Part shown: positions 1 through 41,273 of the stretch, piece by piece | Layout: every line of letters starts with the position of its first letter | Position numbering within the stretch: the first letter of the stretch is position 1 | Origin: Escherichia phage vB_EcoS_fTaEco01 | Sequence record: MT711527.1 | Length of the DNA: 41,273 nucleotides | Strand: one strand, 5' to 3' | Notes under the pieces: generated by a model | Seen by the model: only the letters and a program-made list of their open reading frames with translations | Told to the model about the DNA's origin: nothing | The model's database searches: none | Made by a program: the position numbers and the translations under genes

Positions 1-1251
1 ATGAGTATTCAGCTATCCGCACCGCAGGCACTGTTCCTGAATTGCGGTAACAAATACAAAGCCTATGTCGGCGGCTTCGGCAGCGGAAAGACATTTGTTG
101 GCTGCCTTGACCTGCTTACGTTTATGCTCAAGCATCCAGGTACGCGCCTGGGTTACTTCGGCCCGACATACCCGGCTATCCGTGACATCTTCTACCCAAC
201 ATTTGAGGAAGCCGCTAACCTGCTCGGCCTCGATGTGCTGGTTAAATCTGGCGACAAAGAAGTCGTGGTTACTCGCGGTAAGACGGTGCTCGGTACAGTT
301 ATCTGCCGTTCTATGGATAACCCAGGCTCGATAGTCGGCTTCAAAATCGCTGCTGCGGTCGTGGATGAGCTTGATGTATTGAGCCGTGAGAAAGCTGAGC
401 TGGCGTGGAACAAAATAGTCGCCCGTATGCGTCTGGTTATCCCCGGCGTAACTAACCACATCTCTGTCACCACGACACCGGAAGGGTTCAAGTTCGTCTA
501 CGCCAAGTTCAAAGAGAACCCGACGCCGAGTTACTCGATGGTGCAGGCTTCTACACACGAGAACGCGCGATTCCTGCCGCCTGACTACATTAGCTCACTG
601 ACCGAGACTTACCCCGCGCAACTGATTAACGCGTACCTGAACGGTGAGTTCGTTAACCTGACATCCGGCAGCGTGTATTATGCGTATGACCGTCGCAAGC
701 ACCGCAGCAAAGAGACAATTCAACCGGGCGATACACTGTACATCGGGCAGGACTTCAACGTTACGAAGAACGCCAGCGCCGTGTATGTGCAACGTAAAGA
801 CGGCTGGCACGCGGTGGCAGAACTGAAAGGTCTGTTTGATACGCCGGACACCGTGCGTGTAATTACTGAGAAGTGGAAGTCGCAGGGCCACCGCATAGTC
901 GTTTACCCGGACGCCAGCGGCAAGAACCGCAAGACCAACTCGGCGTCAATCTCAGATATTGCGTTACTCCAGCAGGCCGGTTTCGATGTTCGCGCTAAAT
1001 CCGCCAACCCTCCGGTTAAAGACCGTGTTTTAGCCGTGAATACCGCACTGGAAAAAGGTAAGCTGTGGGTTAATGACCACTTATGCCCCGAGATAGCGAA
1101 GACGCTGGAGCAGCAGGCATACGATGATAACGGAGAGCCAGCTAAAGACGGCATCATTGACCATATGGCGGATGCTCTCGGCTATCCTGTAGTTTACGAG
1201 ATGCCGGTGGTTAAACCAGTAATCAACATCCCGGTGACTTTCGCACTTTAA
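1..1251 (+). CDS. terminase large subunit (ORF begins at window edge; N-terminus may be truncated)
   Basis: 416-aa ORF with Walker A P-loop GGFGSGKT at residues 24-31; first gene of a co-oriented packaging/head string. Confidence 0.75.
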   Translation: MSIQLSAPQALFLNCGNKYKAYVGGFGSGKTFVGCLDLLTFMLKHPGTRLGYFGPTYPAIRDIFYPTFEEAANLLGLDVLVKSGDKEVVVTRGKTVLGTVICRSMDNPGSIVGFKIAAAVVDELDVLSREKAELAWNKIVARMRLVIPGVTNHISVTTTPEGFKFVYAKFKENPTPSYSMVQASTHENARFLPPDYISSLTETYPAQLINAYLNGEFVNLTSGSVYYAYDRRKHRSKETIQPGDTLYIGQDFNVTKNASAVYVQRKDGWHAVAELKGLFDTPDTVRVITEKWKSQGHRIVVYPDASGKNRKTNSASISDIALLQQAGFDVRAKSANPPVKDRVLAVNTALEKGKLWVNDHLCPEIAKTLEQQAYDDNGEPAKDGIIDHMADALGYPVVYEMPVVKPVINIPVTFAL

Positions 1252-1262
1252 GAGGACAACAA

Positions 1263-2756
1263 ATGGTTTCCGCAAACATTAACGCAGGGCAAGGGCAGAA
1301 TGTTAAAACCCGCCACCGCCAGTACGAAGAGTATTTCCCTAAGTGGCAGAAGGTGCGACATGCGCTTTCTGGCGACCTGACATCGTATCTACGTGACGTC
1401 AGTAAGAACGAGCCGGACCCGGTTTACGGTCGCCAGCGTCAGGCTGAATACGAAGCGGGGGCAATTTGCTACAACTTCACCAAGCGAACGCTTTCAGGCA
1501 TGGTCGGCAGCGTAATGCGCAAAGACCCCGAGATGATTATTCCGTCTCAGATGGAATACCTGACCACTAACTGTGACGGGTCGGGCGTTGGCCTGTGGCA
1601 GCACGCACAGGATACTCTGTATGAGATTGATGCTGTTGGTCGCGGTGGCTTGCTGGTTGACGCCCCCGCGGTAGAAGTAGCTACCATGGCAGAGCAAAAC
1701 GAGGGTTTACTAAATCCAACAATCGCTTTCTACACCGCAGAGAATATCATCAACTGGCGTCTCCAGCGCGTCGGGTCTGTTAATCGTGTGGTTATGGTTG
1801 TATTGCGTGAGGAATACGAGTACACCGATGGCGCGGATGAGTTCAGCCCCAACTACGGCGAGCAATACCGCGTCCTTGATATTTTCGAAGGCCAGTATCG
1901 CCAGCGTCTGTACCGCTTTAACCAGAAAGGTGCACTGATGGAAGGTGGCTATATCGAAATATTCCCGAAACTCGGTAATATTCCGGTCGGGGTGATTCCG
2001 TTCACATTCATTGGTGCAGGGAATAACGACTCAACCCCTGACGATGCACCTTTGCTGCCGTTGGCTGAACTTAATATCGGGCACTTCCGCAACAGCGCGG
2101 ACAATGAGGAGTCCAGCTTCGTCGTAGGCCAGCCTACTCTGTTCATCGCCCCCGGTGAGAACATGAGCATGGGACAATGGAAAGAAGCCAACCCTCACGG
2201 AGTGCGTATGGGGTCACGTTCTGGCCATAACATCGGTTACGGCGGCAATGCGTTTCTGGTCCAGGCCAGTGAGAACAACCTAGCCAAGCAGAACATGTTG
2301 GATAAAGAGAACCAGGCAATCCAGATTGGTGCACAGCTTATTACCCCGACGCAGCAAATCACCGCGGAATCGGCACGCCTGCAACGCGGCGCTGATACGT
2401 CCGTTATGGCAACAATCGCACGTAACGTAAGCATGGCGTATACCGATGCGTTGCGCTGGGTCGCGGGTATGCTTGGGATTAGCGACAGCACTGAAATTGA
2501 GTTCAAACTGAACATGGAGTTCTTCCTGCAACCAATGACCGCTCAGGACCGCGCGCAGTGGATGGCGGATATTAACGCGGGCCTGTTACCGGCTACCGCT
2601 TACTATGCTGCGTTGCGTAAGGCGGGGGTAACTGACTGGACAGACGAGGACATTCAGAACGCTATCGAGGATGCGCCTCTGCCATTAGGTGCTGTTGCTC
2701 AGGTGGCTGGGGAGATTCCGCAGTCGGCGCAGCAAAAAGACCCCACCCAGCAGTAA
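1263..2756 (+). CDS. portal protein (positional call)
   Basis: 497-aa ORF directly downstream of terminase with RBS AAGAGG; size and position typical of portal; no diagnostic motif recognised. Confidence 0.6.
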   Translation: MVSANINAGQGQNVKTRHRQYEEYFPKWQKVRHALSGDLTSYLRDVSKNEPDPVYGRQRQAEYEAGAICYNFTKRTLSGMVGSVMRKDPEMIIPSQMEYLTTNCDGSGVGLWQHAQDTLYEIDAVGRGGLLVDAPAVEVATMAEQNEGLLNPTIAFYTAENIINWRLQRVGSVNRVVMVVLREEYEYTDGADEFSPNYGEQYRVLDIFEGQYRQRLYRFNQKGALMEGGYIEIFPKLGNIPVGVIPFTFIGAGNNDSTPDDAPLLPLAELNIGHFRNSADNEESSFVVGQPTLFIAPGENMSMGQWKEANPHGVRMGSRSGHNIGYGGNAFLVQASENNLAKQNMLDKENQAIQIGAQLITPTQQITAESARLQRGADTSVMATIARNVSMAYTDALRWVAGMLGISDSTEIEFKLNMEFFLQPMTAQDRAQWMADINAGLLPATAYYAALRKAGVTDWTDEDIQNAIEDAPLPLGAVAQVAGEIPQSAQQKDPTQQ

Positions 2757-2766
2757 GTTCACATAT

Positions 2767-2787
2767 AGCCCCGAAAGGGGCTTTCTT
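2767..2787 (+). terminator. rho-independent terminator-like hairpin
   Basis: AGCCCC-GAAA-GGGGCT stem-loop followed by TTCTT, immediately after portal stop. Confidence 0.5.
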
Positions 2788-2825
2788 ATAGTATGCTATT
2801 AACTTTAGCGCCACAGGGTTTATCT

Positions 2826-3869
2826 ATGAGCTTACTTACATCACTAATCAGCCACCAGATATGGCTGCAACGCACCGCATCCGGTGAGGTGAAAGACCTC
2901 GCGCCGTTCATTAAGGAGATGCGGGACGAAATCAAACGGCAGGTGCTGCTATTCGGCGACGACGGTCGCAGCACTGCGCGACTGAATAAACTGTTACGTG
3001 ACCTTGAAGAAGCACTGACAGGACTTACTGGTGACTGGCAAACAAAGCTGGCAGAAGACCTCAAGGAACTGGCGGTGTATGAAGCTGAGTGGAACGTAAA
3101 GACCCTGTCCGCCAACGTAGATGCGGAATTTGTTACGCCCACCGCCGAACAGGTGTGGGCCGCTGCTGAGTTTCAGCCATTATCATTGAGTGGCAAGCCA
3201 GTTGATTTCACTAAACTGATGTCAGGTTGGGGTGAAACGGAAGTAGCACGTCTTGTAACCGGCGTTAAGATGGGCTTTGTACAAGGTCAAACAACACGGC
3301 AGATTGTTAAGAATGTAGTAGGCGCCGGTGGGCTGGCTGACATCTCTGAGCGTAACGCCGCTACCGTCATCCGCACCGCGCTGTCTCACGTGTCCAACGA
3401 AGCCCGTAACGAGACGTACCGCCAGAACGACGACATCATCGAGAAGTACGAGTGGGTGTCAACGCTTGACAGCCGCACCAGTACGATTTGCAGGGTCAGA
3501 GACGGGATGACGTGGGAAATTGGTAAGGGGCCGACGCCCCCTGCCCATCCGAACTGCCGGTCGTGCACGGCTCCGGTAATCAGTTCCGAGTTCGACTTCC
3601 TCGATAAAGGCGCAAAACGCGCGGCTAAAGGCGCGGAAGGTGGCACTCAGGTAAGCGTAGACACCACTTACTACGAGTTCCTTAAACAACAACCGGCGTG
3701 GTTTCAGGACCAGGCGCTCGGCCCGGTGCGAGGTAAGATTTTCCGTAACAGCGGTATATCGCCGGAAGAGTTTCGCGTAATATCTGTAGATGGTTTCGGG
3801 AATCCGCTCACGCTTAAGCAGATGGCGGAACTCGATAAACGTGTTGCTGATTATCTGAAAGGGGAATAA
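2826..3869 (+). CDS. head morphogenesis protein (Mu F / SPP1 gp7-like minor head protein)
   Basis: Position after portal; C-terminal region with ICRVRDGMTWEIGKG...HPNCRSC resembles the conserved Cys-containing motif of this family (from memory); ATG 2826 preferred over 2793 because 2793 abuts the upstream terminator. Confidence 0.65.
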   Translation: MSLLTSLISHQIWLQRTASGEVKDLAPFIKEMRDEIKRQVLLFGDDGRSTARLNKLLRDLEEALTGLTGDWQTKLAEDLKELAVYEAEWNVKTLSANVDAEFVTPTAEQVWAAAEFQPLSLSGKPVDFTKLMSGWGETEVARLVTGVKMGFVQGQTTRQIVKNVVGAGGLADISERNAATVIRTALSHVSNEARNETYRQNDDIIEKYEWVSTLDSRTSTICRVRDGMTWEIGKGPTPPAHPNCRSCTAPVISSEFDFLDKGAKRAAKGAEGGTQVSVDTTYYEFLKQQPAWFQDQALGPVRGKIFRNSGISPEEFRVISVDGFGNPLTLKQMAELDKRVADYLKGE

Positions 3870-4330
3870 TGATGGGCTTTTTCAAAGTAACTGACGTACC
3901 GTCTCGTCGCGTAGTCCAGTACGCCCGCGTGTCTGGCTCTGGCGAGAACGTGGTGTTTATTGAAGACGAAAGTGTACTCGGAACACCAGTGGACGATATG
4001 CCGTTTGCGGACAAGACCGGTATTGCGCTGCCAGCGGCAGGTATGCTTTATGAGATTCAGTACCTGGCGGATGCTGGTGATGTGTATTTCTCCGTACAAC
4101 CGCAGGACGCTGAACTGGCAGACGGCAGCGCAAATATCGCTGTCGAAGTTAAGGCGGGCAAAGCACCATATGCGCTGACCTGGTACAAAGACGGGAAGGA
4201 AGTGGTAAACGCCCCGGAAGAGGCTCTGTCTCTGACGGTTAACGCAGTTGGTGAATACTTCGTTAAAGTCACTGATGCAGACGGTATAGAGGCCGTAAGT
4301 AAAGCAGCGAAGGTTACTAAGCCAGAATAA
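3869..4330 (+). CDS. hypothetical protein (possible Ig-like head/decoration protein)
   Basis: 153-aa ORF overlapping upstream stop (TAATG); followed by a strong terminator. Confidence 0.45.
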   Translation: MMGFFKVTDVPSRRVVQYARVSGSGENVVFIEDESVLGTPVDDMPFADKTGIALPAAGMLYEIQYLADAGDVYFSVQPQDAELADGSANIAVEVKAGKAPYALTWYKDGKEVVNAPEEALSLTVNAVGEYFVKVTDADGIEAVSKAAKVTKPE

Positions 4331-4335
4331 ACTGA

Positions 4336-4355
4336 AGCCCCGAAAGGGGCTTTTT
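4336..4355 (+). terminator. rho-independent terminator
   Basis: AGCCCC-GAAA-GGGGCT hairpin followed by TTTTT. Confidence 0.65.
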
Positions 4356-4419
4356 AGTGCCTGTGATTATTCCAGTTATTCCACTCAATTGTAAATGTTG
4401 GAATAAACTATTCGAATAG

Positions 4420-4448
4420 TTGACTTTTCACCAAAAATGTGCTAAGCT
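4420..4448 (+). promoter_or_regulatory. sigma70-like promoter (TTGACT-17 nt-TAAGCT)
   Basis: Hexamers at 4420-4425 and 4443-4448 with 17-nt spacer; the ACTATTCGAATAGT palindrome abuts the -35; near-identical architecture at 34591-34619. Confidence 0.5.
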
Positions 4449-4454
4449 CCACCT

Positions 4455-4650
4455 GAGCTTGTGAAGTATGAACAAGCGACCGCGGCGCGGCAGGTAACGG
4501 AGCCGGACGTTAAGTCCGAGTGTAGTTGCGCTGACGCGTTCGGAAGGGCCATACTCTATTGCTTGTGTAAAAAGTAACTGGTTTACTGAGATTACGCCGT
4601 TTCTATGTTTAAATGATAAGGACTAGCGCCCCGCTTTAAGGCGGGGCTTT
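4455..4650 (+). ncRNA. candidate structured leader / small RNA (copy A of a duplicated element)
   Basis: Region between promoter and hairpin terminator (stem 4628-4634/4641-4647 then TTT); contains the 38-nt core CCTGAGCTTGTGAAGTATGAACAAGCGACCGCGGCGCG (4452-4489) identical to 34623-34660; no conserved ORF. Confidence 0.3.
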
Positions 4651-4671
4651 ACTTATCGAGAAAGGGGAAAC

Positions 4672-5058
4672 ATGAATCTTAAAGCAACTGTCGTAGCGGG
4701 AGCATGTTTCATCATCCTGGCTTACGCACACGGCATCTACCAGTATCGCAGCGGCTGGAACGGAGGCCGGGCGAATCTCGTTTCGCAGCAACAGCAGAAA
4801 GCACAGGCTGAGTTAGCTAAGAAAACACAACGGCAGCAGCAGGATGAATCGAAGGCCGCCGCCGCTGATAACGAAGGCAAGACGAAATCAGAGGTAATCA
4901 CCCGTGAAGTCGTTAAGTACATTAAAACGCCTGGCCGCAGCGTGTGCACTTTTGACCCTGAGCGCGTGCAGCTCAAGTCCCGCGCCGTCGCAAACGCCAA
5001 TTCCATCCCCGGATACGACGATGATGCAGCCGCCGTGCAAACTGGCACTGCCAAGTAA
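4672..5058 (+). CDS. i-spanin (Rz-like)
   Basis: 128 aa; N-terminal hydrophobic segment, Q/A/K-rich coiled-coil-like middle; contains an overlapping out-of-frame lipoprotein ORF (Rz/Rz1 architecture). Confidence 0.55.
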   Translation: MNLKATVVAGACFIILAYAHGIYQYRSGWNGGRANLVSQQQQKAQAELAKKTQRQQQDESKAAAADNEGKTKSEVITREVVKYIKTPGRSVCTFDPERVQLKSRAVANANSIPGYDDDAAAVQTGTAK

Positions 5059-5167
5059 CGACGCGGACGAGGATTTAGCTATTGACGTCCAGAACGCAGA
5101 ATGTGTACGGCAACTGAGACTTAAAGTGTTCATGTTGCAGGATTACGTGAGGAATATTCTGGAATAG
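4904..5167 (+). CDS. o-spanin (Rz1-like outer-membrane lipoprotein), overlapped with i-spanin gene
   Basis: GTG start with GAGGT RBS; signal peptide ending in lipobox LSAC; short proline-rich mature region; starts inside 4672-5058 in another frame and extends past it. Confidence 0.55.
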   Translation: MKSLSTLKRLAAACALLTLSACSSSPAPSQTPIPSPDTTMMQPPCKLALPSNDADEDLAIDVQNAECVRQLRLKVFMLQDYVRNILE

Positions 5168-5246
5168 TTGCCTTGTATGTTGGAATAATTTATTCTTGAC
5201 ATGTAAATCCGGGTGGCCCGGATTCCAACGTCCAGGGGACATACTG

Positions 5247-5873
5247 ATGAGCGAAGAAGTGAAAGACGAAACTATCGAACAACAAGAGACTAAGACCACG
5301 TTTACCAAAGAAGAAGTTGACGCGCTGGTATCCGGTCTTAAAGCTAACAACGAGAAACTCTTGTCTGAAAAGAAAGCTGCCGCCGCTGCCGCGAAAGAAG
5401 CCGCAGATGCGAAGCTGAAAGCCGAACAGGAACGCGCAAAACAGAACGGCGAACTTGAGGCATTCGAGAAAACGTTGCGCAGTCAGTATGAGCCAGTACT
5501 CGCCGAGAAAGACGGTAAGATTAGCAAAATGGCTGAGCGTATCCTCGGCGCAGAACGTAAATCAGTTATCAGCCAGTTGTCTGGCATGTTGATTGATGAG
5601 AGCGCAGCGGATATTATCGCTATGATGGTCAAGACCGAATTTGACGGCGATGACGTTGTGACCAAGTTCACAGGTGCGGACGGTAATGTCATCACCACCG
5701 ACGCAGAGCAATTTAAAAAGTATCTGCGTGAGCACAAAGCATTCTCACATCTGATTAAAGCAGATGCAGCAACCGGCGGCGGGGCTTCCGGTAACAAAAA
5801 TTCTACTGGCGGGGCCGGTGGTACGGACGTAATTCAACAAAAACTTAACGCCAAATACGGCAAACGAGGATAA
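5247..5873 (+). CDS. scaffolding protein (positional/compositional call)
   Basis: Acidic, alanine/lysine-rich coiled-coil-like protein immediately upstream of major capsid gene; ATG 5247 preferred over the TTG at 5196 in the ORF track. Confidence 0.5.
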   Translation: MSEEVKDETIEQQETKTTFTKEEVDALVSGLKANNEKLLSEKKAAAAAAKEAADAKLKAEQERAKQNGELEAFEKTLRSQYEPVLAEKDGKISKMAERILGAERKSVISQLSGMLIDESAADIIAMMVKTEFDGDDVVTKFTGADGNVITTDAEQFKKYLREHKAFSHLIKADAATGGGASGNKNSTGGAGGTDVIQQKLNAKYGKRG

Positions 5874-5879
5874 GAGATT

Positions 5880-6848
5880 ATGGCTCTGTCAGATATGAAG
5901 GTTTATAACGACGATATCGTCGGTACCACTATCGAACTGCTTGGTCAGAAAACTGACCAGTTTAACGCGGCCTCCGGTGGTGCAATTGTACTGTCTACTG
6001 CCTCATGGCGCGGTGATTTCTCCCGTGAGTCTTTCTTTAACCAGATTGCCTCCGCTAAACGCCGCGTTGACCGTTACGCCGCTATCGCGTCTCAGGCAGC
6101 TACCGCGCTGACTCAGGGCGAGCATGTAGGCGTTAAAGTCGCTGGCGGCTTCGGACCGGTACTGTTCGAGCCTGCGCAAATGACCTGGCTGAACGAAGAC
6201 CCGGCAAGCGCGATTCGTGCTATTTCCGAAGGCTTCTCTGACGCACTGTTAGCGGACCAGCTCAACACCGCTGTTGGTGCCGCCGTTGCCGCGGTATCAG
6301 GTCAGACTGCACTGGTTAACGATGTATCCGCGACCGCTGGCTTGTCCCTGAACGTGCTGAACAACAGCCACGCTAAATTCGGCGACCAGTCTCAGCTGCT
6401 GATTACCGACATCATGACCGGTGCTGCTTACCACACGCTGGTAGATAAAGCGCTGACTAACGCAAACCAGCTGTTCGTTGCTGGTAACGTTATGGTTGTC
6501 GATGTTCTCGGCAAGCGTTACGTAATCTCTGACATTCCTGCGCTGTACGAGGCCGGCACTCCGAACAAGACTAAGGTCCTGTCCGTAGTTGCAAACGGCA
6601 TCATCGTTGATAATGCTTCTGACATTATCAGCAACATTGATACCAGCAACGGTAACACCCGCATCCAGACCACCTGGCAGGCAGATTACAGCTTCGGCCT
6701 GAAACTGAAAGGCTATAGCTGGGATGTCGCCAACGGCGGTAAATCTCCGCTGGACGCAGAACTGTTCACCGCGACTAACTGGGACAAAGCTGTTGCCGAG
6801 AACAAGCACACCCTCGGTACTCTGGCAATCGCCGACGCAGACCTGTAA
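5880..6848 (+). CDS. major capsid protein
   Basis: 322-aa ORF following scaffold-like gene and followed by a strong terminator. Confidence 0.65.
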   Translation: MALSDMKVYNDDIVGTTIELLGQKTDQFNAASGGAIVLSTASWRGDFSRESFFNQIASAKRRVDRYAAIASQAATALTQGEHVGVKVAGGFGPVLFEPAQMTWLNEDPASAIRAISEGFSDALLADQLNTAVGAAVAAVSGQTALVNDVSATAGLSLNVLNNSHAKFGDQSQLLITDIMTGAAYHTLVDKALTNANQLFVAGNVMVVDVLGKRYVISDIPALYEAGTPNKTKVLSVVANGIIVDNASDIISNIDTSNGNTRIQTTWQADYSFGLKLKGYSWDVANGGKSPLDAELFTATNWDKAVAENKHTLGTLAIADADL

Positions 6849-6867
6849 CACGGTTAGTAGTAAAAAC

Positions 6868-6889
6868 AAAGGGGCTTCGGCCCCTTTTT
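6868..6889 (+). terminator. rho-independent terminator
   Basis: AAAGGGGC-TTCG-GCCCCTTTTT immediately after capsid gene stop. Confidence 0.65.
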
Positions 6890-6905
6890 ACTAGGAGAAA
6901 TTAAA

Positions 6906-7073
6906 GTGGAAATTAAATACGTACCAATGCCAATTACCATCGAGCAGAAGCGCGAGTATAACCGTCAGGGGTTCCGTGTGGTAGATGCTCGTTTCGCACC
7001 AGAAGGCACCGTGGTAGAATCGGCTAAAGAAGAGACACCACGCCGCCAGCGCCGGGCGAAATCAGAGGAATAA
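6906..7073 (+). CDS. hypothetical small protein (55 aa, GTG start)
   Basis: AGGAG RBS 8 nt upstream of GTG; fills the gap between terminator and next gene; not in the >=60-aa ORF track. Confidence 0.3.
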   Translation: MEIKYVPMPITIEQKREYNRQGFRVVDARFAPEGTVVESAKEETPRRQRRAKSEE

Positions 7074-7076
7074 TTT

Positions 7077-7589
7077 ATGCCGCTAATCGTGGAAGATGGG
7101 TCGATAGTACCTGATGCCGACAGTTACGTTAGTCTGGCCGACGCCCGCGCGTTAGCGGCTAATTACGGTCTTGTGTTGCCGGCAGACGATACCGCCGCAG
7201 AGGTGGCCCTGCGCAACGGGGCTACTTATGTCGGGCTTGCAGAACCTCAGATGTGCGGGCGTCGCGTATCCGCTGAACAGTCTCTGGCGTACCCACGTAC
7301 AGGAACAACACTAAACGGCTTCACCGTAGCGGATAATGTTATCCCGTCGCAGTTAATCCGGGCACAAGTAATCGCTGCGATTACGTATGGTGCGGGTACT
7401 GATGTTCGGGCTAACTCAGATGGGCGTTCCGTGCAGACTGAGCGTGTTGAGGGTGCGGTAACAGTGACATACTTCAACAACGGCAACAGTGGCGCCACAA
7501 CCGCTATTACCGCTGCGGACGACGCATTACGCCCGTTACTGTGTGGTGGTCTTAACAATGGCTTCTCGTTTAATGTGTACCGGGGTTAA
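7077..7589 (+). CDS. head-tail connector / head completion protein (positional)
   Basis: 170-aa ORF between capsid and tail genes. Confidence 0.4.
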   Translation: MPLIVEDGSIVPDADSYVSLADARALAANYGLVLPADDTAAEVALRNGATYVGLAEPQMCGRRVSAEQSLAYPRTGTTLNGFTVADNVIPSQLIRAQVIAAITYGAGTDVRANSDGRSVQTERVEGAVTVTYFNNGNSGATTAITAADDALRPLLCGGLNNGFSFNVYRG

Positions 7590-7591
7590 AA

Positions 7592-7768
7592 ATGGCGAAG
7601 ACTAAATCTGAGATATTTACCCTTATAGGGCAGGAGTTACCCGACAACACGACGGGGCTTATCACTCCGGCCAAGCCGCGCGGCGTATATCCGCAAGTTG
7701 CTACCGTAACCGCATGGGGTACAGCACCATCCGCATTACTGGTTATTTCGAGACTGGAGGCCGCCTGA
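7592..7768 (+). CDS. hypothetical small protein (58 aa)
   Basis: ATG 2 nt after upstream stop; co-oriented with module; competes with an antisense ORF 7570-7851 that I consider spurious. Confidence 0.3.
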   Translation: MAKTKSEIFTLIGQELPDNTTGLITPAKPRGVYPQVATVTAWGTAPSALLVISRLEAA

Positions 7769-7862
7769 TGAATAAGTTCACATGTGGTGTAGTTTTTGGT
7801 TTTCTTACCGCGGTAGTCTTGCACAGTTACGGTGTTCTTTTGACGCTGCAAGAGGTGCTAAA

Positions 7863-8222
7863 ATGAGCACCGCTTTCAGTAAACGTATGCAAGGCGTGGG
7901 TACGCACCTGCTAACCAAATTCGGTAGCACGGTATCTCTGATTCGCGCTGGTTCAAAAGTATGGGATGAAGTTCTCGGTGAGTACGTCTGGTCTGCGGAT
8001 GAAGTGTTGCCGTTGAAGGCCGTTCCGGTTCCGGTAAACGCGGGACTGGTAAACGGTACGACGATTCAGGCTGGCGACATGATTGTTAAAGCCGATTACA
8101 GCGTCGTTCCGAAGATGGAAGACAAGGTGCAATTCGGCGGCGAGCAATGGTCCATCGTAGCTATTGAGAAGAAGATGGTTAACGATGACGTCGTGGCGTA
8201 CTTTATTCAGGTGAGAAAATGA
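7863..8222 (+). CDS. head-tail joining protein (positional)
   Basis: ATG 7863 with AAGAGGTG RBS preferred over upstream start of ORF-track 7782. Confidence 0.45.
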   Translation: MSTAFSKRMQGVGTHLLTKFGSTVSLIRAGSKVWDEVLGEYVWSADEVLPLKAVPVPVNAGLVNGTTIQAGDMIVKADYSVVPKMEDKVQFGGEQWSIVAIEKKMVNDDVVAYFIQVRK

Positions 8223-8614
8223 GTTTCGCGCTCGATGTCTCTAAGTTCGTGGAAAAGGCGAAGAAGAACCCTGAGAAGGTGATGCGTCAGGTGTCTATCA
8301 AGCTGTTTTCCGCTATTATAAAGGCGAGTCCGGTAGACACGGGCCGCTTTCGTATGAACTGGATGGCATCTGGCGGTACTCCTGCTTCCGGGATTACGGA
8401 CGCTAAGGATAAATCAGGAAACACAGCAACCGGAAACGCTACGAGTTTCGTGCTGAAAGCCGCTGACTGGCATGAGTTCACGCTGACAAATAATCTGCCG
8501 TATGCGCAACGGCTGGAGTATGGTTGGTCGCAACAGGCGCCAGCCGGGGTTGTCAGGACTAATGTGTCTCGCTTCCAGCAACTCATTAACGAAGAAGCCA
8601 ACAAGGTGAAATGA
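8219..8614 (+). CDS. tail component, HK97 gp10-like
   Basis: 131 aa with DTGRFRMNW motif resembling the DTGxLRxS signature of the HK97 gp10 family (from memory); ATGA overlap with neighbours. Confidence 0.5.
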   Translation: MSFALDVSKFVEKAKKNPEKVMRQVSIKLFSAIIKASPVDTGRFRMNWMASGGTPASGITDAKDKSGNTATGNATSFVLKAADWHEFTLTNNLPYAQRLEYGWSQQAPAGVVRTNVSRFQQLINEEANKVK

Positions 8615-9027
8615 TGGGCTACTTTGAGGACTTAACAAAAGCGTTCGATGTTCCGCTGGTAGCCTTCGGAACCGCCAACGGCATCAAGGTCGCGCTTGAA
8701 AACATCGACGCGCCGACGTCAACCGATACGCCATATCTGGCAAGTTACATGTTACTGGCGGATACCGAGCAAGCAGATTTGTTCTTCACGGAACAACGCG
8801 CGGGTGTTTATCAGGTCGACATTAACTACGCATCGGTGAAAGGTAGCGCGCCAATCAATAAAATGGCAGACTTACTTAACACGGCATTCAAAGCAGGTAA
8901 GTCATTTTCTCGTAACGACATCTGCGCCGAGGTTCAATCGGTTAGCCTGGGGCCGCTGATTGTAGAAAACGGAAGGGCCAAACGACCATTGTCAATTAAC
9001 TTTATTGCATTCACCAAGAGGCTGTGA
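8611..9027 (+). CDS. tail completion/terminator-like protein (positional)
   Basis: 138-aa ORF translationally coupled between gp10-like gene and major tail gene. Confidence 0.4.
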   Translation: MMGYFEDLTKAFDVPLVAFGTANGIKVALENIDAPTSTDTPYLASYMLLADTEQADLFFTEQRAGVYQVDINYASVKGSAPINKMADLLNTAFKAGKSFSRNDICAEVQSVSLGPLIVENGRAKRPLSINFIAFTKRL

Positions 9028-9029
9028 AT

Positions 9030-10196
9030 ATGGCTACAACTCCTTTTAAGGGCGCGAATACTGCGCAATTCTATGTGGCAGAAACTACCCCTGGCGTAAC
9101 ACCGACTAACCCGGTCTGGTCGCCATTGCGTAACACAGGTGGCGTTCCTGCCATTACCCGCGACACGCTGACCTCCAACGAACTGGACGGCAGCCGTGAA
9201 ACTACATCCATCCGCACCGGTAACAAACAGGTTAGCGGTGAATACGCGATCGAGCTTAGCTCGAAAAGCCAGGATGACTGGCTGGCTGGTGCTTTAGGCT
9301 CTACGTGGCAATCCGGTAGTTCTCTGACCGGGCTATCAATTACCGTCGCGCCTGCAGACAAGACCTTTACCCGTGCCGAAGGTAGCTTTATTTCTGACGG
9401 CGTTGAAGTGGGCGACCTGATTGCGTTTACCGACTTAACCGGTGACAACGCAAAACCGTTTATCGTAACTGCAGTAGAGGCGCTGGTAGTGACCGGGGCG
9501 GGTATCCAGCATACCCTGACCACAGAGACAGTAACTACCGCCGCTAAGACAGGGGATAAACTGGAAACGGGAAGCCAGTGCAAGACGTTCTCTATTCTCA
9601 CCTGGTACAAAGGCCAGTGCGGCGGGACTGACGCGTACACACTAACCAAAGGCGTGGAAGTTTCTGGTTTTACCATCGAACAGGCTGTTAACGCTATGGT
9701 AACTGGCAGCTTCCCGTTCATCGGTCGCAGTCAGGAGATTCTCACCACGCAGCCGTCTGGTTCTGATTTCTCCTCTGTTACGTTTGGTGACGAGCCATTC
9801 TCCTCGGTCGATGTTTCTGTGTTCGACGGTTCTACGCCGTTGCGTTGCGACAGCCTGACCATCACCAACGACAACAGCGCGTCCGCACAGTTCGAACTCG
9901 GCAACACTAACGTAGCGTTTGTGGAGCGTAGCCGAGCAGCTAACACCTTCTCCATCTCCGGTAAGCTGTACGACATGGCGATGATTCAGAAGTTTATCAA
10001 CGAGCAGCAGGTGGAGATTAACTCTATTCTGGCTGGGGTAAACGGGGCTATGTCTTTCAGTTTGAAACGTGCAGAACTTACGGCGGTTACACCTGAGATT
10101 GGAGGACCTGAGTCAATCACTCAGTCTATTGAAGGCCAGGCTACTGGCAACCAGTACCAGTCGTCTATTGTTATTCAGCGTATCACATACGCATAA
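9030..10196 (+). CDS. major tail protein (positional)
   Basis: About 389 aa, Thr/Ser/Gly-rich; AGAGG RBS before ATG 9030; followed by a strong terminator. Confidence 0.5.
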   Translation: MATTPFKGANTAQFYVAETTPGVTPTNPVWSPLRNTGGVPAITRDTLTSNELDGSRETTSIRTGNKQVSGEYAIELSSKSQDDWLAGALGSTWQSGSSLTGLSITVAPADKTFTRAEGSFISDGVEVGDLIAFTDLTGDNAKPFIVTAVEALVVTGAGIQHTLTTETVTTAAKTGDKLETGSQCKTFSILTWYKGQCGGTDAYTLTKGVEVSGFTIEQAVNAMVTGSFPFIGRSQEILTTQPSGSDFSSVTFGDEPFSSVDVSVFDGSTPLRCDSLTITNDNSASAQFELGNTNVAFVERSRAANTFSISGKLYDMAMIQKFINEQQVEINSILAGVNGAMSFSLKRAELTAVTPEIGGPESITQSIEGQATGNQYQSSIVIQRITYA

Positions 10197-10200
10197 AACT

Positions 10201-10226
10201 AAGGCCCCGTTTGGGGCCTTTTTCTT
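10201..10226. terminator. bidirectional rho-independent terminator between convergent genes
   Basis: AAGGCCCC-GTTT-GGGGCCTT hairpin flanked by A-run and T-run; nearly identical to the terminator at 22727-22750. Confidence 0.65.
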
Positions 10227-10779
10227 ACAAACCTAATCTTAAAGCAATGCCTATAGCGTTCGATTTAACGTAACCCGGTATGATGTAGGTGTCATAATCT
10301 TTTACACCATCAATATCGTACAGGTAACCGCGGCTGTCCCCTTCAAACGTATGGCCGTCTCTGTGCAAGCGGACGATTCTCACATCATGCCCCGCGGCAA
10401 CGATAGGGGCTACTTCGCTGGCGAACCCGCCATCAGACACCACAAAAACTTCGTCGCCGTCGGGCAAGTTTCCGGCAAGATACTTACCGAAATAATCATC
10501 ACCGAATACCGGTTTAATGAATTGCTCGGAAATGGCAATCATGAACTGACGCCGAGACAACCCGTTAAGGAAACCCTCTGGCTTTTCTTTCCGCGCCCGG
10601 TCGTCGTAGCCGTCGAGAAACTCGCGGTAAGCATCCTGGCCTAACGCAGCCATAGCAATATTGAACATCGGATTCTTGAAACTGGCGACACCCTTCGCAA
10701 AGCCCATTTCTACCAGCGCCCTAGCAAGTGTGTCTTTCCCGCAGCCCGCAGGACCATTAAGAATAATTACCTTAGCCAT
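10225..10779 (-). CDS. P-loop kinase (polynucleotide 5'-kinase-like or dNMP-kinase-like)
   Basis: Walker A GPAGCGKDT at residues 8-16; N-terminus (KVIILNGPAGCGKDTLARAL) resembles the T4 Pnk kinase P-loop region as recalled from memory; 1-nt overlap with upstream phosphatase gene. Confidence 0.55.
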   Translation of the reverse strand: MAKVIILNGPAGCGKDTLARALVEMGFAKGVASFKNPMFNIAMAALGQDAYREFLDGYDDRARKEKPEGFLNGLSRRQFMIAISEQFIKPVFGDDYFGKYLAGNLPDGDEVFVVSDGGFASEVAPIVAAGHDVRIVRLHRDGHTFEGDSRGYLYDIDGVKDYDTYIIPGYVKSNAIGIALRLGL

Positions 10780-11264
10780 TATTTATCACTCCCATGTGGT
10801 TTTAAGTGTGTAGAGTTCCCGTTACAGTCGTATTCAGTAACTGCGTGAGTGGTTATGCCGAGTTCGCGGAAATGCTTTATTACCGCTGGAGAGTCGTCGA
10901 ATGCACACAAGATTCTCTCCGGCCCAATAGCACGCAACACCTCTTCTTTAATTACGATGTCTTTTCTGTTGTCGTGTTTGCTGCGCATGATTAACTGATA
11001 AAATTCGACGCGGTGGCGCTGCAACCACATTCTGGTTTCTTTTTCCGCGTCATCACTACGGCCTGTTAAGATAATAACGGCATAGCGACGATTAAGGGCG
11101 TTACACAGTTCGATGTTATCTTTAATGGGTGCATCGTCTTTGCACGCCATGTTAAATGGTTTCCACGCCCAGGTTTCGCCGTAGTTATCTTTCGGCAGCA
11201 GGTGTAAACGATGAGTACCATCTGCCAATGTCCCGTCTAAATCGAAAATCACAATATCTTTCAT
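10779..11264 (-). CDS. HAD-family phosphatase resembling the 3'-phosphatase domain of T4 polynucleotide kinase-phosphatase
   Basis: DxDGT motif (IVIFDLDGTLA), VIILTGRS, RKDIVIKEEV and FDDS segments that track the order of T4 Pnkp phosphatase motifs as recalled from memory. Confidence 0.65.
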   Translation of the reverse strand: MKDIVIFDLDGTLADGTHRLHLLPKDNYGETWAWKPFNMACKDDAPIKDNIELCNALNRRYAVIILTGRSDDAEKETRMWLQRHRVEFYQLIMRSKHDNRKDIVIKEEVLRAIGPERILCAFDDSPAVIKHFRELGITTHAVTEYDCNGNSTHLKPHGSDK

Positions 11265-12391
11265 CCAAGCATCTCCGGTGAAATAGTTAAACGTGCGACC
11301 TCGCCATATTCGGCGCTATAAGTAATTACGTTTGCACTGCGGCCCGACATCCACCCACCGCGGGAGGCATATGCATCTTTAGCCGCGAGAGTGCGGTGTT
11401 GCTCAACAATCATGTTACGGCTTTCTACAATCTTTTGGTGGTGCAGGTGACCCACGTGGGCGTAGCTGTAAACACTCTCGCCGAACGCTTTGCGGAACTT
11501 GGCAATCATAACCGGTTCGATAGCGTCGAATCGTGCTTTATGCCCATGATGGAAGAACAGCGTCGTTTTGCCGTGTTGCACCATCTTGTAAACATCCGGC
11601 GACGTATCGACGAACACACGCGGTTCATTGTCGTACAGCGTACTAAACATCTCAGCTAACCAAATCATTCCGCTTTCGTCGTGGTTACCTTGCACGATAA
11701 GCAAGCGAACATTTTTATGTTTAACGAGAGCCATATCAATGACACGGCGGACCATACGAATCATGTAGCGTACAAGTTTCTGATAGCGGGTGTCAGCGTC
11801 AAGAACATGACCACTGGCAGGTGTAACGGCGTCCAGACTATCGAAATGCGCAAGGTCGCCCAGCAGATTAATAACTCCTGTTCCGGCATCCGGTGCTTTC
11901 TGGAACGCTGCGTCGAACCAGCGGGAGAACAGGTCTTCCGCAATCTTCATGTCCCAGTCGTCGCCGCTCTCGTCAGCCCAGGCCAGCATACCGAGATGGA
12001 AATCAGACACAGTGTAAAGGTTGAGTAGCTTGTCGTCTCGTTTGGCGCGAACGGCTTTAACAGGTGCAACTGGTGTAATCTCCGACTTCATGCCTTCGAT
12101 TACGGCTTTCATCAATTCAACCTGACGTTCGGCATCGGTGTCGGTCTTAACCCATTGCAACTTGGTGTTGCCAAACTCATCCACAAGTGACGACGTCCCT
12201 TTAATCTTGTAGCCGTCCGGCACAAGGTGGCTAACGTCACGCCCGTGGCCTACGCCTTTCTTCGCAAGTTTCGCTTTACGGATACGAATAACGCGGTCTG
12301 AGATGCCGTATTTACGGGCGATGTCGATATTCTTCATACCGGCGTTCAATTCTTCCTGTAACTGTTCGTCGGTTATTTTCTTCCTGGCCAT
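11261..12391 (-). CDS. calcineurin-like metallophosphoesterase with N-terminal helix-turn-helix domain
   Basis: Metallophosphoesterase motifs in order: SDFH, GDLAHFD, GNHD, HHGH, GHLHH; basic HTH-like N-terminus; GAGGA RBS. Confidence 0.7.
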   Translation of the reverse strand: MARKKITDEQLQEELNAGMKNIDIARKYGISDRVIRIRKAKLAKKGVGHGRDVSHLVPDGYKIKGTSSLVDEFGNTKLQWVKTDTDAERQVELMKAVIEGMKSEITPVAPVKAVRAKRDDKLLNLYTVSDFHLGMLAWADESGDDWDMKIAEDLFSRWFDAAFQKAPDAGTGVINLLGDLAHFDSLDAVTPASGHVLDADTRYQKLVRYMIRMVRRVIDMALVKHKNVRLLIVQGNHDESGMIWLAEMFSTLYDNEPRVFVDTSPDVYKMVQHGKTTLFFHHGHKARFDAIEPVMIAKFRKAFGESVYSYAHVGHLHHQKIVESRNMIVEQHRTLAAKDAYASRGGWMSGRSANVITYSAEYGEVARLTISPEMLG

Positions 12392-12428
12392 GCTTATTCC
12401 TCGTGTTTAGGATTTGTCCTATACTAGC

Positions 12429-12635
12429 TCACTTCTCTTTGACATTCGAGTTGCACGCCCAGATTAAGATAAATACCCACGGCAGCAGAACCCAACCAAG
12501 AAACAGATTAGCCATGAATATCGCTAACTTCGCTTTATGGTTACGGAAGTACGCAACCAGGAAAGGCGCGAAATAAGCGAGCAGTGCAAACAGAATTAAG
12601 GAAACTGGTAAACTTGACATTTTAAACCCCTTCAT
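12429..12635 (-). CDS. superinfection immunity-like small membrane protein (Imm-family)
   Basis: 68 aa, two hydrophobic helices; pattern AYFAPF..AYFRNH...AIF.ANLFLGW....W.F.LIWA matches the conserved core of superinfection-immunity family proteins (from memory). Confidence 0.65.
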   Translation of the reverse strand: MKGFKMSSLPVSLILFALLAYFAPFLVAYFRNHKAKLAIFMANLFLGWVLLPWVFILIWACNSNVKEK

Positions 12636-12650
12636 TGTTGGTGTAAGTGA

Positions 12651-12679
12651 ATAGTACCCTATTATATTGGGGTGTGCAA
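12651..12679 (-). promoter_or_regulatory. promoter (TTGCAC-17 nt-TACTAT) for the minus-strand accessory cassette
   Basis: Reverse complement gives TTGCAC-ACCCCAATATAATAGGG-TACTAT; nearly identical to plus-strand promoters at 34888-34916 and 36181-36209. Confidence 0.5.
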
Positions 12680-12787
12680 GTAATGTGATAGAATAAGTTT
12701 GCGCCTAGTGTCGCACACGAAAAGCGGGTGGTTCCCGTCTGGCGCATTTATCGTTAACCTGTAACCTCTTAACCAAAGGATTAAAGA

Positions 12788-13204
12788 ATGAAACTTTCTG
12801 ATTTTTATTTCGAAGAGAAAGCACTGGTAGGCAAGAAGATGCCCATTCTGCTGCCAAACGGCGAAGACTCCGGTGAATGGCTTAACGTTGTAAGTCCCGA
12901 TGCGGATGTCGCCGTTAAAGCGGGGCGTGCTTTCATTATTGCGTACCGTCGCGGGTTGGCGCGTTTCGAAGAACTGGAAAAAGCCGCCAAAGAATCCGGC
13001 GACTATACTGAATATAACCTGGCTATTAACGAACTGGCGGAAGACCTCAACCGGCAACTCGCGGCAGAAGTCGTAAACGGCTGGAGCTTTGATGAGCCTT
13101 TCTCTAAAGAAGCATTTAACAAATTGCTGGACCAGTTCAAGGCATTAGGCACACAGGTAGCAGCGTTCCATAACGCTGAGCGCAAAGCATTACAGGAAAA
13201 GTAG
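12788..13204 (+). CDS. tail assembly chaperone (G-like)
   Basis: 138-aa acidic ORF directly upstream of the tape measure gene; AAGGA RBS. Confidence 0.5.
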   Translation: MKLSDFYFEEKALVGKKMPILLPNGEDSGEWLNVVSPDADVAVKAGRAFIIAYRRGLARFEELEKAAKESGDYTEYNLAINELAEDLNRQLAAEVVNGWSFDEPFSKEAFNKLLDQFKALGTQVAAFHNAERKALQEK

Positions 13205-13569
13205 ACGCGCTGTACAGGTTCGCCACCTATGAGTTTGTGGATAAGCATAAAATCAGAGAGTTTGATTCTATAGCCGACGGACACGAACAGGCGCTTATCG
13301 CGATGGGTGTAATCGATAAGAAAAAACGTGCAGCGCGACGGGGTGGGCCAGAATGCCCGCCCCTTTTTATATCCACCTTCGAGACGTACTGCGACATTAA
13401 GTTTACGCGACACGTGCGCGAGGACGCTGTAGTATTGTTCGCAAGAGAATCCGTTACGTGGCAAGACCTGAAAGCCTATCTCGATGTTACGCAAAAACAG
13501 CTTAGCCTGTTCGAGATAGACATTATCATGGGCTTAGAAGCAATCTTTGAAGGTAGAAATCATGGCTGA
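13180..13569 (+). CDS. tail assembly chaperone extension (GT-like), probably expressed by -1 frameshift from 12788-13204
   Basis: Frame -1 relative to the upstream ORF is open from 13180; no ATG or RBS of its own (ORF track uses GTG 13237); slippery-like G_GAA_AAG at 13195-13201; ends overlapping tape measure start. Confidence 0.4.
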   Translation, partial: AQSITGKVDALYRFATYEFVDKHKIREFDSIADGHEQALIAMGVIDKKKRAARRGGPECPPLFISTFETYCDIKFTRHVREDAVVLFARESVTWQDLKAYLDVTQKQLSLFEIDIIMGLEAIFEGRNHG

Positions 13570-15835
13570 TACCGCTAGCTTGATCGTACGAGTATCATCG
13601 ACCGGCGTCGATAAAACCACATCACAACTGAACGGGCTTACCAAAGCCGCGGGGGCCGCCGCCGCTGCCGTTGTCAGTCTGGAAACTGCCAAACAGGTGT
13701 TCAGTGCGCTGGTGGACTCCCAGCGCAACTTCGATAAGCTGAACTCCGGCCTCATCACAATGACCGGGAGCGCCGAGAACGCTGCTAAGGCATTCAGCGT
13801 CCTGCAACAGTTCGCAAAAGAAACTCCGTATGGTCTTAACCAGGCGGTGGAAGGCTTTACTAAGCTGGTGGCCCTCGGCCTGAACCCAAGCAAAGAGGCG
13901 TTAATCTCCTACGGCAACACCGCGGCGGCTATGGGTAAAGACCTTAATCAGATGATTGAGGCGGTTGCCGACGCCAGTACCTTTGAGTTTGAGCGACTGA
14001 AAGAGTTCGGCATCAAGTCGTCGCAACAGGCGGATACAGTTTCGTTCACGTTCCGTGGCGTAACGACCACGGTTAAGAAGAACTCCGAAGAGATTCAGAA
14101 ATACCTCCTGAATATCGGCAACACCGATTTTGCCGGGGCGATGGAGACGCGCTCTAAGACGCTAGACGGCCAGTTATCGAGCCTCGCCGACTCCTTCGAT
14201 GGTCTTGTTCTTGCGGTGGCGCAGTCTGGTTTTGGCGACGCCGTAGGTGAGCAAGCGGCCACAGCGGAACACGCTATCACGGCGCTTACCGACGCCATCG
14301 CGTCTAATGAGATAGCCGCCACGCTCCAGGATTGGGTGGCGCTGTTCAATGAGTCATTCAAGTTTATTTCCGACGCCCTGAATGACCTGGCATTCGATAC
14401 CGAGGACAAATCCGTTGATATGTCTGACTCGCTGGGGACTATACCGGATGCCATCCGTGAGTGGTTGCCGGATATCCAGCAGACATTCCACGAGGTTATT
14501 GCGTGGTTCCAGCGCATTGACGACTACGCGGTAGCGTTAGGCCAGACCCTTGCTGATGTGTTTGACCCGAGCAAAACGGCAGCGCTCACATTTAAAAACC
14601 TGACCGCAGAGGCTGACGCCGCATACGCCGCCAGCATAAAACGCGCAGCGGCGGAATCCCAGGCCATTACCGACAGGTCTAAGCAGCGTAAGAAAGAAAT
14701 TGAGGAACAGCGCAAGCAGTATGACGAGCGCAAGAAGCAAGAAATTGACTTAGCCAGCCTTGTTAATAAAAAGGGTGGAACTGGCGGCACCGGAAACGCC
14801 GACGATAAAGCGGCAAAAGCAGCCGCTAAGAAAGCTGAGCAGTTGCGGAATCAGGCGCAAGACTACCTCGACACTTTGGCCCGTCAGAACAACGACGAGT
14901 TAAAGGCTATTGACGCGCAGGAACAGCAGAAACTGGCTAAAGCAAAAGAGTTCTACAGCCAGGGTGCGTTGTCTCTGAAAGAATACGAACAAGCTAAAAC
15001 AGCTATCGTCCTCGAAGCCGGACAAAAACGACAAGATGAACTGGATAAACGCCAGAAAGAAGCCCAGGAAAAGCAACAGAAAGGCGACGACTTCATGGCT
15101 CAGATTATGGGCCAGAACGCTACTGAGCTTGAGCTTCTCGACATCCAGGAACAGCAGAAACTGGCGGTAGCCGATAAGTACCGTGAACAGGGTCTGATTA
15201 GCGAGAAGCAGTATCAGGCCGCGCTTAACGCCATCAACGAGCAGTATGCTATGAAGCGCGCCGACGCAACGGCGACCGCCTTTGGTAATATGGCCTCAAA
15301 CATTGGGTCTGCGTTGGGCGAGGCTTCAGGTGCGTATAAGGCATTCGCTATCGTACAGGCCACTATAGCCACGTACACCGCAGCTATTGAAGCGTATAAG
15401 TCAACGGCTGCTATCCCTGTAGTCGGCCCGTTCCTGGCTCCTGTAGCTGCCGCCGCTGCCGTTGGGGCAGGTATGGCGCAGATTTCCGCTATCAGGTCCG
15501 CGCGTGAACAGGGGGGACAGTTATCCGCAGGGCAGGCATCCACCATCGCAGAACGCGGTAAACCAGAAGTCATCATGCCTGCTGGCGCATCTCGTGTTCG
15601 CACCGCGCAGCAGATGAAAGAAATTATGGGGCAAAACGGGTCTTCTTCCGGACCGTCTAATGTTACCATCGTAAACAACACGAGTTCTCAGATTGGCAAC
15701 GTATCCACTGAACAAGATGATGAAGGCCGTTTGCGTATCATCATTGAAGAGCAAGTGGCGGCCTCTTTGCAGAACAGCAACAGTAAGATTAGCAAGGCCC
15801 GCAAGGCCACAAGAAACGCGCCGGGGTTCAAATAA
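13562..15835 (+). CDS. tail tape measure protein
   Basis: About 757 aa, Ala/Gln/Lys-rich with long coiled-coil-like segments; follows the chaperone pair. Confidence 0.75.
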   Translation: MADTASLIVRVSSTGVDKTTSQLNGLTKAAGAAAAAVVSLETAKQVFSALVDSQRNFDKLNSGLITMTGSAENAAKAFSVLQQFAKETPYGLNQAVEGFTKLVALGLNPSKEALISYGNTAAAMGKDLNQMIEAVADASTFEFERLKEFGIKSSQQADTVSFTFRGVTTTVKKNSEEIQKYLLNIGNTDFAGAMETRSKTLDGQLSSLADSFDGLVLAVAQSGFGDAVGEQAATAEHAITALTDAIASNEIAATLQDWVALFNESFKFISDALNDLAFDTEDKSVDMSDSLGTIPDAIREWLPDIQQTFHEVIAWFQRIDDYAVALGQTLADVFDPSKTAALTFKNLTAEADAAYAASIKRAAAESQAITDRSKQRKKEIEEQRKQYDERKKQEIDLASLVNKKGGTGGTGNADDKAAKAAAKKAEQLRNQAQDYLDTLARQNNDELKAIDAQEQQKLAKAKEFYSQGALSLKEYEQAKTAIVLEAGQKRQDELDKRQKEAQEKQQKGDDFMAQIMGQNATELELLDIQEQQKLAVADKYREQGLISEKQYQAALNAINEQYAMKRADATATAFGNMASNIGSALGEASGAYKAFAIVQATIATYTAAIEAYKSTAAIPVVGPFLAPVAAAAAVGAGMAQISAIRSAREQGGQLSAGQASTIAERGKPEVIMPAGASRVRTAQQMKEIMGQNGSSSGPSNVTIVNNTSSQIGNVSTEQDDEGRLRIIIEEQVAASLQNSNSKISKARKATRNAPGFK

Positions 15836-16335
15836 TGAGCGACTTATATTTCCCACGTAGCCTTAAGCCAATTGTATCGAAAGGCTACTCAATGACCAGA
15901 CGTAACAACGTCTGGAGTGTAGATTTAGCTGGTGGTGGTGTACGTCAGGGGCGCGACACGTATTACGACGTGTTCCCGATAAGCGTAACCCTGCTCACAT
16001 CGGCGCTGGGGCGGCAAGCGTTTCTGTCGTTCCTTGAGAAAGTAGATGGCGGTGCGTCAAGTTTCTGGATGGCGCACGACTTCGGCATGGGTATTGAGGA
16101 TTATCAGGTAACCATTACGTCCACTATCGCCGAGTCCACCGAAGACGGGATTAACTGGACAATCACCTTCACGGCAACCGCTGAGAAATCGCCGTTCCAG
16201 GACCTTGAGAACCAGTGCCTTGTTAACAATCTGCCGGATTTGTATGGTTGTTACGGGGACTGTCTGGGTAGTTTCCTTAAAGCCTACGGAACCGCGCAAT
16301 CAACGTTTCCACGAATTTGGGACCCGATGCAATGA
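15835..16335 (+). CDS. minor/distal tail protein (positional)
   Basis: 166-aa ORF translationally coupled (ATGA) after tape measure. Confidence 0.45.
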   Translation: MSDLYFPRSLKPIVSKGYSMTRRNNVWSVDLAGGGVRQGRDTYYDVFPISVTLLTSALGRQAFLSFLEKVDGGASSFWMAHDFGMGIEDYQVTITSTIAESTEDGINWTITFTATAEKSPFQDLENQCLVNNLPDLYGCYGDCLGSFLKAYGTAQSTFPRIWDPMQ

Positions 16336-16847
16336 GTCAGGAATCAGTAGAAGCTGCCTATCGCCGTAAGTTGGCATCAAATCCAGACGGCGAGATGGAC
16401 TACATCACGTTGCAAATCAGCCACCCGTTGCTGTCGAAGACGTACTATCTTGTGCGCGGGCTGCAGGAACTTACGGCGACACTGGAAACCGGCGAAACTA
16501 TCACATTCGAACCCACCCCGATGGAAGCGTCGGGGGCCGCTAACAACAGTGATATGGACCAGACTACCACGTTTACTCTACCGGATATTCTCAATCAACT
16601 GGATGATGAGATGGATAAAATCCCGATGAGTAACACCGAGTTGCCGAAATTCGTCTTCCGCCGTTATGTCAGTACCGACCTGTCTTATCCGGCGGACGGC
16701 CCGGTCGTGTACGAGTTACAGGCTATCAACCAGGAGAAAGGCGAGTTCTCCGCAGATGTCGGTACACCTATGCTGAACCAACGGAGCACTGGTATACTGA
16801 TGACACCTAAAGAGATACCGTTATTGCGCGGCCTGTTGACCACATGA
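16332..16847 (+). CDS. minor tail protein (positional)
   Basis: ATG 16332 overlapping upstream stop; co-oriented. Confidence 0.45.
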   Translation: MSQESVEAAYRRKLASNPDGEMDYITLQISHPLLSKTYYLVRGLQELTATLETGETITFEPTPMEASGAANNSDMDQTTTFTLPDILNQLDDEMDKIPMSNTELPKFVFRRYVSTDLSYPADGPVVYELQAINQEKGEFSADVGTPMLNQRSTGILMTPKEIPLLRGLLTT

Positions 16848-17209
16848 ATATTAACGACTACACGGGAATACCTTACGACTTTCGCAAACGTAATTGCTGG
16901 CACCATGTGCGCATTGTCCGCGCGGATGCCGGGTTAGAAACCCCGGCGTTCGACGTTACAAGCCCAACGGCAATTAACGACGCGTTTGACGAAGGCCACC
17001 GCAACACGAAGGGGCTTACGAAAATTGATAAGCCTGAAAACTTCTGTGCGGTGCTTATGGGGTATCGCCGAGGCGGTCGTATTGTGTGGCACGCGGGAGT
17101 TTACTTCGACGGGATGGTTAGCCATTGCGAGCTTGCCTCACGTCAAGTACGGCTTGACAGGCTGGCGGACCTCAGAGACACGTACACGGAGATTGAATTT
17201 TGGCGATAA
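16844..17209 (+). CDS. tail assembly protein, possible NlpC/P60-like
   Basis: 121 aa with a Cys...His pair (NCWHH...WHAGVY...H) reminiscent of lambda K-type tail assembly peptidase domains; weak. Confidence 0.4.
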   Translation: MNINDYTGIPYDFRKRNCWHHVRIVRADAGLETPAFDVTSPTAINDAFDEGHRNTKGLTKIDKPENFCAVLMGYRRGGRIVWHAGVYFDGMVSHCELASRQVRLDRLADLRDTYTEIEFWR

Positions 17210-19713
17210 TCCTGCACTACACGCGAAACGCTGATGGCGCTTTCGACCGTACAAAACACGTCGGGATGCCGATGGAGTTTGTCGTTAACCGTATCCCGGA
17301 CGGCGTGCCAGTGCGCGTCTACCTCGGCGAAATTGGTGATGATACCGACGTAACTGACGACTTCGACGCACTCAAAGACGAATACGCCGTGTACCACATT
17401 ATAGAGGGTGCTGGTAGCGGGGCGCTTGGTGCTGTTAGTAAGGTGTTCGGTTTTATCCTTAAGCCAATCGCTAAGTTGTTTGGTCTGAACATGTCCGCAA
17501 ACGCCAACTATACGGCGACTAACAACCAGACAACATCTCCAAATAATAGCCTCACAGACCGCTCAAACAAACCACGCCCTTACGAGCGCTCCTATGACAT
17601 CTGCGGGACTGTGCAGACAATCCCTAATGACCTGATGCAGACGTATAAGGCGTTCAACTCCACTGGTGCTTTGCTGGAGTATTCGTACTATGACGCAGGG
17701 CGCGGACATCTGCATATTGAGGCTGATGGCGTCACAGAGGGCGACACCCTGATAAGCGACATCACAGGTTCCTCTGTTGCCGTATACGCGCCGTATACGT
17801 CACCGAACAACACCACATCGCCGCAACTACAAATCGGCGACGTCATCGACCAGAAACTCTATGTGACGTACTCTAACGACGACGTTGACGGTATTGTACT
17901 GAAAGCGCCAAACGACATTGGAGCTAACCCAAGCGCCGACGGCACAGCTAAACGTATTTCAAACACCGGCTACATTTATGACCCGTCAGGGGACTCTGCT
18001 TTTTCTGAGTTTCTTAGCGTCGGGGATGTCGCGGTTCTGAGCAACTTCGACGTTGCCGATGTGACTAACCTGAATGGTTCGTTTGAGGTTTTATACGTTG
18101 ACGACTTCGAAGTGAGATTAGCCGTAAACGGCGCGTCTAACTGGGCAGCGTTGACCAGCGGGCAAACGTACGCCCTAACAGAGCGTTCAGATACGTTTAT
18201 CGGCCCGAGCGACACCTATGACGTATCCCTTACAGACTGGTATTACATGGTGCGCGGAGAAGTTGACCGGGTGCTTGCTAACGTCGCGGGGCAGAACGGC
18301 CTCTACAAATACGACGGCGGCTATAACCGCACCAGCGTAACCGTAGAACTCCAGTACCAGATGATTGACTCTCGGCGCAACCCATTGAGCGATATTTACA
18401 CAGTACAGGCTACAATTACCGGTAATAGCACGGATTACGTCGGTACGTCTATCTACGGGCAATTGCCTACTGCATCGCGTTTCCGCGCCCGTATGCGCCG
18501 TATAACGAATTTTGATAAGGACTACAACGGTACAGTAAGCGACGAGATAACCTTCATCAACCTGTACGGGCAGTCGCTGGACACAACCCCACACTACGGC
18601 AACCGAACTACCGTGCATTGCGCACGTAAACAGACGCCGCGTGCCGCCAGTATCGACAACCCAGAACTGCGCATGATTGCGACCGAGATGTGCTACAAAT
18701 ATCTGGGTAATGGGGTATTCGACCCAGTAATGACGCCTAATACACAGGCGGTGCAGTCGCTAATCAGACTGGCGCGTGACCCGGCGGTTGGTAATCTGGA
18801 GCTGACAACGGCAAACATGGACAAGTTACTCGCCGTGCAGGAAGAGATTGAATCTTATTTTGGCAGCGAATTAGCCGGGCAATTCTGCTACACGTTCGAC
18901 GACTACGACACGACGATGCAGGACATTGTTCAGACCATAGCTGAAGCCGTGTTCTGTACTGCGTACCGTAAAGGCGCGGACATTATGCTGCGTTTCGACC
19001 GTCCGGTTGCAGGGCCTGAAATGGTGTTCACCCACCGTAGTAAGACGACCGGTACGGAGAAATGGACCCGCACGTTCAACGATTCTACGACCTACGATAG
19101 CCTGTCGTTCTCGTACATCGACCCGGATACGAACGTACAGGAAACGATTTATATCCCGGAAGAACTCGGTGCAAACACTGAGGAGTACGAATCGAAGGGC
19201 GTGCGCAACTATCAGCAGGCGTACTGGCTGGCATGGCGTCGCTACCAGCGCAATGCGTTAAGTAAAGTTGTCGTAGAGTTCGAAGCTACCGAAGAGGGGG
19301 CACTCGCTACACCTGGCGGCGTAATCAGCGTGGTTAAAGGCTCACGCATCGCGCCGCAGGATGGTTATGTTGTTGCCGTTAACGGGCTTACGCTTACGCT
19401 GTCTCAGCCAGTTACGTTTACCCCCGGAGACGACCACTCCATCATCCTCAAGAAGCGCGATGGCTCTGTGCAGAGTATCTCGGTTATCAAAGGAAGCCAC
19501 GACCGCGAGGTGATTATGCTCTCCGCGCCGGAAGAAGCAATCTACACGGGGAATAGCGCACTAAAAACTGAGTTTTCATTCGGCAACGAAGCAAGGCATA
19601 ATGCTCAGAAGATAGTTGTTTCTTCAATCGACCCGGGCGACGACCGCACGGTCAAGATTACTGGCTACAACTATGACGACGGATTCTATAAATACGACGG
19701 CGTCGCGCCATAA
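17200..19713 (+). CDS. tail tip / host-specificity protein (J-like); start uncertain (TTG 17200 or ATG 17266)
   Basis: 837-aa ORF after small tail assembly genes and before the tailspike. Confidence 0.5.
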   Translation: MAIILHYTRNADGAFDRTKHVGMPMEFVVNRIPDGVPVRVYLGEIGDDTDVTDDFDALKDEYAVYHIIEGAGSGALGAVSKVFGFILKPIAKLFGLNMSANANYTATNNQTTSPNNSLTDRSNKPRPYERSYDICGTVQTIPNDLMQTYKAFNSTGALLEYSYYDAGRGHLHIEADGVTEGDTLISDITGSSVAVYAPYTSPNNTTSPQLQIGDVIDQKLYVTYSNDDVDGIVLKAPNDIGANPSADGTAKRISNTGYIYDPSGDSAFSEFLSVGDVAVLSNFDVADVTNLNGSFEVLYVDDFEVRLAVNGASNWAALTSGQTYALTERSDTFIGPSDTYDVSLTDWYYMVRGEVDRVLANVAGQNGLYKYDGGYNRTSVTVELQYQMIDSRRNPLSDIYTVQATITGNSTDYVGTSIYGQLPTASRFRARMRRITNFDKDYNGTVSDEITFINLYGQSLDTTPHYGNRTTVHCARKQTPRAASIDNPELRMIATEMCYKYLGNGVFDPVMTPNTQAVQSLIRLARDPAVGNLELTTANMDKLLAVQEEIESYFGSELAGQFCYTFDDYDTTMQDIVQTIAEAVFCTAYRKGADIMLRFDRPVAGPEMVFTHRSKTTGTEKWTRTFNDSTTYDSLSFSYIDPDTNVQETIYIPEELGANTEEYESKGVRNYQQAYWLAWRRYQRNALSKVVVEFEATEEGALATPGGVISVVKGSRIAPQDGYVVAVNGLTLTLSQPVTFTPGDDHSIILKKRDGSVQSISVIKGSHDREVIMLSAPEEAIYTGNSALKTEFSFGNEARHNAQKIVVSSIDPGDDRTVKITGYNYDDGFYKYDGVAP

Positions 19714-19767
19714 GGCAGCGGTTTCTCCGATGGATTCAGCAATGGTTTTAATTAAAGAGGACTCTAT

Positions 19768-22722
19768 ATGTCAAGCGGATGTGGTGACGTTTTAAGCCTG
19801 GCGGATTTACAGACCGCCAAGAAGCACCAGATTTTTGAAGCCGAGGTTATCACGGGTAAATCCGGCGGAGTAGCCGGGGGCGCAGATATTGATTACGCGA
19901 CAAACCAGGTTACAGGGCAGACCCAGAAGACACTACCTGCCGTGTTGCGTGACGCTGGTTTTAAACTGGCAGATTTTGATTTCACGTCAGGCGGTACACT
20001 ATCCGCTAACGACCGAAACACCGCAGTTTTGTGGCCGTCGTCCTCTGGTGGCGATGGGGATTGGTACCATTGGTTGGGCGCTCTGCCAAAAACTATCCCG
20101 GCGTCATCTTCTCCGCAGTCCACCGGTGGCGTGGCAGATGGGGCGTGGCAGCCTGTCGGGTCGGTCATACTGCGGCAGCAAATATCTGATGTAAACGGTG
20201 CAATTCTGTACCCAGATTTACATGTGGCGCGATGGAAGGACGAATACGACCCGCGCGCATGGGGCGCCGTGGGCGACGGCGTAACTGATGATACTCAATC
20301 TATTTTTAATGTATTAGCAGCTTCCCACAACAATTGGATTATAGACGGCAGGGGCTTGACTTATAAAGTTTCCCAATTACCTGACATTAGTAAATTTAAG
20401 AATGCTGCATTCGTTTACGAGCGCGTAGCTGGGCAACCGCTTACTTATGTAGCTGATGGCTTCTTTAACAGCTCACTAACTAAGGTGACGGATACCCCGT
20501 TCTACAACGCATGGACGCAGGATAAAACTTTCGTCTACGACAATGTTATTTACGCTCCCTTTATGGCCGGCGAACGACATGGCGTTCAAAACTTACATGT
20601 AGCTTGGGTTCGCTCTGGTGACGACGGGCAGACTTGGTCAATGCCTGAGTGGTTGACCCCAATCCATGCTGACTATAATGCTAGGGTTTCCGCGGACAGA
20701 GTTAACTACCACTGCATGAGCATGGGTACGTGCGGCAACCGATTATATGCAGTTATAGAAACCCGCTACTTATCTAATATGCGGATGAAGAAGGCAGAAC
20801 TTTGGTCACGCCCAATGCCGTATTTTAGACACCCAACCGGCGGAATAACTATTAGTTCTGGTTCCACTACTGCTACCATTGTTATAGAAAATCACGGCCT
20901 AAAAGCAGGAGATGCGGTTAACTTCTCTAATACATCGGCAACTGGCGTATCGGGTAATATGACGGTTGCGTCTATAATTAACCGAAATACGTTCACTGTT
21001 ACGCTCTCAAGCCCGGCGAGTTCCACCATAAACAATGCGGGTGTTACCTGGAACTTCGCAACGCGATTCTGGGACAGCCCGTGGGAAATTACCGAATTGC
21101 CTGGGGTAGCATACTCCACTAACGCTGATTTGTGTGTCACGGAGACACATAGTTTTGCGGTTATAGACGATGTTAACTACACTATCGCTGTCGGCTATCA
21201 CAACGGCGATGTGTCCCCTAGGCGTCTCGGTGTCTTGTATTTTAGTAACGTGTATGACAATCCTGGCGTATTCGTTCGTCGCACTGTCGCTCAGGCATAC
21301 GCTGATAACGCTTCTGAGCCGTGCGTGAAAAGTTATGGTGGTGTGTTATACCTTACCACACGCGGCACATTACCTACTTCCCCTGGCTCTACACTGGCGA
21401 TGAGCACCGATTCTGGGCAAAACTGGAGCTACTTGCGATTTCCGAACAATGTACATCACTCCAATCTTCCGTTCGCTAAAGTAGGTGACTATCTCTACAT
21501 CTTTGGTACAGAACGTGCCTTTGGTGAGTGGGAAGGTGGTGAGCAGGACAGCCGCTATGAAGGTTCGTATCCGAGGACCTTTATGTGCAAAGTTAATGTG
21601 TCGTCCTGGCCTTCATCTTTAGATGATGTTCAGTGGTTTAATATTACCGACCAAATATACCAGGGTCATATCGTTAACTCTGCTGTCGGCGTCGGCTCGG
21701 TCTGTGTTAAAGATGGCTGGTTGTACTATATCTTTGGTGGGGAAGACTTCTTCTCTCCCTGGAGCATAGGGGATAACAGTGCGAAGTTATGGTACAAACA
21801 TGATGGGCATCCGGCTGACTTATATAGCTACCGGATAAAGATTGAAGACCACCCGTATGTATCCCGTGATTTCAAATACGGAGCAACTCCTAACCGTACA
21901 CTACCTGTCGCCATGGGGGTAGATGGTGTACGTCATGTAGGGGCACCTTTAACATTTGATAATGATGTAAGCGTGTACTCACTGCATGTAACGGGGCTGG
22001 AATACGATGGTACACAACAGTCCGCCGTGCGTGCACAGTTTGATGGTGATTACGGGCTGATTTCAAAAACAGTCCCCACTAAAAACCCATCGGGTCAAAG
22101 ACTGATAGTTAGCGGTGGTGATGGTGCATCCAGTTCCGATGGTGCGTTGCTGCAACTGTACGGGGCAAACCATGCAACGCCTAACAGGGCTATTATGTAT
22201 GCGTCAGGAGGCTTCTACTCATACAACAATTTTCTTCCTTACTTAGACTCGCAAGTGTCTTTAGGTTCGGCAGGTAATAGGTGGACTACGGTGTACGCGA
22301 CCACCGGTACGATAAATACGTCTGATGGTACACTTAAGACGAATAAAGAGGAAATTGAGGGACAACTCCTTACCGCATGGGAAGATATACATGTAATATC
22401 TTTTAAGTGGCTTGAAAGCCTAGCAATCAAGGGTGACACTGCAAGGATACACTTCGGTGTGATAGCCCAAGATGTGCGAGACATCTTGGTCAACCATGGG
22501 CTTATGGAGAAAGATTCTACCGATTGTAAATATGCTTTCTTGTGCTACGACCCAATTGAAGCTGCGTATGATATTGATGAAGATGGCCAGACTGTACAAG
22601 TATCCCCTCCCGGCGGCAGATGGGGGGTTAGGGCGGACCAGATGTTCTTCATAGAGATTGCCTATCAGCGTAAGAAGATGCGCGAGTTCGAGAAGAGGCT
22701 GGCAGCACTAGAAGATAAATAA
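19768..22722 (+). CDS. tailspike / tail fibre with sialidase-like Asp-box (BNR) repeats and C-terminal intramolecular chaperone (peptidase S74-like) domain
   Basis: 984 aa; Asp-boxes SGDDGQTW and STDSGQNW; C-terminal region with TSDGTLK...IHFGVIAQDV... resembles self-cleaving chaperone domains of endosialidases and T5 L-shaped fibre; AAAGAGG RBS. Confidence 0.6.
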   Translation: MSSGCGDVLSLADLQTAKKHQIFEAEVITGKSGGVAGGADIDYATNQVTGQTQKTLPAVLRDAGFKLADFDFTSGGTLSANDRNTAVLWPSSSGGDGDWYHWLGALPKTIPASSSPQSTGGVADGAWQPVGSVILRQQISDVNGAILYPDLHVARWKDEYDPRAWGAVGDGVTDDTQSIFNVLAASHNNWIIDGRGLTYKVSQLPDISKFKNAAFVYERVAGQPLTYVADGFFNSSLTKVTDTPFYNAWTQDKTFVYDNVIYAPFMAGERHGVQNLHVAWVRSGDDGQTWSMPEWLTPIHADYNARVSADRVNYHCMSMGTCGNRLYAVIETRYLSNMRMKKAELWSRPMPYFRHPTGGITISSGSTTATIVIENHGLKAGDAVNFSNTSATGVSGNMTVASIINRNTFTVTLSSPASSTINNAGVTWNFATRFWDSPWEITELPGVAYSTNADLCVTETHSFAVIDDVNYTIAVGYHNGDVSPRRLGVLYFSNVYDNPGVFVRRTVAQAYADNASEPCVKSYGGVLYLTTRGTLPTSPGSTLAMSTDSGQNWSYLRFPNNVHHSNLPFAKVGDYLYIFGTERAFGEWEGGEQDSRYEGSYPRTFMCKVNVSSWPSSLDDVQWFNITDQIYQGHIVNSAVGVGSVCVKDGWLYYIFGGEDFFSPWSIGDNSAKLWYKHDGHPADLYSYRIKIEDHPYVSRDFKYGATPNRTLPVAMGVDGVRHVGAPLTFDNDVSVYSLHVTGLEYDGTQQSAVRAQFDGDYGLISKTVPTKNPSGQRLIVSGGDGASSSDGALLQLYGANHATPNRAIMYASGGFYSYNNFLPYLDSQVSLGSAGNRWTTVYATTGTINTSDGTLKTNKEEIEGQLLTAWEDIHVISFKWLESLAIKGDTARIHFGVIAQDVRDILVNHGLMEKDSTDCKYAFLCYDPIEAAYDIDEDGQTVQVSPPGGRWGVRADQMFFIEIAYQRKKMREFEKRLAALEDK

Positions 22723-22726
22723 AACT

Positions 22727-22750
22727 AAGGCCCCAAACGGGGCCTTTTCT
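22727..22750. terminator. bidirectional rho-independent terminator
   Basis: AAGGCCCC-AAAC-GGGGCCTT hairpin + T-run; separates convergent structural and replication blocks. Confidence 0.65.
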
Positions 22751-22888
22751 CTACTCTTCTGATAACTTCTCCAGTACAAACGCCAGTTGCGCATTAGCGG
22801 CGTCTCTCTGCTGCCGTAGCCGTATAACCTCCTCCTCAAGTTCCTTGATACGTTTTTGCAATGCCGGAATCGGGGCTATGATGTTCAT
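22751..22888 (-). CDS. hypothetical small coiled-coil protein (45 aa)
   Basis: ATG overlaps helicase stop (ATGA coupling); charged heptad-like sequence; below ORF-track length cutoff. Confidence 0.3.
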   Translation of the reverse strand: MNIIAPIPALQKRIKELEEEVIRLRQQRDAANAQLAFVLEKLSEE

Positions 22889-24309
22889 TTCTTACCTCGT
22901 CTCTTCATGTAATTAAGCAACTCTTCCTGGACCGATTTCTTCTCGTCAGTACGCGAGGCAACAACCTCGTCCAGCGTGTCTTTAGCAACGATGTGATAGA
23001 GGAACACTGGTCGCTCATGGCCCGCCTGCTTCTGGCGCACCGGGCCTATACGCTCGACAACCTGCAAATAGTGCTCAAGGTTCCAGCCTTGCGAAATAAA
23101 CGCCAGATGATGTCCGCCGTCCTGTAAATTCAAACCATGGCCGGCTGACGCGGGGTGAACGCACAAAATCTCGATTTCACCCCGATTCCACGCTTCCATC
23201 TGCTTATTACCTTTCGCACCTTTGGCAAACGCCTGCGCCTGTGGGAATCGCTTAAGGATGCGCTCCAGTTCGTGCTTGAACTGATAAGCCACAAGTAACG
23301 GTGCGCCCTGTAGCTCCTCAACAATCGACTCAAGCGCGTCCAGTTTCGTATCGTGTACTTTCTCCCAGTCTTTGGTTGCCTCACCGTCTGGCCCCGACAC
23401 ATATACGGCACCGGAGGCAATCTGCAAACACTTTGACGTCTTCGCCGCCGCGTTAGCCGCTTCAACTTCTCCGCTCTCCAGTTCCGCGAATAACTTCTCC
23501 TCCATATCTAGGTACGCCTGACGTGCCTTCTTCGGCAGGTCGATTTCAACCGGCACTATAATAGGTGCTTCACACCCAAACCACTCAGCGGCGTCAATAG
23601 TGAGACTAATGTCCTTCATCTTCTGGTGGATCTCATTATCTGCACCAGGACGCGCATGATACTCCCGCGCCATCGCCGACTTACCTTTCTGTACCGAGTT
23701 AAACCATCGGTCGGTGAATGCCGTATATGAGGACCCCAGGCGCTCGCCGGCGTCGATAAACCAGTTCTGACCCCACAGGTCCTTGAGGCCGTTTGGTGAG
23801 GGCGTGCCGGTAAGGTTTATAAAACGCTTAACCTTTCCAAACGCCACCTTACTGAGCGCCTTTGCCCGCTTGCTACCACCTGAACGGCTGCGGAATGATT
23901 TCAGCTTCGTGCTTTCGTCGGCGACGATAACGGTAAAAGGCCAGTCGTCTTTGCCGTAGTAGTCAATCAGCCATTCGATAACTTCGTAGTTTGTACACAC
24001 CACGTTAGCGTCTGATTCCAGCGCCGCGATGCGGCGCTTCTCTGAACCTGTCGCGTCTACGACACGCAGACATGGGAAATTCCATTTCTCTTGCTCTGCC
24101 GGCCATGTGCCGGACGCAACACGTAAAGGAGCCAGAATTAACACGCGGTCGTCGTCCGTAAGTTGCCCGTTGCGGAACAGGCGGTTTAAAGTCCACAGGA
24201 CGCTGCCAGTCTTCCCGGCGCCCATGCTCGCCCAAATATTACAGCGATGGTGCTGCAACATGAACGAGGTCATGAGCTTCTGGTATTCGCGCCTTTGAAA
24301 CTTACTCAT
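22885..24309 (-). CDS. superfamily-2 DNA helicase (SNF2/DEAD-like)
   Basis: Walker A SMGAGKTG, motif II VADEST, C-terminal helicase-domain-like region. Confidence 0.7.
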   Translation of the reverse strand: MSKFQRREYQKLMTSFMLQHHRCNIWASMGAGKTGSVLWTLNRLFRNGQLTDDDRVLILAPLRVASGTWPAEQEKWNFPCLRVVDATGSEKRRIAALESDANVVCTNYEVIEWLIDYYGKDDWPFTVIVADESTKLKSFRSRSGGSKRAKALSKVAFGKVKRFINLTGTPSPNGLKDLWGQNWFIDAGERLGSSYTAFTDRWFNSVQKGKSAMAREYHARPGADNEIHQKMKDISLTIDAAEWFGCEAPIIVPVEIDLPKKARQAYLDMEEKLFAELESGEVEAANAAAKTSKCLQIASGAVYVSGPDGEATKDWEKVHDTKLDALESIVEELQGAPLLVAYQFKHELERILKRFPQAQAFAKGAKGNKQMEAWNRGEIEILCVHPASAGHGLNLQDGGHHLAFISQGWNLEHYLQVVERIGPVRQKQAGHERPVFLYHIVAKDTLDEVVASRTDEKKSVQEELLNYMKRRGKK

Positions 24310-25126
24310 TTACGGCCCCCATAAACGCCTTTATAAATTCGGCGGCTACTTGCGGGACGATGGCATTGCCGTAACCGCGCAATCGTCCCACTCTTGCGGG
24401 TATCCCATTAGCCAGCGGGAATGCGCCGGGTTCAACCGGCCGGAACTTTCCATCACGGCATCCGAGCCAGTCAGCATCTGACCAGAAGCCGTGGTGCGGG
24501 TTGGTTGACTCGCTTTCAATCCCTGCTCTGTTGAGTAGTCCAGCCTGTCGAATGTTCTGTCCCTCCCGTCCGTGCGAATCACTGTCTCTCCGCTCCCTCT
24601 GAAGTCGTTCGCACACGGTGTTGGCCAGTTGCTGCGCTCCGAAGAACAATCGATTCCTTTTGTGCGGTGCGCCGACGCTACAAGCTGGGAGTACGGCAAA
24701 CCCGACGGCGTAGTCTTCTCTTTCCAGGTGAGTTTGTAAATCGCACATCCACGATTTTGCAATTGCTGCCGCAACCTGCTCCCCAAAGATAACTGGAGGG
24801 CGGCACTCGCTGATGAGGTCGAGGAACACAGGTGCGAGGTGTCTCTGGTCGAACTGTCCGAGTTGCTTTCCTGCCGTGCTAAACGGTTGGCAAGGCGGGC
24901 TTCCCGTCCAGAGAGGCGCATCTTCCGGAACTCCCGCAAGTCTGAGCGCGAGAGGCCAGCCGCCGATACCAGCGAAAAAATGACACTGGGTGAACCCGTC
25001 AAGGTCTTCTGGCTTAACTTCGGTAATGCTTCTTTCATCTACAACTCCAAAAGGTATGTGACCATGTTTTATTAATTCACGCAGCCACGCGGCTGCGCCT
25101 TTATCCCATTCGTTGTAATAGTTCAT
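24302..25126 (-). CDS. DNA (cytosine-5)-methyltransferase, short form
   Basis: Motif I FAGIGG, motif [11 protein letters not shown], motif VIII-like HKRNRLF, C-terminal GN; only 274 aa. Confidence 0.7.
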
Positions 25127-25314
25127 TTTGCCACCAGAACTAACTCTTTACGCCCGAACGCCGTGACGTTACCCGTTACATCTTCGATAACCAGTTTACC
25201 GTTCGACTCGACGAACACCGTATCAACGGCAACAGGCTGGCGTGTCTTAACGTTGAAAATCATGTCACCCGGTACGATGTCACGTGCTGGTTTACGGTCA
25301 TATTCGTGTTTCAT
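25123..25314 (-). CDS. hypothetical protein
   Basis: 63-aa ORF with AAGGA RBS, immediately downstream of a minus-strand promoter. Confidence 0.4.
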   Translation of the reverse strand: MKHEYDRKPARDIVPGDMIFNVKTRQPVAVDTVFVESNGKLVIEDVTGNVTAFGRKELVLVAK

Positions 25315-25344
25315 TTCTCAATTCCTTATATTGTTGGTGTGTGA

Positions 25345-25629
25345 TTAACTATAATAGCTCGCTATTAGGTCGTCAACCTGTTTAAACGAACCAACGATAA
25401 AAACATTTGCACCGCGTTTACGCATCCGCTCGTGCTCACGTATCTGGTGCGGGTCTGGCTTCGTGTTTTCGTCTTTCTTAACCTCGACGAACCATATGAC
25501 GCCGCCAGGGAGAATTACCAGCAGGTCGGGAGCGCCGGAGCGCCCCTCGTAGGAGAGCTTACGAACGAGGCCGCCGATGGCCTCGAATCGCTCTTTTGCG
25601 TATTTCTGTATTTTGCCTTCCGGTGTCAT
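25345..25629 (-). CDS. VRR-NUC domain nuclease
   Basis: PD-(D/E)xK-type core GAPDLLVIL...VIWFVEVKK; ATG 25629 preferred over TTG 25644. Confidence 0.6.
   Translation of the reverse strand: MTPEGKIQKYAKERFEAIGGLVRKLSYEGRSGAPDLLVILPGGVIWFVEVKKDENTKPDPHQIREHERMRKRGANVFIVGSFKQVDDLIASYYS
25348..25376 (-). promoter_or_regulatory. internal promoter (TTGACG-17 nt-TATAGT)
   Basis: Reverse complement TTGACG-ACCTAATAGCGAGCTAT-TATAGT; lies in the 3' end of the VRR-NUC gene. Confidence 0.45.
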
Positions 25630-25778
25630 GAGCGCGGAATCCAAGTAAGGAAAGCCCCGCCTAGAACGGCAACGCCAACAAACTTAAAGAACAGGCCGTA
25701 ACAGAACATCGCGGCTATTCCCGCACCGAGTAACAGCGCGAGCATGGTTACTATCGTCCAAAATACAAACATTGTCAT
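25626..25778 (-). CDS. hypothetical small membrane protein (50 aa)
   Basis: GAGGGG RBS; two hydrophobic helices; stop overlaps VRR-NUC ATG (ATGA). Confidence 0.3.
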   Translation of the reverse strand: MTMFVFWTIVTMLALLLGAGIAAMFCYGLFFKFVGVAVLGGAFLTWIPRS

Positions 25779-25860
25779 AATACGCACCCCTCACGTTTCG
25801 TATGTTCAACACCACAGCGCGGGCAGATTCGACAGTCTTCTTCATAAAACCAGTAAATTT

Positions 25861-25992
25861 TCATTCCAGCACCCACAGATAAATTGCGATGAACATGCCC
25901 AATATGGCAACCATCATGCCGTATTGACCCTCGTGACAGTAGACACCGGCAGCAAATCCCGCCAGTACCGCGATAATCAGTTTACTTGGCAT
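25861..25992 (-). CDS. hypothetical small membrane protein (43 aa)
   Basis: Hydrophobic ORF starting 11 nt inside the 3' end of the DNA polymerase gene; weak RBS. Confidence 0.2.
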   Translation of the reverse strand: MPSKLIIAVLAGFAAGVYCHEGQYGMMVAILGMFIAIYLWVLE

Positions 25993-28162
25993 AACGCTTC
26001 ATCTCCGCGCCTTCTGCTACAAGAGGGAACCCCTCGGCCCACTCTGGTAATTCGCACATCAATCGTTCCAGTTCTGCGACATTGTATTCTGGTAAATCTG
26101 GTGTCTCGCAGATAATCTCATCGTGAACATGAAGCACAATCGGGTAGCCGTTTGCTTCGACGTTCAGCAGTGCATTAGCCAACAAATCACGGCACAGCGC
26201 CTGAGTGCAGTTTTCCACCAGTTTACCAGAGTAGGTGTACTGGAAGCCCCACTGACGGGTTAACTGGTTTTCGCCCTGGTACTTGATGCGCACGTTGGTA
26301 GACACCTTTCCATCTTCGTCTGTCTCTTTCGACACGCTCAACCCGACGCCAGGGTATGACATAACTCGACCAGACGGCAACGTCATACGCAACCACCAAC
26401 CGGCGACTTTGTTGCCGTTGTTGTCCGTTTCTACGTTGCGCGAAAACTTAACTCCCCGCGGCCCTGCGGTGAACTCTTTGCCCGGATTGCGGATAGCTGC
26501 CATAGCTGCGTCTTCAATATCCCGCCAGAAAGCTACTGTTTCCGGGTGTGACTCACGCCACATACGCTTGATAGCGTCGCAGGTACGCCACACTTTCTTA
26601 TCAAGAATATAAGATGGTCGGTCATCATTTTCACCTGGACGTGGTGGTCGCTTGGCTTCCTGAATACGCGCCCACTCATATCCACGTGCGGTAGCAGCCC
26701 AGATGTGGTCGGGGAAAGTCCCGTCCATTGTTTTTGCCATATCAACAAGGTCAAGGCCGAGGTTCTTGGCGAACTGTACGAATGCGCCGACACCACCCGC
26801 GTAGCCAAGTCCAAGTTCGCATGCCTTACCAATCTGGCGTAAGTCTTTACGTTCTTTCTTAATGTAATCCGGCTCCATGCCGAACATCTTGCCTGCGGTT
26901 ACGCAGTAAATATCCAGCCCGGCACGGAACGTATCAAGCGCGGTTTCTTCGCCAGCCAGCCACGCCAAACCGCGGCCTTCAACGTTCGAGTAGTCGGCGA
27001 CGACAAACTTATGTCCAGCTTCCGGGATAATGCAGCTGCGAACCGTAGATGCCGTTAGCTTGGCTACATCAAAACGGCGATGTGCTCGGCCCTTAAGTAA
27101 TGCTGAAATACCTTTATCCAGTTCATCATCGTGATAGTACCCACGCGCCAGGTTCTGCGGCTGGAAGCCTTTACCCGCAAATCGTAACGTACGTTTAGCT
27201 CCACCATACTGGATGCAACCGCGACGGCGGTCGTCAGACGAGCGGCCTAACAGCAGCGGGTTATATTTCGTTGACGCAGTGGATGCCGCCCCTAGGCGCA
27301 TTTCTATAATCGTGCGAGCGTCGTCCGGTAAATCATCGTCAGCAAGCAGGTCGTTAAGCGTAGACTTCTGCGCGTTGTGGATGCGATGCGCAGGCGCCAG
27401 TTCACGCAGAATCGGCAGGAAGTCCTTTCCGGTAAGCGAGCCGCCGTATTTACGTCGGGCTTCTTCCTGTAACTGCGCTTTGTGTTTCTCAACGGCTTCA
27501 ATCGCGGCTTCCGCCAGCGCAACGTCGACCTTAAACCCGCGGTCGTTAATTAACTGGTCCAGTTCCAGTACACGGTCTTCGAACTCGGAGTTACCCCAAC
27601 GCGGCAACTTATGGAACACTTCACGCATCGCGGTGATGTCGCTAACGGCGTACTTGATGAACAGCGCCCACTCATCCGGGTGCGTTTCAGCAGTGTAGCG
27701 GCGAATTTTGTAGTTCTTCGGCGTCGGTTTAGAGAAACGCTGAATAAGCGCTTTGCCGCGTTTGTCTTTCGCGTTGTCTGCAGACACGCCAAGCACTTCG
27801 CACAATGCGTCGAGTGAACCCGGCAGCGCGTGACGAAACGCCCAAATCATCGTATCAATGGTGTTGCTTACGGGAATATCAAAACCCCAGCAGTGCTTCA
27901 TGATGAGTCTGTCGAACATTGAGCCGTTGTGCCACACCATCTTAATACGGCTGTTTGGTTTCACCAGACGGCGTAACGCGCGGTGCAAATCACCCGGCAT
28001 GTCGCTGCCGTTGGTGCAATCCCATACCTGCACAGGCTCGTCGTCAAAAGCATATGTGCAGATTAGAACTTCGGTGGTTGGATGTTCGGCGTAAGCGTAG
28101 GAGCCGACTTTCTTCAAATCGGCTTCGGAGAATGTTTCAAAGTCTAAGAACAGGTAACTCAT
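25982..28162 (-). CDS. DNA polymerase, family A, with 3'-5' exonuclease domain
   Basis: Exo I FLDFET; motif A VVADYSNVEGR; motif B RQIGKACELGLGYAGG; motif C LHVHDEI. Confidence 0.85.
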   Translation of the reverse strand: MSYLFLDFETFSEADLKKVGSYAYAEHPTTEVLICTYAFDDEPVQVWDCTNGSDMPGDLHRALRRLVKPNSRIKMVWHNGSMFDRLIMKHCWGFDIPVSNTIDTMIWAFRHALPGSLDALCEVLGVSADNAKDKRGKALIQRFSKPTPKNYKIRRYTAETHPDEWALFIKYAVSDITAMREVFHKLPRWGNSEFEDRVLELDQLINDRGFKVDVALAEAAIEAVEKHKAQLQEEARRKYGGSLTGKDFLPILRELAPAHRIHNAQKSTLNDLLADDDLPDDARTIIEMRLGAASTASTKYNPLLLGRSSDDRRRGCIQYGGAKRTLRFAGKGFQPQNLARGYYHDDELDKGISALLKGRAHRRFDVAKLTASTVRSCIIPEAGHKFVVADYSNVEGRGLAWLAGEETALDTFRAGLDIYCVTAGKMFGMEPDYIKKERKDLRQIGKACELGLGYAGGVGAFVQFAKNLGLDLVDMAKTMDGTFPDHIWAATARGYEWARIQEAKRPPRPGENDDRPSYILDKKVWRTCDAIKRMWRESHPETVAFWRDIEDAAMAAIRNPGKEFTAGPRGVKFSRNVETDNNGNKVAGWWLRMTLPSGRVMSYPGVGLSVSKETDEDGKVSTNVRIKYQGENQLTRQWGFQYTYSGKLVENCTQALCRDLLANALLNVEANGYPIVLHVHDEIICETPDLPEYNVAELERLMCELPEWAEGFPLVAEGAEMKRYAK

Positions 28163-28176
28163 TATTTTTGACCCTT

Positions 28177-28202
28177 AGTAAAAAGGCCCAATGAAGGGCC
28201 TT
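28177..28202 (-). terminator. intra-operon terminator/attenuator hairpin between SSB-like gene and DNA polymerase
   Basis: On the minus strand: AAGGCCC-TTCATT-GGGCCTT followed by TTTTT. Confidence 0.35.
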
Positions 28203-28221
28203 AGTTAAATTGATTCAGATA

Positions 28222-28848
28222 TTAGCGACGACGACGCTCGCGGCGCGGTGCTTCATCTTCTTCGTCGTCTTCCAGGTCATTTACGCTGGCAGCGACTTTA
28301 GAACCGCCAAACGCTTTGCCTTCGCCAATGTATTTAATCGCCAGCAGGTTAACGCCGAGGACTTTATATTTCTGACTGAACCAGATTTCAACGCTTACGT
28401 TAGCGACGCAGCCGCTGTAAACCTGTTCACCTTCAATCTGTTCGCCGTCTACATTGAAGTCCTGTTCTACCTGAGTCTCGCCTTTTTTAGAGGTTACAAT
28501 CAGTGGCTGTTTCTGTGCCTTCGCCTTGAAGTAGAAGCCTTCCGGGAAGTCTTCAAACGGATTGTCGCGCTCGGCAATGTCTTTAATCGCACATTTATCC
28601 ATGTGCTTACCTTCGCCGTAGTTGGACTTCATCCACTTCTCAGCGGCAGCTGCGCCCAACGCTTCTTCAACCACAGCGTAAACGGTGTCGTAGAGCGCGT
28701 CGATTTGTGCGTGGTCAGACGGCAGGATGATAGTCGCGCTGTACTGGCCTTTAGTGATTGAGCCATCATCGTTTTCACGGTCTTTTTCGCGTTCGAATAC
28801 GTTAACCCATGCAGTGTTTACTTTACGCAGATTCAGTTTAATACCCAT
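28222..28848 (-). CDS. single-stranded DNA-binding protein-like (DUF2815-type)
   Basis: 208 aa with acidic tail DLEDDEEDEA; sits between a Cas4-like nuclease and the DNA polymerase. Confidence 0.5.
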   Translation of the reverse strand: MGIKLNLRKVNTAWVNVFEREKDRENDDGSITKGQYSATIILPSDHAQIDALYDTVYAVVEEALGAAAAEKWMKSNYGEGKHMDKCAIKDIAERDNPFEDFPEGFYFKAKAQKQPLIVTSKKGETQVEQDFNVDGEQIEGEQVYSGCVANVSVEIWFSQKYKVLGVNLLAIKYIGEGKAFGGSKVAASVNDLEDDEEDEAPRRERRRR

Positions 28849-28901
28849 CGTGATTTCTCGCTTTTCAGTTTACTCCGGGAACTGCCCGGCCAGTGATTAG
28901 A

Positions 28902-28930
28902 ACTATAATAGCTAACTATTCAGGTGTCAA
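28902..28930 (-). promoter_or_regulatory. internal promoter (TTGACA-17 nt-TATAGT)
   Basis: Reverse complement TTGACA-CCTGAATAGTTAGCTAT-TATAGT just upstream of the SSB-like gene. Confidence 0.5.
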
Positions 28931-28934
28931 CACT

Positions 28935-30188
28935 TTATTCCAAATCTTCTTCACTAACCTGATTCCACTCAGGACGTTTGTCGTCTGCCGTTGCGACACA
29001 TGGTGCGCCCGGCTTACGGGTAATAAACGGCTCAAGCGCTGCCATCTCATCCGCCGAAAGAACTTTTGCTGCCTCCGTAGGGGACATCAATACCTCTTTT
29101 TTGAGAATGTCGCCGTGTGACACTTCAATCGCATCGGCATCTTTCCACGCACGGTTACCCATCTTACCTTCAACCAGCTTGTACCCAGGAACTTTCTTAC
29201 CGGAATGCAATGCGGCGGTCATCGCTTTCTCAACCTTGTCGATGTGCTGGCGTAACAGCGGCAACTTCTCATACTCAACTACGAGTTGCTCCGTCGTCAG
29301 TTCCAGCACAAAGTCGTCTTCAAGTTCTTCCGCCAGTACAGAATTAACCGTCTTTGTACGCGCGGCACACTGTTCAGAGAACCGGCACCACTGGCAACCA
29401 TCTACTGACGGCTTAAAGTCTGACGCTTTCAGGTTCTTCTTACCGCGGAAATATGCATCAAGTGCTAACAGTGCTCGTTTTTGTGCGAACTTAGCGAACA
29501 GTTCCAGGCCTTCAACCGAGATATCCCACTCCGACGCACCCCCAGCGTACGGCTGGAAGATGACCAGACGAACAGTTGTTATGTTATAACGTCTCTTGAG
29601 TCGGCGATAGACACCGAGCGCGTAAAGCATAAGCTGCTTGTTTTCTTTCGCTTCAACACGATGCCGTCCAGTTTTAAGGTCGCCAATAATGAGCATGTGC
29701 TCGTCGGTGTTCGCCAGTTCCTGGACAGCAACGAGGTCAGCCGTTCCGAACGTCTCGACACCTTCATACCCAGGATGCAATACCTCAGTAAGATTGACTC
29801 GCATTTCCAGCTTGGCGTAAGTCGCTACGTCGATAATCGCTTTGCAGTAGTCGGTGTACTTGCGCACCTGCTCAATCATGTCCGCCGTAATCAGTACCGC
29901 GCCTTTCATTGGGCTGATTAGCGCCTTAATCTGGCCTTTACCTTCATCCAGCACGTAAGCGCCGACTTCGCGCTCTAACGGCAACGCGGTTCCTTTGATG
30001 TACTGGTTTAAATGGACCTCAGCTATAGTGTGGCACGCGGTTCCTGTAACGGCGGCTTTACCGGACGTGTTAGGAATATCTTTTTCACAGGCCAGAGAAG
30101 CCGGGCAGGTTAGCCACTTTTTAGCGCCTGACGGTGATAGTAAGGCGTGTACATCGTTATTGCCGCCGCGCTCTTTTAGAATCATCAT
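28935..30188 (-). CDS. PD-(D/E)xK family nuclease, Cas4/RecB-like (DUF2800-type)
   Basis: N-terminal LLSPSGAKKWLTCPASLAC, C-terminal Cys cluster DGCQWCRFSEQC consistent with Cas4-like Fe-S nucleases. Confidence 0.6.
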   Translation of the reverse strand: MMILKERGGNNDVHALLSPSGAKKWLTCPASLACEKDIPNTSGKAAVTGTACHTIAEVHLNQYIKGTALPLEREVGAYVLDEGKGQIKALISPMKGAVLITADMIEQVRKYTDYCKAIIDVATYAKLEMRVNLTEVLHPGYEGVETFGTADLVAVQELANTDEHMLIIGDLKTGRHRVEAKENKQLMLYALGVYRRLKRRYNITTVRLVIFQPYAGGASEWDISVEGLELFAKFAQKRALLALDAYFRGKKNLKASDFKPSVDGCQWCRFSEQCAARTKTVNSVLAEELEDDFVLELTTEQLVVEYEKLPLLRQHIDKVEKAMTAALHSGKKVPGYKLVEGKMGNRAWKDADAIEVSHGDILKKEVLMSPTEAAKVLSADEMAALEPFITRKPGAPCVATADDKRPEWNQVSEEDLE

Positions 30189-30442
30189 TTAGTGCCCTCC
30201 GGCAGTTCCGGTAAATACATCCAGTGAGTTATGCCCATCTCGATATACCGTTTCGTATATAGCTGATTTCCGTTCTCATCCAGCCCAGCCGTAATGTCGT
30301 CGAAATAGTCCTGTATATGTACAAAATCGATCCCACCTTCCGGGAACCCGTTATCGTCATATTTACCACCATCTACTGAGCAAACTAAAACAGAATCATC
30401 TTTTGACTCCGGCAATGCTTCGTTTACACTAACCCAATTCAT
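30185..30442 (-). CDS. DUF551-like hypothetical protein
   Basis: C-terminus GITHWMYLPELPE matches the THWMPLPEPP signature also seen in 35665-35865; ATG 30442 preferred over GTG 30457. Confidence 0.45.
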   Translation of the reverse strand: MNWVSVNEALPESKDDSVLVCSVDGGKYDDNGFPEGGIDFVHIQDYFDDITAGLDENGNQLYTKRYIEMGITHWMYLPELPEGTK

Positions 30443-30711
30443 ACCCTGTTCTCCCACTGGTCAATTAAATGTCGCGTCTTATGGTCGCAATGCATAGCCC
30501 AACCATACATCGACTCGAAGACATAAAAGTCAGGCTTGGCGAATGTCGTGCGCTTAATCTGCGACACGTGACGGCCTATATCTTTAGACAGCGGTACTTT
30601 GCCTAAGTACGCCATCTCTTCCATCTGGTGTGCACCGGACGGCGCACGTAACAGCCATAGCGCCTCTGTGTTATCCCGCCGGTCAACGGCGCGGTATAGT
30701 TGGTAAATCAT
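30439..30711 (-). CDS. hypothetical protein
   Basis: 90-aa ORF, GAGGG RBS, ATGA-coupled to downstream gene. Confidence 0.4.
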   Translation of the reverse strand: MIYQLYRAVDRRDNTEALWLLRAPSGAHQMEEMAYLGKVPLSKDIGRHVSQIKRTTFAKPDFYVFESMYGWAMHCDHKTRHLIDQWENRV

Positions 30712-30754
30712 AATCCCGACCCTCGGTTAAAGCGGCCCGAAGGCCGCGGGATAG

Positions 30755-31276
30755 TTATTCTTCTTCGAAATACTTGTTCTTGATTGCTGTCAGGCGCTCC
30801 AGATACTCAGCCAGGTCTTCGTCTTTAATCGCTGCAATCTTCATCTTCTTACCGGTAAACTCTTCCAGCAGTTCGTCAGAATCGTCGCACGCGGCATCGC
30901 TTGGGCCTTCGTTAATCGCATCGTCGATAGCCTGAATCTGGTCGCGCAGATACTGGTAATCGACTTCTTCTTTCTCTTCTTCCGGCTCTGGCGTTGGCTC
31001 CTCTACTTTAGCTTTACGCGGCTTGCGCTTCGGCTTCTCTTCTTCTGCTGGTTTAGTGTCGACGATGTCTTCACCTTCAACCGGGATTTCTTTCGCCTTC
31101 TCGACTTCTTCAAGTGCTTTAGCCAGTTCTTTTTTAACTGTCTCTACCCCAGTTACCGCGACGTCAACAGTCAATTCACCTACAGATTTGCTAGTCGGTT
31201 GTTTCACACTGTTTGCAGCAATCAGTTCGTGGGCGACTACGAAACGTTCCAGTAATACTAAGAATTTCTCTAACAT
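30755..31276 (-). CDS. acidic hypothetical protein (first gene downstream of promoter 31308-31336)
   Basis: 173 aa, strongly acidic with a short basic stretch (KPKRKPRKAK); strong GAGGAG RBS. Confidence 0.45.
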   Translation of the reverse strand: MLEKFLVLLERFVVAHELIAANSVKQPTSKSVGELTVDVAVTGVETVKKELAKALEEVEKAKEIPVEGEDIVDTKPAEEEKPKRKPRKAKVEEPTPEPEEEKEEVDYQYLRDQIQAIDDAINEGPSDAACDDSDELLEEFTGKKMKIAAIKDEDLAEYLERLTAIKNKYFEEE

Positions 31277-31307
31277 TTGTTTCTCTCCTCTCGTTTGGTA
31301 TGGGCTA

Positions 31308-31336
31308 ACTATAATAGCGAACTATTCACTTGTCAA
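31308..31336 (-). promoter_or_regulatory. promoter (TTGACA-17 nt-TATAGT) for leftward operon
   Basis: Reverse complement TTGACA-AGTGAATAGTTCGCTAT-TATAGT. Confidence 0.5.
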
Positions 31337-31340
31337 TGGG

Positions 31341-31369
31341 CTTTTCTAAAATAATTAATATGGTACTAT
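31341..31369 (+). promoter_or_regulatory. possible rightward promoter with extended -10 (TGG-TACTAT)
   Basis: TG-n-TACTAT at 31361-31369 upstream of the regulator gene; -35 poor. Confidence 0.3.
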
Positions 31370-31400
31370 TCACATATCAACTGACTAAGGAGTAATTGGC

Positions 31401-31616
31401 ATGCAACCATCTGAACTAGGTATCCGTGTAGAGCAACGCCGTAAAGAACTCGGTATCTCCCAGCGCCATCTGGCTGTCCTGGCCGGTGTTTCCCAAGGCG
31501 CAATTAACCAGCTTGCACTCGGTGTAACTCAGGACGTCCGCCCGGCGACGCTGTTTAAACTGGCGGAAGTGCTTGAAGTAGACGCCAAGTGGCTGGCGTT
31601 CGGTGAAGGGGCTTAA
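31401..31616 (+). CDS. XRE-family helix-turn-helix transcriptional regulator (Cro/CI-like)
   Basis: 71 aa with HTH core LGISQRHLAVLAGVSQGAINQLA; AAGGAG RBS; own terminator; only plus-strand gene inside the minus-strand block. Confidence 0.7.
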   Translation: MQPSELGIRVEQRRKELGISQRHLAVLAGVSQGAINQLALGVTQDVRPATLFKLAEVLEVDAKWLAFGEGA

Positions 31617-31631
31617 CGCCCCTTTCTTTTT
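31606..31631 (+). terminator. rho-independent terminator
   Basis: AAGGGGC-TTAAC-GCCCCTT followed by TCTTTTT. Confidence 0.6.
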
Positions 31632-31633
31632 AC

Positions 31634-33895
31634 CTATTCCAAATCCTCCTCTGTCACTGTCAGCATTTCATTCGGTTCGTATATTGTCTTAGGAATTTTG
31701 TTGTCGTTTATACCCCACGGCAGCCGGTACTGCTTAGGTATTGGCCTGTTGTTGTTATCCAGACCCGAGACGATAATCCCGGCCTCATGCATCTCTTCCA
31801 GTTTCTTTCGAAGGTCGTTATTAGCGTTAATCGGTACGCCGTAACTATCTTCTTTCGCCGCTTTGACGATAGCGGACATAGAAAACCCGCGCTTGTCGTC
31901 ACCCTGCTCCTGCAATTTACCCAATGCGTAAATAACCGTAGCCTCTTTGGAATCCAGTTTCTCGAACTGGCCTACCTTTTCTTTAACGGCTTCCTTCTGT
32001 TCGTCGGTCATACCTTCTACTTTCTTCACGAAGACAGAGAAGGCGTTGAAGTTGACAAAGACATCAATATGCGGATTTCCCGCGTCAAAATCGCGCACAT
32101 CGTCGCTACTGTACCCTTCTGGAAGACCCATGAAGTTGTGAGTTGGTTCTTTCTTTTCTGGTGGTTCCGCTATCTGAATCTTCTGTATTACGAATCCTCT
32201 GGCTTTCTGCCGTTCTCCGTTTCGGTTCTTTATGTGGTACAGGTTTATCTCTAAGTTGTTATCGTTGTCCGGTTTATGCAGAAACATCCCGTTATCGATG
32301 GAGTTGTGAAAATCACTACCACCTTTCGGCATCATGCCGTTCTCGGATGGTACGGTTTCGTCGATGTTTTTAGTCGGGTGCACCATTGCACCTACCGCGG
32401 CGTTAAGCGTCGATGCTATTTCGTTAAGCGCCTGCGCTGCTTCTTTCATAGACCGGTTGTCGTTCTCGTCGAAGCCCGGTATGCAAGTTTGTAGAGTATC
32501 AAACGTAACCTTTACAATTTTCTCTTCACCGGCAACACGGCGCATCATTCTCACCGCCTGGCGGCGCCACGCCTCATCAAGTAAATTACACCCATCGGCG
32601 ACACAATCGATAATGTGCAAGCGGTCCAGGCTATCCCCGAGGGCAATCTGCAAAGACTTTTTATGTCGCTCGAACGACTGCGCACCTTCACCCGCAAAAA
32701 TGAACGCATGTCCTTCTGCGACCTCAGCCCCGCCGAACGCATATCTTTTTTCAGCGGCAATAGCGGCGTCAATCGCCATACTAAATGTTGACTTACCAGT
32801 GTGGGACTTTGCGCAAATGTAGAAGGATTCATTAGTCTGCATAAGGCCGTCTACGACGGAGTAAGCAGGTTCTTTTTCTACTTCCGGCTCGTCTTCAAGG
32901 TCTTCCAGCGTGCAAGTTACAGGCTCTTCGTTCTCTGTGCGGTGCAATTCCTCAATCTCTTCGTCCGGTAAATCCGGCAAAGCCGCACGAATGCTGTTAA
33001 TACTGATAGGTTGCTTGTCTACGTTAAGCTCGTCTGGCAGTCCGCACATACGCAAGGCCAAATGTTGTCGACGGTTAAGTTCAGTGCAAGCGCCGTTGTT
33101 TGTGTGCTGGCACACGAAGCGCACTTCTTTACCGTCAAGCATAATGCTGGTGGAACCTTTGCCTGTATGCAGATGTTCATTAGGGCATGGCACTTCATAC
33201 CCTCGGCCGGAAGATAAAGCGTCAAGGCCCAGCTCGGCTTCGCAGAAATGAGCTATATCTGCGTTAAGCCCGTGCTCATCGGCGGCAAGTGTCTTAGCCT
33301 CGCGTTTACGCAGCCCCATCTCTTCGGCTTTCTTGATGTACCGCTCCGCACGGATAACACGCCCTTCTGTAACCGTTATCTTAGACTCTTTATGCGGCAG
33401 GTAGATGAGGCGGTTGCCGTCTTCCGTGCAGTGGTCGCGCAGCGATTCATCTATTTCTAACTCGGCACAAATAGCACGTTGCACCATCCACGCGTCGTTA
33501 GAGTTAAACGGCGTGCGAGCTGGAACCAGAACGCGGAATGCGTAATCCCCGTTTTTACACGCGTGCTGGTGTGACGCCGTTGTATGCAGAATGTTGAAGA
33601 ACGGCGCATTCTTAAATTTGCGTGTCAGGTTGCGGTACTGAGTACGGTTGAGATGGTCAAAGTCGAACTTAACCACACTGTCTTCCAGAATCGCGTTCTT
33701 ACGGCGACCACCAACAGGTGCGATAGCTTTCTGTTTAATCTTGGCGGCGTCGTACTCTTCCTTAGTCCACGACGGGTCCACGGATAAACGCTTCGATGTA
33801 TCACAGACATACTCCACAAACTGCTCCAGCGGCATTTCACGCGCTACAGGGTTTTTATCGAATGTGTTACGCAGCGTCGCAAAAACAATATTCAT
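31634..33895 (-). CDS. DNA primase/helicase (zinc-binding primase-like N-terminal region plus P-loop ATPase)
   Basis: 753 aa; Cys/His cluster CPNEHLH...CQHTNNGAC; Walker A AKSHTGKST. Confidence 0.7.
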   Translation of the reverse strand: MNIVFATLRNTFDKNPVAREMPLEQFVEYVCDTSKRLSVDPSWTKEEYDAAKIKQKAIAPVGGRRKNAILEDSVVKFDFDHLNRTQYRNLTRKFKNAPFFNILHTTASHQHACKNGDYAFRVLVPARTPFNSNDAWMVQRAICAELEIDESLRDHCTEDGNRLIYLPHKESKITVTEGRVIRAERYIKKAEEMGLRKREAKTLAADEHGLNADIAHFCEAELGLDALSSGRGYEVPCPNEHLHTGKGSTSIMLDGKEVRFVCQHTNNGACTELNRRQHLALRMCGLPDELNVDKQPISINSIRAALPDLPDEEIEELHRTENEEPVTCTLEDLEDEPEVEKEPAYSVVDGLMQTNESFYICAKSHTGKSTFSMAIDAAIAAEKRYAFGGAEVAEGHAFIFAGEGAQSFERHKKSLQIALGDSLDRLHIIDCVADGCNLLDEAWRRQAVRMMRRVAGEEKIVKVTFDTLQTCIPGFDENDNRSMKEAAQALNEIASTLNAAVGAMVHPTKNIDETVPSENGMMPKGGSDFHNSIDNGMFLHKPDNDNNLEINLYHIKNRNGERQKARGFVIQKIQIAEPPEKKEPTHNFMGLPEGYSSDDVRDFDAGNPHIDVFVNFNAFSVFVKKVEGMTDEQKEAVKEKVGQFEKLDSKEATVIYALGKLQEQGDDKRGFSMSAIVKAAKEDSYGVPINANNDLRKKLEEMHEAGIIVSGLDNNNRPIPKQYRLPWGINDNKIPKTIYEPNEMLTVTEEDLE

Positions 33896-34020
33896 TTCTT
33901 TTTCTCCGCACGTTCTAAGGCTTCCTGCATACGGCGCATTGCGCGGTTCATCTTTACTGGTGCGAAGAAATCAGCGCCGTGTTTCTGGCGGCGTAGCTGT
34001 GGAACTATTAACTTCGTCAT
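33892..34020 (-). CDS. hypothetical small basic protein (42 aa)
   Basis: AAGGA RBS; stop overlaps primase ATG (ATGA). Confidence 0.3.
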   Translation of the reverse strand: MTKLIVPQLRRQKHGADFFAPVKMNRAMRRMQEALERAEKKK

Positions 34021-34070
34021 TGTATAATCCTTGTGCTTACTTTGATGATTTATGCTTCGGCCCCGACGTT

Positions 34071-34304
34071 CTAGCGTTGGGGTTTCTTTTGTCTACGCAC
34101 CGCATTAACCCACTCTCCTTCGCTACGGTAAAAACTGCAATCAAGGATATCCTCTATAGAAAATTTAACTATTTTAGTGGGTCCACAAAAGTTATAAGGG
34201 AAAAGTTCTACATAACACCCATCGTCGGTTATATTTGACGCAATCTTGAAATAATATTTAATGCTGCCGTCTTCGCGGAAGCTACAACCCATACGCCCAA
34301 TCAT
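34071..34304 (-). CDS. hypothetical protein
   Basis: 77-aa ORF ATGA-coupled to upstream HTH gene. Confidence 0.4.
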   Translation of the reverse strand: MIGRMGCSFREDGSIKYYFKIASNITDDGCYVELFPYNFCGPTKIVKFSIEDILDCSFYRSEGEWVNAVRRQKKPQR

Positions 34305-34483
34305 TTCACGTTCTCCTTAATCCATGCTTCAACTTTATTACGGTCGAATGTTCCCGGTAAACGGCGACCCATAACCTTAATACAACAATCCGGGAATTTA
34401 CCACTGCGTAACCAGTTATTAATTGTCTGACGTGTCACCCCAATACGCTCGGCTACTTCATTCTGGGTCATGTAATGTTGCAT
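34301..34483 (-). CDS. helix-turn-helix DNA-binding protein (AlpA/excisionase-like fold), first gene of leftward early operon
   Basis: MTQNEVAERIGVTRQTINNWL HTH core; CAGGAG RBS before ATG 34483. Confidence 0.55.
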   Translation of the reverse strand: MQHYMTQNEVAERIGVTRQTINNWLRSGKFPDCCIKVMGRRLPGTFDRNKVEAWIKENVK

Positions 34484-34514
34484 TTTTAAATCTCCTGTTT
34501 GTTTGGTGAAGCCA

Positions 34515-34543
34515 AGTATAGGATAGCGGGAATGTAAAAGCAA
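34515..34543 (-). promoter_or_regulatory. leftward early promoter (TTGCTT-17 nt-TATACT)
   Basis: Reverse-complement hexamers with 17-nt spacer; back-to-back with the rightward promoter at 34591-34619. Confidence 0.45.
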
Positions 34544-34590
34544 CCAAAACACCACACAAAGTTACTAAGATACAAAAGATGCTACTAGTA

Positions 34591-34619
34591 TTGACTTTTA
34601 CTAAGAAATATGGTAAGCT
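34591..34619 (+). promoter_or_regulatory. rightward sigma70-like promoter (TTGACT-17 nt-TAAGCT)
   Basis: Same hexamers and spacing as the promoter at 4420-4448. Confidence 0.5.
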
Positions 34620-34625
34620 CAGCCT

Positions 34626-34825
34626 GAGCTTGTGAAGTATGAACAAGCGACCGCGGCGCGCGGCAGGCGAAACGAGCACGTGTAACGTGTGGAGTGAGGC
34701 TCGCTGGCGCGTTTGGGAGGCCCAAAGTCTATTGTAATTCCCGCCTAATTATCTAAGTTACTGATTTGCCGTAGGTTAGAACCGCCAGCTCACTCACTCA
34801 CTCTTGGTGCCTTCGGCACCACGTT
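34626..34825 (+). ncRNA. candidate structured leader / small RNA (copy B of duplicated element)
   Basis: 38-nt core at 34623-34660 identical to 4452-4489; short hairpin GGTGCC-TTC-GGCACC at 34806-34820; no conserved ORF. Confidence 0.3.
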
Positions 34826-34887
34826 CGTTTCGTTTCGCTCGCTACCCCCTTAAACGAAAGAATCACAACGGCAACGTAACTAATCTC

Positions 34888-34916
34888 TTGCACACCCCAA
34901 CATAATAGGATACTAT
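34888..34916 (+). promoter_or_regulatory. promoter (TTGCAC-17 nt-TACTAT) for rightward small-gene cluster
   Basis: TTGCAC-ACCCCAACATAATAGGA-TACTAT. Confidence 0.5.
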
Positions 34917-34950
34917 TCACTTATCGAAACGAGACAGAGGAGTGAGGGTT

Positions 34951-35136
34951 ATGTTTAAACGTGGTCAGTTGGTTAAATGCGCCGACGATAAACACGGCAT
35001 AATTGAATTAAAATCTGCTTTATTTCCAGGAAAGTACGTAGTTACCGTGCAAAATGTGAGAGGAGTAAATTCACAAATATACGTAGCGGAGGAGAACTTA
35101 AAACTCATCGGCAACAATTTTAAATTTAAAGGGTGA
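34951..35136 (+). CDS. hypothetical protein
   Basis: GAGGAG RBS 8 nt upstream of ATG. Confidence 0.5.
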   Translation: MFKRGQLVKCADDKHGIIELKSALFPGKYVVTVQNVRGVNSQIYVAEENLKLIGNNFKFKG

Positions 35137-35140
35137 AGTG

Positions 35141-35341
35141 ATGGAAGAATTATTTGAAGAACTGAAACATCATGATTTCGAGGAAATATATTTCGTAGCT
35201 GAACGCTACGAGGTGCATTTATCGGACGGTATAACGGTTATTACATCTACCAGCGAGCGAATGTTAAATAGCTTACGAGCAATACGAACGGCATCGAATC
35301 ATGATGCTTGTGCCGACGACGCTGAGGGAGGTTGCCGTTAA
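35141..35341 (+). CDS. hypothetical protein
   Basis: Acidic 66-aa ORF tightly spaced after upstream gene. Confidence 0.45.
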   Translation: MEELFEELKHHDFEEIYFVAERYEVHLSDGITVITSTSERMLNSLRAIRTASNHDACADDAEGGCR

Positions 35342-35520
35342 TGCGAATCCGTATAACTGACCGCAGGCTTGTCCGTATAACTGACCGCAGGCTTATAGAT
35401 TTCGGTATCTCGGTAGGTGATGTTTTTCCGGCGTTCAGCATCAACCATTATGGTTTTATGATTGAGTACAAAGGGTCGTTATTGTTCGTGTATCGGGATG
35501 AATGTGAGGTTCTGGTATGA
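35341..35520 (+). CDS. hypothetical protein containing an in-frame tandem repeat
   Basis: 59-aa ORF (TAATG overlap) encoding RITDRRLVRITDRRLI from a 23-nt tandem duplication. Confidence 0.4.
   Translation: MRIRITDRRLVRITDRRLIDFGISVGDVFPAFSINHYGFMIEYKGSLLFVYRDECEVLV
35348..35394 (+). repeat. tandem direct repeat, two 23-nt copies with 24-nt period
   Basis: TCCGTATAACTGACCGCAGGCTT at 35348-35370 and 35372-35394. Confidence 0.8.
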
Positions 35521-35672
35521 GAGAAGCATTTGAACGGTGGGCTGTGGTCGAGGGTCTGCCGGTTAACAAGGGTTCAAAGAAAGAGTACCTGAACGTTAAG
35601 ACGCGTCTCGCGTGGCGGGCGTGGAAAGCTGGTGTGCAATCCTTGATTGAAAGAGGTGTGAGGTATGGGTGA
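35517..35672 (+). CDS. hypothetical small protein (51 aa)
   Basis: ATGA coupling at both ends. Confidence 0.35.
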   Translation: MREAFERWAVVEGLPVNKGSKKEYLNVKTRLAWRAWKAGVQSLIERGVRYG

Positions 35673-35865
35673 GTGGATTAAGTGTAGTGAGATGCTGCCG
35701 GGTAATGGGTATACGGATAAAGAGTTCCTGGTGTATGAAACGTTAAATAACGCAGTTCAGCACGATTATTACATAGTTCCTGATGACGGGAGAAAGCCTT
35801 TCTGGAATCACTACGATAAGTACGTGACGCACTGGATGCCGTTACCCGAGCCGCCAGAAGTGTGA
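35665..35865 (+). CDS. DUF551-like hypothetical protein
   Basis: C-terminal VTHWMPLPEPPEV signature; paralogous to 30185-30442. Confidence 0.5.
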   Translation: MGEWIKCSEMLPGNGYTDKEFLVYETLNNAVQHDYYIVPDDGRKPFWNHYDKYVTHWMPLPEPPEV

Positions 35866-35999
35866 TGTTCAATAGTTTGGGATTTTACTGAGTGACTTAC
35901 GCTGCTACACAGCAGCGTACAACTTTAACTTAGTGTCGTCAAAAGGCGACACTTTCATCAAACGCAACAATCGAAGCGACTATTGCAGGAGATGCAACA

Positions 36000-36173
36000 A
36001 TGATTACTAAAGAACAGGCTGAACGACTAATCACGTTAATCGACACGATGGTTGATGCGAAAACCGATTTAGCAACGGCGACAGAGGAATCCGCTACCTG
36101 GTCGCTTGAAGAAAGAGAGGCAGAAGCGGAAAGGGAGTTACTGGCGTTCATCGACTCTATAACACACCAATAA
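36000..36173 (+). CDS. hypothetical small acidic protein (57 aa)
   Basis: AGGAG RBS 9 nt upstream of ATG. Confidence 0.35.
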   Translation: MITKEQAERLITLIDTMVDAKTDLATATEESATWSLEEREAEAERELLAFIDSITHQ

Positions 36174-36180
36174 AATTTAC

Positions 36181-36209
36181 TTGCACACTAAGATAGAATA
36201 GGCTACTAT
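36181..36209 (+). promoter_or_regulatory. promoter (TTGCAC-17 nt-TACTAT)
   Basis: TTGCAC-ACTAAGATAGAATAGGC-TACTAT. Confidence 0.45.
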
Positions 36210-36240
36210 TCATTTACACAAACGAGAGGAGAGACAGAAT

Positions 36241-36369
36241 ATGAAAGATTATAGCGAAGTAACTTTAGGTGAGTTGCAGGACGAGTACGAAGATATGCTC
36301 TACCCGTTCATCTGCGACGGGGACTACAACGGCGTCTATAACGGGGTGAGCGAAGAATATGAACACTAA
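36241..36369 (+). CDS. hypothetical small protein (42 aa)
   Basis: GAGGAG RBS; overlaps start of next gene. Confidence 0.35.
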   Translation: MKDYSEVTLGELQDEYEDMLYPFICDGDYNGVYNGVSEEYEH

Positions 36370-36907
36370 AAACGAAATATTCGAGTACCTGATCGACCAG
36401 CTACGGCAGCAGGTAAATAACAGCCGGAGCGAAGACCTGGCTCATGAGGTGCAGTCACTTAAGAATCAGTTACGTGATGCTTCGGCGCAGATTAAGGAGT
36501 TACATATGGCGCTGGCTACCGCCACCGGGGATGTAGAGGCTTACAAACTTGTGCGTAAGGGTGGGTACATTTCTAGGGGCCAGAGCTACGTGGTTGGCGA
36601 ACATGTGCCCGGGCCAACGGTAAATTGTCGGTGCACCCAGACGCCTGTACCGCCGGAGCAATCTGGTTGCCGTAAAGAAGATACCCAGGAATGCGAGCAC
36701 TCTTGGATTATTATGCCTGGGTTGTTTCTCAGCGAAGGCAATCCGAACAACGTTCCTGGTAGCGAGCTTTGCTCTAAATGTGGTAAACGTGAGTGGGACG
36801 ACAAGGAATATAAACCGAAAAACGATACTCAGGAATGTGATCATGATTGGGTTCTTGATGCCGACGAGGATTATTTTGTGTGCCGCAGATGTGGAGAGAC
36901 GACATGA
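36359..36907 (+). CDS. hypothetical protein with Cys-rich C-terminal half (possible zinc-ribbon)
   Basis: 182 aa; paired Cys motifs CRC, CRKEDTQEC, CSKCGK, CRRCGE. Confidence 0.45.
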   Translation: MNTKNEIFEYLIDQLRQQVNNSRSEDLAHEVQSLKNQLRDASAQIKELHMALATATGDVEAYKLVRKGGYISRGQSYVVGEHVPGPTVNCRCTQTPVPPEQSGCRKEDTQECEHSWIIMPGLFLSEGNPNNVPGSELCSKCGKREWDDKEYKPKNDTQECDHDWVLDADEDYFVCRRCGETT

Positions 36908-37107
36908 CCAGCATCTTATTTATCTGGGTGCTAACTGCGGGCCAGATGCAACTAGCGGCATCAGAAACGTTTTATTCGATGGGGGCGTGCCAGTCAGCGG
37001 CACGCGCCGCAGAGAACGCACACTTCCTGTTTCAGGGCGACAAGCCCAACGATTCAGAGGTACGCGCTATCTGCTCACCTAAGCGACTTGGCAATCAGGA
37101 GAAGTGA
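36904..37107 (+). CDS. hypothetical protein with N-terminal hydrophobic segment
   Basis: ATGA-coupled; MTSILFIWVLTAGQ start. Confidence 0.4.
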   Translation: MTSILFIWVLTAGQMQLAASETFYSMGACQSAARAAENAHFLFQGDKPNDSEVRAICSPKRLGNQEK

Positions 37108-37109
37108 TT

Positions 37110-37289
37110 ATGGTACAGAGATATTTATTACAAGGCGGTTTTGTCGCCCCGTATGATGAAGGACACTGGGTATTATATAACGATTACGAGAAACTCGAAG
37201 CTGAGTTACAGAAATACAAAGACCAGTTCCCGGATTACGTAGAGTGCGAGAACTGTGGGTCAATTACACATGTGGAAGGGGTGGAGTGA
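37110..37289 (+). CDS. hypothetical small protein (MVQRY paralogue 1)
   Basis: Begins MVQRY and shares ..Y.DYEKLE.. with the next ORF. Confidence 0.45.
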   Translation: MVQRYLLQGGFVAPYDEGHWVLYNDYEKLEAELQKYKDQFPDYVECENCGSITHVEGVE

Positions 37290-37468
37290 TGGTGCAGAGA
37301 TACGAAAACGACCACGGCGATATGTTTCAGGCCACGGAAGGTGATTTTGTCCGCTATGAAGATTACGCGAAACTGGAGCGCAAACTGCGTAACTTCGCCG
37401 ACCAGGTATTGTACGCGCCTTGTTCGAAAGTTACCGAAGAAATGGCCTGCGAGATTCTCGGAATATGA
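37289..37468 (+). CDS. hypothetical small protein (MVQRY paralogue 2)
   Basis: TGATG overlap with paralogue 1. Confidence 0.45.
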   Translation: MVQRYENDHGDMFQATEGDFVRYEDYAKLERKLRNFADQVLYAPCSKVTEEMACEILGI

Positions 37469-37758
37469 GCCTGGCAACTGACATCCTGAAACGAAGCGGC
37501 CTTGCGCCGCTGTCACCGAGAGCTAAAACACAGATATACAAGCGCCGCCGTAACGCGCTGTACCCTGAGATTCAGGCCCGACGCAAAGCTATCAGCGCCT
37601 GTGGCTTCCAGAACGGGAAGGCCGTGAATCTCGGTGAGTTCAAAACACAGGAACGTGCAGCTATAGCTAATCGGTTATTTAATTACTGGAAATCGCTTGG
37701 ATACGATGATATTCCGACGAAACCACAGAGACGACAATACATCTGGAGACATAAATAA
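37465..37758 (+). CDS. hypothetical basic protein
   Basis: 97-aa ORF, ATGA-coupled. Confidence 0.4.
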   Translation: MSLATDILKRSGLAPLSPRAKTQIYKRRRNALYPEIQARRKAISACGFQNGKAVNLGEFKTQERAAIANRLFNYWKSLGYDDIPTKPQRRQYIWRHK

Positions 37759-37833
37759 ACCGTTATTAAGATAATTCCTAACCGTGCTATCCTCCAGTTA
37801 CTGCATACTTAATACGCACCTGGAGGATTCATC

Positions 37834-38142
37834 TTGGATAAATTTACTGAAACAGTGACGGGGTGGCTTCTCGCTGCCGCGCTCGCCGGAGGGGTCATCG
37901 GACTACGACAACATAAGTCCGTTATTTCTGGCCCTATCGACGGATTCTGCTTTATTGCTACTGGTTTCGCCTGCGCTGTATTTGGCGCACCTCTCGCGGC
38001 TCAATGGTTCGGTATCACGGGCGACCGTGAAATCGCTGGCCTTGGCTTCATCATCGCTATTCTCTGGATGCCTATCTATTCCCGTCTCTCCAGTATCGTC
38101 GCTGGAGAATACATCGCGCGTCGAGGAGGCACAGATGAATGA
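37834..38142 (+). CDS. holin-like membrane protein (TTG start)
   Basis: 102 aa with about three hydrophobic helices; GGAGGA RBS 6 nt before TTG; directly upstream of endolysin. Confidence 0.5.
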   Translation: MDKFTETVTGWLLAAALAGGVIGLRQHKSVISGPIDGFCFIATGFACAVFGAPLAAQWFGITGDREIAGLGFIIAILWMPIYSRLSSIVAGEYIARRGGTDE

Positions 38143-38407
38143 GTTATTCTGGTTCGGCGGTATGCTGGCAATCGGCGGCACATCGCTGTTTAATGTATAC
38201 CATCCGAGCGTGGATGACGGGCTATTTGGTCGGGTGCTCTATATCCTGACTGCTATCGTCTGCGCTGCCGGATGTATCCACCTGTTACAGGGCAGCATGT
38301 CACCAACGCTGCCTGAGACATTAATCACATTAGTTGCGCTGCGCCAGATTCGCCAGGCGTGGCTGTCATACGGAGGGCATAAGCGTGTCTCGAAACATTT
38401 CAGATAA
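38135..38407 (+). CDS. second small membrane protein of lysis cassette (holin/antiholin-like)
   Basis: GAGGAGG RBS; two hydrophobic helices; overlaps neighbours. Confidence 0.4.
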   Translation: MNELFWFGGMLAIGGTSLFNVYHPSVDDGLFGRVLYILTAIVCAAGCIHLLQGSMSPTLPETLITLVALRQIRQAWLSYGGHKRVSKHFR

Positions 38408-38873
38408 TGGATTGCATTTTACCGCCGCATGGGAGACTTTCTGCGGAACTGCGTATCGTGCTACGCCGAACGAGAAGTACCTGACTATTGGTTATGGTCA
38501 CTACGGGCCAGACGTAACACCAGGTAAGACCATCACACCAGGACAGGGCTTGCTGTTACTGAATCGCGATATGGCTAAGGCTGTAGCTGCTGTTGACGCA
38601 GCAGCACACCATTCTCTTACACAGGCACAGTTCGATGCGGTGTGTGACCTGGTCTATAACGCAGGTGCTGGTGTGATAGCAGCTACTACCGGAACCGGTA
38701 AGGCGCTGCGTTCGGGTGATATTACGACGCTGCGGGCTAAGCTGGCGCTGTTCATCAACCAGAACGGCAAACCGTTACTTGGCCTGCGTCGCCGTACCGC
38801 AGGACGTCTGGCATTGTTCGACGGTAAACCGTGGCAGGAGGCTGAGGCTATTGGGCGCGCGGTGAAAGGTTGA
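38385..38873 (+). CDS. endolysin, lysozyme-like (glycoside hydrolase family 24-like)
   Basis: AWETFCG...YLTIGYGHYG resembles the catalytic Glu ... TIGxGH region of phage lysozymes; GTG 38385 with GGAGGG RBS preferred, TTG 38334 possible. Confidence 0.65.
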   Translation: MSRNISDNGLHFTAAWETFCGTAYRATPNEKYLTIGYGHYGPDVTPGKTITPGQGLLLLNRDMAKAVAAVDAAAHHSLTQAQFDAVCDLVYNAGAGVIAATTGTGKALRSGDITTLRAKLALFINQNGKPLLGLRRRTAGRLALFDGKPWQEAEAIGRAVKG

Positions 38874-38939
38874 CACCTAAGACTAATCCGACGATACTTA
38901 AATCACCTCCTGTTCCATCCCTCTGCTCTCCAGTTTTAT

Positions 38940-38970
38940 CCCGGCCCTGACCCAGCCGGGATTTTTTTTT
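38940..38970 (+). terminator. strong rho-independent terminator
   Basis: CCCGGC stem with 9-nt loop and GCCGGG, followed by nine consecutive T. Confidence 0.75.
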
Positions 38971-38992
38971 ATCTATCTTCCGCAATGACTAG

Positions 38993-39021
38993 TTGACTAT
39001 TACTCTCACACCAATTATATT
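38993..39021 (+). promoter_or_regulatory. sigma70-like promoter (TTGACT-17 nt-TATATT)
   Basis: Hexamers with 17-nt spacer downstream of the strong terminator. Confidence 0.45.
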
Positions 39022-39054
39022 TACTCCATCGACAACGAGAACGGAGTAGAGAAA

Positions 39055-39204
39055 ATGAAAATCACAGACATCGAAGCATTCAAAGACGCACAACTGATGG
39101 CACGCATCGCCGTTAGTAACCTGAGCAACAGCATTCCTGCGGACGCGTTCTGGTTCGCTGCGATGCAGACACTTAAAGCAGCTTACGCAGGAGAGAAGAA
39201 ATGA
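39055..39204 (+). CDS. hypothetical small protein (49 aa)
   Basis: GGAG RBS; first ORF after promoter. Confidence 0.35.
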   Translation: MKITDIEAFKDAQLMARIAVSNLSNSIPADAFWFAAMQTLKAAYAGEKK

Positions 39205-39359
39205 GCGAGTCAGAAGGAAATATCACGACACCATCCGCCGGGAAGAAAGTCAACCGCACCCCGTTCCCGACACGAGAGGAACTGATGAAACGTAACAGTT
39301 TCCCTGGGCCGGACAAGAACAAGTATCTTAATCGCATGTGGGGAGAGCGTAAAGAATGA
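39201..39359 (+). CDS. hypothetical small protein (52 aa)
   Basis: ATGA coupling. Confidence 0.35.
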   Translation: MSESEGNITTPSAGKKVNRTPFPTREELMKRNSFPGPDKNKYLNRMWGERKE

Positions 39360-39541
39360 CTGACCGCGAATACGAAAAGATGATGGTAGAGGCTGTTAAC
39401 GGCGGCGTAGACATCGGACACGTGATGCACGTCCTGAATACTAAAATCGCGGTAGCTGAGCAAATGGTTGAGTCGCTTTATGAGACGCGCCGTGAACTGA
39501 TTAACCGCTTCAACCTGAACAAAGGTGACACCAATGCCTAA
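39356..39541 (+). CDS. hypothetical protein
   Basis: 61-aa ORF, ATGA-coupled. Confidence 0.45.
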   Translation: MTDREYEKMMVEAVNGGVDIGHVMHVLNTKIAVAEQMVESLYETRRELINRFNLNKGDTNA

Positions 39542-39782
39542 AATCACAATCGCATCGCTCGAGCGCCGTATTCTGGTGCTTGAGTCGGAGAAACAGACGT
39601 TAGGCGGGCAACTGTCAATTAACGGTGAGTACCAGTTAGCCGCATTTAAGGTTCTTCTCATGTTGTTGAGAGGAGAAGAGGAAAAGATGAACGCCTGCGA
39701 GCATGATTACCGCCTGCATTTAGTTGATGGGGTGCATCGAGTCACATGCTTAAAATGCGGTAAAGCGTATGAAGTCGCCTGA
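39534..39782 (+). CDS. hypothetical protein with C-terminal CxxC...CxxC-like motif
   Basis: ATG 39534 preferred over GTG 39525; ACEHDY...CLKCGK. Confidence 0.4.
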   Translation: MPKITIASLERRILVLESEKQTLGGQLSINGEYQLAAFKVLLMLLRGEEEKMNACEHDYRLHLVDGVHRVTCLKCGKAYEVA

Positions 39783-39951
39783 ACCGGTAGTTATTGATGG
39801 CGTCCTGTGGAAACCTTACTCGGTTAACCACATCGACGCCGACGGGAAGAAGTTCAGCTTCTACATTTTTGCAATTAGCCGTGAGCACGCCGCCTGTGTG
39901 GTCGATGATATACGAGAAACGGCGTGGCTTGGCGATGAGATAGTGGGGTAA
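39769..39951 (+). CDS. hypothetical protein
   Basis: 60-aa ORF overlapping upstream gene. Confidence 0.4.
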   Translation: MKSPEPVVIDGVLWKPYSVNHIDADGKKFSFYIFAISREHAACVVDDIRETAWLGDEIVG

Positions 39952-39953
39952 GT

Positions 39954-40124
39954 ATGTTCAGTGACATTAACGCGGCAATCGAAGAAGCAATCTGGCGTCG
40001 CTACAACGGCGAGCAACAACGGCACTTCTGCCTGGTGCAGCGCGGTAACGTGATTGCCGTGGTACAGGACCGCGATAGTAAATATCCGAATGCGATGTGG
40101 ACAACGAGGAATTTCTTAGGATGA
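39954..40124 (+). CDS. hypothetical small protein (56 aa)
   Basis: Tightly spaced, co-oriented. Confidence 0.35.
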   Translation: MFSDINAAIEEAIWRRYNGEQQRHFCLVQRGNVIAVVQDRDSKYPNAMWTTRNFLG

Positions 40125-40357
40125 TTACCAGCATTCCGAACCTGATTAAAGAATTCGGCACGATGGCGGAGACATGCCGACAAACCGGCATCAACGAGAT
40201 GACGATTGCCAAGTACAGCAAAGACGTTAACTGCGAGCGCCATGTAATTTATAACAACCGTCTGATGACGCACGTTAAGACAAGCCCGGTGTTATTCACG
40301 CGCCGGGGTATCACTAAAACGGAGCAACGTATTGCTAAAGAGGAGAGTGGGGAATGA
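40121..40357 (+). CDS. hypothetical protein, possible DNA-binding
   Basis: ATGA-coupled; ATG 40121 preferred over ORF-track start 40097. Confidence 0.4.
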   Translation: MITSIPNLIKEFGTMAETCRQTGINEMTIAKYSKDVNCERHVIYNNRLMTHVKTSPVLFTRRGITKTEQRIAKEESGE

Positions 40358-40512
40358 TTAGTATTCTGGAGTTCATCGACGACCAAGTTTGGTACGAGCC
40401 AGAGTTAAATAAGTATTCAGTTAATGGGAAAATATTTCGGCGCAAAGGCCAGGCAGAGCGTTACGCAGCTAAACTATACCGTCAGCTTGTCAAGGATGGT
40501 TTCTTCAAATGA
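40354..40512 (+). CDS. hypothetical small protein (52 aa)
   Basis: ATGA-coupled; followed by terminator. Confidence 0.35.
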   Translation: MISILEFIDDQVWYEPELNKYSVNGKIFRRKGQAERYAAKLYRQLVKDGFFK

Positions 40513-40613
40513 GACTACTAATCATCCCTAACGCCCGGGCCATTCCCGTAGCTAACGACCATTACGGCGGCGACGGTAAAAGAGCACCACGCCACGGCCT
40601 ATACAACTGATAC

Positions 40614-40637
40614 AAGCCCTCTACCGAGGGCTTTTCT
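40614..40637 (+). terminator. rho-independent terminator
   Basis: AGCCCTC-TACC-GAGGGCT followed by TTTTCT. Confidence 0.55.
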
Positions 40638-40731
40638 GTACATCCTGCCCAATCACCCTATATAATCCCTTTAGACGCGTAGGGCGCGTCTGGTGCGCTC
40701 TGATGGTCAGACGCATATGCAAGGGGATTAT

Positions 40732-41273
40732 ATGAAGCTGAAACTCAAGCAGCCATCGCCAGAGGTGGTGCAAGCTGCACATGAAGAAGCTGTTAGCGCA
40801 AACCGCCGACGTAAACGACCGCGTGGGAAACAGAGCCTTTATCAATCGTCCCGTAATTCCGCCGCGTTGTGGGACCCGGACTATTGCGACGCGTTAATCG
40901 AGTTCTTCGACCGTACGTCGTGGGAACTTGTGCCTACGTCCAAGGGTGACGAACGTCCGCTGATTCAGGATAAACCGCCGTCACTGGCCCGCTTCGCCTC
41001 ACACATCGGCGTAACTATCCCGATTATTAAGCTGTGGCTGCGTGAGATTCCCGCATTTGCAGAAGCCTATGAAACAGCACAGGCGCTGGAAGAGGCATAT
41101 TTCACTGAGACAGGGGCCGCGGGCATCTCTGCTACGTTCGCCGCAGCTAAACTGGGCCTCGGTAAAGAGAAACCAGTCGAATCCACCGAAGAAACGGCAC
41201 CGACTGAGATTATTTTTAGTGTTGCAGAGCCTGTAGGTAAAATTGTAACAACGAATATGGGTGAGGTAGAGGA
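40732..41273 (+). CDS. 3'-truncated ORF (at least 180 aa, runs off window); candidate terminase small subunit
   Basis: AAGGGGA RBS; no stop before window end; basic N-terminus; if the genome is circularly permuted it would sit directly upstream of the large terminase at position 1; not in ORF track because it lacks a stop. Confidence 0.35.
   Translation, partial: MKLKLKQPSPEVVQAAHEEAVSANRRRKRPRGKQSLYQSSRNSAALWDPDYCDALIEFFDRTSWELVPTSKGDERPLIQDKPPSLARFASHIGVTIPIIKLWLREIPAFAEAYETAQALEEAYFTETGAAGISATFAAAKLGLGKEKPVESTEETAPTEIIFSVAEPVGKIVTTNMGEVE

Follow-up and report, generated by a model that had tools for sequence, protein, structure and literature searches.

Within the leftward replication gene block of Escherichia phage vB_EcoS_fTaEco01, three minus-strand sites raise the question of whether they are promoters placed inside the block, and of what the sequence shared by their spacers represents. 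The DNA analysed, referred to below as the window, is a stretch of 41,273 nucleotides (MT711527.1) that amounts to a nearly complete genome of a Kagunavirus (Guernseyvirinae), a K1G-like virulent E. coli siphovirus. When positions 24000-32000 were searched by megablast, 480 phage records were matched, the closest being vB_EcoS_fTaEco03 (98.5%), followed by K1G (96.5%).

Probable promoter sites within the leftward replication block

The genes of the block are all read from the minus strand, and the right end of those considered here is a primase-helicase gene (31634-33895). Downstream of the rightmost site, designated site C, the first gene encodes a 173-aa product (30755-31276), annotated as a "13.88 kDa late protein" in relatives, and after it come two small ORFs and a DUF2800/PD-(D/E)XK nuclease gene (28935-30188). 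Site B begins 4 nt past the stop codon of this nuclease gene and precedes an Enc34/DUF2815-type ssDNA-binding protein gene (28222-28848), after which comes the DNA polymerase gene (25982-28162). Site A was predicted to lie inside the 3′ end of a VRR-NUC gene; it does occupy the last 10 codons of an ORF (25345-25644), and the VRR-NUC identity of this ORF is weak by Pfam (VRR_NUC match with an E-value of 0.013, below the cut-off), its counterparts in relatives being annotated as VRR_NUC or Holliday-junction resolvase. Beyond site A are found a 63-aa gene of unassigned function (25123-25314), a C5 methyltransferase gene (24302-25126), and a helicase gene (22885-24309), and the array is closed by an intrinsic terminator (22746-22727), the sole strong one on the minus strand. 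Site C stands divergent from a plus-strand gene of the HTH_3 family (31401-31616), which has its own terminator (31605-31625, plus strand).

Site A (25376-25348) reads TTGACG-N17-TATAGT, with its -35 hexamer at 25376-25371 and its -10 hexamer at 25353-25348. Sites B (28930-28902) and C (31336-31308) both read TTGACA-N17-TATAGT, the former with its hexamers at 28930-28925 and 28907-28902 and the latter at 31336-31331 and 31313-31308. The positions, the minus strand, the hexamers, and the 17-nt spacers given in the original prediction were exact for all three sites. When the whole window (41 kb) was scanned against TTGACA/TATAAT, sites C and B were the only 11/12 matches, for which Markov simulations gave an expectation of 0.35 in the window, and site A, with 10/12, was tied for third. 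The -10 hexamer is a 5/6 match at each site, with the A expected at position 2 and the T expected at position 6, and is replaced by TATATT in Jerseyvirus, the -35 hexamers are conserved in relatives, and the spacer, of 17 nt in the window, measures 17 or 18 nt across all orthologues. Each site also has the orientation and the distance to a gene proper to a promoter, since the end of the -10 hexamer lies 33, 53, and 31 nt from a start codon on the same strand at sites A (25314), B (28848), and C (31276), respectively. This would leave leaders of about 25-47 nt, and each start codon is provided with a ribosome-binding site. An Rfam scan of the window returned zero matches, and the hairpin obtained by folding the leader of the ssDNA-binding protein gene was thermodynamically unremarkable (z 0.45).

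The conservation of the sites was examined in 36 IMG/VR loci, gathered by means of the ssDNA-binding protein, and in five GenBank genomes, from which the orthologous sites were extracted by BLAST. About 40 genomes of Kagunavirus and Jerseyvirus keep the hexamers at the orthologous positions, and the site is conserved in 34 loci for A, 30 for B, and 37 for C. Considering the best consensus matches of the window, the right orientation, and hexamers retained in some 40 relatives, sites A, B, and C are very probably σ70 promoters with activity in the phage, and the original proposal of promoters at these positions is very probably real. In their consensus hexamers, 17-nt spacers, and presumed use of the host RNA polymerase throughout, they resemble the internal σ70 promoters found in the gene arrays of virulent coliphages. 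However, those promoters differ from one another in strength only, whereas sites A to C share a symmetric element embedded within them.

A 14-bp dyad shared by two sets of predicted promoters

The element common to the three sites is a 14-bp dyad, AATAG-N4-CTATT, followed by ATAGT(T). It begins 4 nt past the -35 hexamer, and its final T doubles as the opening base of the -10 hexamer, as seen for AATAGCGAGCTATT at site A (25366-25353), AATAGTTAGCTATT at site B (28920-28907), and AATAGTTCGCTATT at site C (31326-31313). Every spacer had been described as carrying GAATAGT, which is ACTATTC on the opposite strand; this holds for two of the three sites, B and C, but site A carries TAATAGC instead.

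An unbiased enumeration, in which every 5-N(0-10)-5 inverted dyad in the window was counted and compared with simulations, found AATAG-N4-CTATT to be the most over-represented of all, with six exact copies against a simulation maximum of two to three. The runners-up, with three to four copies, were the stems of terminators. When up to one mismatch was allowed, 10 copies were found (six exact and four with one mismatch) against 0.91 expected, and eight of these 10 were located at or beside promoter-like hexamers, overlapping promoter elements in at least three registers. In related genomes, where 0.01-0.04 exact dyads would be expected, four to six were counted per genome, and these occupied the same gene junctions.

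The three exact copies outside sites A to C fall in promoters that had been assigned to a separate, first family, of the form TTGCAC-N17-TACTAT. One (12650-12663) is found inside the minus-strand promoter of the imm/exonuclease genes, another (34904-34917) inside the plus-strand promoter of the early rightward genes, and the third (36197-36210) inside a second plus-strand promoter of this form. In these promoters the dyad has the opposite orientation and is placed 10 nt past the -35 hexamer, and the TACTAT -10 hexamer is the complement of the left arm of the dyad plus one base. In the imm promoter of the Jerseyvirus Ent2, the dyad is placed 7 nt past the -35 hexamer. At 34904, the opposite strand also reads TCGATA-N17-TATGTT, directed at the unit of the HTH_17 and primase genes. 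The proposal that sites A, B, and C constitute an independent second promoter family did not survive this comparison, since the sequence shared by their spacers is the same 14-bp dyad found in the first family. As the dyad occurs in both sets in differing registers and orientations, the two families are better described as two ways of wrapping a σ70 promoter around one element.

Four further copies carry one mismatch. The copy at 31357-31370 (AATATGGTACTATT on the plus strand) overlaps the TACTAT -10 hexamer (31364-31369) that precedes the HTH_3 gene, and is separated from the dyad of site C by 44 bp, centre to centre. A third register is represented by the plus-strand copy at 38988-39001 (ACTAGTTGACTATT), which is centred on the -35 hexamer of TTGACT-N17-TATATT (38993-39021), past the lysis genes, and is conserved in K1G, Ro145c2YLVW, Ent2, and buks. 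The remaining two were found at 4415, where the dyad forms half of a perfect everted palindrome (AACTATTCGAATAGTT) abutting another -35 hexamer, and at 2787, after the terminator of the portal gene.

The repeat has been noticed before in the same subfamily, where it was listed as a phage RNA polymerase promoter or as an unspecified regulatory element. The study of fBC-Eco01 reported seven copies found with PHIRE, with the consensus tgAATAGTa-ccTATTat-T, and called them phage RNAP promoters (PMC9825357). A similar PHIRE element, TAATAGTACCCTATTATGTT, was described for the Jerseyvirus SGP-C, a Salmonella phage (PMC8790156), and seven promoter sequences predicted with PHIRE are given for the phage Golestan (PMC7203180). 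Among the fBC-Eco01 copies, PP4 (ATAATAGTTTGCTATTATGT) corresponds to the form of the element found in TTGACA/TATAGT promoters, and PP5 (TGAATAGTACCATATTAATT) has exactly the sequence of the one-mismatch copy that precedes the HTH_3 gene here. In neither the fBC-Eco01 nor the SGP-C paper is the repeat linked to flanking σ70 hexamers, to dyad symmetry, or to selective conservation (PMC9825357, PMC8790156), and the list of host promoters given for fBC-Eco01 includes zero promoters of the form TTGACA-N17-TATAGT (PMC9825357). The searchable literature yielded nothing usable on the promoters of phage MB78, on transcription start sites in Guernseyvirinae, or on RNA-seq in Jerseyvirus.

Initiation at the motif by a phage RNA polymerase or a phage sigma factor, as the label given to the seven fBC-Eco01 copies would have it (PMC9825357), is very improbable. 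The motif is placed within complete σ70 promoters with a spacing of 17-18 nt, and the direction in which it faces the genes downstream varies from site to site. The annotations of the five related genomes include no RNA polymerase gene, and every ORF of more than 400 aa in the window encodes a terminase, portal, tape measure, or tail protein, a helicase, a nuclease, a polymerase, or a primase. The reading was rejected on the grounds that no such polymerase is encoded and that the motif lies inside σ70 promoters and, judged from these features of the DNA, the published label is a mislabelling of the motif.

The conservation of the dyad was uneven along its length. Non-consensus cells were counted over the distinct orthologous sequences (27 for site A, 24 for B, and 32 for C), in an alignment that was anchored on the motif itself but built from sequences extracted by BLAST independently of it. 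Their proportion was 0.7% in the left arm AATAG, 1.0% in the right arm CTATT, and 1.7% in the remainder of the -10 hexamer, as opposed to 17% in the 4 nt that separate the -35 hexamer from the dyad, 22% in the central N4, and 19% in the 10 nt past the -10 hexamer. At each site the centre was represented by seven to 10 different tetranucleotides, whereas the arms were 99% conserved. The right arm overlaps the -10 hexamer or sits just upstream of it, and part of its conservation could reflect promoter constraint. The left arm, however, is located at about -26 to -22, a region in which σ70 is not known to make a sequence-specific contact, and its invariance there calls for another reader of the DNA. 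In addition, 13 copies of the sites have a spacer of 18 nt in which the added base is always found between the -35 hexamer and the dyad, so that the register between the dyad and the -10 hexamer is fixed. The control region of the HTH_3 gene, comprising the 31357 dyad and site C, was nearly invariant in 33 loci. In Jerseyvirus, site C and the promoter of the HTH_3 gene itself bear imperfect dyads only, which counts against the preferred reading given below.

Site A offers a further view of this constraint, since there the dyad also forms in-frame codons for the tail of the nuclease-like protein. The codons of the arms (CTA/TTA-ATA and TAT-TAT) are never synonymously replaced, while the stretch separating them encodes variable residues (S, N, G, H, D, or R) and several genomes have a displaced or missing stop codon. 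The invariance of the arm codons in such a variable tail indicates a constraint on the DNA and not on the protein.

These patterns bear on two readings in which no protein recognizes the dyad. The first, which appears unlikely, regards sites A, B, and C as plain σ70 promoters whose common spacer sequence is a functionless relic, inherited when a promoter cassette was duplicated or copied by gene conversion. In its favour, these junctions show cassette exchange, evidence that recombination does carry promoter-proximal sequence from place to place, and the 5′ untranslated and ribosome-binding regions past several of these promoters are also alike. Relics, however, decay evenly, whereas the arms vary by no more than 1% against 17-22% for the centre and the flanks, and the dyad recurs in other registers and orientations at promoters devoid of shared flanking similarity. 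The second reading, which is improbable, takes the dyad as the core of bidirectional promoters, made up of one -10-like element (xxCTAT) per strand in opposed orientation. The use of TACTAT as the -10 hexamer on the opposite strand by the first family, together with the presence of genes on both sides at 12650 and 34904, would fit such an arrangement. On the other hand, the opposite hexamer at site A is of the GCTATT/AGCTAT type and is devoid of the essential A at position 2, even though the left arm is equally conserved there; no plus-strand gene is placed to benefit from opposite-strand transcription at sites A and B; and the dyad at 38988, centred on a -35 hexamer, cannot be a pair of -10 elements.

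The distant lineages of Guernseyvirinae provide a separate line of evidence, since a TTGACA-type promoter is retained upstream of their ssDNA-binding protein gene. In the Serratia phage Tsm2, this promoter is TTGACA-N17-TAAATT and its dyad is perfect; in phiEap-2 (TTGACA-N17-TATCTT) and TO17 (TTGACA-N17-TATATT) the dyad has one and two mismatches, respectively; and in SP-031 (TTGACT-N17-TACAGT) and VLCpiS11a (TTGACA-N17-TAACGT) it is absent. As the promoter is kept where the dyad is degenerate or absent, the two are separable and point to two functions, which supports a promoter that would be ancestral and constant and a regulatory dyad that would have been gained and lost. Altogether, recognition of the dyad by a protein is probable.

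Candidate proteins for recognition of the dyad

The preferred reading, in which the dyad is an operator, finds its closest parallel in phage 434. The Cro protein of this phage binds 14-bp operators whose outer bases are conserved and whose centre is uncontacted. As in OR and OL of phage 434, the site described here is symmetric and 14 bp long, with about five conserved, four variable, and five conserved bases; several copies overlap promoter hexamers; and a 71-aa HTH_3 protein is encoded beside a divergent control region. The differences from phage 434 are equally clear. The arms are AATAG/CTATT instead of ACAA/TTGT, the predicted operator is found mainly within the spacer, and the copies are scattered over about ten promoter-like sites of a virulent genome instead of being grouped in two clusters of three. 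Moreover, neither a CI-type repressor nor lysogeny genes are evident here, unlike in phage 434.

Of the two small HTH proteins encoded in the window, the favoured candidate for the binding protein is the product of the HTH_3 (XRE) gene divergent from site C (31401-31616, plus strand), a 71-aa protein that matches Pfam HTH_3 with an E-value of 2e-11. Its closest solved structure is the Cro protein of phage 434, also of 71 aa (E-value of 5.5e-7, over nearly the full length), and it is 41% identical to its phage 434 counterpart by tblastn. The gene was found in each of the 38 loci spanning its position and in all distant Guernseyvirinae lineages examined. K1G also carries this gene, which is unannotated in its RefSeq record.

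The assignment to this protein can be made tentatively, as the leading possibility but one that falls somewhat short of probable. The recognition helix reads SQGAINQ in Kagunavirus and SQSLITH in Jerseyvirus, with an overall identity of 51% between the proteins, whereas the dyad arms are identical in both. Such divergence of the helix with identical arms is a real weakness of the HTH_3 protein as the binder, and is contrary to a simple model of one protein and one site. A comparison of helices and arms over Kagunavirus, Jerseyvirus, Tsm2, phiEap-2, TO17/SP-031, and VLCpiS11a showed that position 6 of the helix is N or T in the lineages that bear the dyad and S in those in which the dyad is degenerate or absent, a pattern that covers only three lineages against three.

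The dyad could also be an operator recognized by something other than the Cro-like protein, namely the HTH_17 protein, another small early protein, or a host factor, a possibility to which we give a rather small weight. The HTH_17 (excisionase/AlpA-like) protein, of 56 aa (34301-34471, minus strand; Pfam E-value of 1.6e-8), opens the leftward primase-helicase unit. Its Kagunavirus and Jerseyvirus versions, from the two genera in which the arms are identical, share 80-82% identity, and its homologues belong almost exclusively to Kagunavirus- and Jerseyvirus-type phages, a distribution that nearly coincides with the clade bearing the dyad. TO17 and phiEap-2, whose left arms are degenerate, fit this pattern, as the HTH_17 gene was not found in the stretches of them that were examined. 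However, no HTH_17 homologues were found in Serratia phages, although Tsm2 has perfect dyads at two promoters, and the candidacy of this protein, judged from its distribution, is weakened by its absence from Tsm2. Proteins of the HTH_17/excisionase type are usually monomers that act on direct repeats or asymmetric sites, whereas a symmetric 14-bp site suits a dimer of the Cro type. The HTH_17 protein is thus an unlikely binder.

Among host factors, TrpR deserves consideration, because its operator core in E. coli, ACTAG-TTAA-CTAGT, follows a 5-4-5 plan like that of the dyad and departs from it by one base in each arm, and natural ACTAG variants occur among the sequences compared. TrpR, however, needs CTAG in both halves of its operator, and most copies of the dyad read ATAG/CTAT.

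A last reading, also very improbable, would have a Q/AlpA-type antiterminator load at the spacer element, or a MerR-type activator bind there. The AlpA binding element of P. aeruginosa is indeed located between the -35 and -10 hexamers (PMC9371919), and the HTH_17 protein encoded by the phage belongs to the broad family that includes AlpA-like regulators. However, the AlpA element is an asymmetric sequence of 6 bp recognized by a single monomer, and AlpA has contact residues as far along as position 142 (PMC9371919), whereas the only HTH_17 protein of the phage, with 56 aa, is far shorter than AlpA. No consistent -10-like pause element was found downstream of sites A, B, and C. As regards MerR-type activation, the spacers measure 17-18 nt, against 19-20 nt in MerR-type promoters, and no protein of the MerR family was found at its cut-off among the window proteins scanned. 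Both Q/AlpA loading and MerR activation were rejected on the grounds of protein size, site asymmetry, the missing pause element, and spacer length.

Predicted transcription units and regulation

Taken together, the reading that is moderately favoured by the sequence evidence is that sites A, B, and C are internal σ70 promoters with the operator of one phage regulator, for which the Cro-like protein would be the likeliest candidate. The host RNA polymerase with σ70 would initiate at the three sites. Transcription from site C would cover the region from the 173-aa gene through the nuclease gene, that from site B the stretch starting with the genes of the ssDNA-binding protein and the DNA polymerase and extending as far as the VRR-NUC-like gene, and that from site A the 63-aa, methylase, and helicase genes. 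The original prediction held that the sites subdivide the replication block into separately driven units, a claim that would hold for one of the sites and proved too strong for the other two. Site C follows the HTH_3 gene, which is encoded on the opposite strand, and its terminator, so that a distinct unit would start there. In the window, no convincing minus-strand terminator was found ahead of A or B that would separate the units, and these two sites would therefore add transcripts within a continuous leftward array and would not head isolated operons.

According to the same model, the dyad would be the operator of a single phage-encoded dimeric DNA-binding protein, which, when bound between or over the hexamers, would exclude RNA polymerase from the promoter, the sign of the regulation being inferred. 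The promoters of the early rightward genes (34904 and 36197) and of the imm/exonuclease genes (12650) would come under the same regulator, and the early and the replication genes would thereby be regulated together. The HTH_3 protein would also act on its own promoter by means of the weaker copy at 31357, which lies over the -10 hexamer. In the case of the copy at 38988, its position centred on the -35 hexamer could allow either repression or activation.

A broader version of this model, which is less likely than not, can be put forward as a speculation. Most of the transcription of this virulent siphovirus would be governed by a switch consisting of Cro alone, in which the 71-aa protein would use one 14-bp operator at nearly all early and replication promoters, in three registers: within the spacer, over the -10 hexamer, and centred on the -35 hexamer of the promoter past the lysis genes. 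Such a switch would shut off the early and middle genes and might activate a late-type promoter through the -35-centred copy of the dyad. If true, it would represent a descendant of the lambdoid immunity circuit pared down to a minimum and stripped of lysogeny.

The arrangement is a standard promoter and operator of the lambdoid/434 type found in a virulent phage, that is, an ordinary mechanism and not a new class, and the operator-like dyad that unites the two promoter families is a more informative feature than the promoters alone. If confirmed, these findings would correct the published label of phage RNA polymerase promoter, and the three predicted promoters, which are compact, close to the E. 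coli consensus, and equipped with a predicted operator of their own, are possible parts for engineering. Above all, confirmation would provide a simple regulatory map for the Kagunavirus and Jerseyvirus phages, which are widely isolated for therapy and biocontrol, comprising the promoters that drive the replication genes and a single operator and regulator that probably time the expression of those genes.

Variants of the dyad at further promoters

The half-sites of the 14-bp operator-like dyad (AATAG-N4-CTATT), found in the spacers of the predicted minus-strand promoters A to C of the replication genes, were also observed in reversed order. The perfect 16-bp everted palindrome AACTATTCGAATAGTT (4407-4422, plus strand), whose half-sites are identical to those of the dyad, adjoins the -35 element of TTGACT-N17-TAAGCT (4420-4448, plus strand), ahead of the genes for spanin, scaffold and capsid proteins, and is also kept in K1G and Ro145c2YLVW. 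Another plus-strand promoter (TTGACT-N17-TATATT, 38988-39021), which directly follows the terminator behind the endolysin gene, has a dyad with one mismatch, centred on the -35 element; Kagunavirus has this mismatch in the left arm (ACTAG...CTATT), Jerseyvirus in the right arm (AATAG...CTAGT).

The HTH_3 gene and the primase module in relatives

An intact 71-aa HTH_3 gene, 98.6% identical to that of the window (31401-31616, plus strand), was found in K1G (NC_027993.1) at 33428-33640, where the RefSeq record holds no annotation for it and shows a gap. In the distant Guernseyvirinae phiEap-2, TO17, SP-031, VLCpiS11a and Tsm2, the HTH_3 and primase-helicase genes are co-directional, and this pair is divergent from the nuclease, ssDNA-binding and polymerase genes. 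Compared with these phages, Kagunavirus and Jerseyvirus have the primase-helicase gene on the opposite strand, so the two groups differ by an inversion of the primase module. The AATAG-N4-CTATT dyad is missing from the VLCpiS11a lineage; in the control region upstream of the HTH_3 gene of VLCpiS11a, a different perfect 12-bp palindrome, ATACTATAGTAT, adjoins TTGACG and may be a diverged operator.

Features of the genes behind promoters A and B

The predicted leader between site B (28902-28930) and the ssDNA-binding gene, which starts at 28848, contains a minus-strand stem-loop with a 5-bp stem, CCGGG-CAGTT-CCCGG (28875-28889). The stem is kept in all relatives while the loop is variable; Klebsiella phage VLCpiS11a and Serratia phage Tsm2 have C-G in place of G-C as the middle pair (CCCGG...CCGGG). 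The stability of the hairpin is ordinary (-8.4 kcal/mol, z 0.45). It may serve the ssDNA-binding protein as a translational operator, or else stabilise the RNA 5′ end.

On the minus strand, two long ORFs (24302-25126 and 24346-25038) overlap in different reading frames, and both are methyltransferases according to the annotation of relatives, which names a C5 methylase and an 'Mte8-like' one; a Pfam comparison of the longer ORF gave a match to DNA_methylase.

Small-gene insertions at promoters A and C

Many relatives have an additional small gene immediately 3′ of promoter A (25348-25376) or C (31308-31336). One such insert is seen in locus L025 (10300-10700), where it is an 83-aa ORF with a GC hairpin behind it; others follow site A in loci L011, L015, L021, L022 and L037, and site C in L010, L012, L021, L023, L032, L034, L038, L039 and L041. 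Since each insert brings along a copy of the 15-20 bp ribosome-binding region, this region is duplicated on both flanks. The conserved promoter/ribosome-binding junctions of sites A and C therefore serve as cassette insertion points.

Follow-up and report, generated by a model that had tools for sequence, protein, structure and literature searches.

In the 14-bp operators of phage 434, the Cro and repressor proteins contact positions 1-5 and 10-14 but not the centre. Gln28 of these proteins contacts operator position 1, and the recognition helix of the 434 repressor is TQQSIEQ. Members of the genera Kagunavirus and Jerseyvirus are described as lytic; they are among the most often isolated therapy and biocontrol candidates against E. 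coli and Salmonella, they have been proposed as small chassis for synthetic biology, and a 'repressor/Cro/DicA' gene is regularly flagged in their genomes as a possible temperate sign. A short repeat has been reported twice as 'phage-specific promoters' and assigned to a phage RNA polymerase, in the form of seven PHIRE sites of phage fBC-Eco01 with the consensus tgAATAGTa-ccTATTat-T (PMC9825357) and of seven PHIRE sites of phage Golestan (PMC7203180). Another class of small DNA-binding proteins, exemplified by D29 Gp36 and BldC, binds direct repeats as head-to-tail oligomers (PMC12266134, PMC5859096). An RNA-seq study of the Kagunavirus K1B4 placed an HTH gene among four early genes; the data are not fine enough to reveal repression, and only host genes are listed in the supplementary table (PMC12645636). 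The literature searched contained no link between the repeat and the Cro-like gene and no functional work on the Cro-like protein.

The DNA analysed here, referred to as the window, is the 41,273-nucleotide stretch of Escherichia phage vB_EcoS_fTaEco01 (MT711527.1). Its first gene is the large terminase gene, so that it is apparently a whole genome, and it appears to be that of a complete Kagunavirus, a K1G-like virulent siphovirus. A 1.3-kb query around the regulator matched 442 phage records, nearly all of them Kagunavirus and Jerseyvirus (subfamily Guernseyvirinae), with identities of 98-99% among the top matches (99.2% for fTaEco03), and the gene order of the window is collinear with that of Escherichia phage vB_EcoS_fTaEco03 (41,972 bp). 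No integrase, cI-type repressor, excisionase module or RNA polymerase is found among the genes listed in the fTaEco03 annotation. An Rfam scan of the window returned zero matches.

The regulator gene and its product

As the initial annotation had described, a single plus-strand HTH gene with its own terminator is embedded in a block of minus-strand genes and faces a leftward promoter. This XRE/Cro-like gene (31401-31616, + strand, stop codon included) encodes 71 aa, is preceded by the ribosome-binding site AAGGAG (31387-31392, +) and ends in an intrinsic terminator (31605-31631, +) which overlaps the stop codon, has its hairpin and T-run at 31605-31625 and consists of an 8-bp stem, GAAGGGGC/GCCCCTTT, followed by CTTTTT. 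The terminator is one-directional, there being no T-run on the minus strand. The product matched Pfam HTH_3 over residues 11-65 with 44.2 bits (E 2e-11), the curated cut-off of that family being 23 bits. Its best sequence match in the PDB was phage 434 Cro (E 5.5e-7, residues 6-68), with the 434 repressor next (E 1.3e-5), and a full-length alignment with 434 Cro, a protein of equal length (71 aa), gave 43% identity. The AF2 model has five helices (pLDDT 79), and Foldseek aligned it with 434 Cro at TM scores of 0.74-0.80 (2cro) and 0.76-0.81 (3cro), other matches being the 434 repressor, P22 c2, SinR and C proteins (TM 0.7-0.8). Judged from its sequence and predicted structure, the XRE protein is a member of the HTH_3 (Cro/CI-type) family and of the 434 Cro subgroup. 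Its recognition helix, SQGAINQ, keeps the first-position Gln and has Gly as the next residue (QQ in 434, QG here); the first Gln is invariant in the window, in Jerseyvirus and in 434 Cro, and the residue after it is Gly or Ser in the phages studied here.

The gene divergent from the XRE gene encodes a 173-aa protein without assigned function. This neighbour, together with the lack of cI, integrase and excisionase in the fTaEco03 annotation, led us to reject a lambdoid immunity region. By homology, and by the annotation of the near-identical relative, the gene is what may be called an 'orphan Cro', a 434 Cro homologue without a cI partner or an integrase.

A 14-bp dyad within core promoters

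The heptamer ACTATTC had been proposed in the initial annotation as a half-site recurring in every promoter, with two copies of the nonamer ACTATTCAC in the intergenic region, which are indeed present at 31321-31329 and 31365-31373. When counted genome-wide the heptamer was only marginally enriched (9 copies against 4.33 expected, a count of 9 being reached in 1 of 100 shuffles), the nonamer was found 4 times (0.27 expected; 0 of 100 shuffles), and the strong signal resided in the dyad containing them, AATAG-N4-CTATT, with 6 exact copies against 0.04 expected (0 of 100 shuffles) and 10 copies against 0.91 expected when up to one mismatch was allowed. When all 5-N(0-8)-5 palindromes were counted de novo, AATAG-N4-CTATT was the commonest in the window and also in the Jerseyvirus Ent1. 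The functional repeat is the 14-bp dyad, or 16 bp with its flanks (T/G-AATAG...CTATT-A/C). Context alignment identified 6 of the 9 heptamers as a right dyad arm plus flanking bases; the copies at 4407 (+) and 5162 (-) do not serve as arms in any complete dyad, and in TTGCAC-type promoters ACTATTC corresponds to the last five bases of the -10 TACTAT followed by TC. The half-site idea is retained in that the heptamer represents one arm, with flanks, of a promoter-borne repressor-type element, but the unit of that element is the 14-bp dyad. The perfect palindrome ACTATTCGAATAGT reported at 4407-4420 also exists and adjoins the TTGACT at 4420; its arms, however, stand back to back (CTATTC|GAATAG), which is not the operator geometry, and it is composed of an orphan inverted arm and the left arm of a weak site, AATAGTTGACTTTT (4415-4428).

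Seven strong sites, namely the 6 exact copies and the one at 31357, all lie within core sigma-70-type promoters, four over the -10 and three in the spacer; a third register is occupied by weaker copies, which have the -35 of two late-region promoters at their centre. The two sites closest to the regulator, designated O_L and O_R, are 44 bp apart between the XRE gene and the divergent promoter, with both -35 regions back to back. O_L (AATAGCGAACTATT, exact, 31313-31326) lies in the spacer of the leftward promoter P_L (TTGACA-17-TATAGT, 31336-31308, -), which matches the consensus at 11/12 positions, is the joint best sigma-70 match in the 24.5-41.3 kb region, and drives the genes from 31276 to 28935, encoding the 173-aa protein, a 90-aa protein, a DUF551 protein and a DUF2800 nuclease. 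O_R (AATATGGTACTATT, 31357-31370) has one mismatch, an AATAT left arm, and lies over the -10 of the probable XRE promoter, which has an extended -10, TGgTACTAT (31361-31369, +), and a poor -35, CTTTTC (31341-31346, +); a sigma-70-like scan offered TTCACT-16-TAAAAT (31325-31352, +) as an alternative.

The promoters bearing the dyad fall into three families. Family A, in which the dyad spans about -19 to -6, comprises three promoters of the form TTGCAC-17-TACTAT together with that of the XRE gene at 31357 (+), which has TACTATTCAC in common with them. The first of the three carries an exact operator at 12650-12663 over its -10 (-; -35 at 12679-12674), upstream of the genes for imm, a metallophosphoesterase, PNK and a dNMP kinase; the second, with TTGCAC at 34888-34893 and TACTAT at 34911-34916 (+), carries an exact operator at 34904-34917, likewise over the -10, upstream of small early genes; the third (+) has at 36197-36210, over its -10, an exact operator extended to a 16-bp perfect dyad (GAATAG...CTATTC), upstream of small genes and the lysis cassette. 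These three TTGCAC promoters are paralogues alike over ~40 nt, and therefore are not independent observations. Family B (TTGACA/G-17-TATAGT) lies entirely on the minus strand, at 25353, 28907 and 31313, and its dyad fills the spacer, at about -25 to -12. Besides O_L it includes the exact operator at 28907-28920, in the spacer of promoter 28930-28902 (-) upstream of a DUF2815 SSB-like gene and the DNA polymerase gene, and the one at 25353-25366, in the spacer of the promoter (25376-25348, -) that precedes a 63-aa gene, a C5 methyltransferase and an SNF2 helicase. Families A and B have only the dyad in common. Family C consists of one-mismatch copies on a TTGACT -35 upstream of late-region genes: the weak site at 4415-4428, centred on the -35, and ACTAGTTGACTATT at 38988-39001, likewise placed with its centre on the -35, in promoter 38993-39021 (TTGACT-17-TATATT), which precedes small genes and the terminase gene. 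The position of the latter site is kept in both genera, its Jerseyvirus counterpart having the mismatch on the other arm (AATAGTTGACTAGT).

The four best sigma-70-like matches in the 24.5-41.3 kb region all contain the dyad (4/4). The claim that the heptamer occurs in every promoter was not borne out: promoter 25376-25348 has the dyad without ACTATTC, promoter 38993-39021 reads ACTATTA, and neither dyad nor heptamer is present in the minus-strand promoter of the HTH_17/primase operon (~34543-34515) or in a plus-strand promoter at ~34591. RNA polymerase contacts are register-specific. Given the three registers relative to the hexamers, the dyad cannot belong to RNA polymerase recognition itself. 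Overlap with the core promoter is the single property that all the sites share.

Sequence conservation was examined over 8 promoters in a set of unique sequences made up of 37 Kagunavirus and 11 Jerseyvirus copies (metagenomic loci plus the window); ungapped tracking of the 12650 promoter in 20-kb loci probably matched the paralogous 34904 site, and was not counted as independent. Over these ~48 genomes the match to the consensus was 0.98 in the arms, 0.84 in the centre and 0.86 in the 8-nt flanks, and for spacer-type promoters alone the arms reached 0.93-0.99 against 0.69-0.74 for the centre. At O_L the left arm was unchanged in 48/48 genomes and the right arm in 45/48, with the central tetramer taking 8 or more forms. 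In Kagunavirus the sequence of the SSB/polymerase promoter is TTGACAcctgAATAGTTAGCTATTATAGT and in Jerseyvirus TTGACAagttAATAGTACTCTATTATATT, with all 10 arm positions the same and 6 of the 8 other spacer positions different. The AATAT arm of O_R was found in all 37 Kagunavirus copies and is also kept in lineages whose XRE protein is 77-78% identical and whose central tetramer has changed, and at the XRE promoter of Jerseyvirus the copy of the dyad is weaker still. Each of 47 Kaguna- or Jersey-like IMG/VR loci (up to 20 kb) contained 2-6 exact sites (47/47), and zero exact dyad sites were found in IMG/VR loci with 434-type Cro genes.

Candidate binders of the dyad

The dyad is symmetric, overlaps core promoters, occurs in several copies per genome and is more conserved in its arms than in its centre, all of which are traits of an operator, and it very probably serves as one for a phage-encoded dimeric DNA-binding protein. 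We hold, with modest confidence, that the XRE protein is this binder, and it is here treated as the leading candidate. Several comparative findings count against it. Between Kagunavirus and Jerseyvirus the XRE proteins share only 51-52% identity and their recognition helices (SQGAINQ and SQSLITH, respectively) differ at 4 of 7 residues, yet the arms are the same in both genera. Moreover, the Cornell-like phages VSiP and GRNsp27 encode an XRE homologue 41-43% identical, and that of the Cornellvirus VSiP has a helix (TQSAISH) resembling the Jerseyvirus one; despite this homologue, both phages have zero dyad sites at up to one mismatch, and the orthologous promoters of Cornell-like phages retain only decayed relics of the dyad. 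The promoters of Cornell-like phages contained no common alternative palindrome for their XRE protein; the one inverted repeat found, of the form 8-N10-8, lies at the primase promoter.

The main rival is the product of the first gene of the primase operon (34301-34483, -), a 60-aa MerR/excisionase-like winged-helix protein of the HTH_17 class, which would bind the dyad as a repressor, or less likely as an activator, with the XRE gene merely one of its targets; we consider this rather unlikely. The protein has a DNA-binding fold (Pfam HTH_17, 1.6e-8), and Foldseek matched its model to RacA, BldC, Xis, RdfS, Cox, lambda gpNu1 and MerR DNA-binding domains (TM 0.6-0.7). RacA, one of the top structural matches, binds a 14-bp inverted repeat (5i44), which counts in favour of HTH_17. 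The records that carry the gene are precisely the 442 of the clade with the palindrome; its Kagunavirus and Jerseyvirus products are 82% identical, and VSiP and GRNsp27, which have an XRE homologue but not the palindrome, lack the gene. By this co-distribution, presence and absence fit HTH_17 at least as well as XRE, so that the earlier designation of the XRE protein as candidate binder stands only as that of one candidate, HTH_17 co-occurring with the palindrome equally well. From gene order, the early HTH gene of the K1B4 study (PMC12645636) would be HTH_17, and D29 Gp36 illustrates that small proteins of this class can repress genes in a lytic phage (PMC12266134). Against this, those members that have been characterised and lack a dimerisation domain (BldC, Gp36, Xis and Cox) bind head-to-tail direct repeats and not symmetric 14-bp dyads (PMC5859096, PMC12266134), and the HTH_17 model shows a winged helix and nothing more, lacking a dimerisation helix. 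The protein's own promoter (TTGCTT-17-TATACT) is free of sites, unlike that of a typical small repressor, and a first-made repressor expressed from an unregulated promoter would shut the replication genes at once. As for activation, it would be needless at promoters with 11/12 consensus matches and 17-bp spacers, and MerR-type activation requires spacers of 19-20 bp. Activation by MerR-type spacer binding was rejected on the 17-bp spacers, the small size of HTH_17 (60 aa without a coiled-coil) and the variable register; a loading site for a Q/AlpA-type antiterminator was likewise rejected on the variable register and the 17-bp spacers.

Covariation of regulator and operator cannot separate the two proteins, since the arms are invariant within the clade and the Cornell-like phages, which provide the contrast, differ in both of them. 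A search of 5.8 billion proteins yielded no lineage in which one HTH gene occurs without the other: all XRE variants, the most distant at 77% identity, came from Kaguna-like contigs that carry both genes and have an unchanged recognition helix and unchanged sites. The XRE homologues found in bacterial genomes were at most 45% identical. All of this comparative evidence is confounded by phylogeny. It is improbable, in our estimate, that both proteins act in a two-factor temporal switch, an early HTH_17 and a later Cro-like protein competing or cooperating at one dyad in three registers over nearly all promoters, or that a BldC/Xis-like protein alone reads the dyad, in a symmetric binding mode without precedent in that class.

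We also give little credence to the binder being a host protein, or a phage protein without a recognisable DNA-binding domain, with XRE regulating something else. The tie between XRE and the site is indirect, the site is identical in phages infecting Escherichia, Salmonella and Raoultella, hosts whose regulators are common to them, and the phages encode many small ORFs without assigned function. To our knowledge, however, no enterobacterial regulator has an AATAG-N4-CTATT motif, and the closely related Cornell-like Salmonella phages, which share the same hosts, lack the site. A NinH-like protein was rejected as binder, being also present in palindrome-free phages and hence uncorrelated with the site. 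Finally, it is very improbable that there is no dedicated regulator and that ACTATTC reflects promoter paralogy (as -10 plus discriminator) or chance or hitch-hiking spacer sequence: the right arm in the TTGCAC family does belong to the -10, those three promoters are alike and the heptamer enrichment by itself is marginal, but the TTGCAC left arm and the whole TTGACA dyad lie in the spacer, a part of the promoter in which RNA polymerase recognises little sequence, and there are 6 exact dyads against 0.04 expected, the dyad occurring in three registers and in two promoter families with nothing else in common, with arms that stay fixed in ~48 genomes of two genera as centre and flanks change.

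A proposed circuit and its relation to known systems

Repression is favoured over activation at the dyad sites because the core promoters that contain them are intrinsically strong, having 17-bp spacers and up to 11/12 consensus matches. Returning to the XRE protein, the best reading of the sequence, in which we place somewhat more belief than doubt, is that of an orphan Cro which would turn down the early and middle promoters and its own. A Cro-like dimer would bind the dyads, contacting positions 1-5 and 10-14 of the 14-bp site in the geometry of the 434 operators, and block RNA polymerase by occlusion. The protein would be made from the weak extended -10 promoter and, as it accumulated, would turn down the strong early and middle promoters of replication, nucleotide metabolism and small early genes. 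The operons under dyad promoters are the imm/phosphoesterase/PNK/dNMP-kinase operon, the methyltransferase and helicase operon, the SSB-like and DNA polymerase operon and the nuclease operon, as well as XRE itself and two small-gene blocks running into the lysis cassette. The weaker O_R, with its AATAT arm, would shut the XRE promoter only at higher concentration, resulting in negative autoregulation; a regulator that represses itself with a delay is expected to have such a weaker operator at its own promoter. The role would be that of Cro at PL and PR in lytic lambdoid growth, extended to the whole phage genome.

The repeat is already published as phage-RNA-polymerase promoters, and a Cro/XRE repressor with dyad operators is a well-known kind of system; what is mildly unusual is an orphan Cro whose single-site putative operators mark most promoters of a virulent phage. 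If this reading is true, an orphan Cro throttling lytic transcription would settle the annotation problem of the temperate flag, and the published 'phage RNA polymerase promoter' label would be corrected. Engineering of Kagunavirus and Jerseyvirus phages would gain a defined operator-repressor pair and a promoter map, and cells expressing XRE should be immune to the whole clade.

The repeats of fBC-Eco01 and Golestan are the same element, in about the same copy number per genome as here. Unlike what the phage-RNA-polymerase label implies, the dyad is found within sigma-70-type promoters and in three registers, which fits an operator, and a phage-RNA-polymerase promoter was rejected on the variable register to the hexamers and on the lack of such a gene in the fTaEco03 annotation. 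D29 Gp36, a small DNA-binding protein of a virulent mycobacteriophage that represses phage genes, and BldC, a small MerR-like wHTH developmental regulator of Streptomyces, have the same fold as HTH_17; unlike their direct repeats, the element described here is a symmetric inverted repeat. The closest likeness is to 434 Cro, with which the XRE protein agrees in length, at 43% identity, and in its five-helix fold. The 434 operator (cf. ACAA-N6-TTGT) likewise has 14 bp, conserved outer arms and a variable, presumably uncontacted centre, and 434 also offers parallels for sites that overlap core promoters, for a weaker site at the regulator's own promoter and for the predicted role in turning down early transcription during lytic growth. 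In the lambdoid phage RothD, a Cro 44% identical to the XRE protein is encoded between cI and cII; as a control of the geometry, ACAAACAAGTTTGT and related 434-type 14-bp ACAA-N6-TTGT operators were found directly upstream of its cro gene. In contrast to 434, the annotation of the near-identical relative has no cI partner, integrase or PRM/PR switch, the half-site is AATAG instead of ACAAG, and in the recognition helix another residue takes the place of the second Gln. Lastly, whereas 434 has tripartite OR and OL regions, the virulent genome studied here has single putative operators distributed over at least 7 promoters.

The base flanking the AATAG arm and other promoter-associated repeats

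Among the compared Kagunavirus and Jerseyvirus loci (L014-L059 and L089), the base immediately 5' of the AATAG arm of the AATAG-N4-CTATT dyad, the candidate operator, was T in all 34 Jerseyvirus half-sites, which extends the dyad to a perfect 16-bp TAATAG...CTATTA, whereas in Kagunavirus T and G were about equally frequent (68 and 56, respectively, of 136 half-sites). On these sequence counts, this base is a genus-specific difference between the predicted operators.

In the two Cornell-like phage sequences that have an XRE homologue but lack the AATAG dyad, the -35/-10 region of the primase promoter, which lies shortly after the XRE homologue, is overlapped by an 8-N10-8 inverted repeat, GCAA(C/T)ACG...CGTGTTGC (L004, 34760-34800; L005, 12520-12560). 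In the window, a second dyad, GAATA-N3-TATTC, was found in two late-region promoter areas (4401-4413 and 5183-5195), which also have in common the motif TGTTGGAATAA (4394 and 5178); direct repeats TTATTCCA lie at 4367-4385. The block 5163-5200 is also kept in the Cornellvirus VSiP and so does not depend on the AATAG-N4-CTATT system; it may be a site for another regulator.

A duplicated element and convergent transcription

The plus strand carries two copies, about 85% identical (4419-4500 and 34589-34675), of an element some 85 nt long. In each copy a promoter, TTGACTTTT...TAAGCT, precedes a conserved leader, CCTGAGCTTGTGAAGTATGAACAAGCGACCGCGGCGCGGCAGG, which is transcribed and has a hairpin near the start. 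The element had no match in Rfam and its fold z-scores were -2.3 and -1.0; it could represent a common leader or a small RNA.

In the region 31605-31634 the XRE terminator is one-directional, and the primase operon (34483 to 31634), which converges on XRE, has no recognisable terminator ahead of the point where its transcripts would run antisense across the XRE gene into P_L, the leftward promoter. Transcriptional interference of such read-through with XRE is therefore possible.

A possibly exchanged methyltransferase allele and acidic C-terminal tails

The main replication-block gene differing between the window and its close relative fTaEco03 encodes a C5 cytosine methyltransferase (24302-25126, minus strand). 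Its 87% identity and different length, against an fTaEco03 that is otherwise 99-100% identical, suggest an exchanged allele.

Three minus-strand genes encode proteins with acidic C-termini: the DUF2800 nuclease (28935-30188) and the primase-helicase (31634-33895), both ending in EEDLE and sharing identical DNA, TTATTCCAAATC, at their 3' ends, and a 173-aa protein (30755-31276) ending in YFEEE. These shared acidic tails are reminiscent of the docking tails of the T7 replisome proteins.

Follow-up and report, generated by a model that had tools for sequence, protein, structure and literature searches.

The early control region and its promoters

The window (the whole stretch of DNA analyzed, 41,273 nt of Escherichia phage vB_EcoS_fTaEco01, record MT711527.1) holds two copies of a leader element, termed A and B. 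Copy B lies in a 458-nt gap (34484-34941) bounded by a leftward helix-turn-helix gene and by the small gene at 34942-35136, the first to read rightward, in a region that adjoins a helicase-primase gene. This gap, which the sequence-only reading had called the longest non-coding stretch, is indeed the longest between plausible genes when the list of open reading frames (ORFs) is read by eye. Copy A belongs to the late region, well away from the replication genes, and is upstream of the genes for an Rz-like spanin, the scaffold, and the major capsid protein. Judged by its nearest relatives, the window is a mosaic Kagunavirus (Guernseyvirinae), as copy A and the capsid gene are closest to other phages than the copy B region is. 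Around copy B, 481 bases show 100% identity to their counterpart in Escherichia phage vB_EcoS_fTaEco03 (Kagunavirus, Guernseyvirinae); copy A has 99.1% identity to K1ind1 versus 95.5% to fTaEco03, and the nearest relative of the capsid gene is fKuEco01. Ten proteins were compared with PHROGs, comprising seven from the rightward early cluster, the helix-turn-helix protein, the product of its neighboring gene, and a DicA-like regulator; eight match only families of unknown function and two match helix-turn-helix families.

The leftward gene, the promoters, and the associated DNA motifs are the following.

34301-34483, leftward: small helix-turn-helix gene (MerR/excisionase-like)
34515-34543, minus strand: promoter TTGCTT-17-TATACT for the helix-turn-helix gene, its reverse complement read directly
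34591-34619, plus strand: P_B, TTGACT, 17-nt spacer, extended -10 TGG-TAAGCT (pattern search and relatives)
4420-4448, plus strand: P_A, TTGACT-17-TGC-TAAGCT, preceded by ACTATTCGAATAGT (4407-4420), a perfect palindrome that abuts P_A and is related to AATAG-N4-CTATT
34888-34916, plus strand: second promoter, TTGCAC-17-TACTAT, with an embedded palindrome AATAGGATACTATT at 34904-34917 (sequence and palindrome count)
34755-34762, plus strand, and again at 34559-34566 upstream of P_B: AAGTTACT motif, a possible protein-binding DNA site

The back-to-back promoters proposed in the sequence-only reading are both borne out by comparison with relatives. Two groups of relatives carry two different spacer versions of the leftward promoter, with both hexamers unchanged; its consensus match is weak (8/12), which explains its absence from the promoter scan. 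The rightward promoter, P_B, has an extended -10 TG in addition to the hexamers originally described, and its predicted start is 34626/34627, with the transcript of copy A predicted to start at 4455/6. A pattern search for TTGACT-N14-TGNTAAGCT finds it only at 4420 and 34591 in the window, against an expectation of 0.01. Relatives supply more than 60 different upstream sequences, in which the -35, TG, and -10 are invariant and the spacers vary; the same holds for P_B at more than 20 distinct B loci. Constant hexamers with variable spacers are the signature of real promoters. In the SE2-type phages described below, the promoter repeats its -10 hexamer 3 nt downstream (TACGCT-ACC-TACGCT), a repeat that in fTaEco01 is reduced to TGAGCT.

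The second rightward promoter, ahead of the first gene, is present where it had been claimed and is of a different class, a family of six promoters that each contain an AATAG-N4-CTATT palindrome. There are six such palindromes in the window versus 0.04 expected, and the motif has already been noted as a PHIRE "phage promoter" motif (PMC9825357). The AAGTTACT motif, which flanks P_B on both sides, has four matches in the window against 1.24 expected, a marginal excess, and is also repeated in the early control region of Salmonella phage SETP13. The palindromes and AAGTTACT are probably operator sites for phage helix-turn-helix regulators. If so, timing would be set at initiation and the leader RNA would act after it.

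A structured leader RNA

The two rightward promoters TTGACT-17-(TGn)TAAGCT are each followed by an RNA of ~110 nt, forming a cassette present in exactly two copies in the window. The parts of the leader are given for copy B.

4453-4562, plus strand: leader RNA copy A (covariance model R1, 120.8 bits)
34624-34735, plus strand: leader RNA copy B (covariance model R1, 73.1 bits, E 9e-16, all 111 positions)
34628-34648, plus strand: P1, 5'-terminal hairpin GCUUGU-GAAGUAUGA-ACAAGC (folding and covariation)
34651-34716, plus strand: P2, long irregular hairpin (folding and covariation)
~34676-34691, plus strand: P3, variable tip hairpin of P2, with all 5 pairs altered on both sides
34717-34735, plus strand: conserved single-stranded tail GAGGCCCAAAGUCUAUUGU (alignments; GGAAGGGCC...UCUAUUG in most copies)

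A 38-nt core shared by the two transcripts had been noticed before, and 4452-4489 is identical to 34623-34660 (a 37-nt search gives two matches versus 0.00 expected). What was overlooked is that the likeness of A and B reaches to about +165 as covarying structure, far past this core. The earlier proposal of a ~200-nt regulatory element between two promoters stands as far as a structured non-coding RNA is concerned, but the functional unit is only the first ~110 nt. The remainder of the inter-promoter stretch consists of a repeated DNA motif, a variable microsatellite, a hairpin, and the promoter of another class.

Single-sequence folding gives the same layout in A and B, with P1 at the 5' terminus and a long irregular P2 tipped by P3, and the folding energy alone is unremarkable (z of -2.1 and -0.7). 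P1, a 6-bp stem with a 9-nt loop in fTaEco01, begins 2-3 nt past the predicted start. P2 has a CCG/UGG base, a bulged C, two invariant G-U pairs, and a purine-rich internal loop that interrupts a helix of ~17 bp in the lower part and ~5 bp at the tip. Sequence conservation peaks at the P1-P2 junction, at the base of P2 (bulged C and tandem G-U), and in the tail, and the tip varies freely.

Relatives were drawn from IMG/VR, GenBank phages, metagenomes, and GTDB genomes, and covariance models R1 and R2 were used. R1 matches twice in the fTaEco01 window, twice in fFiEco02, and once in Salmonella phage SETP13. BLAST misses a diverged copy in SE2-type Jerseyviruses; this copy, located ahead of the spanin gene, scores 40-46 bits with R1 and 66-78 bits with R2. 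The middle of P2 differs in these copies and P1 is wholly different, being replaced by a hairpin (U)ACGCU-UUC-AGCG(U)A with a 3-nt loop.

Comparison of copies A and B for compensatory changes, which had been suggested as a check, does reveal them, the tip hairpin being GGAC/GUCC in A and CACG/CGUG in B. The decisive covariation, however, comes from ~30 distinct relatives rather than from this pair. Among 35 distinct sequences, 97.4% of cells pair versus 33-45% with partners shifted, 8 pairs are altered on both sides, and covariation extends to each of the five P3 pairs. When the SE2-type homologues are added, 18/28 pairs are altered on both sides, including 5/6 in P1, and 0/500 shuffles reach any of the five observed measures. 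Over the alignments with and without SE2-type copies, 97.1-97.4% of cells pair against 30-45% in the shifted controls, figures that derive from alignments fitted to the model and from sequences of only ~6 variant types. RNAalifold returns the same structure from the SE2-inclusive alignment, and one P2 pair (alignment positions 37-121) is seen as CG, UA, and AU.

The folded molecule is assigned to the plus strand because the two adjacent invariant G-U pairs, and several single changes from U-A to U-G, would be A-C mismatches on the opposite strand; all model matches are also on the plus strand. This bears on whether the repeat might act as DNA, as a protein-binding site or replication origin, or be a recently spread functionless repeat. 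Such an explanation would suit the place of copy B in a divergent control region beside a helicase-primase gene, with palindromes and repeated motifs nearby. Nevertheless, the compensatory changes keep Watson-Crick and G-U pairs, with the strand asymmetry just described, and the other copy lies in the late region, far from replication genes, so that we regard a DNA-level role as highly improbable.

Nor does the leader encode a protein. A conserved small protein in related genomes had been named as one finding that would overturn the earlier reading. The ORF over copy A (38 aa, GTG start) and that over copy B (32 aa, ATG start) are in different frames and unrelated, and variants of the family differ by 1-nt indels. 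Scans for tRNA and tmRNA found none, and Rfam 15 gives no match in the whole window at gathering thresholds; at E<=10, the region 34400-35000 yields only noise (12-16 bits, E 0.6-9). By covariation, then, the leader is a genuine structured plus-sense RNA.

Several more specific structural proposals failed. Pairing of the P1 loop (AGUAUG) with the tail (CAUACU) into a pseudoknot is perfect in A and fails in B, and by inspection the tail position varies (C/G/U/A) with the loop unchanged. GGA motifs that might serve as CsrA sites are inconsistent across variants, and the P2 internal loop does not fit the consensus of either a kink-turn or a sarcin-ricin motif.

Distribution among Guernseyvirinae

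The Kagunavirus-type element occurs at 222 places in 180 GenBank phage records; the surplus of places over records represents B copies, so that ~42 records hold two elements. The SE2-type element is found in 269 records, and 506 records contain the spanin gene that the element precedes. Copy A precedes the spanin, scaffold, and capsid genes in ~450 Guernseyvirinae records, several of which annotate a CDS over the element. Copy B is a duplicate restricted to a subset of Kagunaviruses and is lacking in Salmonella phage SETP13. Over the copy A region (4400-4671) fTaEco01 and SETP13 are 96% identical, compared with 60-87% for the flanking genes. In one genome a core variant ("type 3") occupies the A site; other genomes carry this same variant at the B site, and such exchange of cores indicates an autonomous module independent of the downstream sequence.

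At the same spot, phages of the phiEap-2/SP-031 type, Cornellvirus, Hafnia phage TS33, and Pantoea phage AH01 have a promoter followed by a two-hairpin leader. Some of these leaders share motifs such as GGAAGGGCC, which is present in those of the phiEap-2 type, and AGUCUAUU. As their model scores are only borderline (E 0.07-3.5), we consider them probable analogues and do not claim homology.

A scan of 5,426 complete E. coli genomes did not recover the element. From IMG/VR, the pattern scan recovered contigs belonging to the same phage group (mostly ~41-45 kb) and a single chance match; in metagenomes it gave 47 loci, of which the 6 without a model match are due to chance; and the single GTDB match is a mis-binned 6-kb phage contig in a "Bacillota MAG." Our literature search found no paper describing this leader RNA, and the sole Kagunavirus transcriptome paper that it found gives timing at the gene level only (PMC12645636). 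On these comparisons, the leader is a conserved, previously uncatalogued phage RNA motif.

Downstream hairpins and the function of the leader

Each copy is followed, 65-70 nt on, by a stable hairpin.

34787-34800, plus strand: (CTCA)3 microsatellite, C-rich and G-poor
34805-34821, plus strand: hairpin UGGUGCC-UUC-GGCACCA with an interrupted U tract CGUUCGUUUC, flagged as terminator-like
4628-4647, plus strand: hairpin GCCCCGC-UUUAAG-GCGGGGC followed by UUUACUU, terminator-like, ~25 nt before the spanin start codon

The low-complexity repeats and the short hairpin that the sequence-only reading had placed after the core (the latter at 34806-34820) are both there. The length of the (CTCA)n tract is not constrained, one relative having four units. 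The hairpin after copy B, a terminator-like structure that may be a weak terminator or a stabilizer, is replaced in other B-type leaders by an unrelated one, GGGGUGGGC-UAAC-GCCCACCC. The stem after copy A is confirmed by a compensatory variant, GCCCUGC/GCAGGGC, among relatives. The hairpins of A and B are unrelated to each other, and there is no promoter between the copy A hairpin and the spanin start codon. A stable hairpin just ahead of the ribosome-binding site is found in every group, with or without a U tract; in the SE2-type, phiEap-2-type, and Cornellvirus genomes, the hairpin before the spanin gene is kept and has no U tract. Within operons of the plus-strand late region, terminator-like hairpins occur at 2767, 4336, 4628, 10201, and 13340.

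From position, architecture, and analogy we infer a regulatory or antiterminating role for the RNA. Our preferred, though tentative, reading is that the leader acts in cis, in the manner of put or nut, to make RNA polymerase resist termination. Host sigma-70 RNA polymerase would start at the extended -10 promoter and at once transcribe P1 and then P2/P3. The nascent RNA would then act on the polymerase that made it, either unaided, in the way of HK022 put, or by offering a host or phage factor a place to dock, as nut does. The resulting elongation complex would resist pausing and termination and pass the hairpin or terminator after each copy, as well as those inside the long plus-strand operons. 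Copy B would in this way serve the early genes that follow it, and copy A those for spanin, scaffold, capsid, and tail. In this scheme the start site, the effect on termination, and the partner, whether RNA polymerase or another factor, are all predicted.

Several findings count toward antitermination. First, there is a covarying plus-strand RNA whose P1 lies 2-3 nt past the start predicted for a promoter class found only twice in the genome, and its two copies head two long operons, with terminator-like hairpins within the late ones. Second, the junction and the base of P2 are invariant beside a variable tip, and the copy A leader is better conserved than the neighboring genes. Third, no known antiterminator protein was recognized among the 10 proteins scanned against PHROGs or in the annotations of three related genome records. 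Finally, unrelated hairpins after A and B, with no promoter after that of A, fit an action independent of terminator sequence.

Other findings weigh against it. The U tracts in the window are poor (UUUACUU and CGUUCGUUUC), and the hairpin without a U tract in the SE2-type, phiEap-2-type, and Cornellvirus genomes is perhaps no terminator at all, making the case for read-through weaker. As SETP13 lacks copy B, its early operon does not need the element, and a 5'-terminal hairpin is equally expected of an mRNA stabilizer. These considerations, together with a function that is inferred and a lack of homology to put, keep our support for antitermination tentative.

A stabilizing or processing leader would account for part of the same evidence. 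Here P1 would block 5'-end-dependent decay (RppH/RNase E), the protection classically given by a 5'-terminal hairpin such as that of the ompA 5' UTR, P2 might be an RNase III site, and the outcome would be higher expression of the operon. P1 lies 0-3 nt past the predicted start in Kagunavirus, SE2-type, and Cornellvirus genomes despite its differing sequence. P2, with its ~17-bp lower part and ~5-bp tip around an internal loop, resembles T7 RNase III sites in layout. Copy A precedes the proteins needed most abundantly, scaffold and capsid, and the second stable hairpin stands just before the ribosome-binding site in every group. However, a terminal hairpin alone would suffice for stabilization, which leaves the bulged C, the tandem G-U, and the sequences of the internal loop and tail unexplained, as it does 96% identity over 270 nt while neighboring genes drift. 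We hold a stabilizing or processing leader to be rather unlikely.

The hairpins also raise the prospect that transcripts from P_A and P_B mostly end there, making the element a small RNA of ~195-200 nt with two gene copies. It would act in trans, for instance by binding or titrating a host protein or serving as a decoy, comparable to lambda 6S or StxS from PR'. Both copies do consist of a strong promoter, ~200 nt, and a stable hairpin, and at copy B a separate promoter (34888-34916) intervenes downstream of the hairpin, ahead of the first gene, so that the genes beyond need not depend on P_B. Functional short RNAs that end just after a late promoter exist, StxS being a reported example (PMC7547250). 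Yet the A and B transcripts have little in common in their 3' halves, and their U tails (UUUACUU in A, CGUUCGUUUC in B) are short, unlike the long U tails of Hfq-type small RNAs. The SE2-type hairpin has no U tract, and read-through must occur at copy A, where no promoter separates hairpin and spanin start codon. On balance, a small RNA is an unlikely account.

A riboswitch, or a leader sensing a ligand or temperature, would control the downstream hairpin, and covarying stems around invariant unpaired or non-canonical positions, with a terminator-like hairpin downstream, are what one would expect of it. The same core nonetheless stands before unrelated hairpins, 65-70 nt away and with another hairpin between, which a matched riboswitch platform fits poorly, and cores have been swapped between the A and B contexts. 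By inspection there is no conserved alternative pairing between core and hairpin, no Rfam riboswitch matches even at E<=10, and the SE2-type hairpin lacks a U tract. Sensing of this kind is thus very unlikely.

Comparison with known leader elements

The antitermination reading finds its closest parallel in HK022 put. Both are cis-encoded RNAs of two irregular stem-loops, present in two copies after sigma-70 promoters that head long operons. put suppresses terminators independently of protein, and its action is abolished by mutations in the zinc-binding domain of rpoC. Like the leader, putL stands at the very start of its transcript, at +3 of the PL RNA, and has conserved residues where its stems meet; polymerase contacts residues of both stems near this junction, and no dedicated antiterminator protein is known in the phage (PMC9378689). 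There are also differences, the fTaEco01 leader having ~95 nt of structure plus a tail compared with ~72 nt for put, and a short, simple P1 with no sign of the stem I triplex of put. put belongs to lambdoid phages, whereas the hosts of the leader are virulent Guernseyvirinae and its activity is putative. Comparison with putL and putR from NC_002166 reveals no sequence similarity and nothing significant with R1 or R2, which on the HK022 put regions give only noise (E ~8-10).

Similarly, lambda nutL and nutR are two copies in two operon leaders, and the combination of a hairpin and a conserved single strand could recruit factors in the phages studied here. In nut, boxA has the consensus CGCUCUUA / GCUCUUUA and boxB is a 5-bp stem with a GNRA-like pentaloop. 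The leader lacks boxA, its conserved tail being UCUAUUG rather than GCUCUU(U)A, and P1 is not a 5-bp stem with a pentaloop; its loop is unconserved, with 9 nt in fTaEco01 and 3 nt in the SE2 type. No N-like protein was recognized among the 10 proteins compared with PHROGs, although such proteins are small and fast-diverging and may escape the comparison.

The lambda PR'-6S-tR' region and StxS likewise have a strong promoter, a ~200-nt non-coding leader, a hairpin, and then late genes, with a short transcript that is possibly functional. Q, in contrast, does not rely on a conserved RNA fold; it works through a promoter DNA site and a sigma-dependent pause. No Q homologue is annotated in the three records or found among the 10 proteins scanned (PHROGs). 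The ompA 5' UTR and the T7 early RNase III sites share with the leader a 5'-terminal hairpin followed by a longer one before highly expressed genes, and an internal-loop helix of about two turns. These elements tolerate sequence change provided that their structure persists, whereas the junction, tandem G-U, internal loop, and tail of the leader are conserved in sequence. Finally, EAR RNA (eps-associated RNA) of Bacillus and the conAn leader of conjugative elements are reported to mediate RNA-dependent processive antitermination in long mobile or accessory operons (PMC8191782). The proposed action in a long operon of a mobile or accessory element is alike. The hosts and architecture differ, and the leader has no Rfam match to EAR or any other family.

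Implications

Known classes of cis-acting RNA antiterminator are few, put and EAR being examples. It is a doubtful but consequential proposition that the leader is a new class of nascent-RNA antiterminator, unrelated to put, that would load directly on E. coli or Salmonella RNA polymerase from the first transcribed bases onward and keep it resistant to termination throughout entire operons of a virulent siphophage. If true, cis-acting RNA antiterminators would gain their first representative from a strictly lytic, non-lambdoid phage group in wide therapeutic use; if independent of protein, it would be the second phage example beside put, with a different fold. An antiterminator of this kind would help to establish which features let an RNA reprogram RNA polymerase, and would offer synthetic biology a compact, portable part consisting of a promoter and 110 nt. 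Should the leader instead be a stabilizer or a small RNA, a family entry would still be due, since ~450 genomes now list empty intergenic space or spurious "hypothetical proteins" in its place.

Kagunavirus and Jerseyvirus rank among the therapeutic and biocontrol phages most often isolated against E. coli and Salmonella. On how their transcription is controlled, our literature search turned up only predictions of promoters and terminators. No non-coding feature of their genomes is better conserved than this structured RNA, which lies where the transcript of the capsid operon begins and in some members has a second copy before the early genes; it provides an easily testable handle on transcription control in these phages.

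Leaders and repeats around the RNA element

In several GenBank genomes, a 'hypothetical protein' CDS is placed across the RNA element (the equivalent of window 4453-4562); these CDSs are probably spurious gene calls. The comparison was carried to other genera with loci L116, L117, and L119-L123, which cover phiEap-2, Cornellvirus, Hafnia TS33, and Pantoea AH01. There the leader upstream of the spanin gene is 250 to 300 nt long and has common extra conserved hairpins that are missing from the Kagunavirus leader. One is UACGGCAAC...GUUGCCGUA, and another, GUGGGG...CCCCAC plus UGUUACG, lies immediately 5' of the ribosome-binding site. In Salmonella phage SETP13, the early control region (L003 35922-36382) is without the RNA element and has another leader instead, with about four AAGT(T/A)ACT motifs.

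Near copy B and in the early genes, three short repeats are seen:

34559-34566 and 34755-34762, AAGTTACT, on either side of P_B
34787-34800, CTCA microsatellite, three units
35348-35394, TCCGTATAACTGACCGCAGGCTT, exact 23-nt tandem direct repeat, two units with a 1-base gap, at the beginning of an early small ORF

AAGTTACT has four matches in the window versus 1.2 expected. The CTCA stretch, which has four units in a close relative (L066 2298-2317) versus three here, could from its composition act as a Rho loading site, as it is C rich and G poor.

Hairpins in and at the ends of plus-strand gene blocks

Hairpins also occur within and at the ends of the plus-strand gene blocks:

2767-2782, smaller hairpin between the portal and head-morphogenesis genes
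4326-4355, 10193-10222, and 22719-22748, near-identical family ATAAAACTAAGGCCCC-NNNN-GGGGCCTTTT
13340-13363, plus strand, very strong hairpin GGGGTGGGC...GCCCGCCCC, then TTTTT

The near-identical family is located where plus-strand gene blocks end, and terminator scoring at 10201 and 22727 indicates both strands or the minus strand. The hairpin at 13340-13363 lies closely 3' of the tail-assembly-chaperone gene, inside the region that the annotation of a relative assigns to the frameshifted chaperone product. Possible roles are internal termination or attenuation, or else a structure associated with the frameshift.

Promoter architecture and palindromes

SE2-type promoters have a second -10 hexamer 3 nt downstream of the first, TACGCT-ACC-TACGCT (Salmonella phage SE2, L114 370-410), while the window counterpart is merely TAAGCT...TGAGCT. 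By analogy with lambda PR' and putL, where a sigma-70-dependent pause occurs near the promoter, the repeated -10 could cause such a promoter-proximal pause.

Two kinds of palindrome are associated with promoters:

12650-12663, 25353-25366, 28907-28920, 31313-31326, 34904-34917, and 36197-36210, AATAG-N4-CTATT
4407-4420, perfect palindrome ACTATTCGAATAGT, directly against the -35 of P_A

The AATAG-N4-CTATT pattern, already described as a PHIRE 'phage promoter' motif (PMC9825357), is counted six times in the window versus 0.04 expected. The four palindromes checked (25353, 28907, 31313, and 34904) sit inside the spacer/-10 of sigma-70-like promoters of the TTGACA-17-TATAGT type, a class different from that of P_A and P_B. 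AATAG-N4-CTATT is probably the operator for a phage regulator. The half-sites of ACTATTCGAATAGT are kin to these palindromes, with the arrangement reversed, and there is almost no variation in ACTATTCGAATAGT among the A loci examined. In Escherichia phage BEU35 (L064 360-410), unrelated sequence replaces the P_A -35 and everything upstream, with both the -10 and the RNA element still intact. A possible role for ACTATTCGAATAGT is to set the timing of the late promoter, as a site for an activator or a repressor.

Follow-up and report, generated by a model that had tools for sequence, protein, structure and literature searches.

The window, the whole 41,273-nucleotide stretch of DNA analysed here (Escherichia phage vB_EcoS_fTaEco01, MT711527.1), contains at positions 34888-34916 a promoter-like site, TTGCAC-N17-TACTAT, that was predicted to be one of three near-identical promoters with a common spacer. 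This site raises the question of why a promoter spacer would be conserved beyond the needs of sigma-70, and of whether a further protein acts on the promoters that share it.

When a 4-kb query (34000-38000) was searched, Kagunavirus genomes matched at up to ~96% identity, the best match being vB_EcoS_fKuEco01 (MT711525), whose gene coordinates agree with those of the window and whose large terminase gene is at position 1. Judged by these matches, the window is a Kagunavirus genome (Guernseyvirinae; a K1G-like E. coli siphophage). Members of Kagunavirus and Jerseyvirus are popular candidates for therapy and biocontrol and serve widely as small engineering chassis, and to our knowledge their transcription programme has so far not been characterised. 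The window has the following layout:

1-22.7 kb, plus strand: structural genes, with a minus-strand cassette inserted at 10225-12620
10225-12620, minus strand: accessory cassette (Imm superinfection immunity, metallophosphoesterase, PNK and dNMP kinase)
22.9-34.5 kb, minus strand: replication genes
34.9-41.3 kb, plus strand: small ORFs, lysis genes and further small ORFs

The comparison set consisted of K1G, the Jerseyvirus Ent1, phiEap-2, TO17, ST20 and 80 IMG/VR loci centred on the DNA polymerase gene.

Three promoters share a spacer and flanks

The motif TTGCAC-N17-TACTAT has exactly three matches in the window, at 34888-34916 (plus strand), 36181-36209 (plus strand) and 12679-12651 (minus strand). 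We refer to these as sites A, B and C and to their promoters as type 1:

34887..34923, plus strand: site A, type 1 promoter; -35 TTGCAC at 34888-34893, 17-nt spacer, -10 TACTAT at 34911-34916, inferred +1 near 34923
36180..36216, plus strand: site B, type 1 promoter; -35 at 36181-36186, -10 at 36204-36209
12644..12680, minus strand: site C, type 1 promoter; -35 at 12679-12674, -10 at 12656-12651

All three sites fit the pattern CTTGCACAC-N6-A-N-AATAGG-N-TACTATTCA, for which 0 matches are expected by chance, and a search with the 33-nt degenerate consensus CTTGCACACNNNNNNANAATAGGNTACTATTCA at three or fewer mismatches retrieved sites A, B and C alone (0 in 100 shuffles), confirming the predicted trio of look-alike promoters with common hexamers and a similar spacer. 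As the hexamers TTGCAC and TACTAT by themselves, at two or fewer mismatches, gave 5 sites against 3.4 expected and thus no enrichment, the type 1 signal resides in the spacer and flanks that the sites share. Between the C that precedes the -35 and the inferred start, ~38 nt, site A (34888) and site C (12679) differ at 2 positions, and site B diverges from them in the upstream half of the spacer.

Each site carries the hallmarks of a sigma-70 promoter, namely TTGCAC (3/6), a 17-nt spacer and TACTAT (4/6) with A-11 and T-7 present. Their 7/12 consensus positions place them under the 4+4 threshold of our sigma-70 scan and make them moderate to weak by consensus. From these features we infer that the type 1 sites are host sigma-70 promoters, on the assumption that they are active without help.

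Sites A, B and C are all intergenic, upstream of the first gene of an operon and co-oriented with it, and they lie 28-32 nt ahead of a ribosome-binding site and ATG (34951, 36241 and 12620, respectively). Site A is placed ahead of a small-ORF operon, and site B is followed by ORF 36241..36369, ORF 36359..36907 and further genes towards the lysis genes. Downstream of site C are the superinfection-immunity gene and the phosphoesterase/PNK/dNMP-kinase cassette as far as 10225. Two details of the original prediction needed revision: the sequence ACTATTCA, said to follow the -10, overlaps it instead (TACTAT+TCA), and the GAGGAG-type ribosome-binding site said to follow each promoter is present behind sites A and B but not behind site C, where AAGGGG precedes the ATG.

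We also observed a shared leader, AACGAGA(G)GAG, that extends the ribosome-binding site of the first genes behind several promoters (34927-34942, 36220-36234, 31283-31295 on the minus strand, and 39032-39046) and is kept in Jerseyvirus as well (..aacgagaaaagagg..).

The conserved spacer contains a palindrome that recurs at other promoters

The extra conservation of the type 1 sites is concentrated in the downstream half of the motif, in an inverted repeat, AATAG-N4-CTATT. Perfect copies of this palindrome number 6 in the window, where 0.04 are expected, and a further copy is near-perfect; a AATAGGNTACTATTCA search allowing three or fewer mismatches found 8 sites against 0.7 expected. It was also the commonest element in an unbiased genome-wide count of gapped palindromes with 5-bp arms, in which terminator stems ranked below it. 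All 7 copies overlap a promoter-like site:

34904..34917: palindrome AATAGGATACTATT, proposed operator, over the -10 of site A (about -19 to -6)
36197..36210: palindrome AATAGGCTACTATT, proposed operator, over the -10 of site B
12650..12663: palindrome AATAGTACCCTATT (plus-strand reading), proposed operator, over the -10 of site C
31308..31336, minus strand: type 2 promoter TTGACA-N17-TATAGT, with a palindrome at 31313-31326 in the spacer (-25..-12); ahead of ORF 30755..31276 and the nuclease operon, and divergent from a gene for a Cro-like protein
28902..28930, minus strand: type 2 promoter TTGACA-N17-TATAGT, with a palindrome at 28907-28920 in the spacer; ahead of the DUF2815 and DNA polymerase genes
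25348..25376, minus strand: type 2 promoter TTGACG-N17-TATAGT, with a palindrome at 25353-25366 in the spacer; overlaps the 3' end of the VRR-NUC ORF, ahead of methyltransferase/helicase genes
31357-31370: near-palindrome AATATGGTACTATT, with 1 arm mismatch, over the extended -10 TGgTACTAT (31361-31369) of the Cro-like gene

Three weaker variants are of uncertain membership:

4415..4428: weak variant AATAGTTGACTTTT, over the -35 of a TTGACT-N17-TAAGCT promoter
38988..39001: weak variant ACTAGTTGACTATT, over the -35 of a TTGACT-N17-TATATT promoter (38993-39021) that leads into the late/terminase operon
2787: weak palindrome variant

The type 2 promoters were the top three sigma-70 matches in the scanned interval 22000-41273. 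Since the palindrome is present in these three strong replication-operon promoters and at the promoter of the proposed regulator, the set has at least seven members, of which sites A, B and C are a positional sub-class. The co-regulated set of the original prediction does include the accessory cassette, which lies behind site C, but it is not limited to three promoters.

The palindrome is centred at -12.5 in type 1 promoters and at -18.5 in type 2 promoters, and possibly at -33.5 in others, so that its left arm AATAG is invariant at -19..-15 in the former and at -25..-21 in the latter. Its gap relative to the -35/-10 elements is 10 in type 1, 4-5 in type 2 and 7 in the Imm promoter of Ent1, and these three different gaps indicate that it tracks no single polymerase contact. 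In both promoter classes the -10 shares bases with the right arm CTATT (type 1, TACTAT; type 2, CTAT|TATAGT). This overlap would be accommodated if no extra factor were involved and the similarity arose partly from intrinsic promoter needs (spacer shape, a G at -14 and the context of the -10) and partly from a common origin of the copies or gene conversion between them, and copying would be expected to produce the near-identity of sites A and C, which coincides exactly with the core promoter. The same explanation could cover ACCCCAAYAT, which sites A and C also share, which is partly kept in Jerseyvirus (AACCAAAYAT) and for which the palindrome does not account. However, the left arm is invariant despite having no known role in sigma-70 recognition, and symmetry around a free 4-bp centre is the signature of a dimeric binder. 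The element also keeps its sequence while its position in the promoter moves by 3-6 bp between promoters and genera.

We considered and rejected a function of the palindrome at the RNA level: in type 2 promoters the element is upstream of the inferred start, and an Rfam scan of the window at gathering thresholds gave no match.

Both arms are conserved across two genera

In loci whose polymerase is at least 74% identical to that of the window (Kagunavirus/Jerseyvirus), AATAG-N4-CTATT was the top or joint-top palindrome in every case, each stretch of 22 kb or less containing 2-7 perfect copies. It was absent from Guernseyvirinae outgroups further afield or took a degraded or altered form there. 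Ent1 carries the palindrome at homologous promoters with different centres; at its Imm promoter (TTGCAT-N7-AATAG..., with TATTAT as the -10) the distance between the element and the -35 has changed by 3 bp. Type 2 promoters of some Kagunaviruses have an 18-bp spacer, and there the palindrome remains in register with the -10. In phiEap-2, the promoters corresponding to sites A and C and to the divergent promoter carry the variant AATAG-N4-GTATT.

To follow individual sites, we picked orthologue sets by flanking anchors, independently of the motif, for the promoter at 25376 (25 unique sequences) and for site B (16 unique sequences); these two gave clean footprints, and sites A and C and the promoters at 28930 and 31336 were left out on account of off-target anchors or indels. 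In both sets variation was found in the 4-bp centre, in the spacer upstream and in the flank downstream, and the arms were essentially invariant. Fixed arms around a variable centre are the pattern expected of a site for a dimeric protein. They are not expected of polymerase contacts, as the left arm lies at differing distances from the hexamers and has no known sigma-70 role. The claim that the spacer is conserved beyond the needs of sigma-70 is thereby sharpened to a 14-bp palindrome whose arms are near-invariant over two genera while its centre and the remaining spacer drift. As the site B orthologues fix both arms while the rest of the spacer varies freely, we regard an origin in promoter needs and copying alone as unlikely.

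Conservation of whole promoter blocks could also reflect recombination, with these 35-45 bp segments serving mainly as short homology for the exchange of accessory or small-ORF cassettes between related phages. Gene content behind sites A, B and C does differ among relatives while the promoter blocks are kept, and the neighbouring helicase-primase and HTH_17 genes have been replaced wholesale in some phages. Such exchange does not account for the symmetry, the variable centre or the copies in unrelated TTGACA-TATAGT promoters and at the regulator gene, and it could be a side effect of the blocks instead of their function; we therefore hold it to be improbable as the main explanation, more so than an origin without an extra factor.

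The element has been reported as a phage RNA polymerase promoter

The palindrome is already in the literature, where it carries a wrong label. In the Kagunavirus fBC-Eco01, PHIRE returned seven copies of tgAATAGTa-ccTATTat-T that were called phage RNA polymerase promoters (PMC9825357). This is the same element as ours, as its reverse complement, in the same number of sites per genome. Golestan is also reported to have seven PHIRE promoters (PMC7203180). The published label presupposes an RNA polymerase that these phages do not encode: none is annotated among the 72 CDS of MT711525, nor in K1G or Ent1, and no large ORF of the window is left unassigned that could be one. Moreover, the motif is symmetric, is set in sigma-70-type hexamers and occurs in both orientations relative to transcription. 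We thus reject the label as contradicted by gene content and give promoters for a phage-encoded polymerase almost no credence.

Our literature search found no 5'-end data for any Guernseyvirinae phage and no study testing the palindrome or the HTH protein described below, and a search for the literal motif string returned unrelated matches only. A Kagunavirus RNA-seq study with time points to 120 min gives gene classes in a figure only and without start-site resolution, which is too coarse for kinetics (PMC12645636).

A 434 Cro-like protein is a candidate binder

The gene divergent from the type 2 promoter at 31336 encodes a small helix-turn-helix (HTH) protein:

31401..31616, plus strand: 71-aa HTH_3/XRE protein, proposed operator-binding repressor; followed by a bidirectional terminator at 31605-31625

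This protein matches Pfam HTH_3 (2e-11), and in the PDB, 434 Cro matched it best (E 5.5e-7; both proteins 71 aa long, with residues 6-68 aligned to 4-64); 434 repressor and P22 c2 were matched too. Proteins of the 434 Cro type bind as dimers to inverted repeats of 14-18 bp, contacting the outer bases and leaving the centre non-contacted, and by analogy this geometry matches the palindrome of this phage. Two copies of the palindrome are within the divergent intergenic region of the Cro-like gene itself: the near-palindrome at 31357-31370 is 44 bp from the type 2 copy at 31313-31326, and we propose that it is an autoregulatory operator.

The Cro-like protein was present in 45/45 motif-bearing Kagunavirus/Jerseyvirus loci with coverage. 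A caveat is that its alleles in Kagunavirus and Jerseyvirus share only 51% identity, with 4/7 recognition-helix positions different, yet the 14-bp core of the sites does not differ. Loci with the Kagunavirus allele, among them the Raoultella phage RP180, had G144/T162 as the base flanking each half-site, and those with the Jerseyvirus allele, phage Jersey among them, had T in 72/72 cases; this covariation runs parallel to phage lineage and, for the most part, to host genus, and is confounded with both. Phage Jersey combines a polymerase module 97% identical to that of the window with the Jerseyvirus Cro-like allele, and its DUF2815 promoter differs from that of a Kagunavirus locus solely by the G-to-T flank and one centre base. 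In phiEap-2 the Cro-like allele is 38% identical and the HTH_17 protein is absent. TO17-type phages have a recognition helix much like that of Ent1, yet carry degenerate sites only. Taken together, the co-occurrence and flank patterns favour the Cro-like protein as the probable binder, short of proof.

Another protein could occupy these sites, either a host factor common to E. coli, Salmonella and Raoultella, a NinH-like protein, or the product of a second HTH gene in the window:

34301..34483, minus strand: HTH_17 protein

The HTH_17 protein is 70-100% conserved over both genera, against 51% for the Cro-like protein, in keeping with the invariance of the arms, and it is missing in outgroups where the palindrome decays. 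Its own promoter, TTGCTT-N17-TATACT (34543-34515, minus strand), lacks the palindrome. An HTH-domain gene, possibly the HTH_17 ORF, is listed as early in the RNA-seq study (PMC12645636). On the other hand, HTH_17 is absent from 2/41 motif-bearing loci with coverage: the cultured phage ST20 and the IMG/VR locus L075 lack a homologue and keep all 6 perfect sites and the near-perfect one, and for this reason we rejected HTH_17 as the sole binder. The phage phiEap-2 also has the variant motif at orthologous promoters without HTH_17. Proteins of the HTH_17/excisionase type usually bind direct repeats. As for host proteins, the flank preference goes with the phage allele in the Raoultella phage, and we know of no host factor with an AATAG-N4-CTATT site. 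Among host sites compared by eye (sigma-32, Fur, ARG box and FNR), none in the form known to us fits the palindrome; the FNR site has the same 5-4-5 geometry with a different sequence. Binding by a protein other than the Cro-like one therefore seems doubtful to us, although of the alternatives considered we give it the most weight.

A proposed repressor with dispersed operators

We propose, with a probability of about 0.5, that the palindrome is the operator of the phage's Cro-like repressor, laid in sigma-70 promoters, with the protein encoded at 31401..31616 as its candidate binder. Under this proposal, host RNA polymerase would use all of the palindrome-bearing promoters, and the operator would take the form of a 14-16 bp inverted repeat, (T/G)AATAG-N4-CTATT(A/C). 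A Cro-like dimer bound to operators in the core promoter would block RNA polymerase, so that, as the protein built up, early and middle units would be turned off, the accessory cassette and the small-ORF operons included. The protein would also limit its own synthesis through the operator at its own promoter. Promoter activity, the identity of the binder and repression on binding are each predicted here from sequence comparison.

The original prediction had invoked an additional factor, phage- or host-encoded, that recognises these promoters. Comparison across phages does indicate a separate DNA-binding factor, for which the 434 Cro-like HTH protein is the phage candidate; the position of the palindrome in the core promoter (-19..-6 or -25..-12) favours a repressor over a factor that helps the polymerase. 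Similarly, as operator and promoter show no constant helical phase, steric repression fits better than activation. A MerR-type mechanism, which needs a 19-20 bp spacer with the palindrome, is ruled out by the spacers seen here, which are 17 bp and occasionally 18 bp long. A point against the repressor model is that nearly all early and middle promoters would be hit, which does not account for continued expression of the lysis genes downstream of site B.

A more far-reaching version of the repressor model would have the temporal programme of an entire subfamily of strictly virulent siphophages, Kagunavirus and Jerseyvirus, run by one 434 Cro-like protein and ~7-9 single operators at differing core-promoter positions, some covering the -10, some within the spacer and, in late promoters, possibly some covering the -35. 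The position of each operator and its non-contacted 4-bp centre would set the order of switch-off, and operator and protein would co-evolve allele by allele. We put this version forward tentatively, as a possibility with the odds clearly against it.

If the repressor model is true, a regulator-operator pair over most early and middle promoters would give a testable map of gene timing in these phages and would correct the 'phage RNAP promoters' mislabel in the literature. It would also offer compact repressible promoters for engineering payloads and account for a 'lytic' phage always carrying a gene that annotation pipelines flag as a repressor.

Comparison with known regulatory systems

The proposed system resembles 434 Cro and repressor, which act on 14-bp operators, and their P22 relatives c2/Cro, in pairing a small single-domain HTH protein of 71 aa with a 14-16 bp inverted repeat that has conserved outer arms and a non-conserved 4-bp centre, and in having sites that overlap core promoters, including the regulator's own. 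It differs from 434 in that its operators are single and spread across seven or more promoters, the phage being regarded as strictly virulent and having no CI partner, integrase or tripartite OR/OL, and in its half-site, which is AATAG as compared with ACAA, the pairing of protein and site being a predicted one here. We rejected a lambdoid immunity region, as its tandem tripartite operators, CI with a C-terminal domain and lysogeny genes were not found; among the 72 CDS of MT711525 no CI-length repressor or integrase is annotated, and the sites occur singly, at separate places in the genome.

The stoperators of cluster A mycobacteriophages likewise repeat a single repressor site many times across the phage genome and place many transcription units under one regulator. 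Stoperators, however, are asymmetric, depend on orientation and lie in the transcribed DNA of temperate phages, whereas the ~7-9 sites considered here are palindromic and lie in core promoters. Sets of promoters for the host polymerase with similarity beyond the hexamers are likewise known from T5, from T7 (A1-A3) and from T4 (early and MotA-dependent middle promoters). In those families, which define a temporal class, the extra conservation consists of AT-rich UP or spacer sequence, or of a MotA box that takes the place of the -35 and has its centre at -30, in contrast to the symmetric element centred at -12.5 or -18.5 described here.

Other repeated and exchanged elements

A duplicated unit occupies 4421-4650 and 34607-34830 (plus strand), each copy in a long intergenic region and the second just upstream of site A. 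It consists of a TTGACT-N17-TAAGCT promoter and, behind it, a transcribed stretch of ~50 nt that is nearly the same in both copies (CCTGAGCTTGTGAAGTATGAACAAGCGACCGCGGCGCGGCAG) and contains a 6-bp hairpin, and its 3' part is more loosely similar and ends at a hairpin (about 4628-4650; 34805-34821). The two copies, which gave no Rfam match, could be paralogous small RNAs of ~190 nt or leaders for a short MNKRPRR... peptide. The unit is limited to Kagunavirus, with 2 copies in MT711525 and in ST20 and 1 in K1G, and 0 in Ent1, phiEap-2 and TO17.

A second type of palindrome, GGAATAA-N-TTATTCC, has four perfect copies in phiEap-2 (11502, 11875, 12638 and 12671 of its locus, L004), next to a TTGACA -35 in the head-gene region, and three copies of this type are present in TO17. 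In the window, related half-sites (TTATTCC, GGAATAAACTATTC) are found at 4380-4420, just upstream of the TTGACT promoter at 4421. These palindromes may be the binding site of a late-gene regulator.

The helicase-primase gene (31634-33895, minus strand) is ~28-32% identical to the Ent1, phiEap-2 and TO17 versions, and the polymerase is 66-85% identical to those of the same phages and 97% identical to that of phage Jersey. Yet another allele fills the helicase-primase slot of L075. This pattern indicates apparent wholesale replacement of helicase-primase alleles within the replication module. The HTH_17 gene and its neighbour (34071-34555) are replaced in L075 (3759-4344) and ST20 (6954-7539) by ORFs for a 47-aa CxxC...CxxC (Zn-ribbon-like) protein and a 149-aa protein, the latter without a Pfam match.

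Finally, the leader of the DUF2815/polymerase operon contains a hairpin, CCGGGCAGTTCCCGG, at 28876-28890 (minus strand), directly after the inferred start of the promoter at 28930. The sequence CACTGGCCGGGCAG that flanks it is kept even in phiEap-2 and TO17, distant Guernseyvirinae whose promoter sequence has diverged, and the hairpin may be a conserved 5' leader structure.
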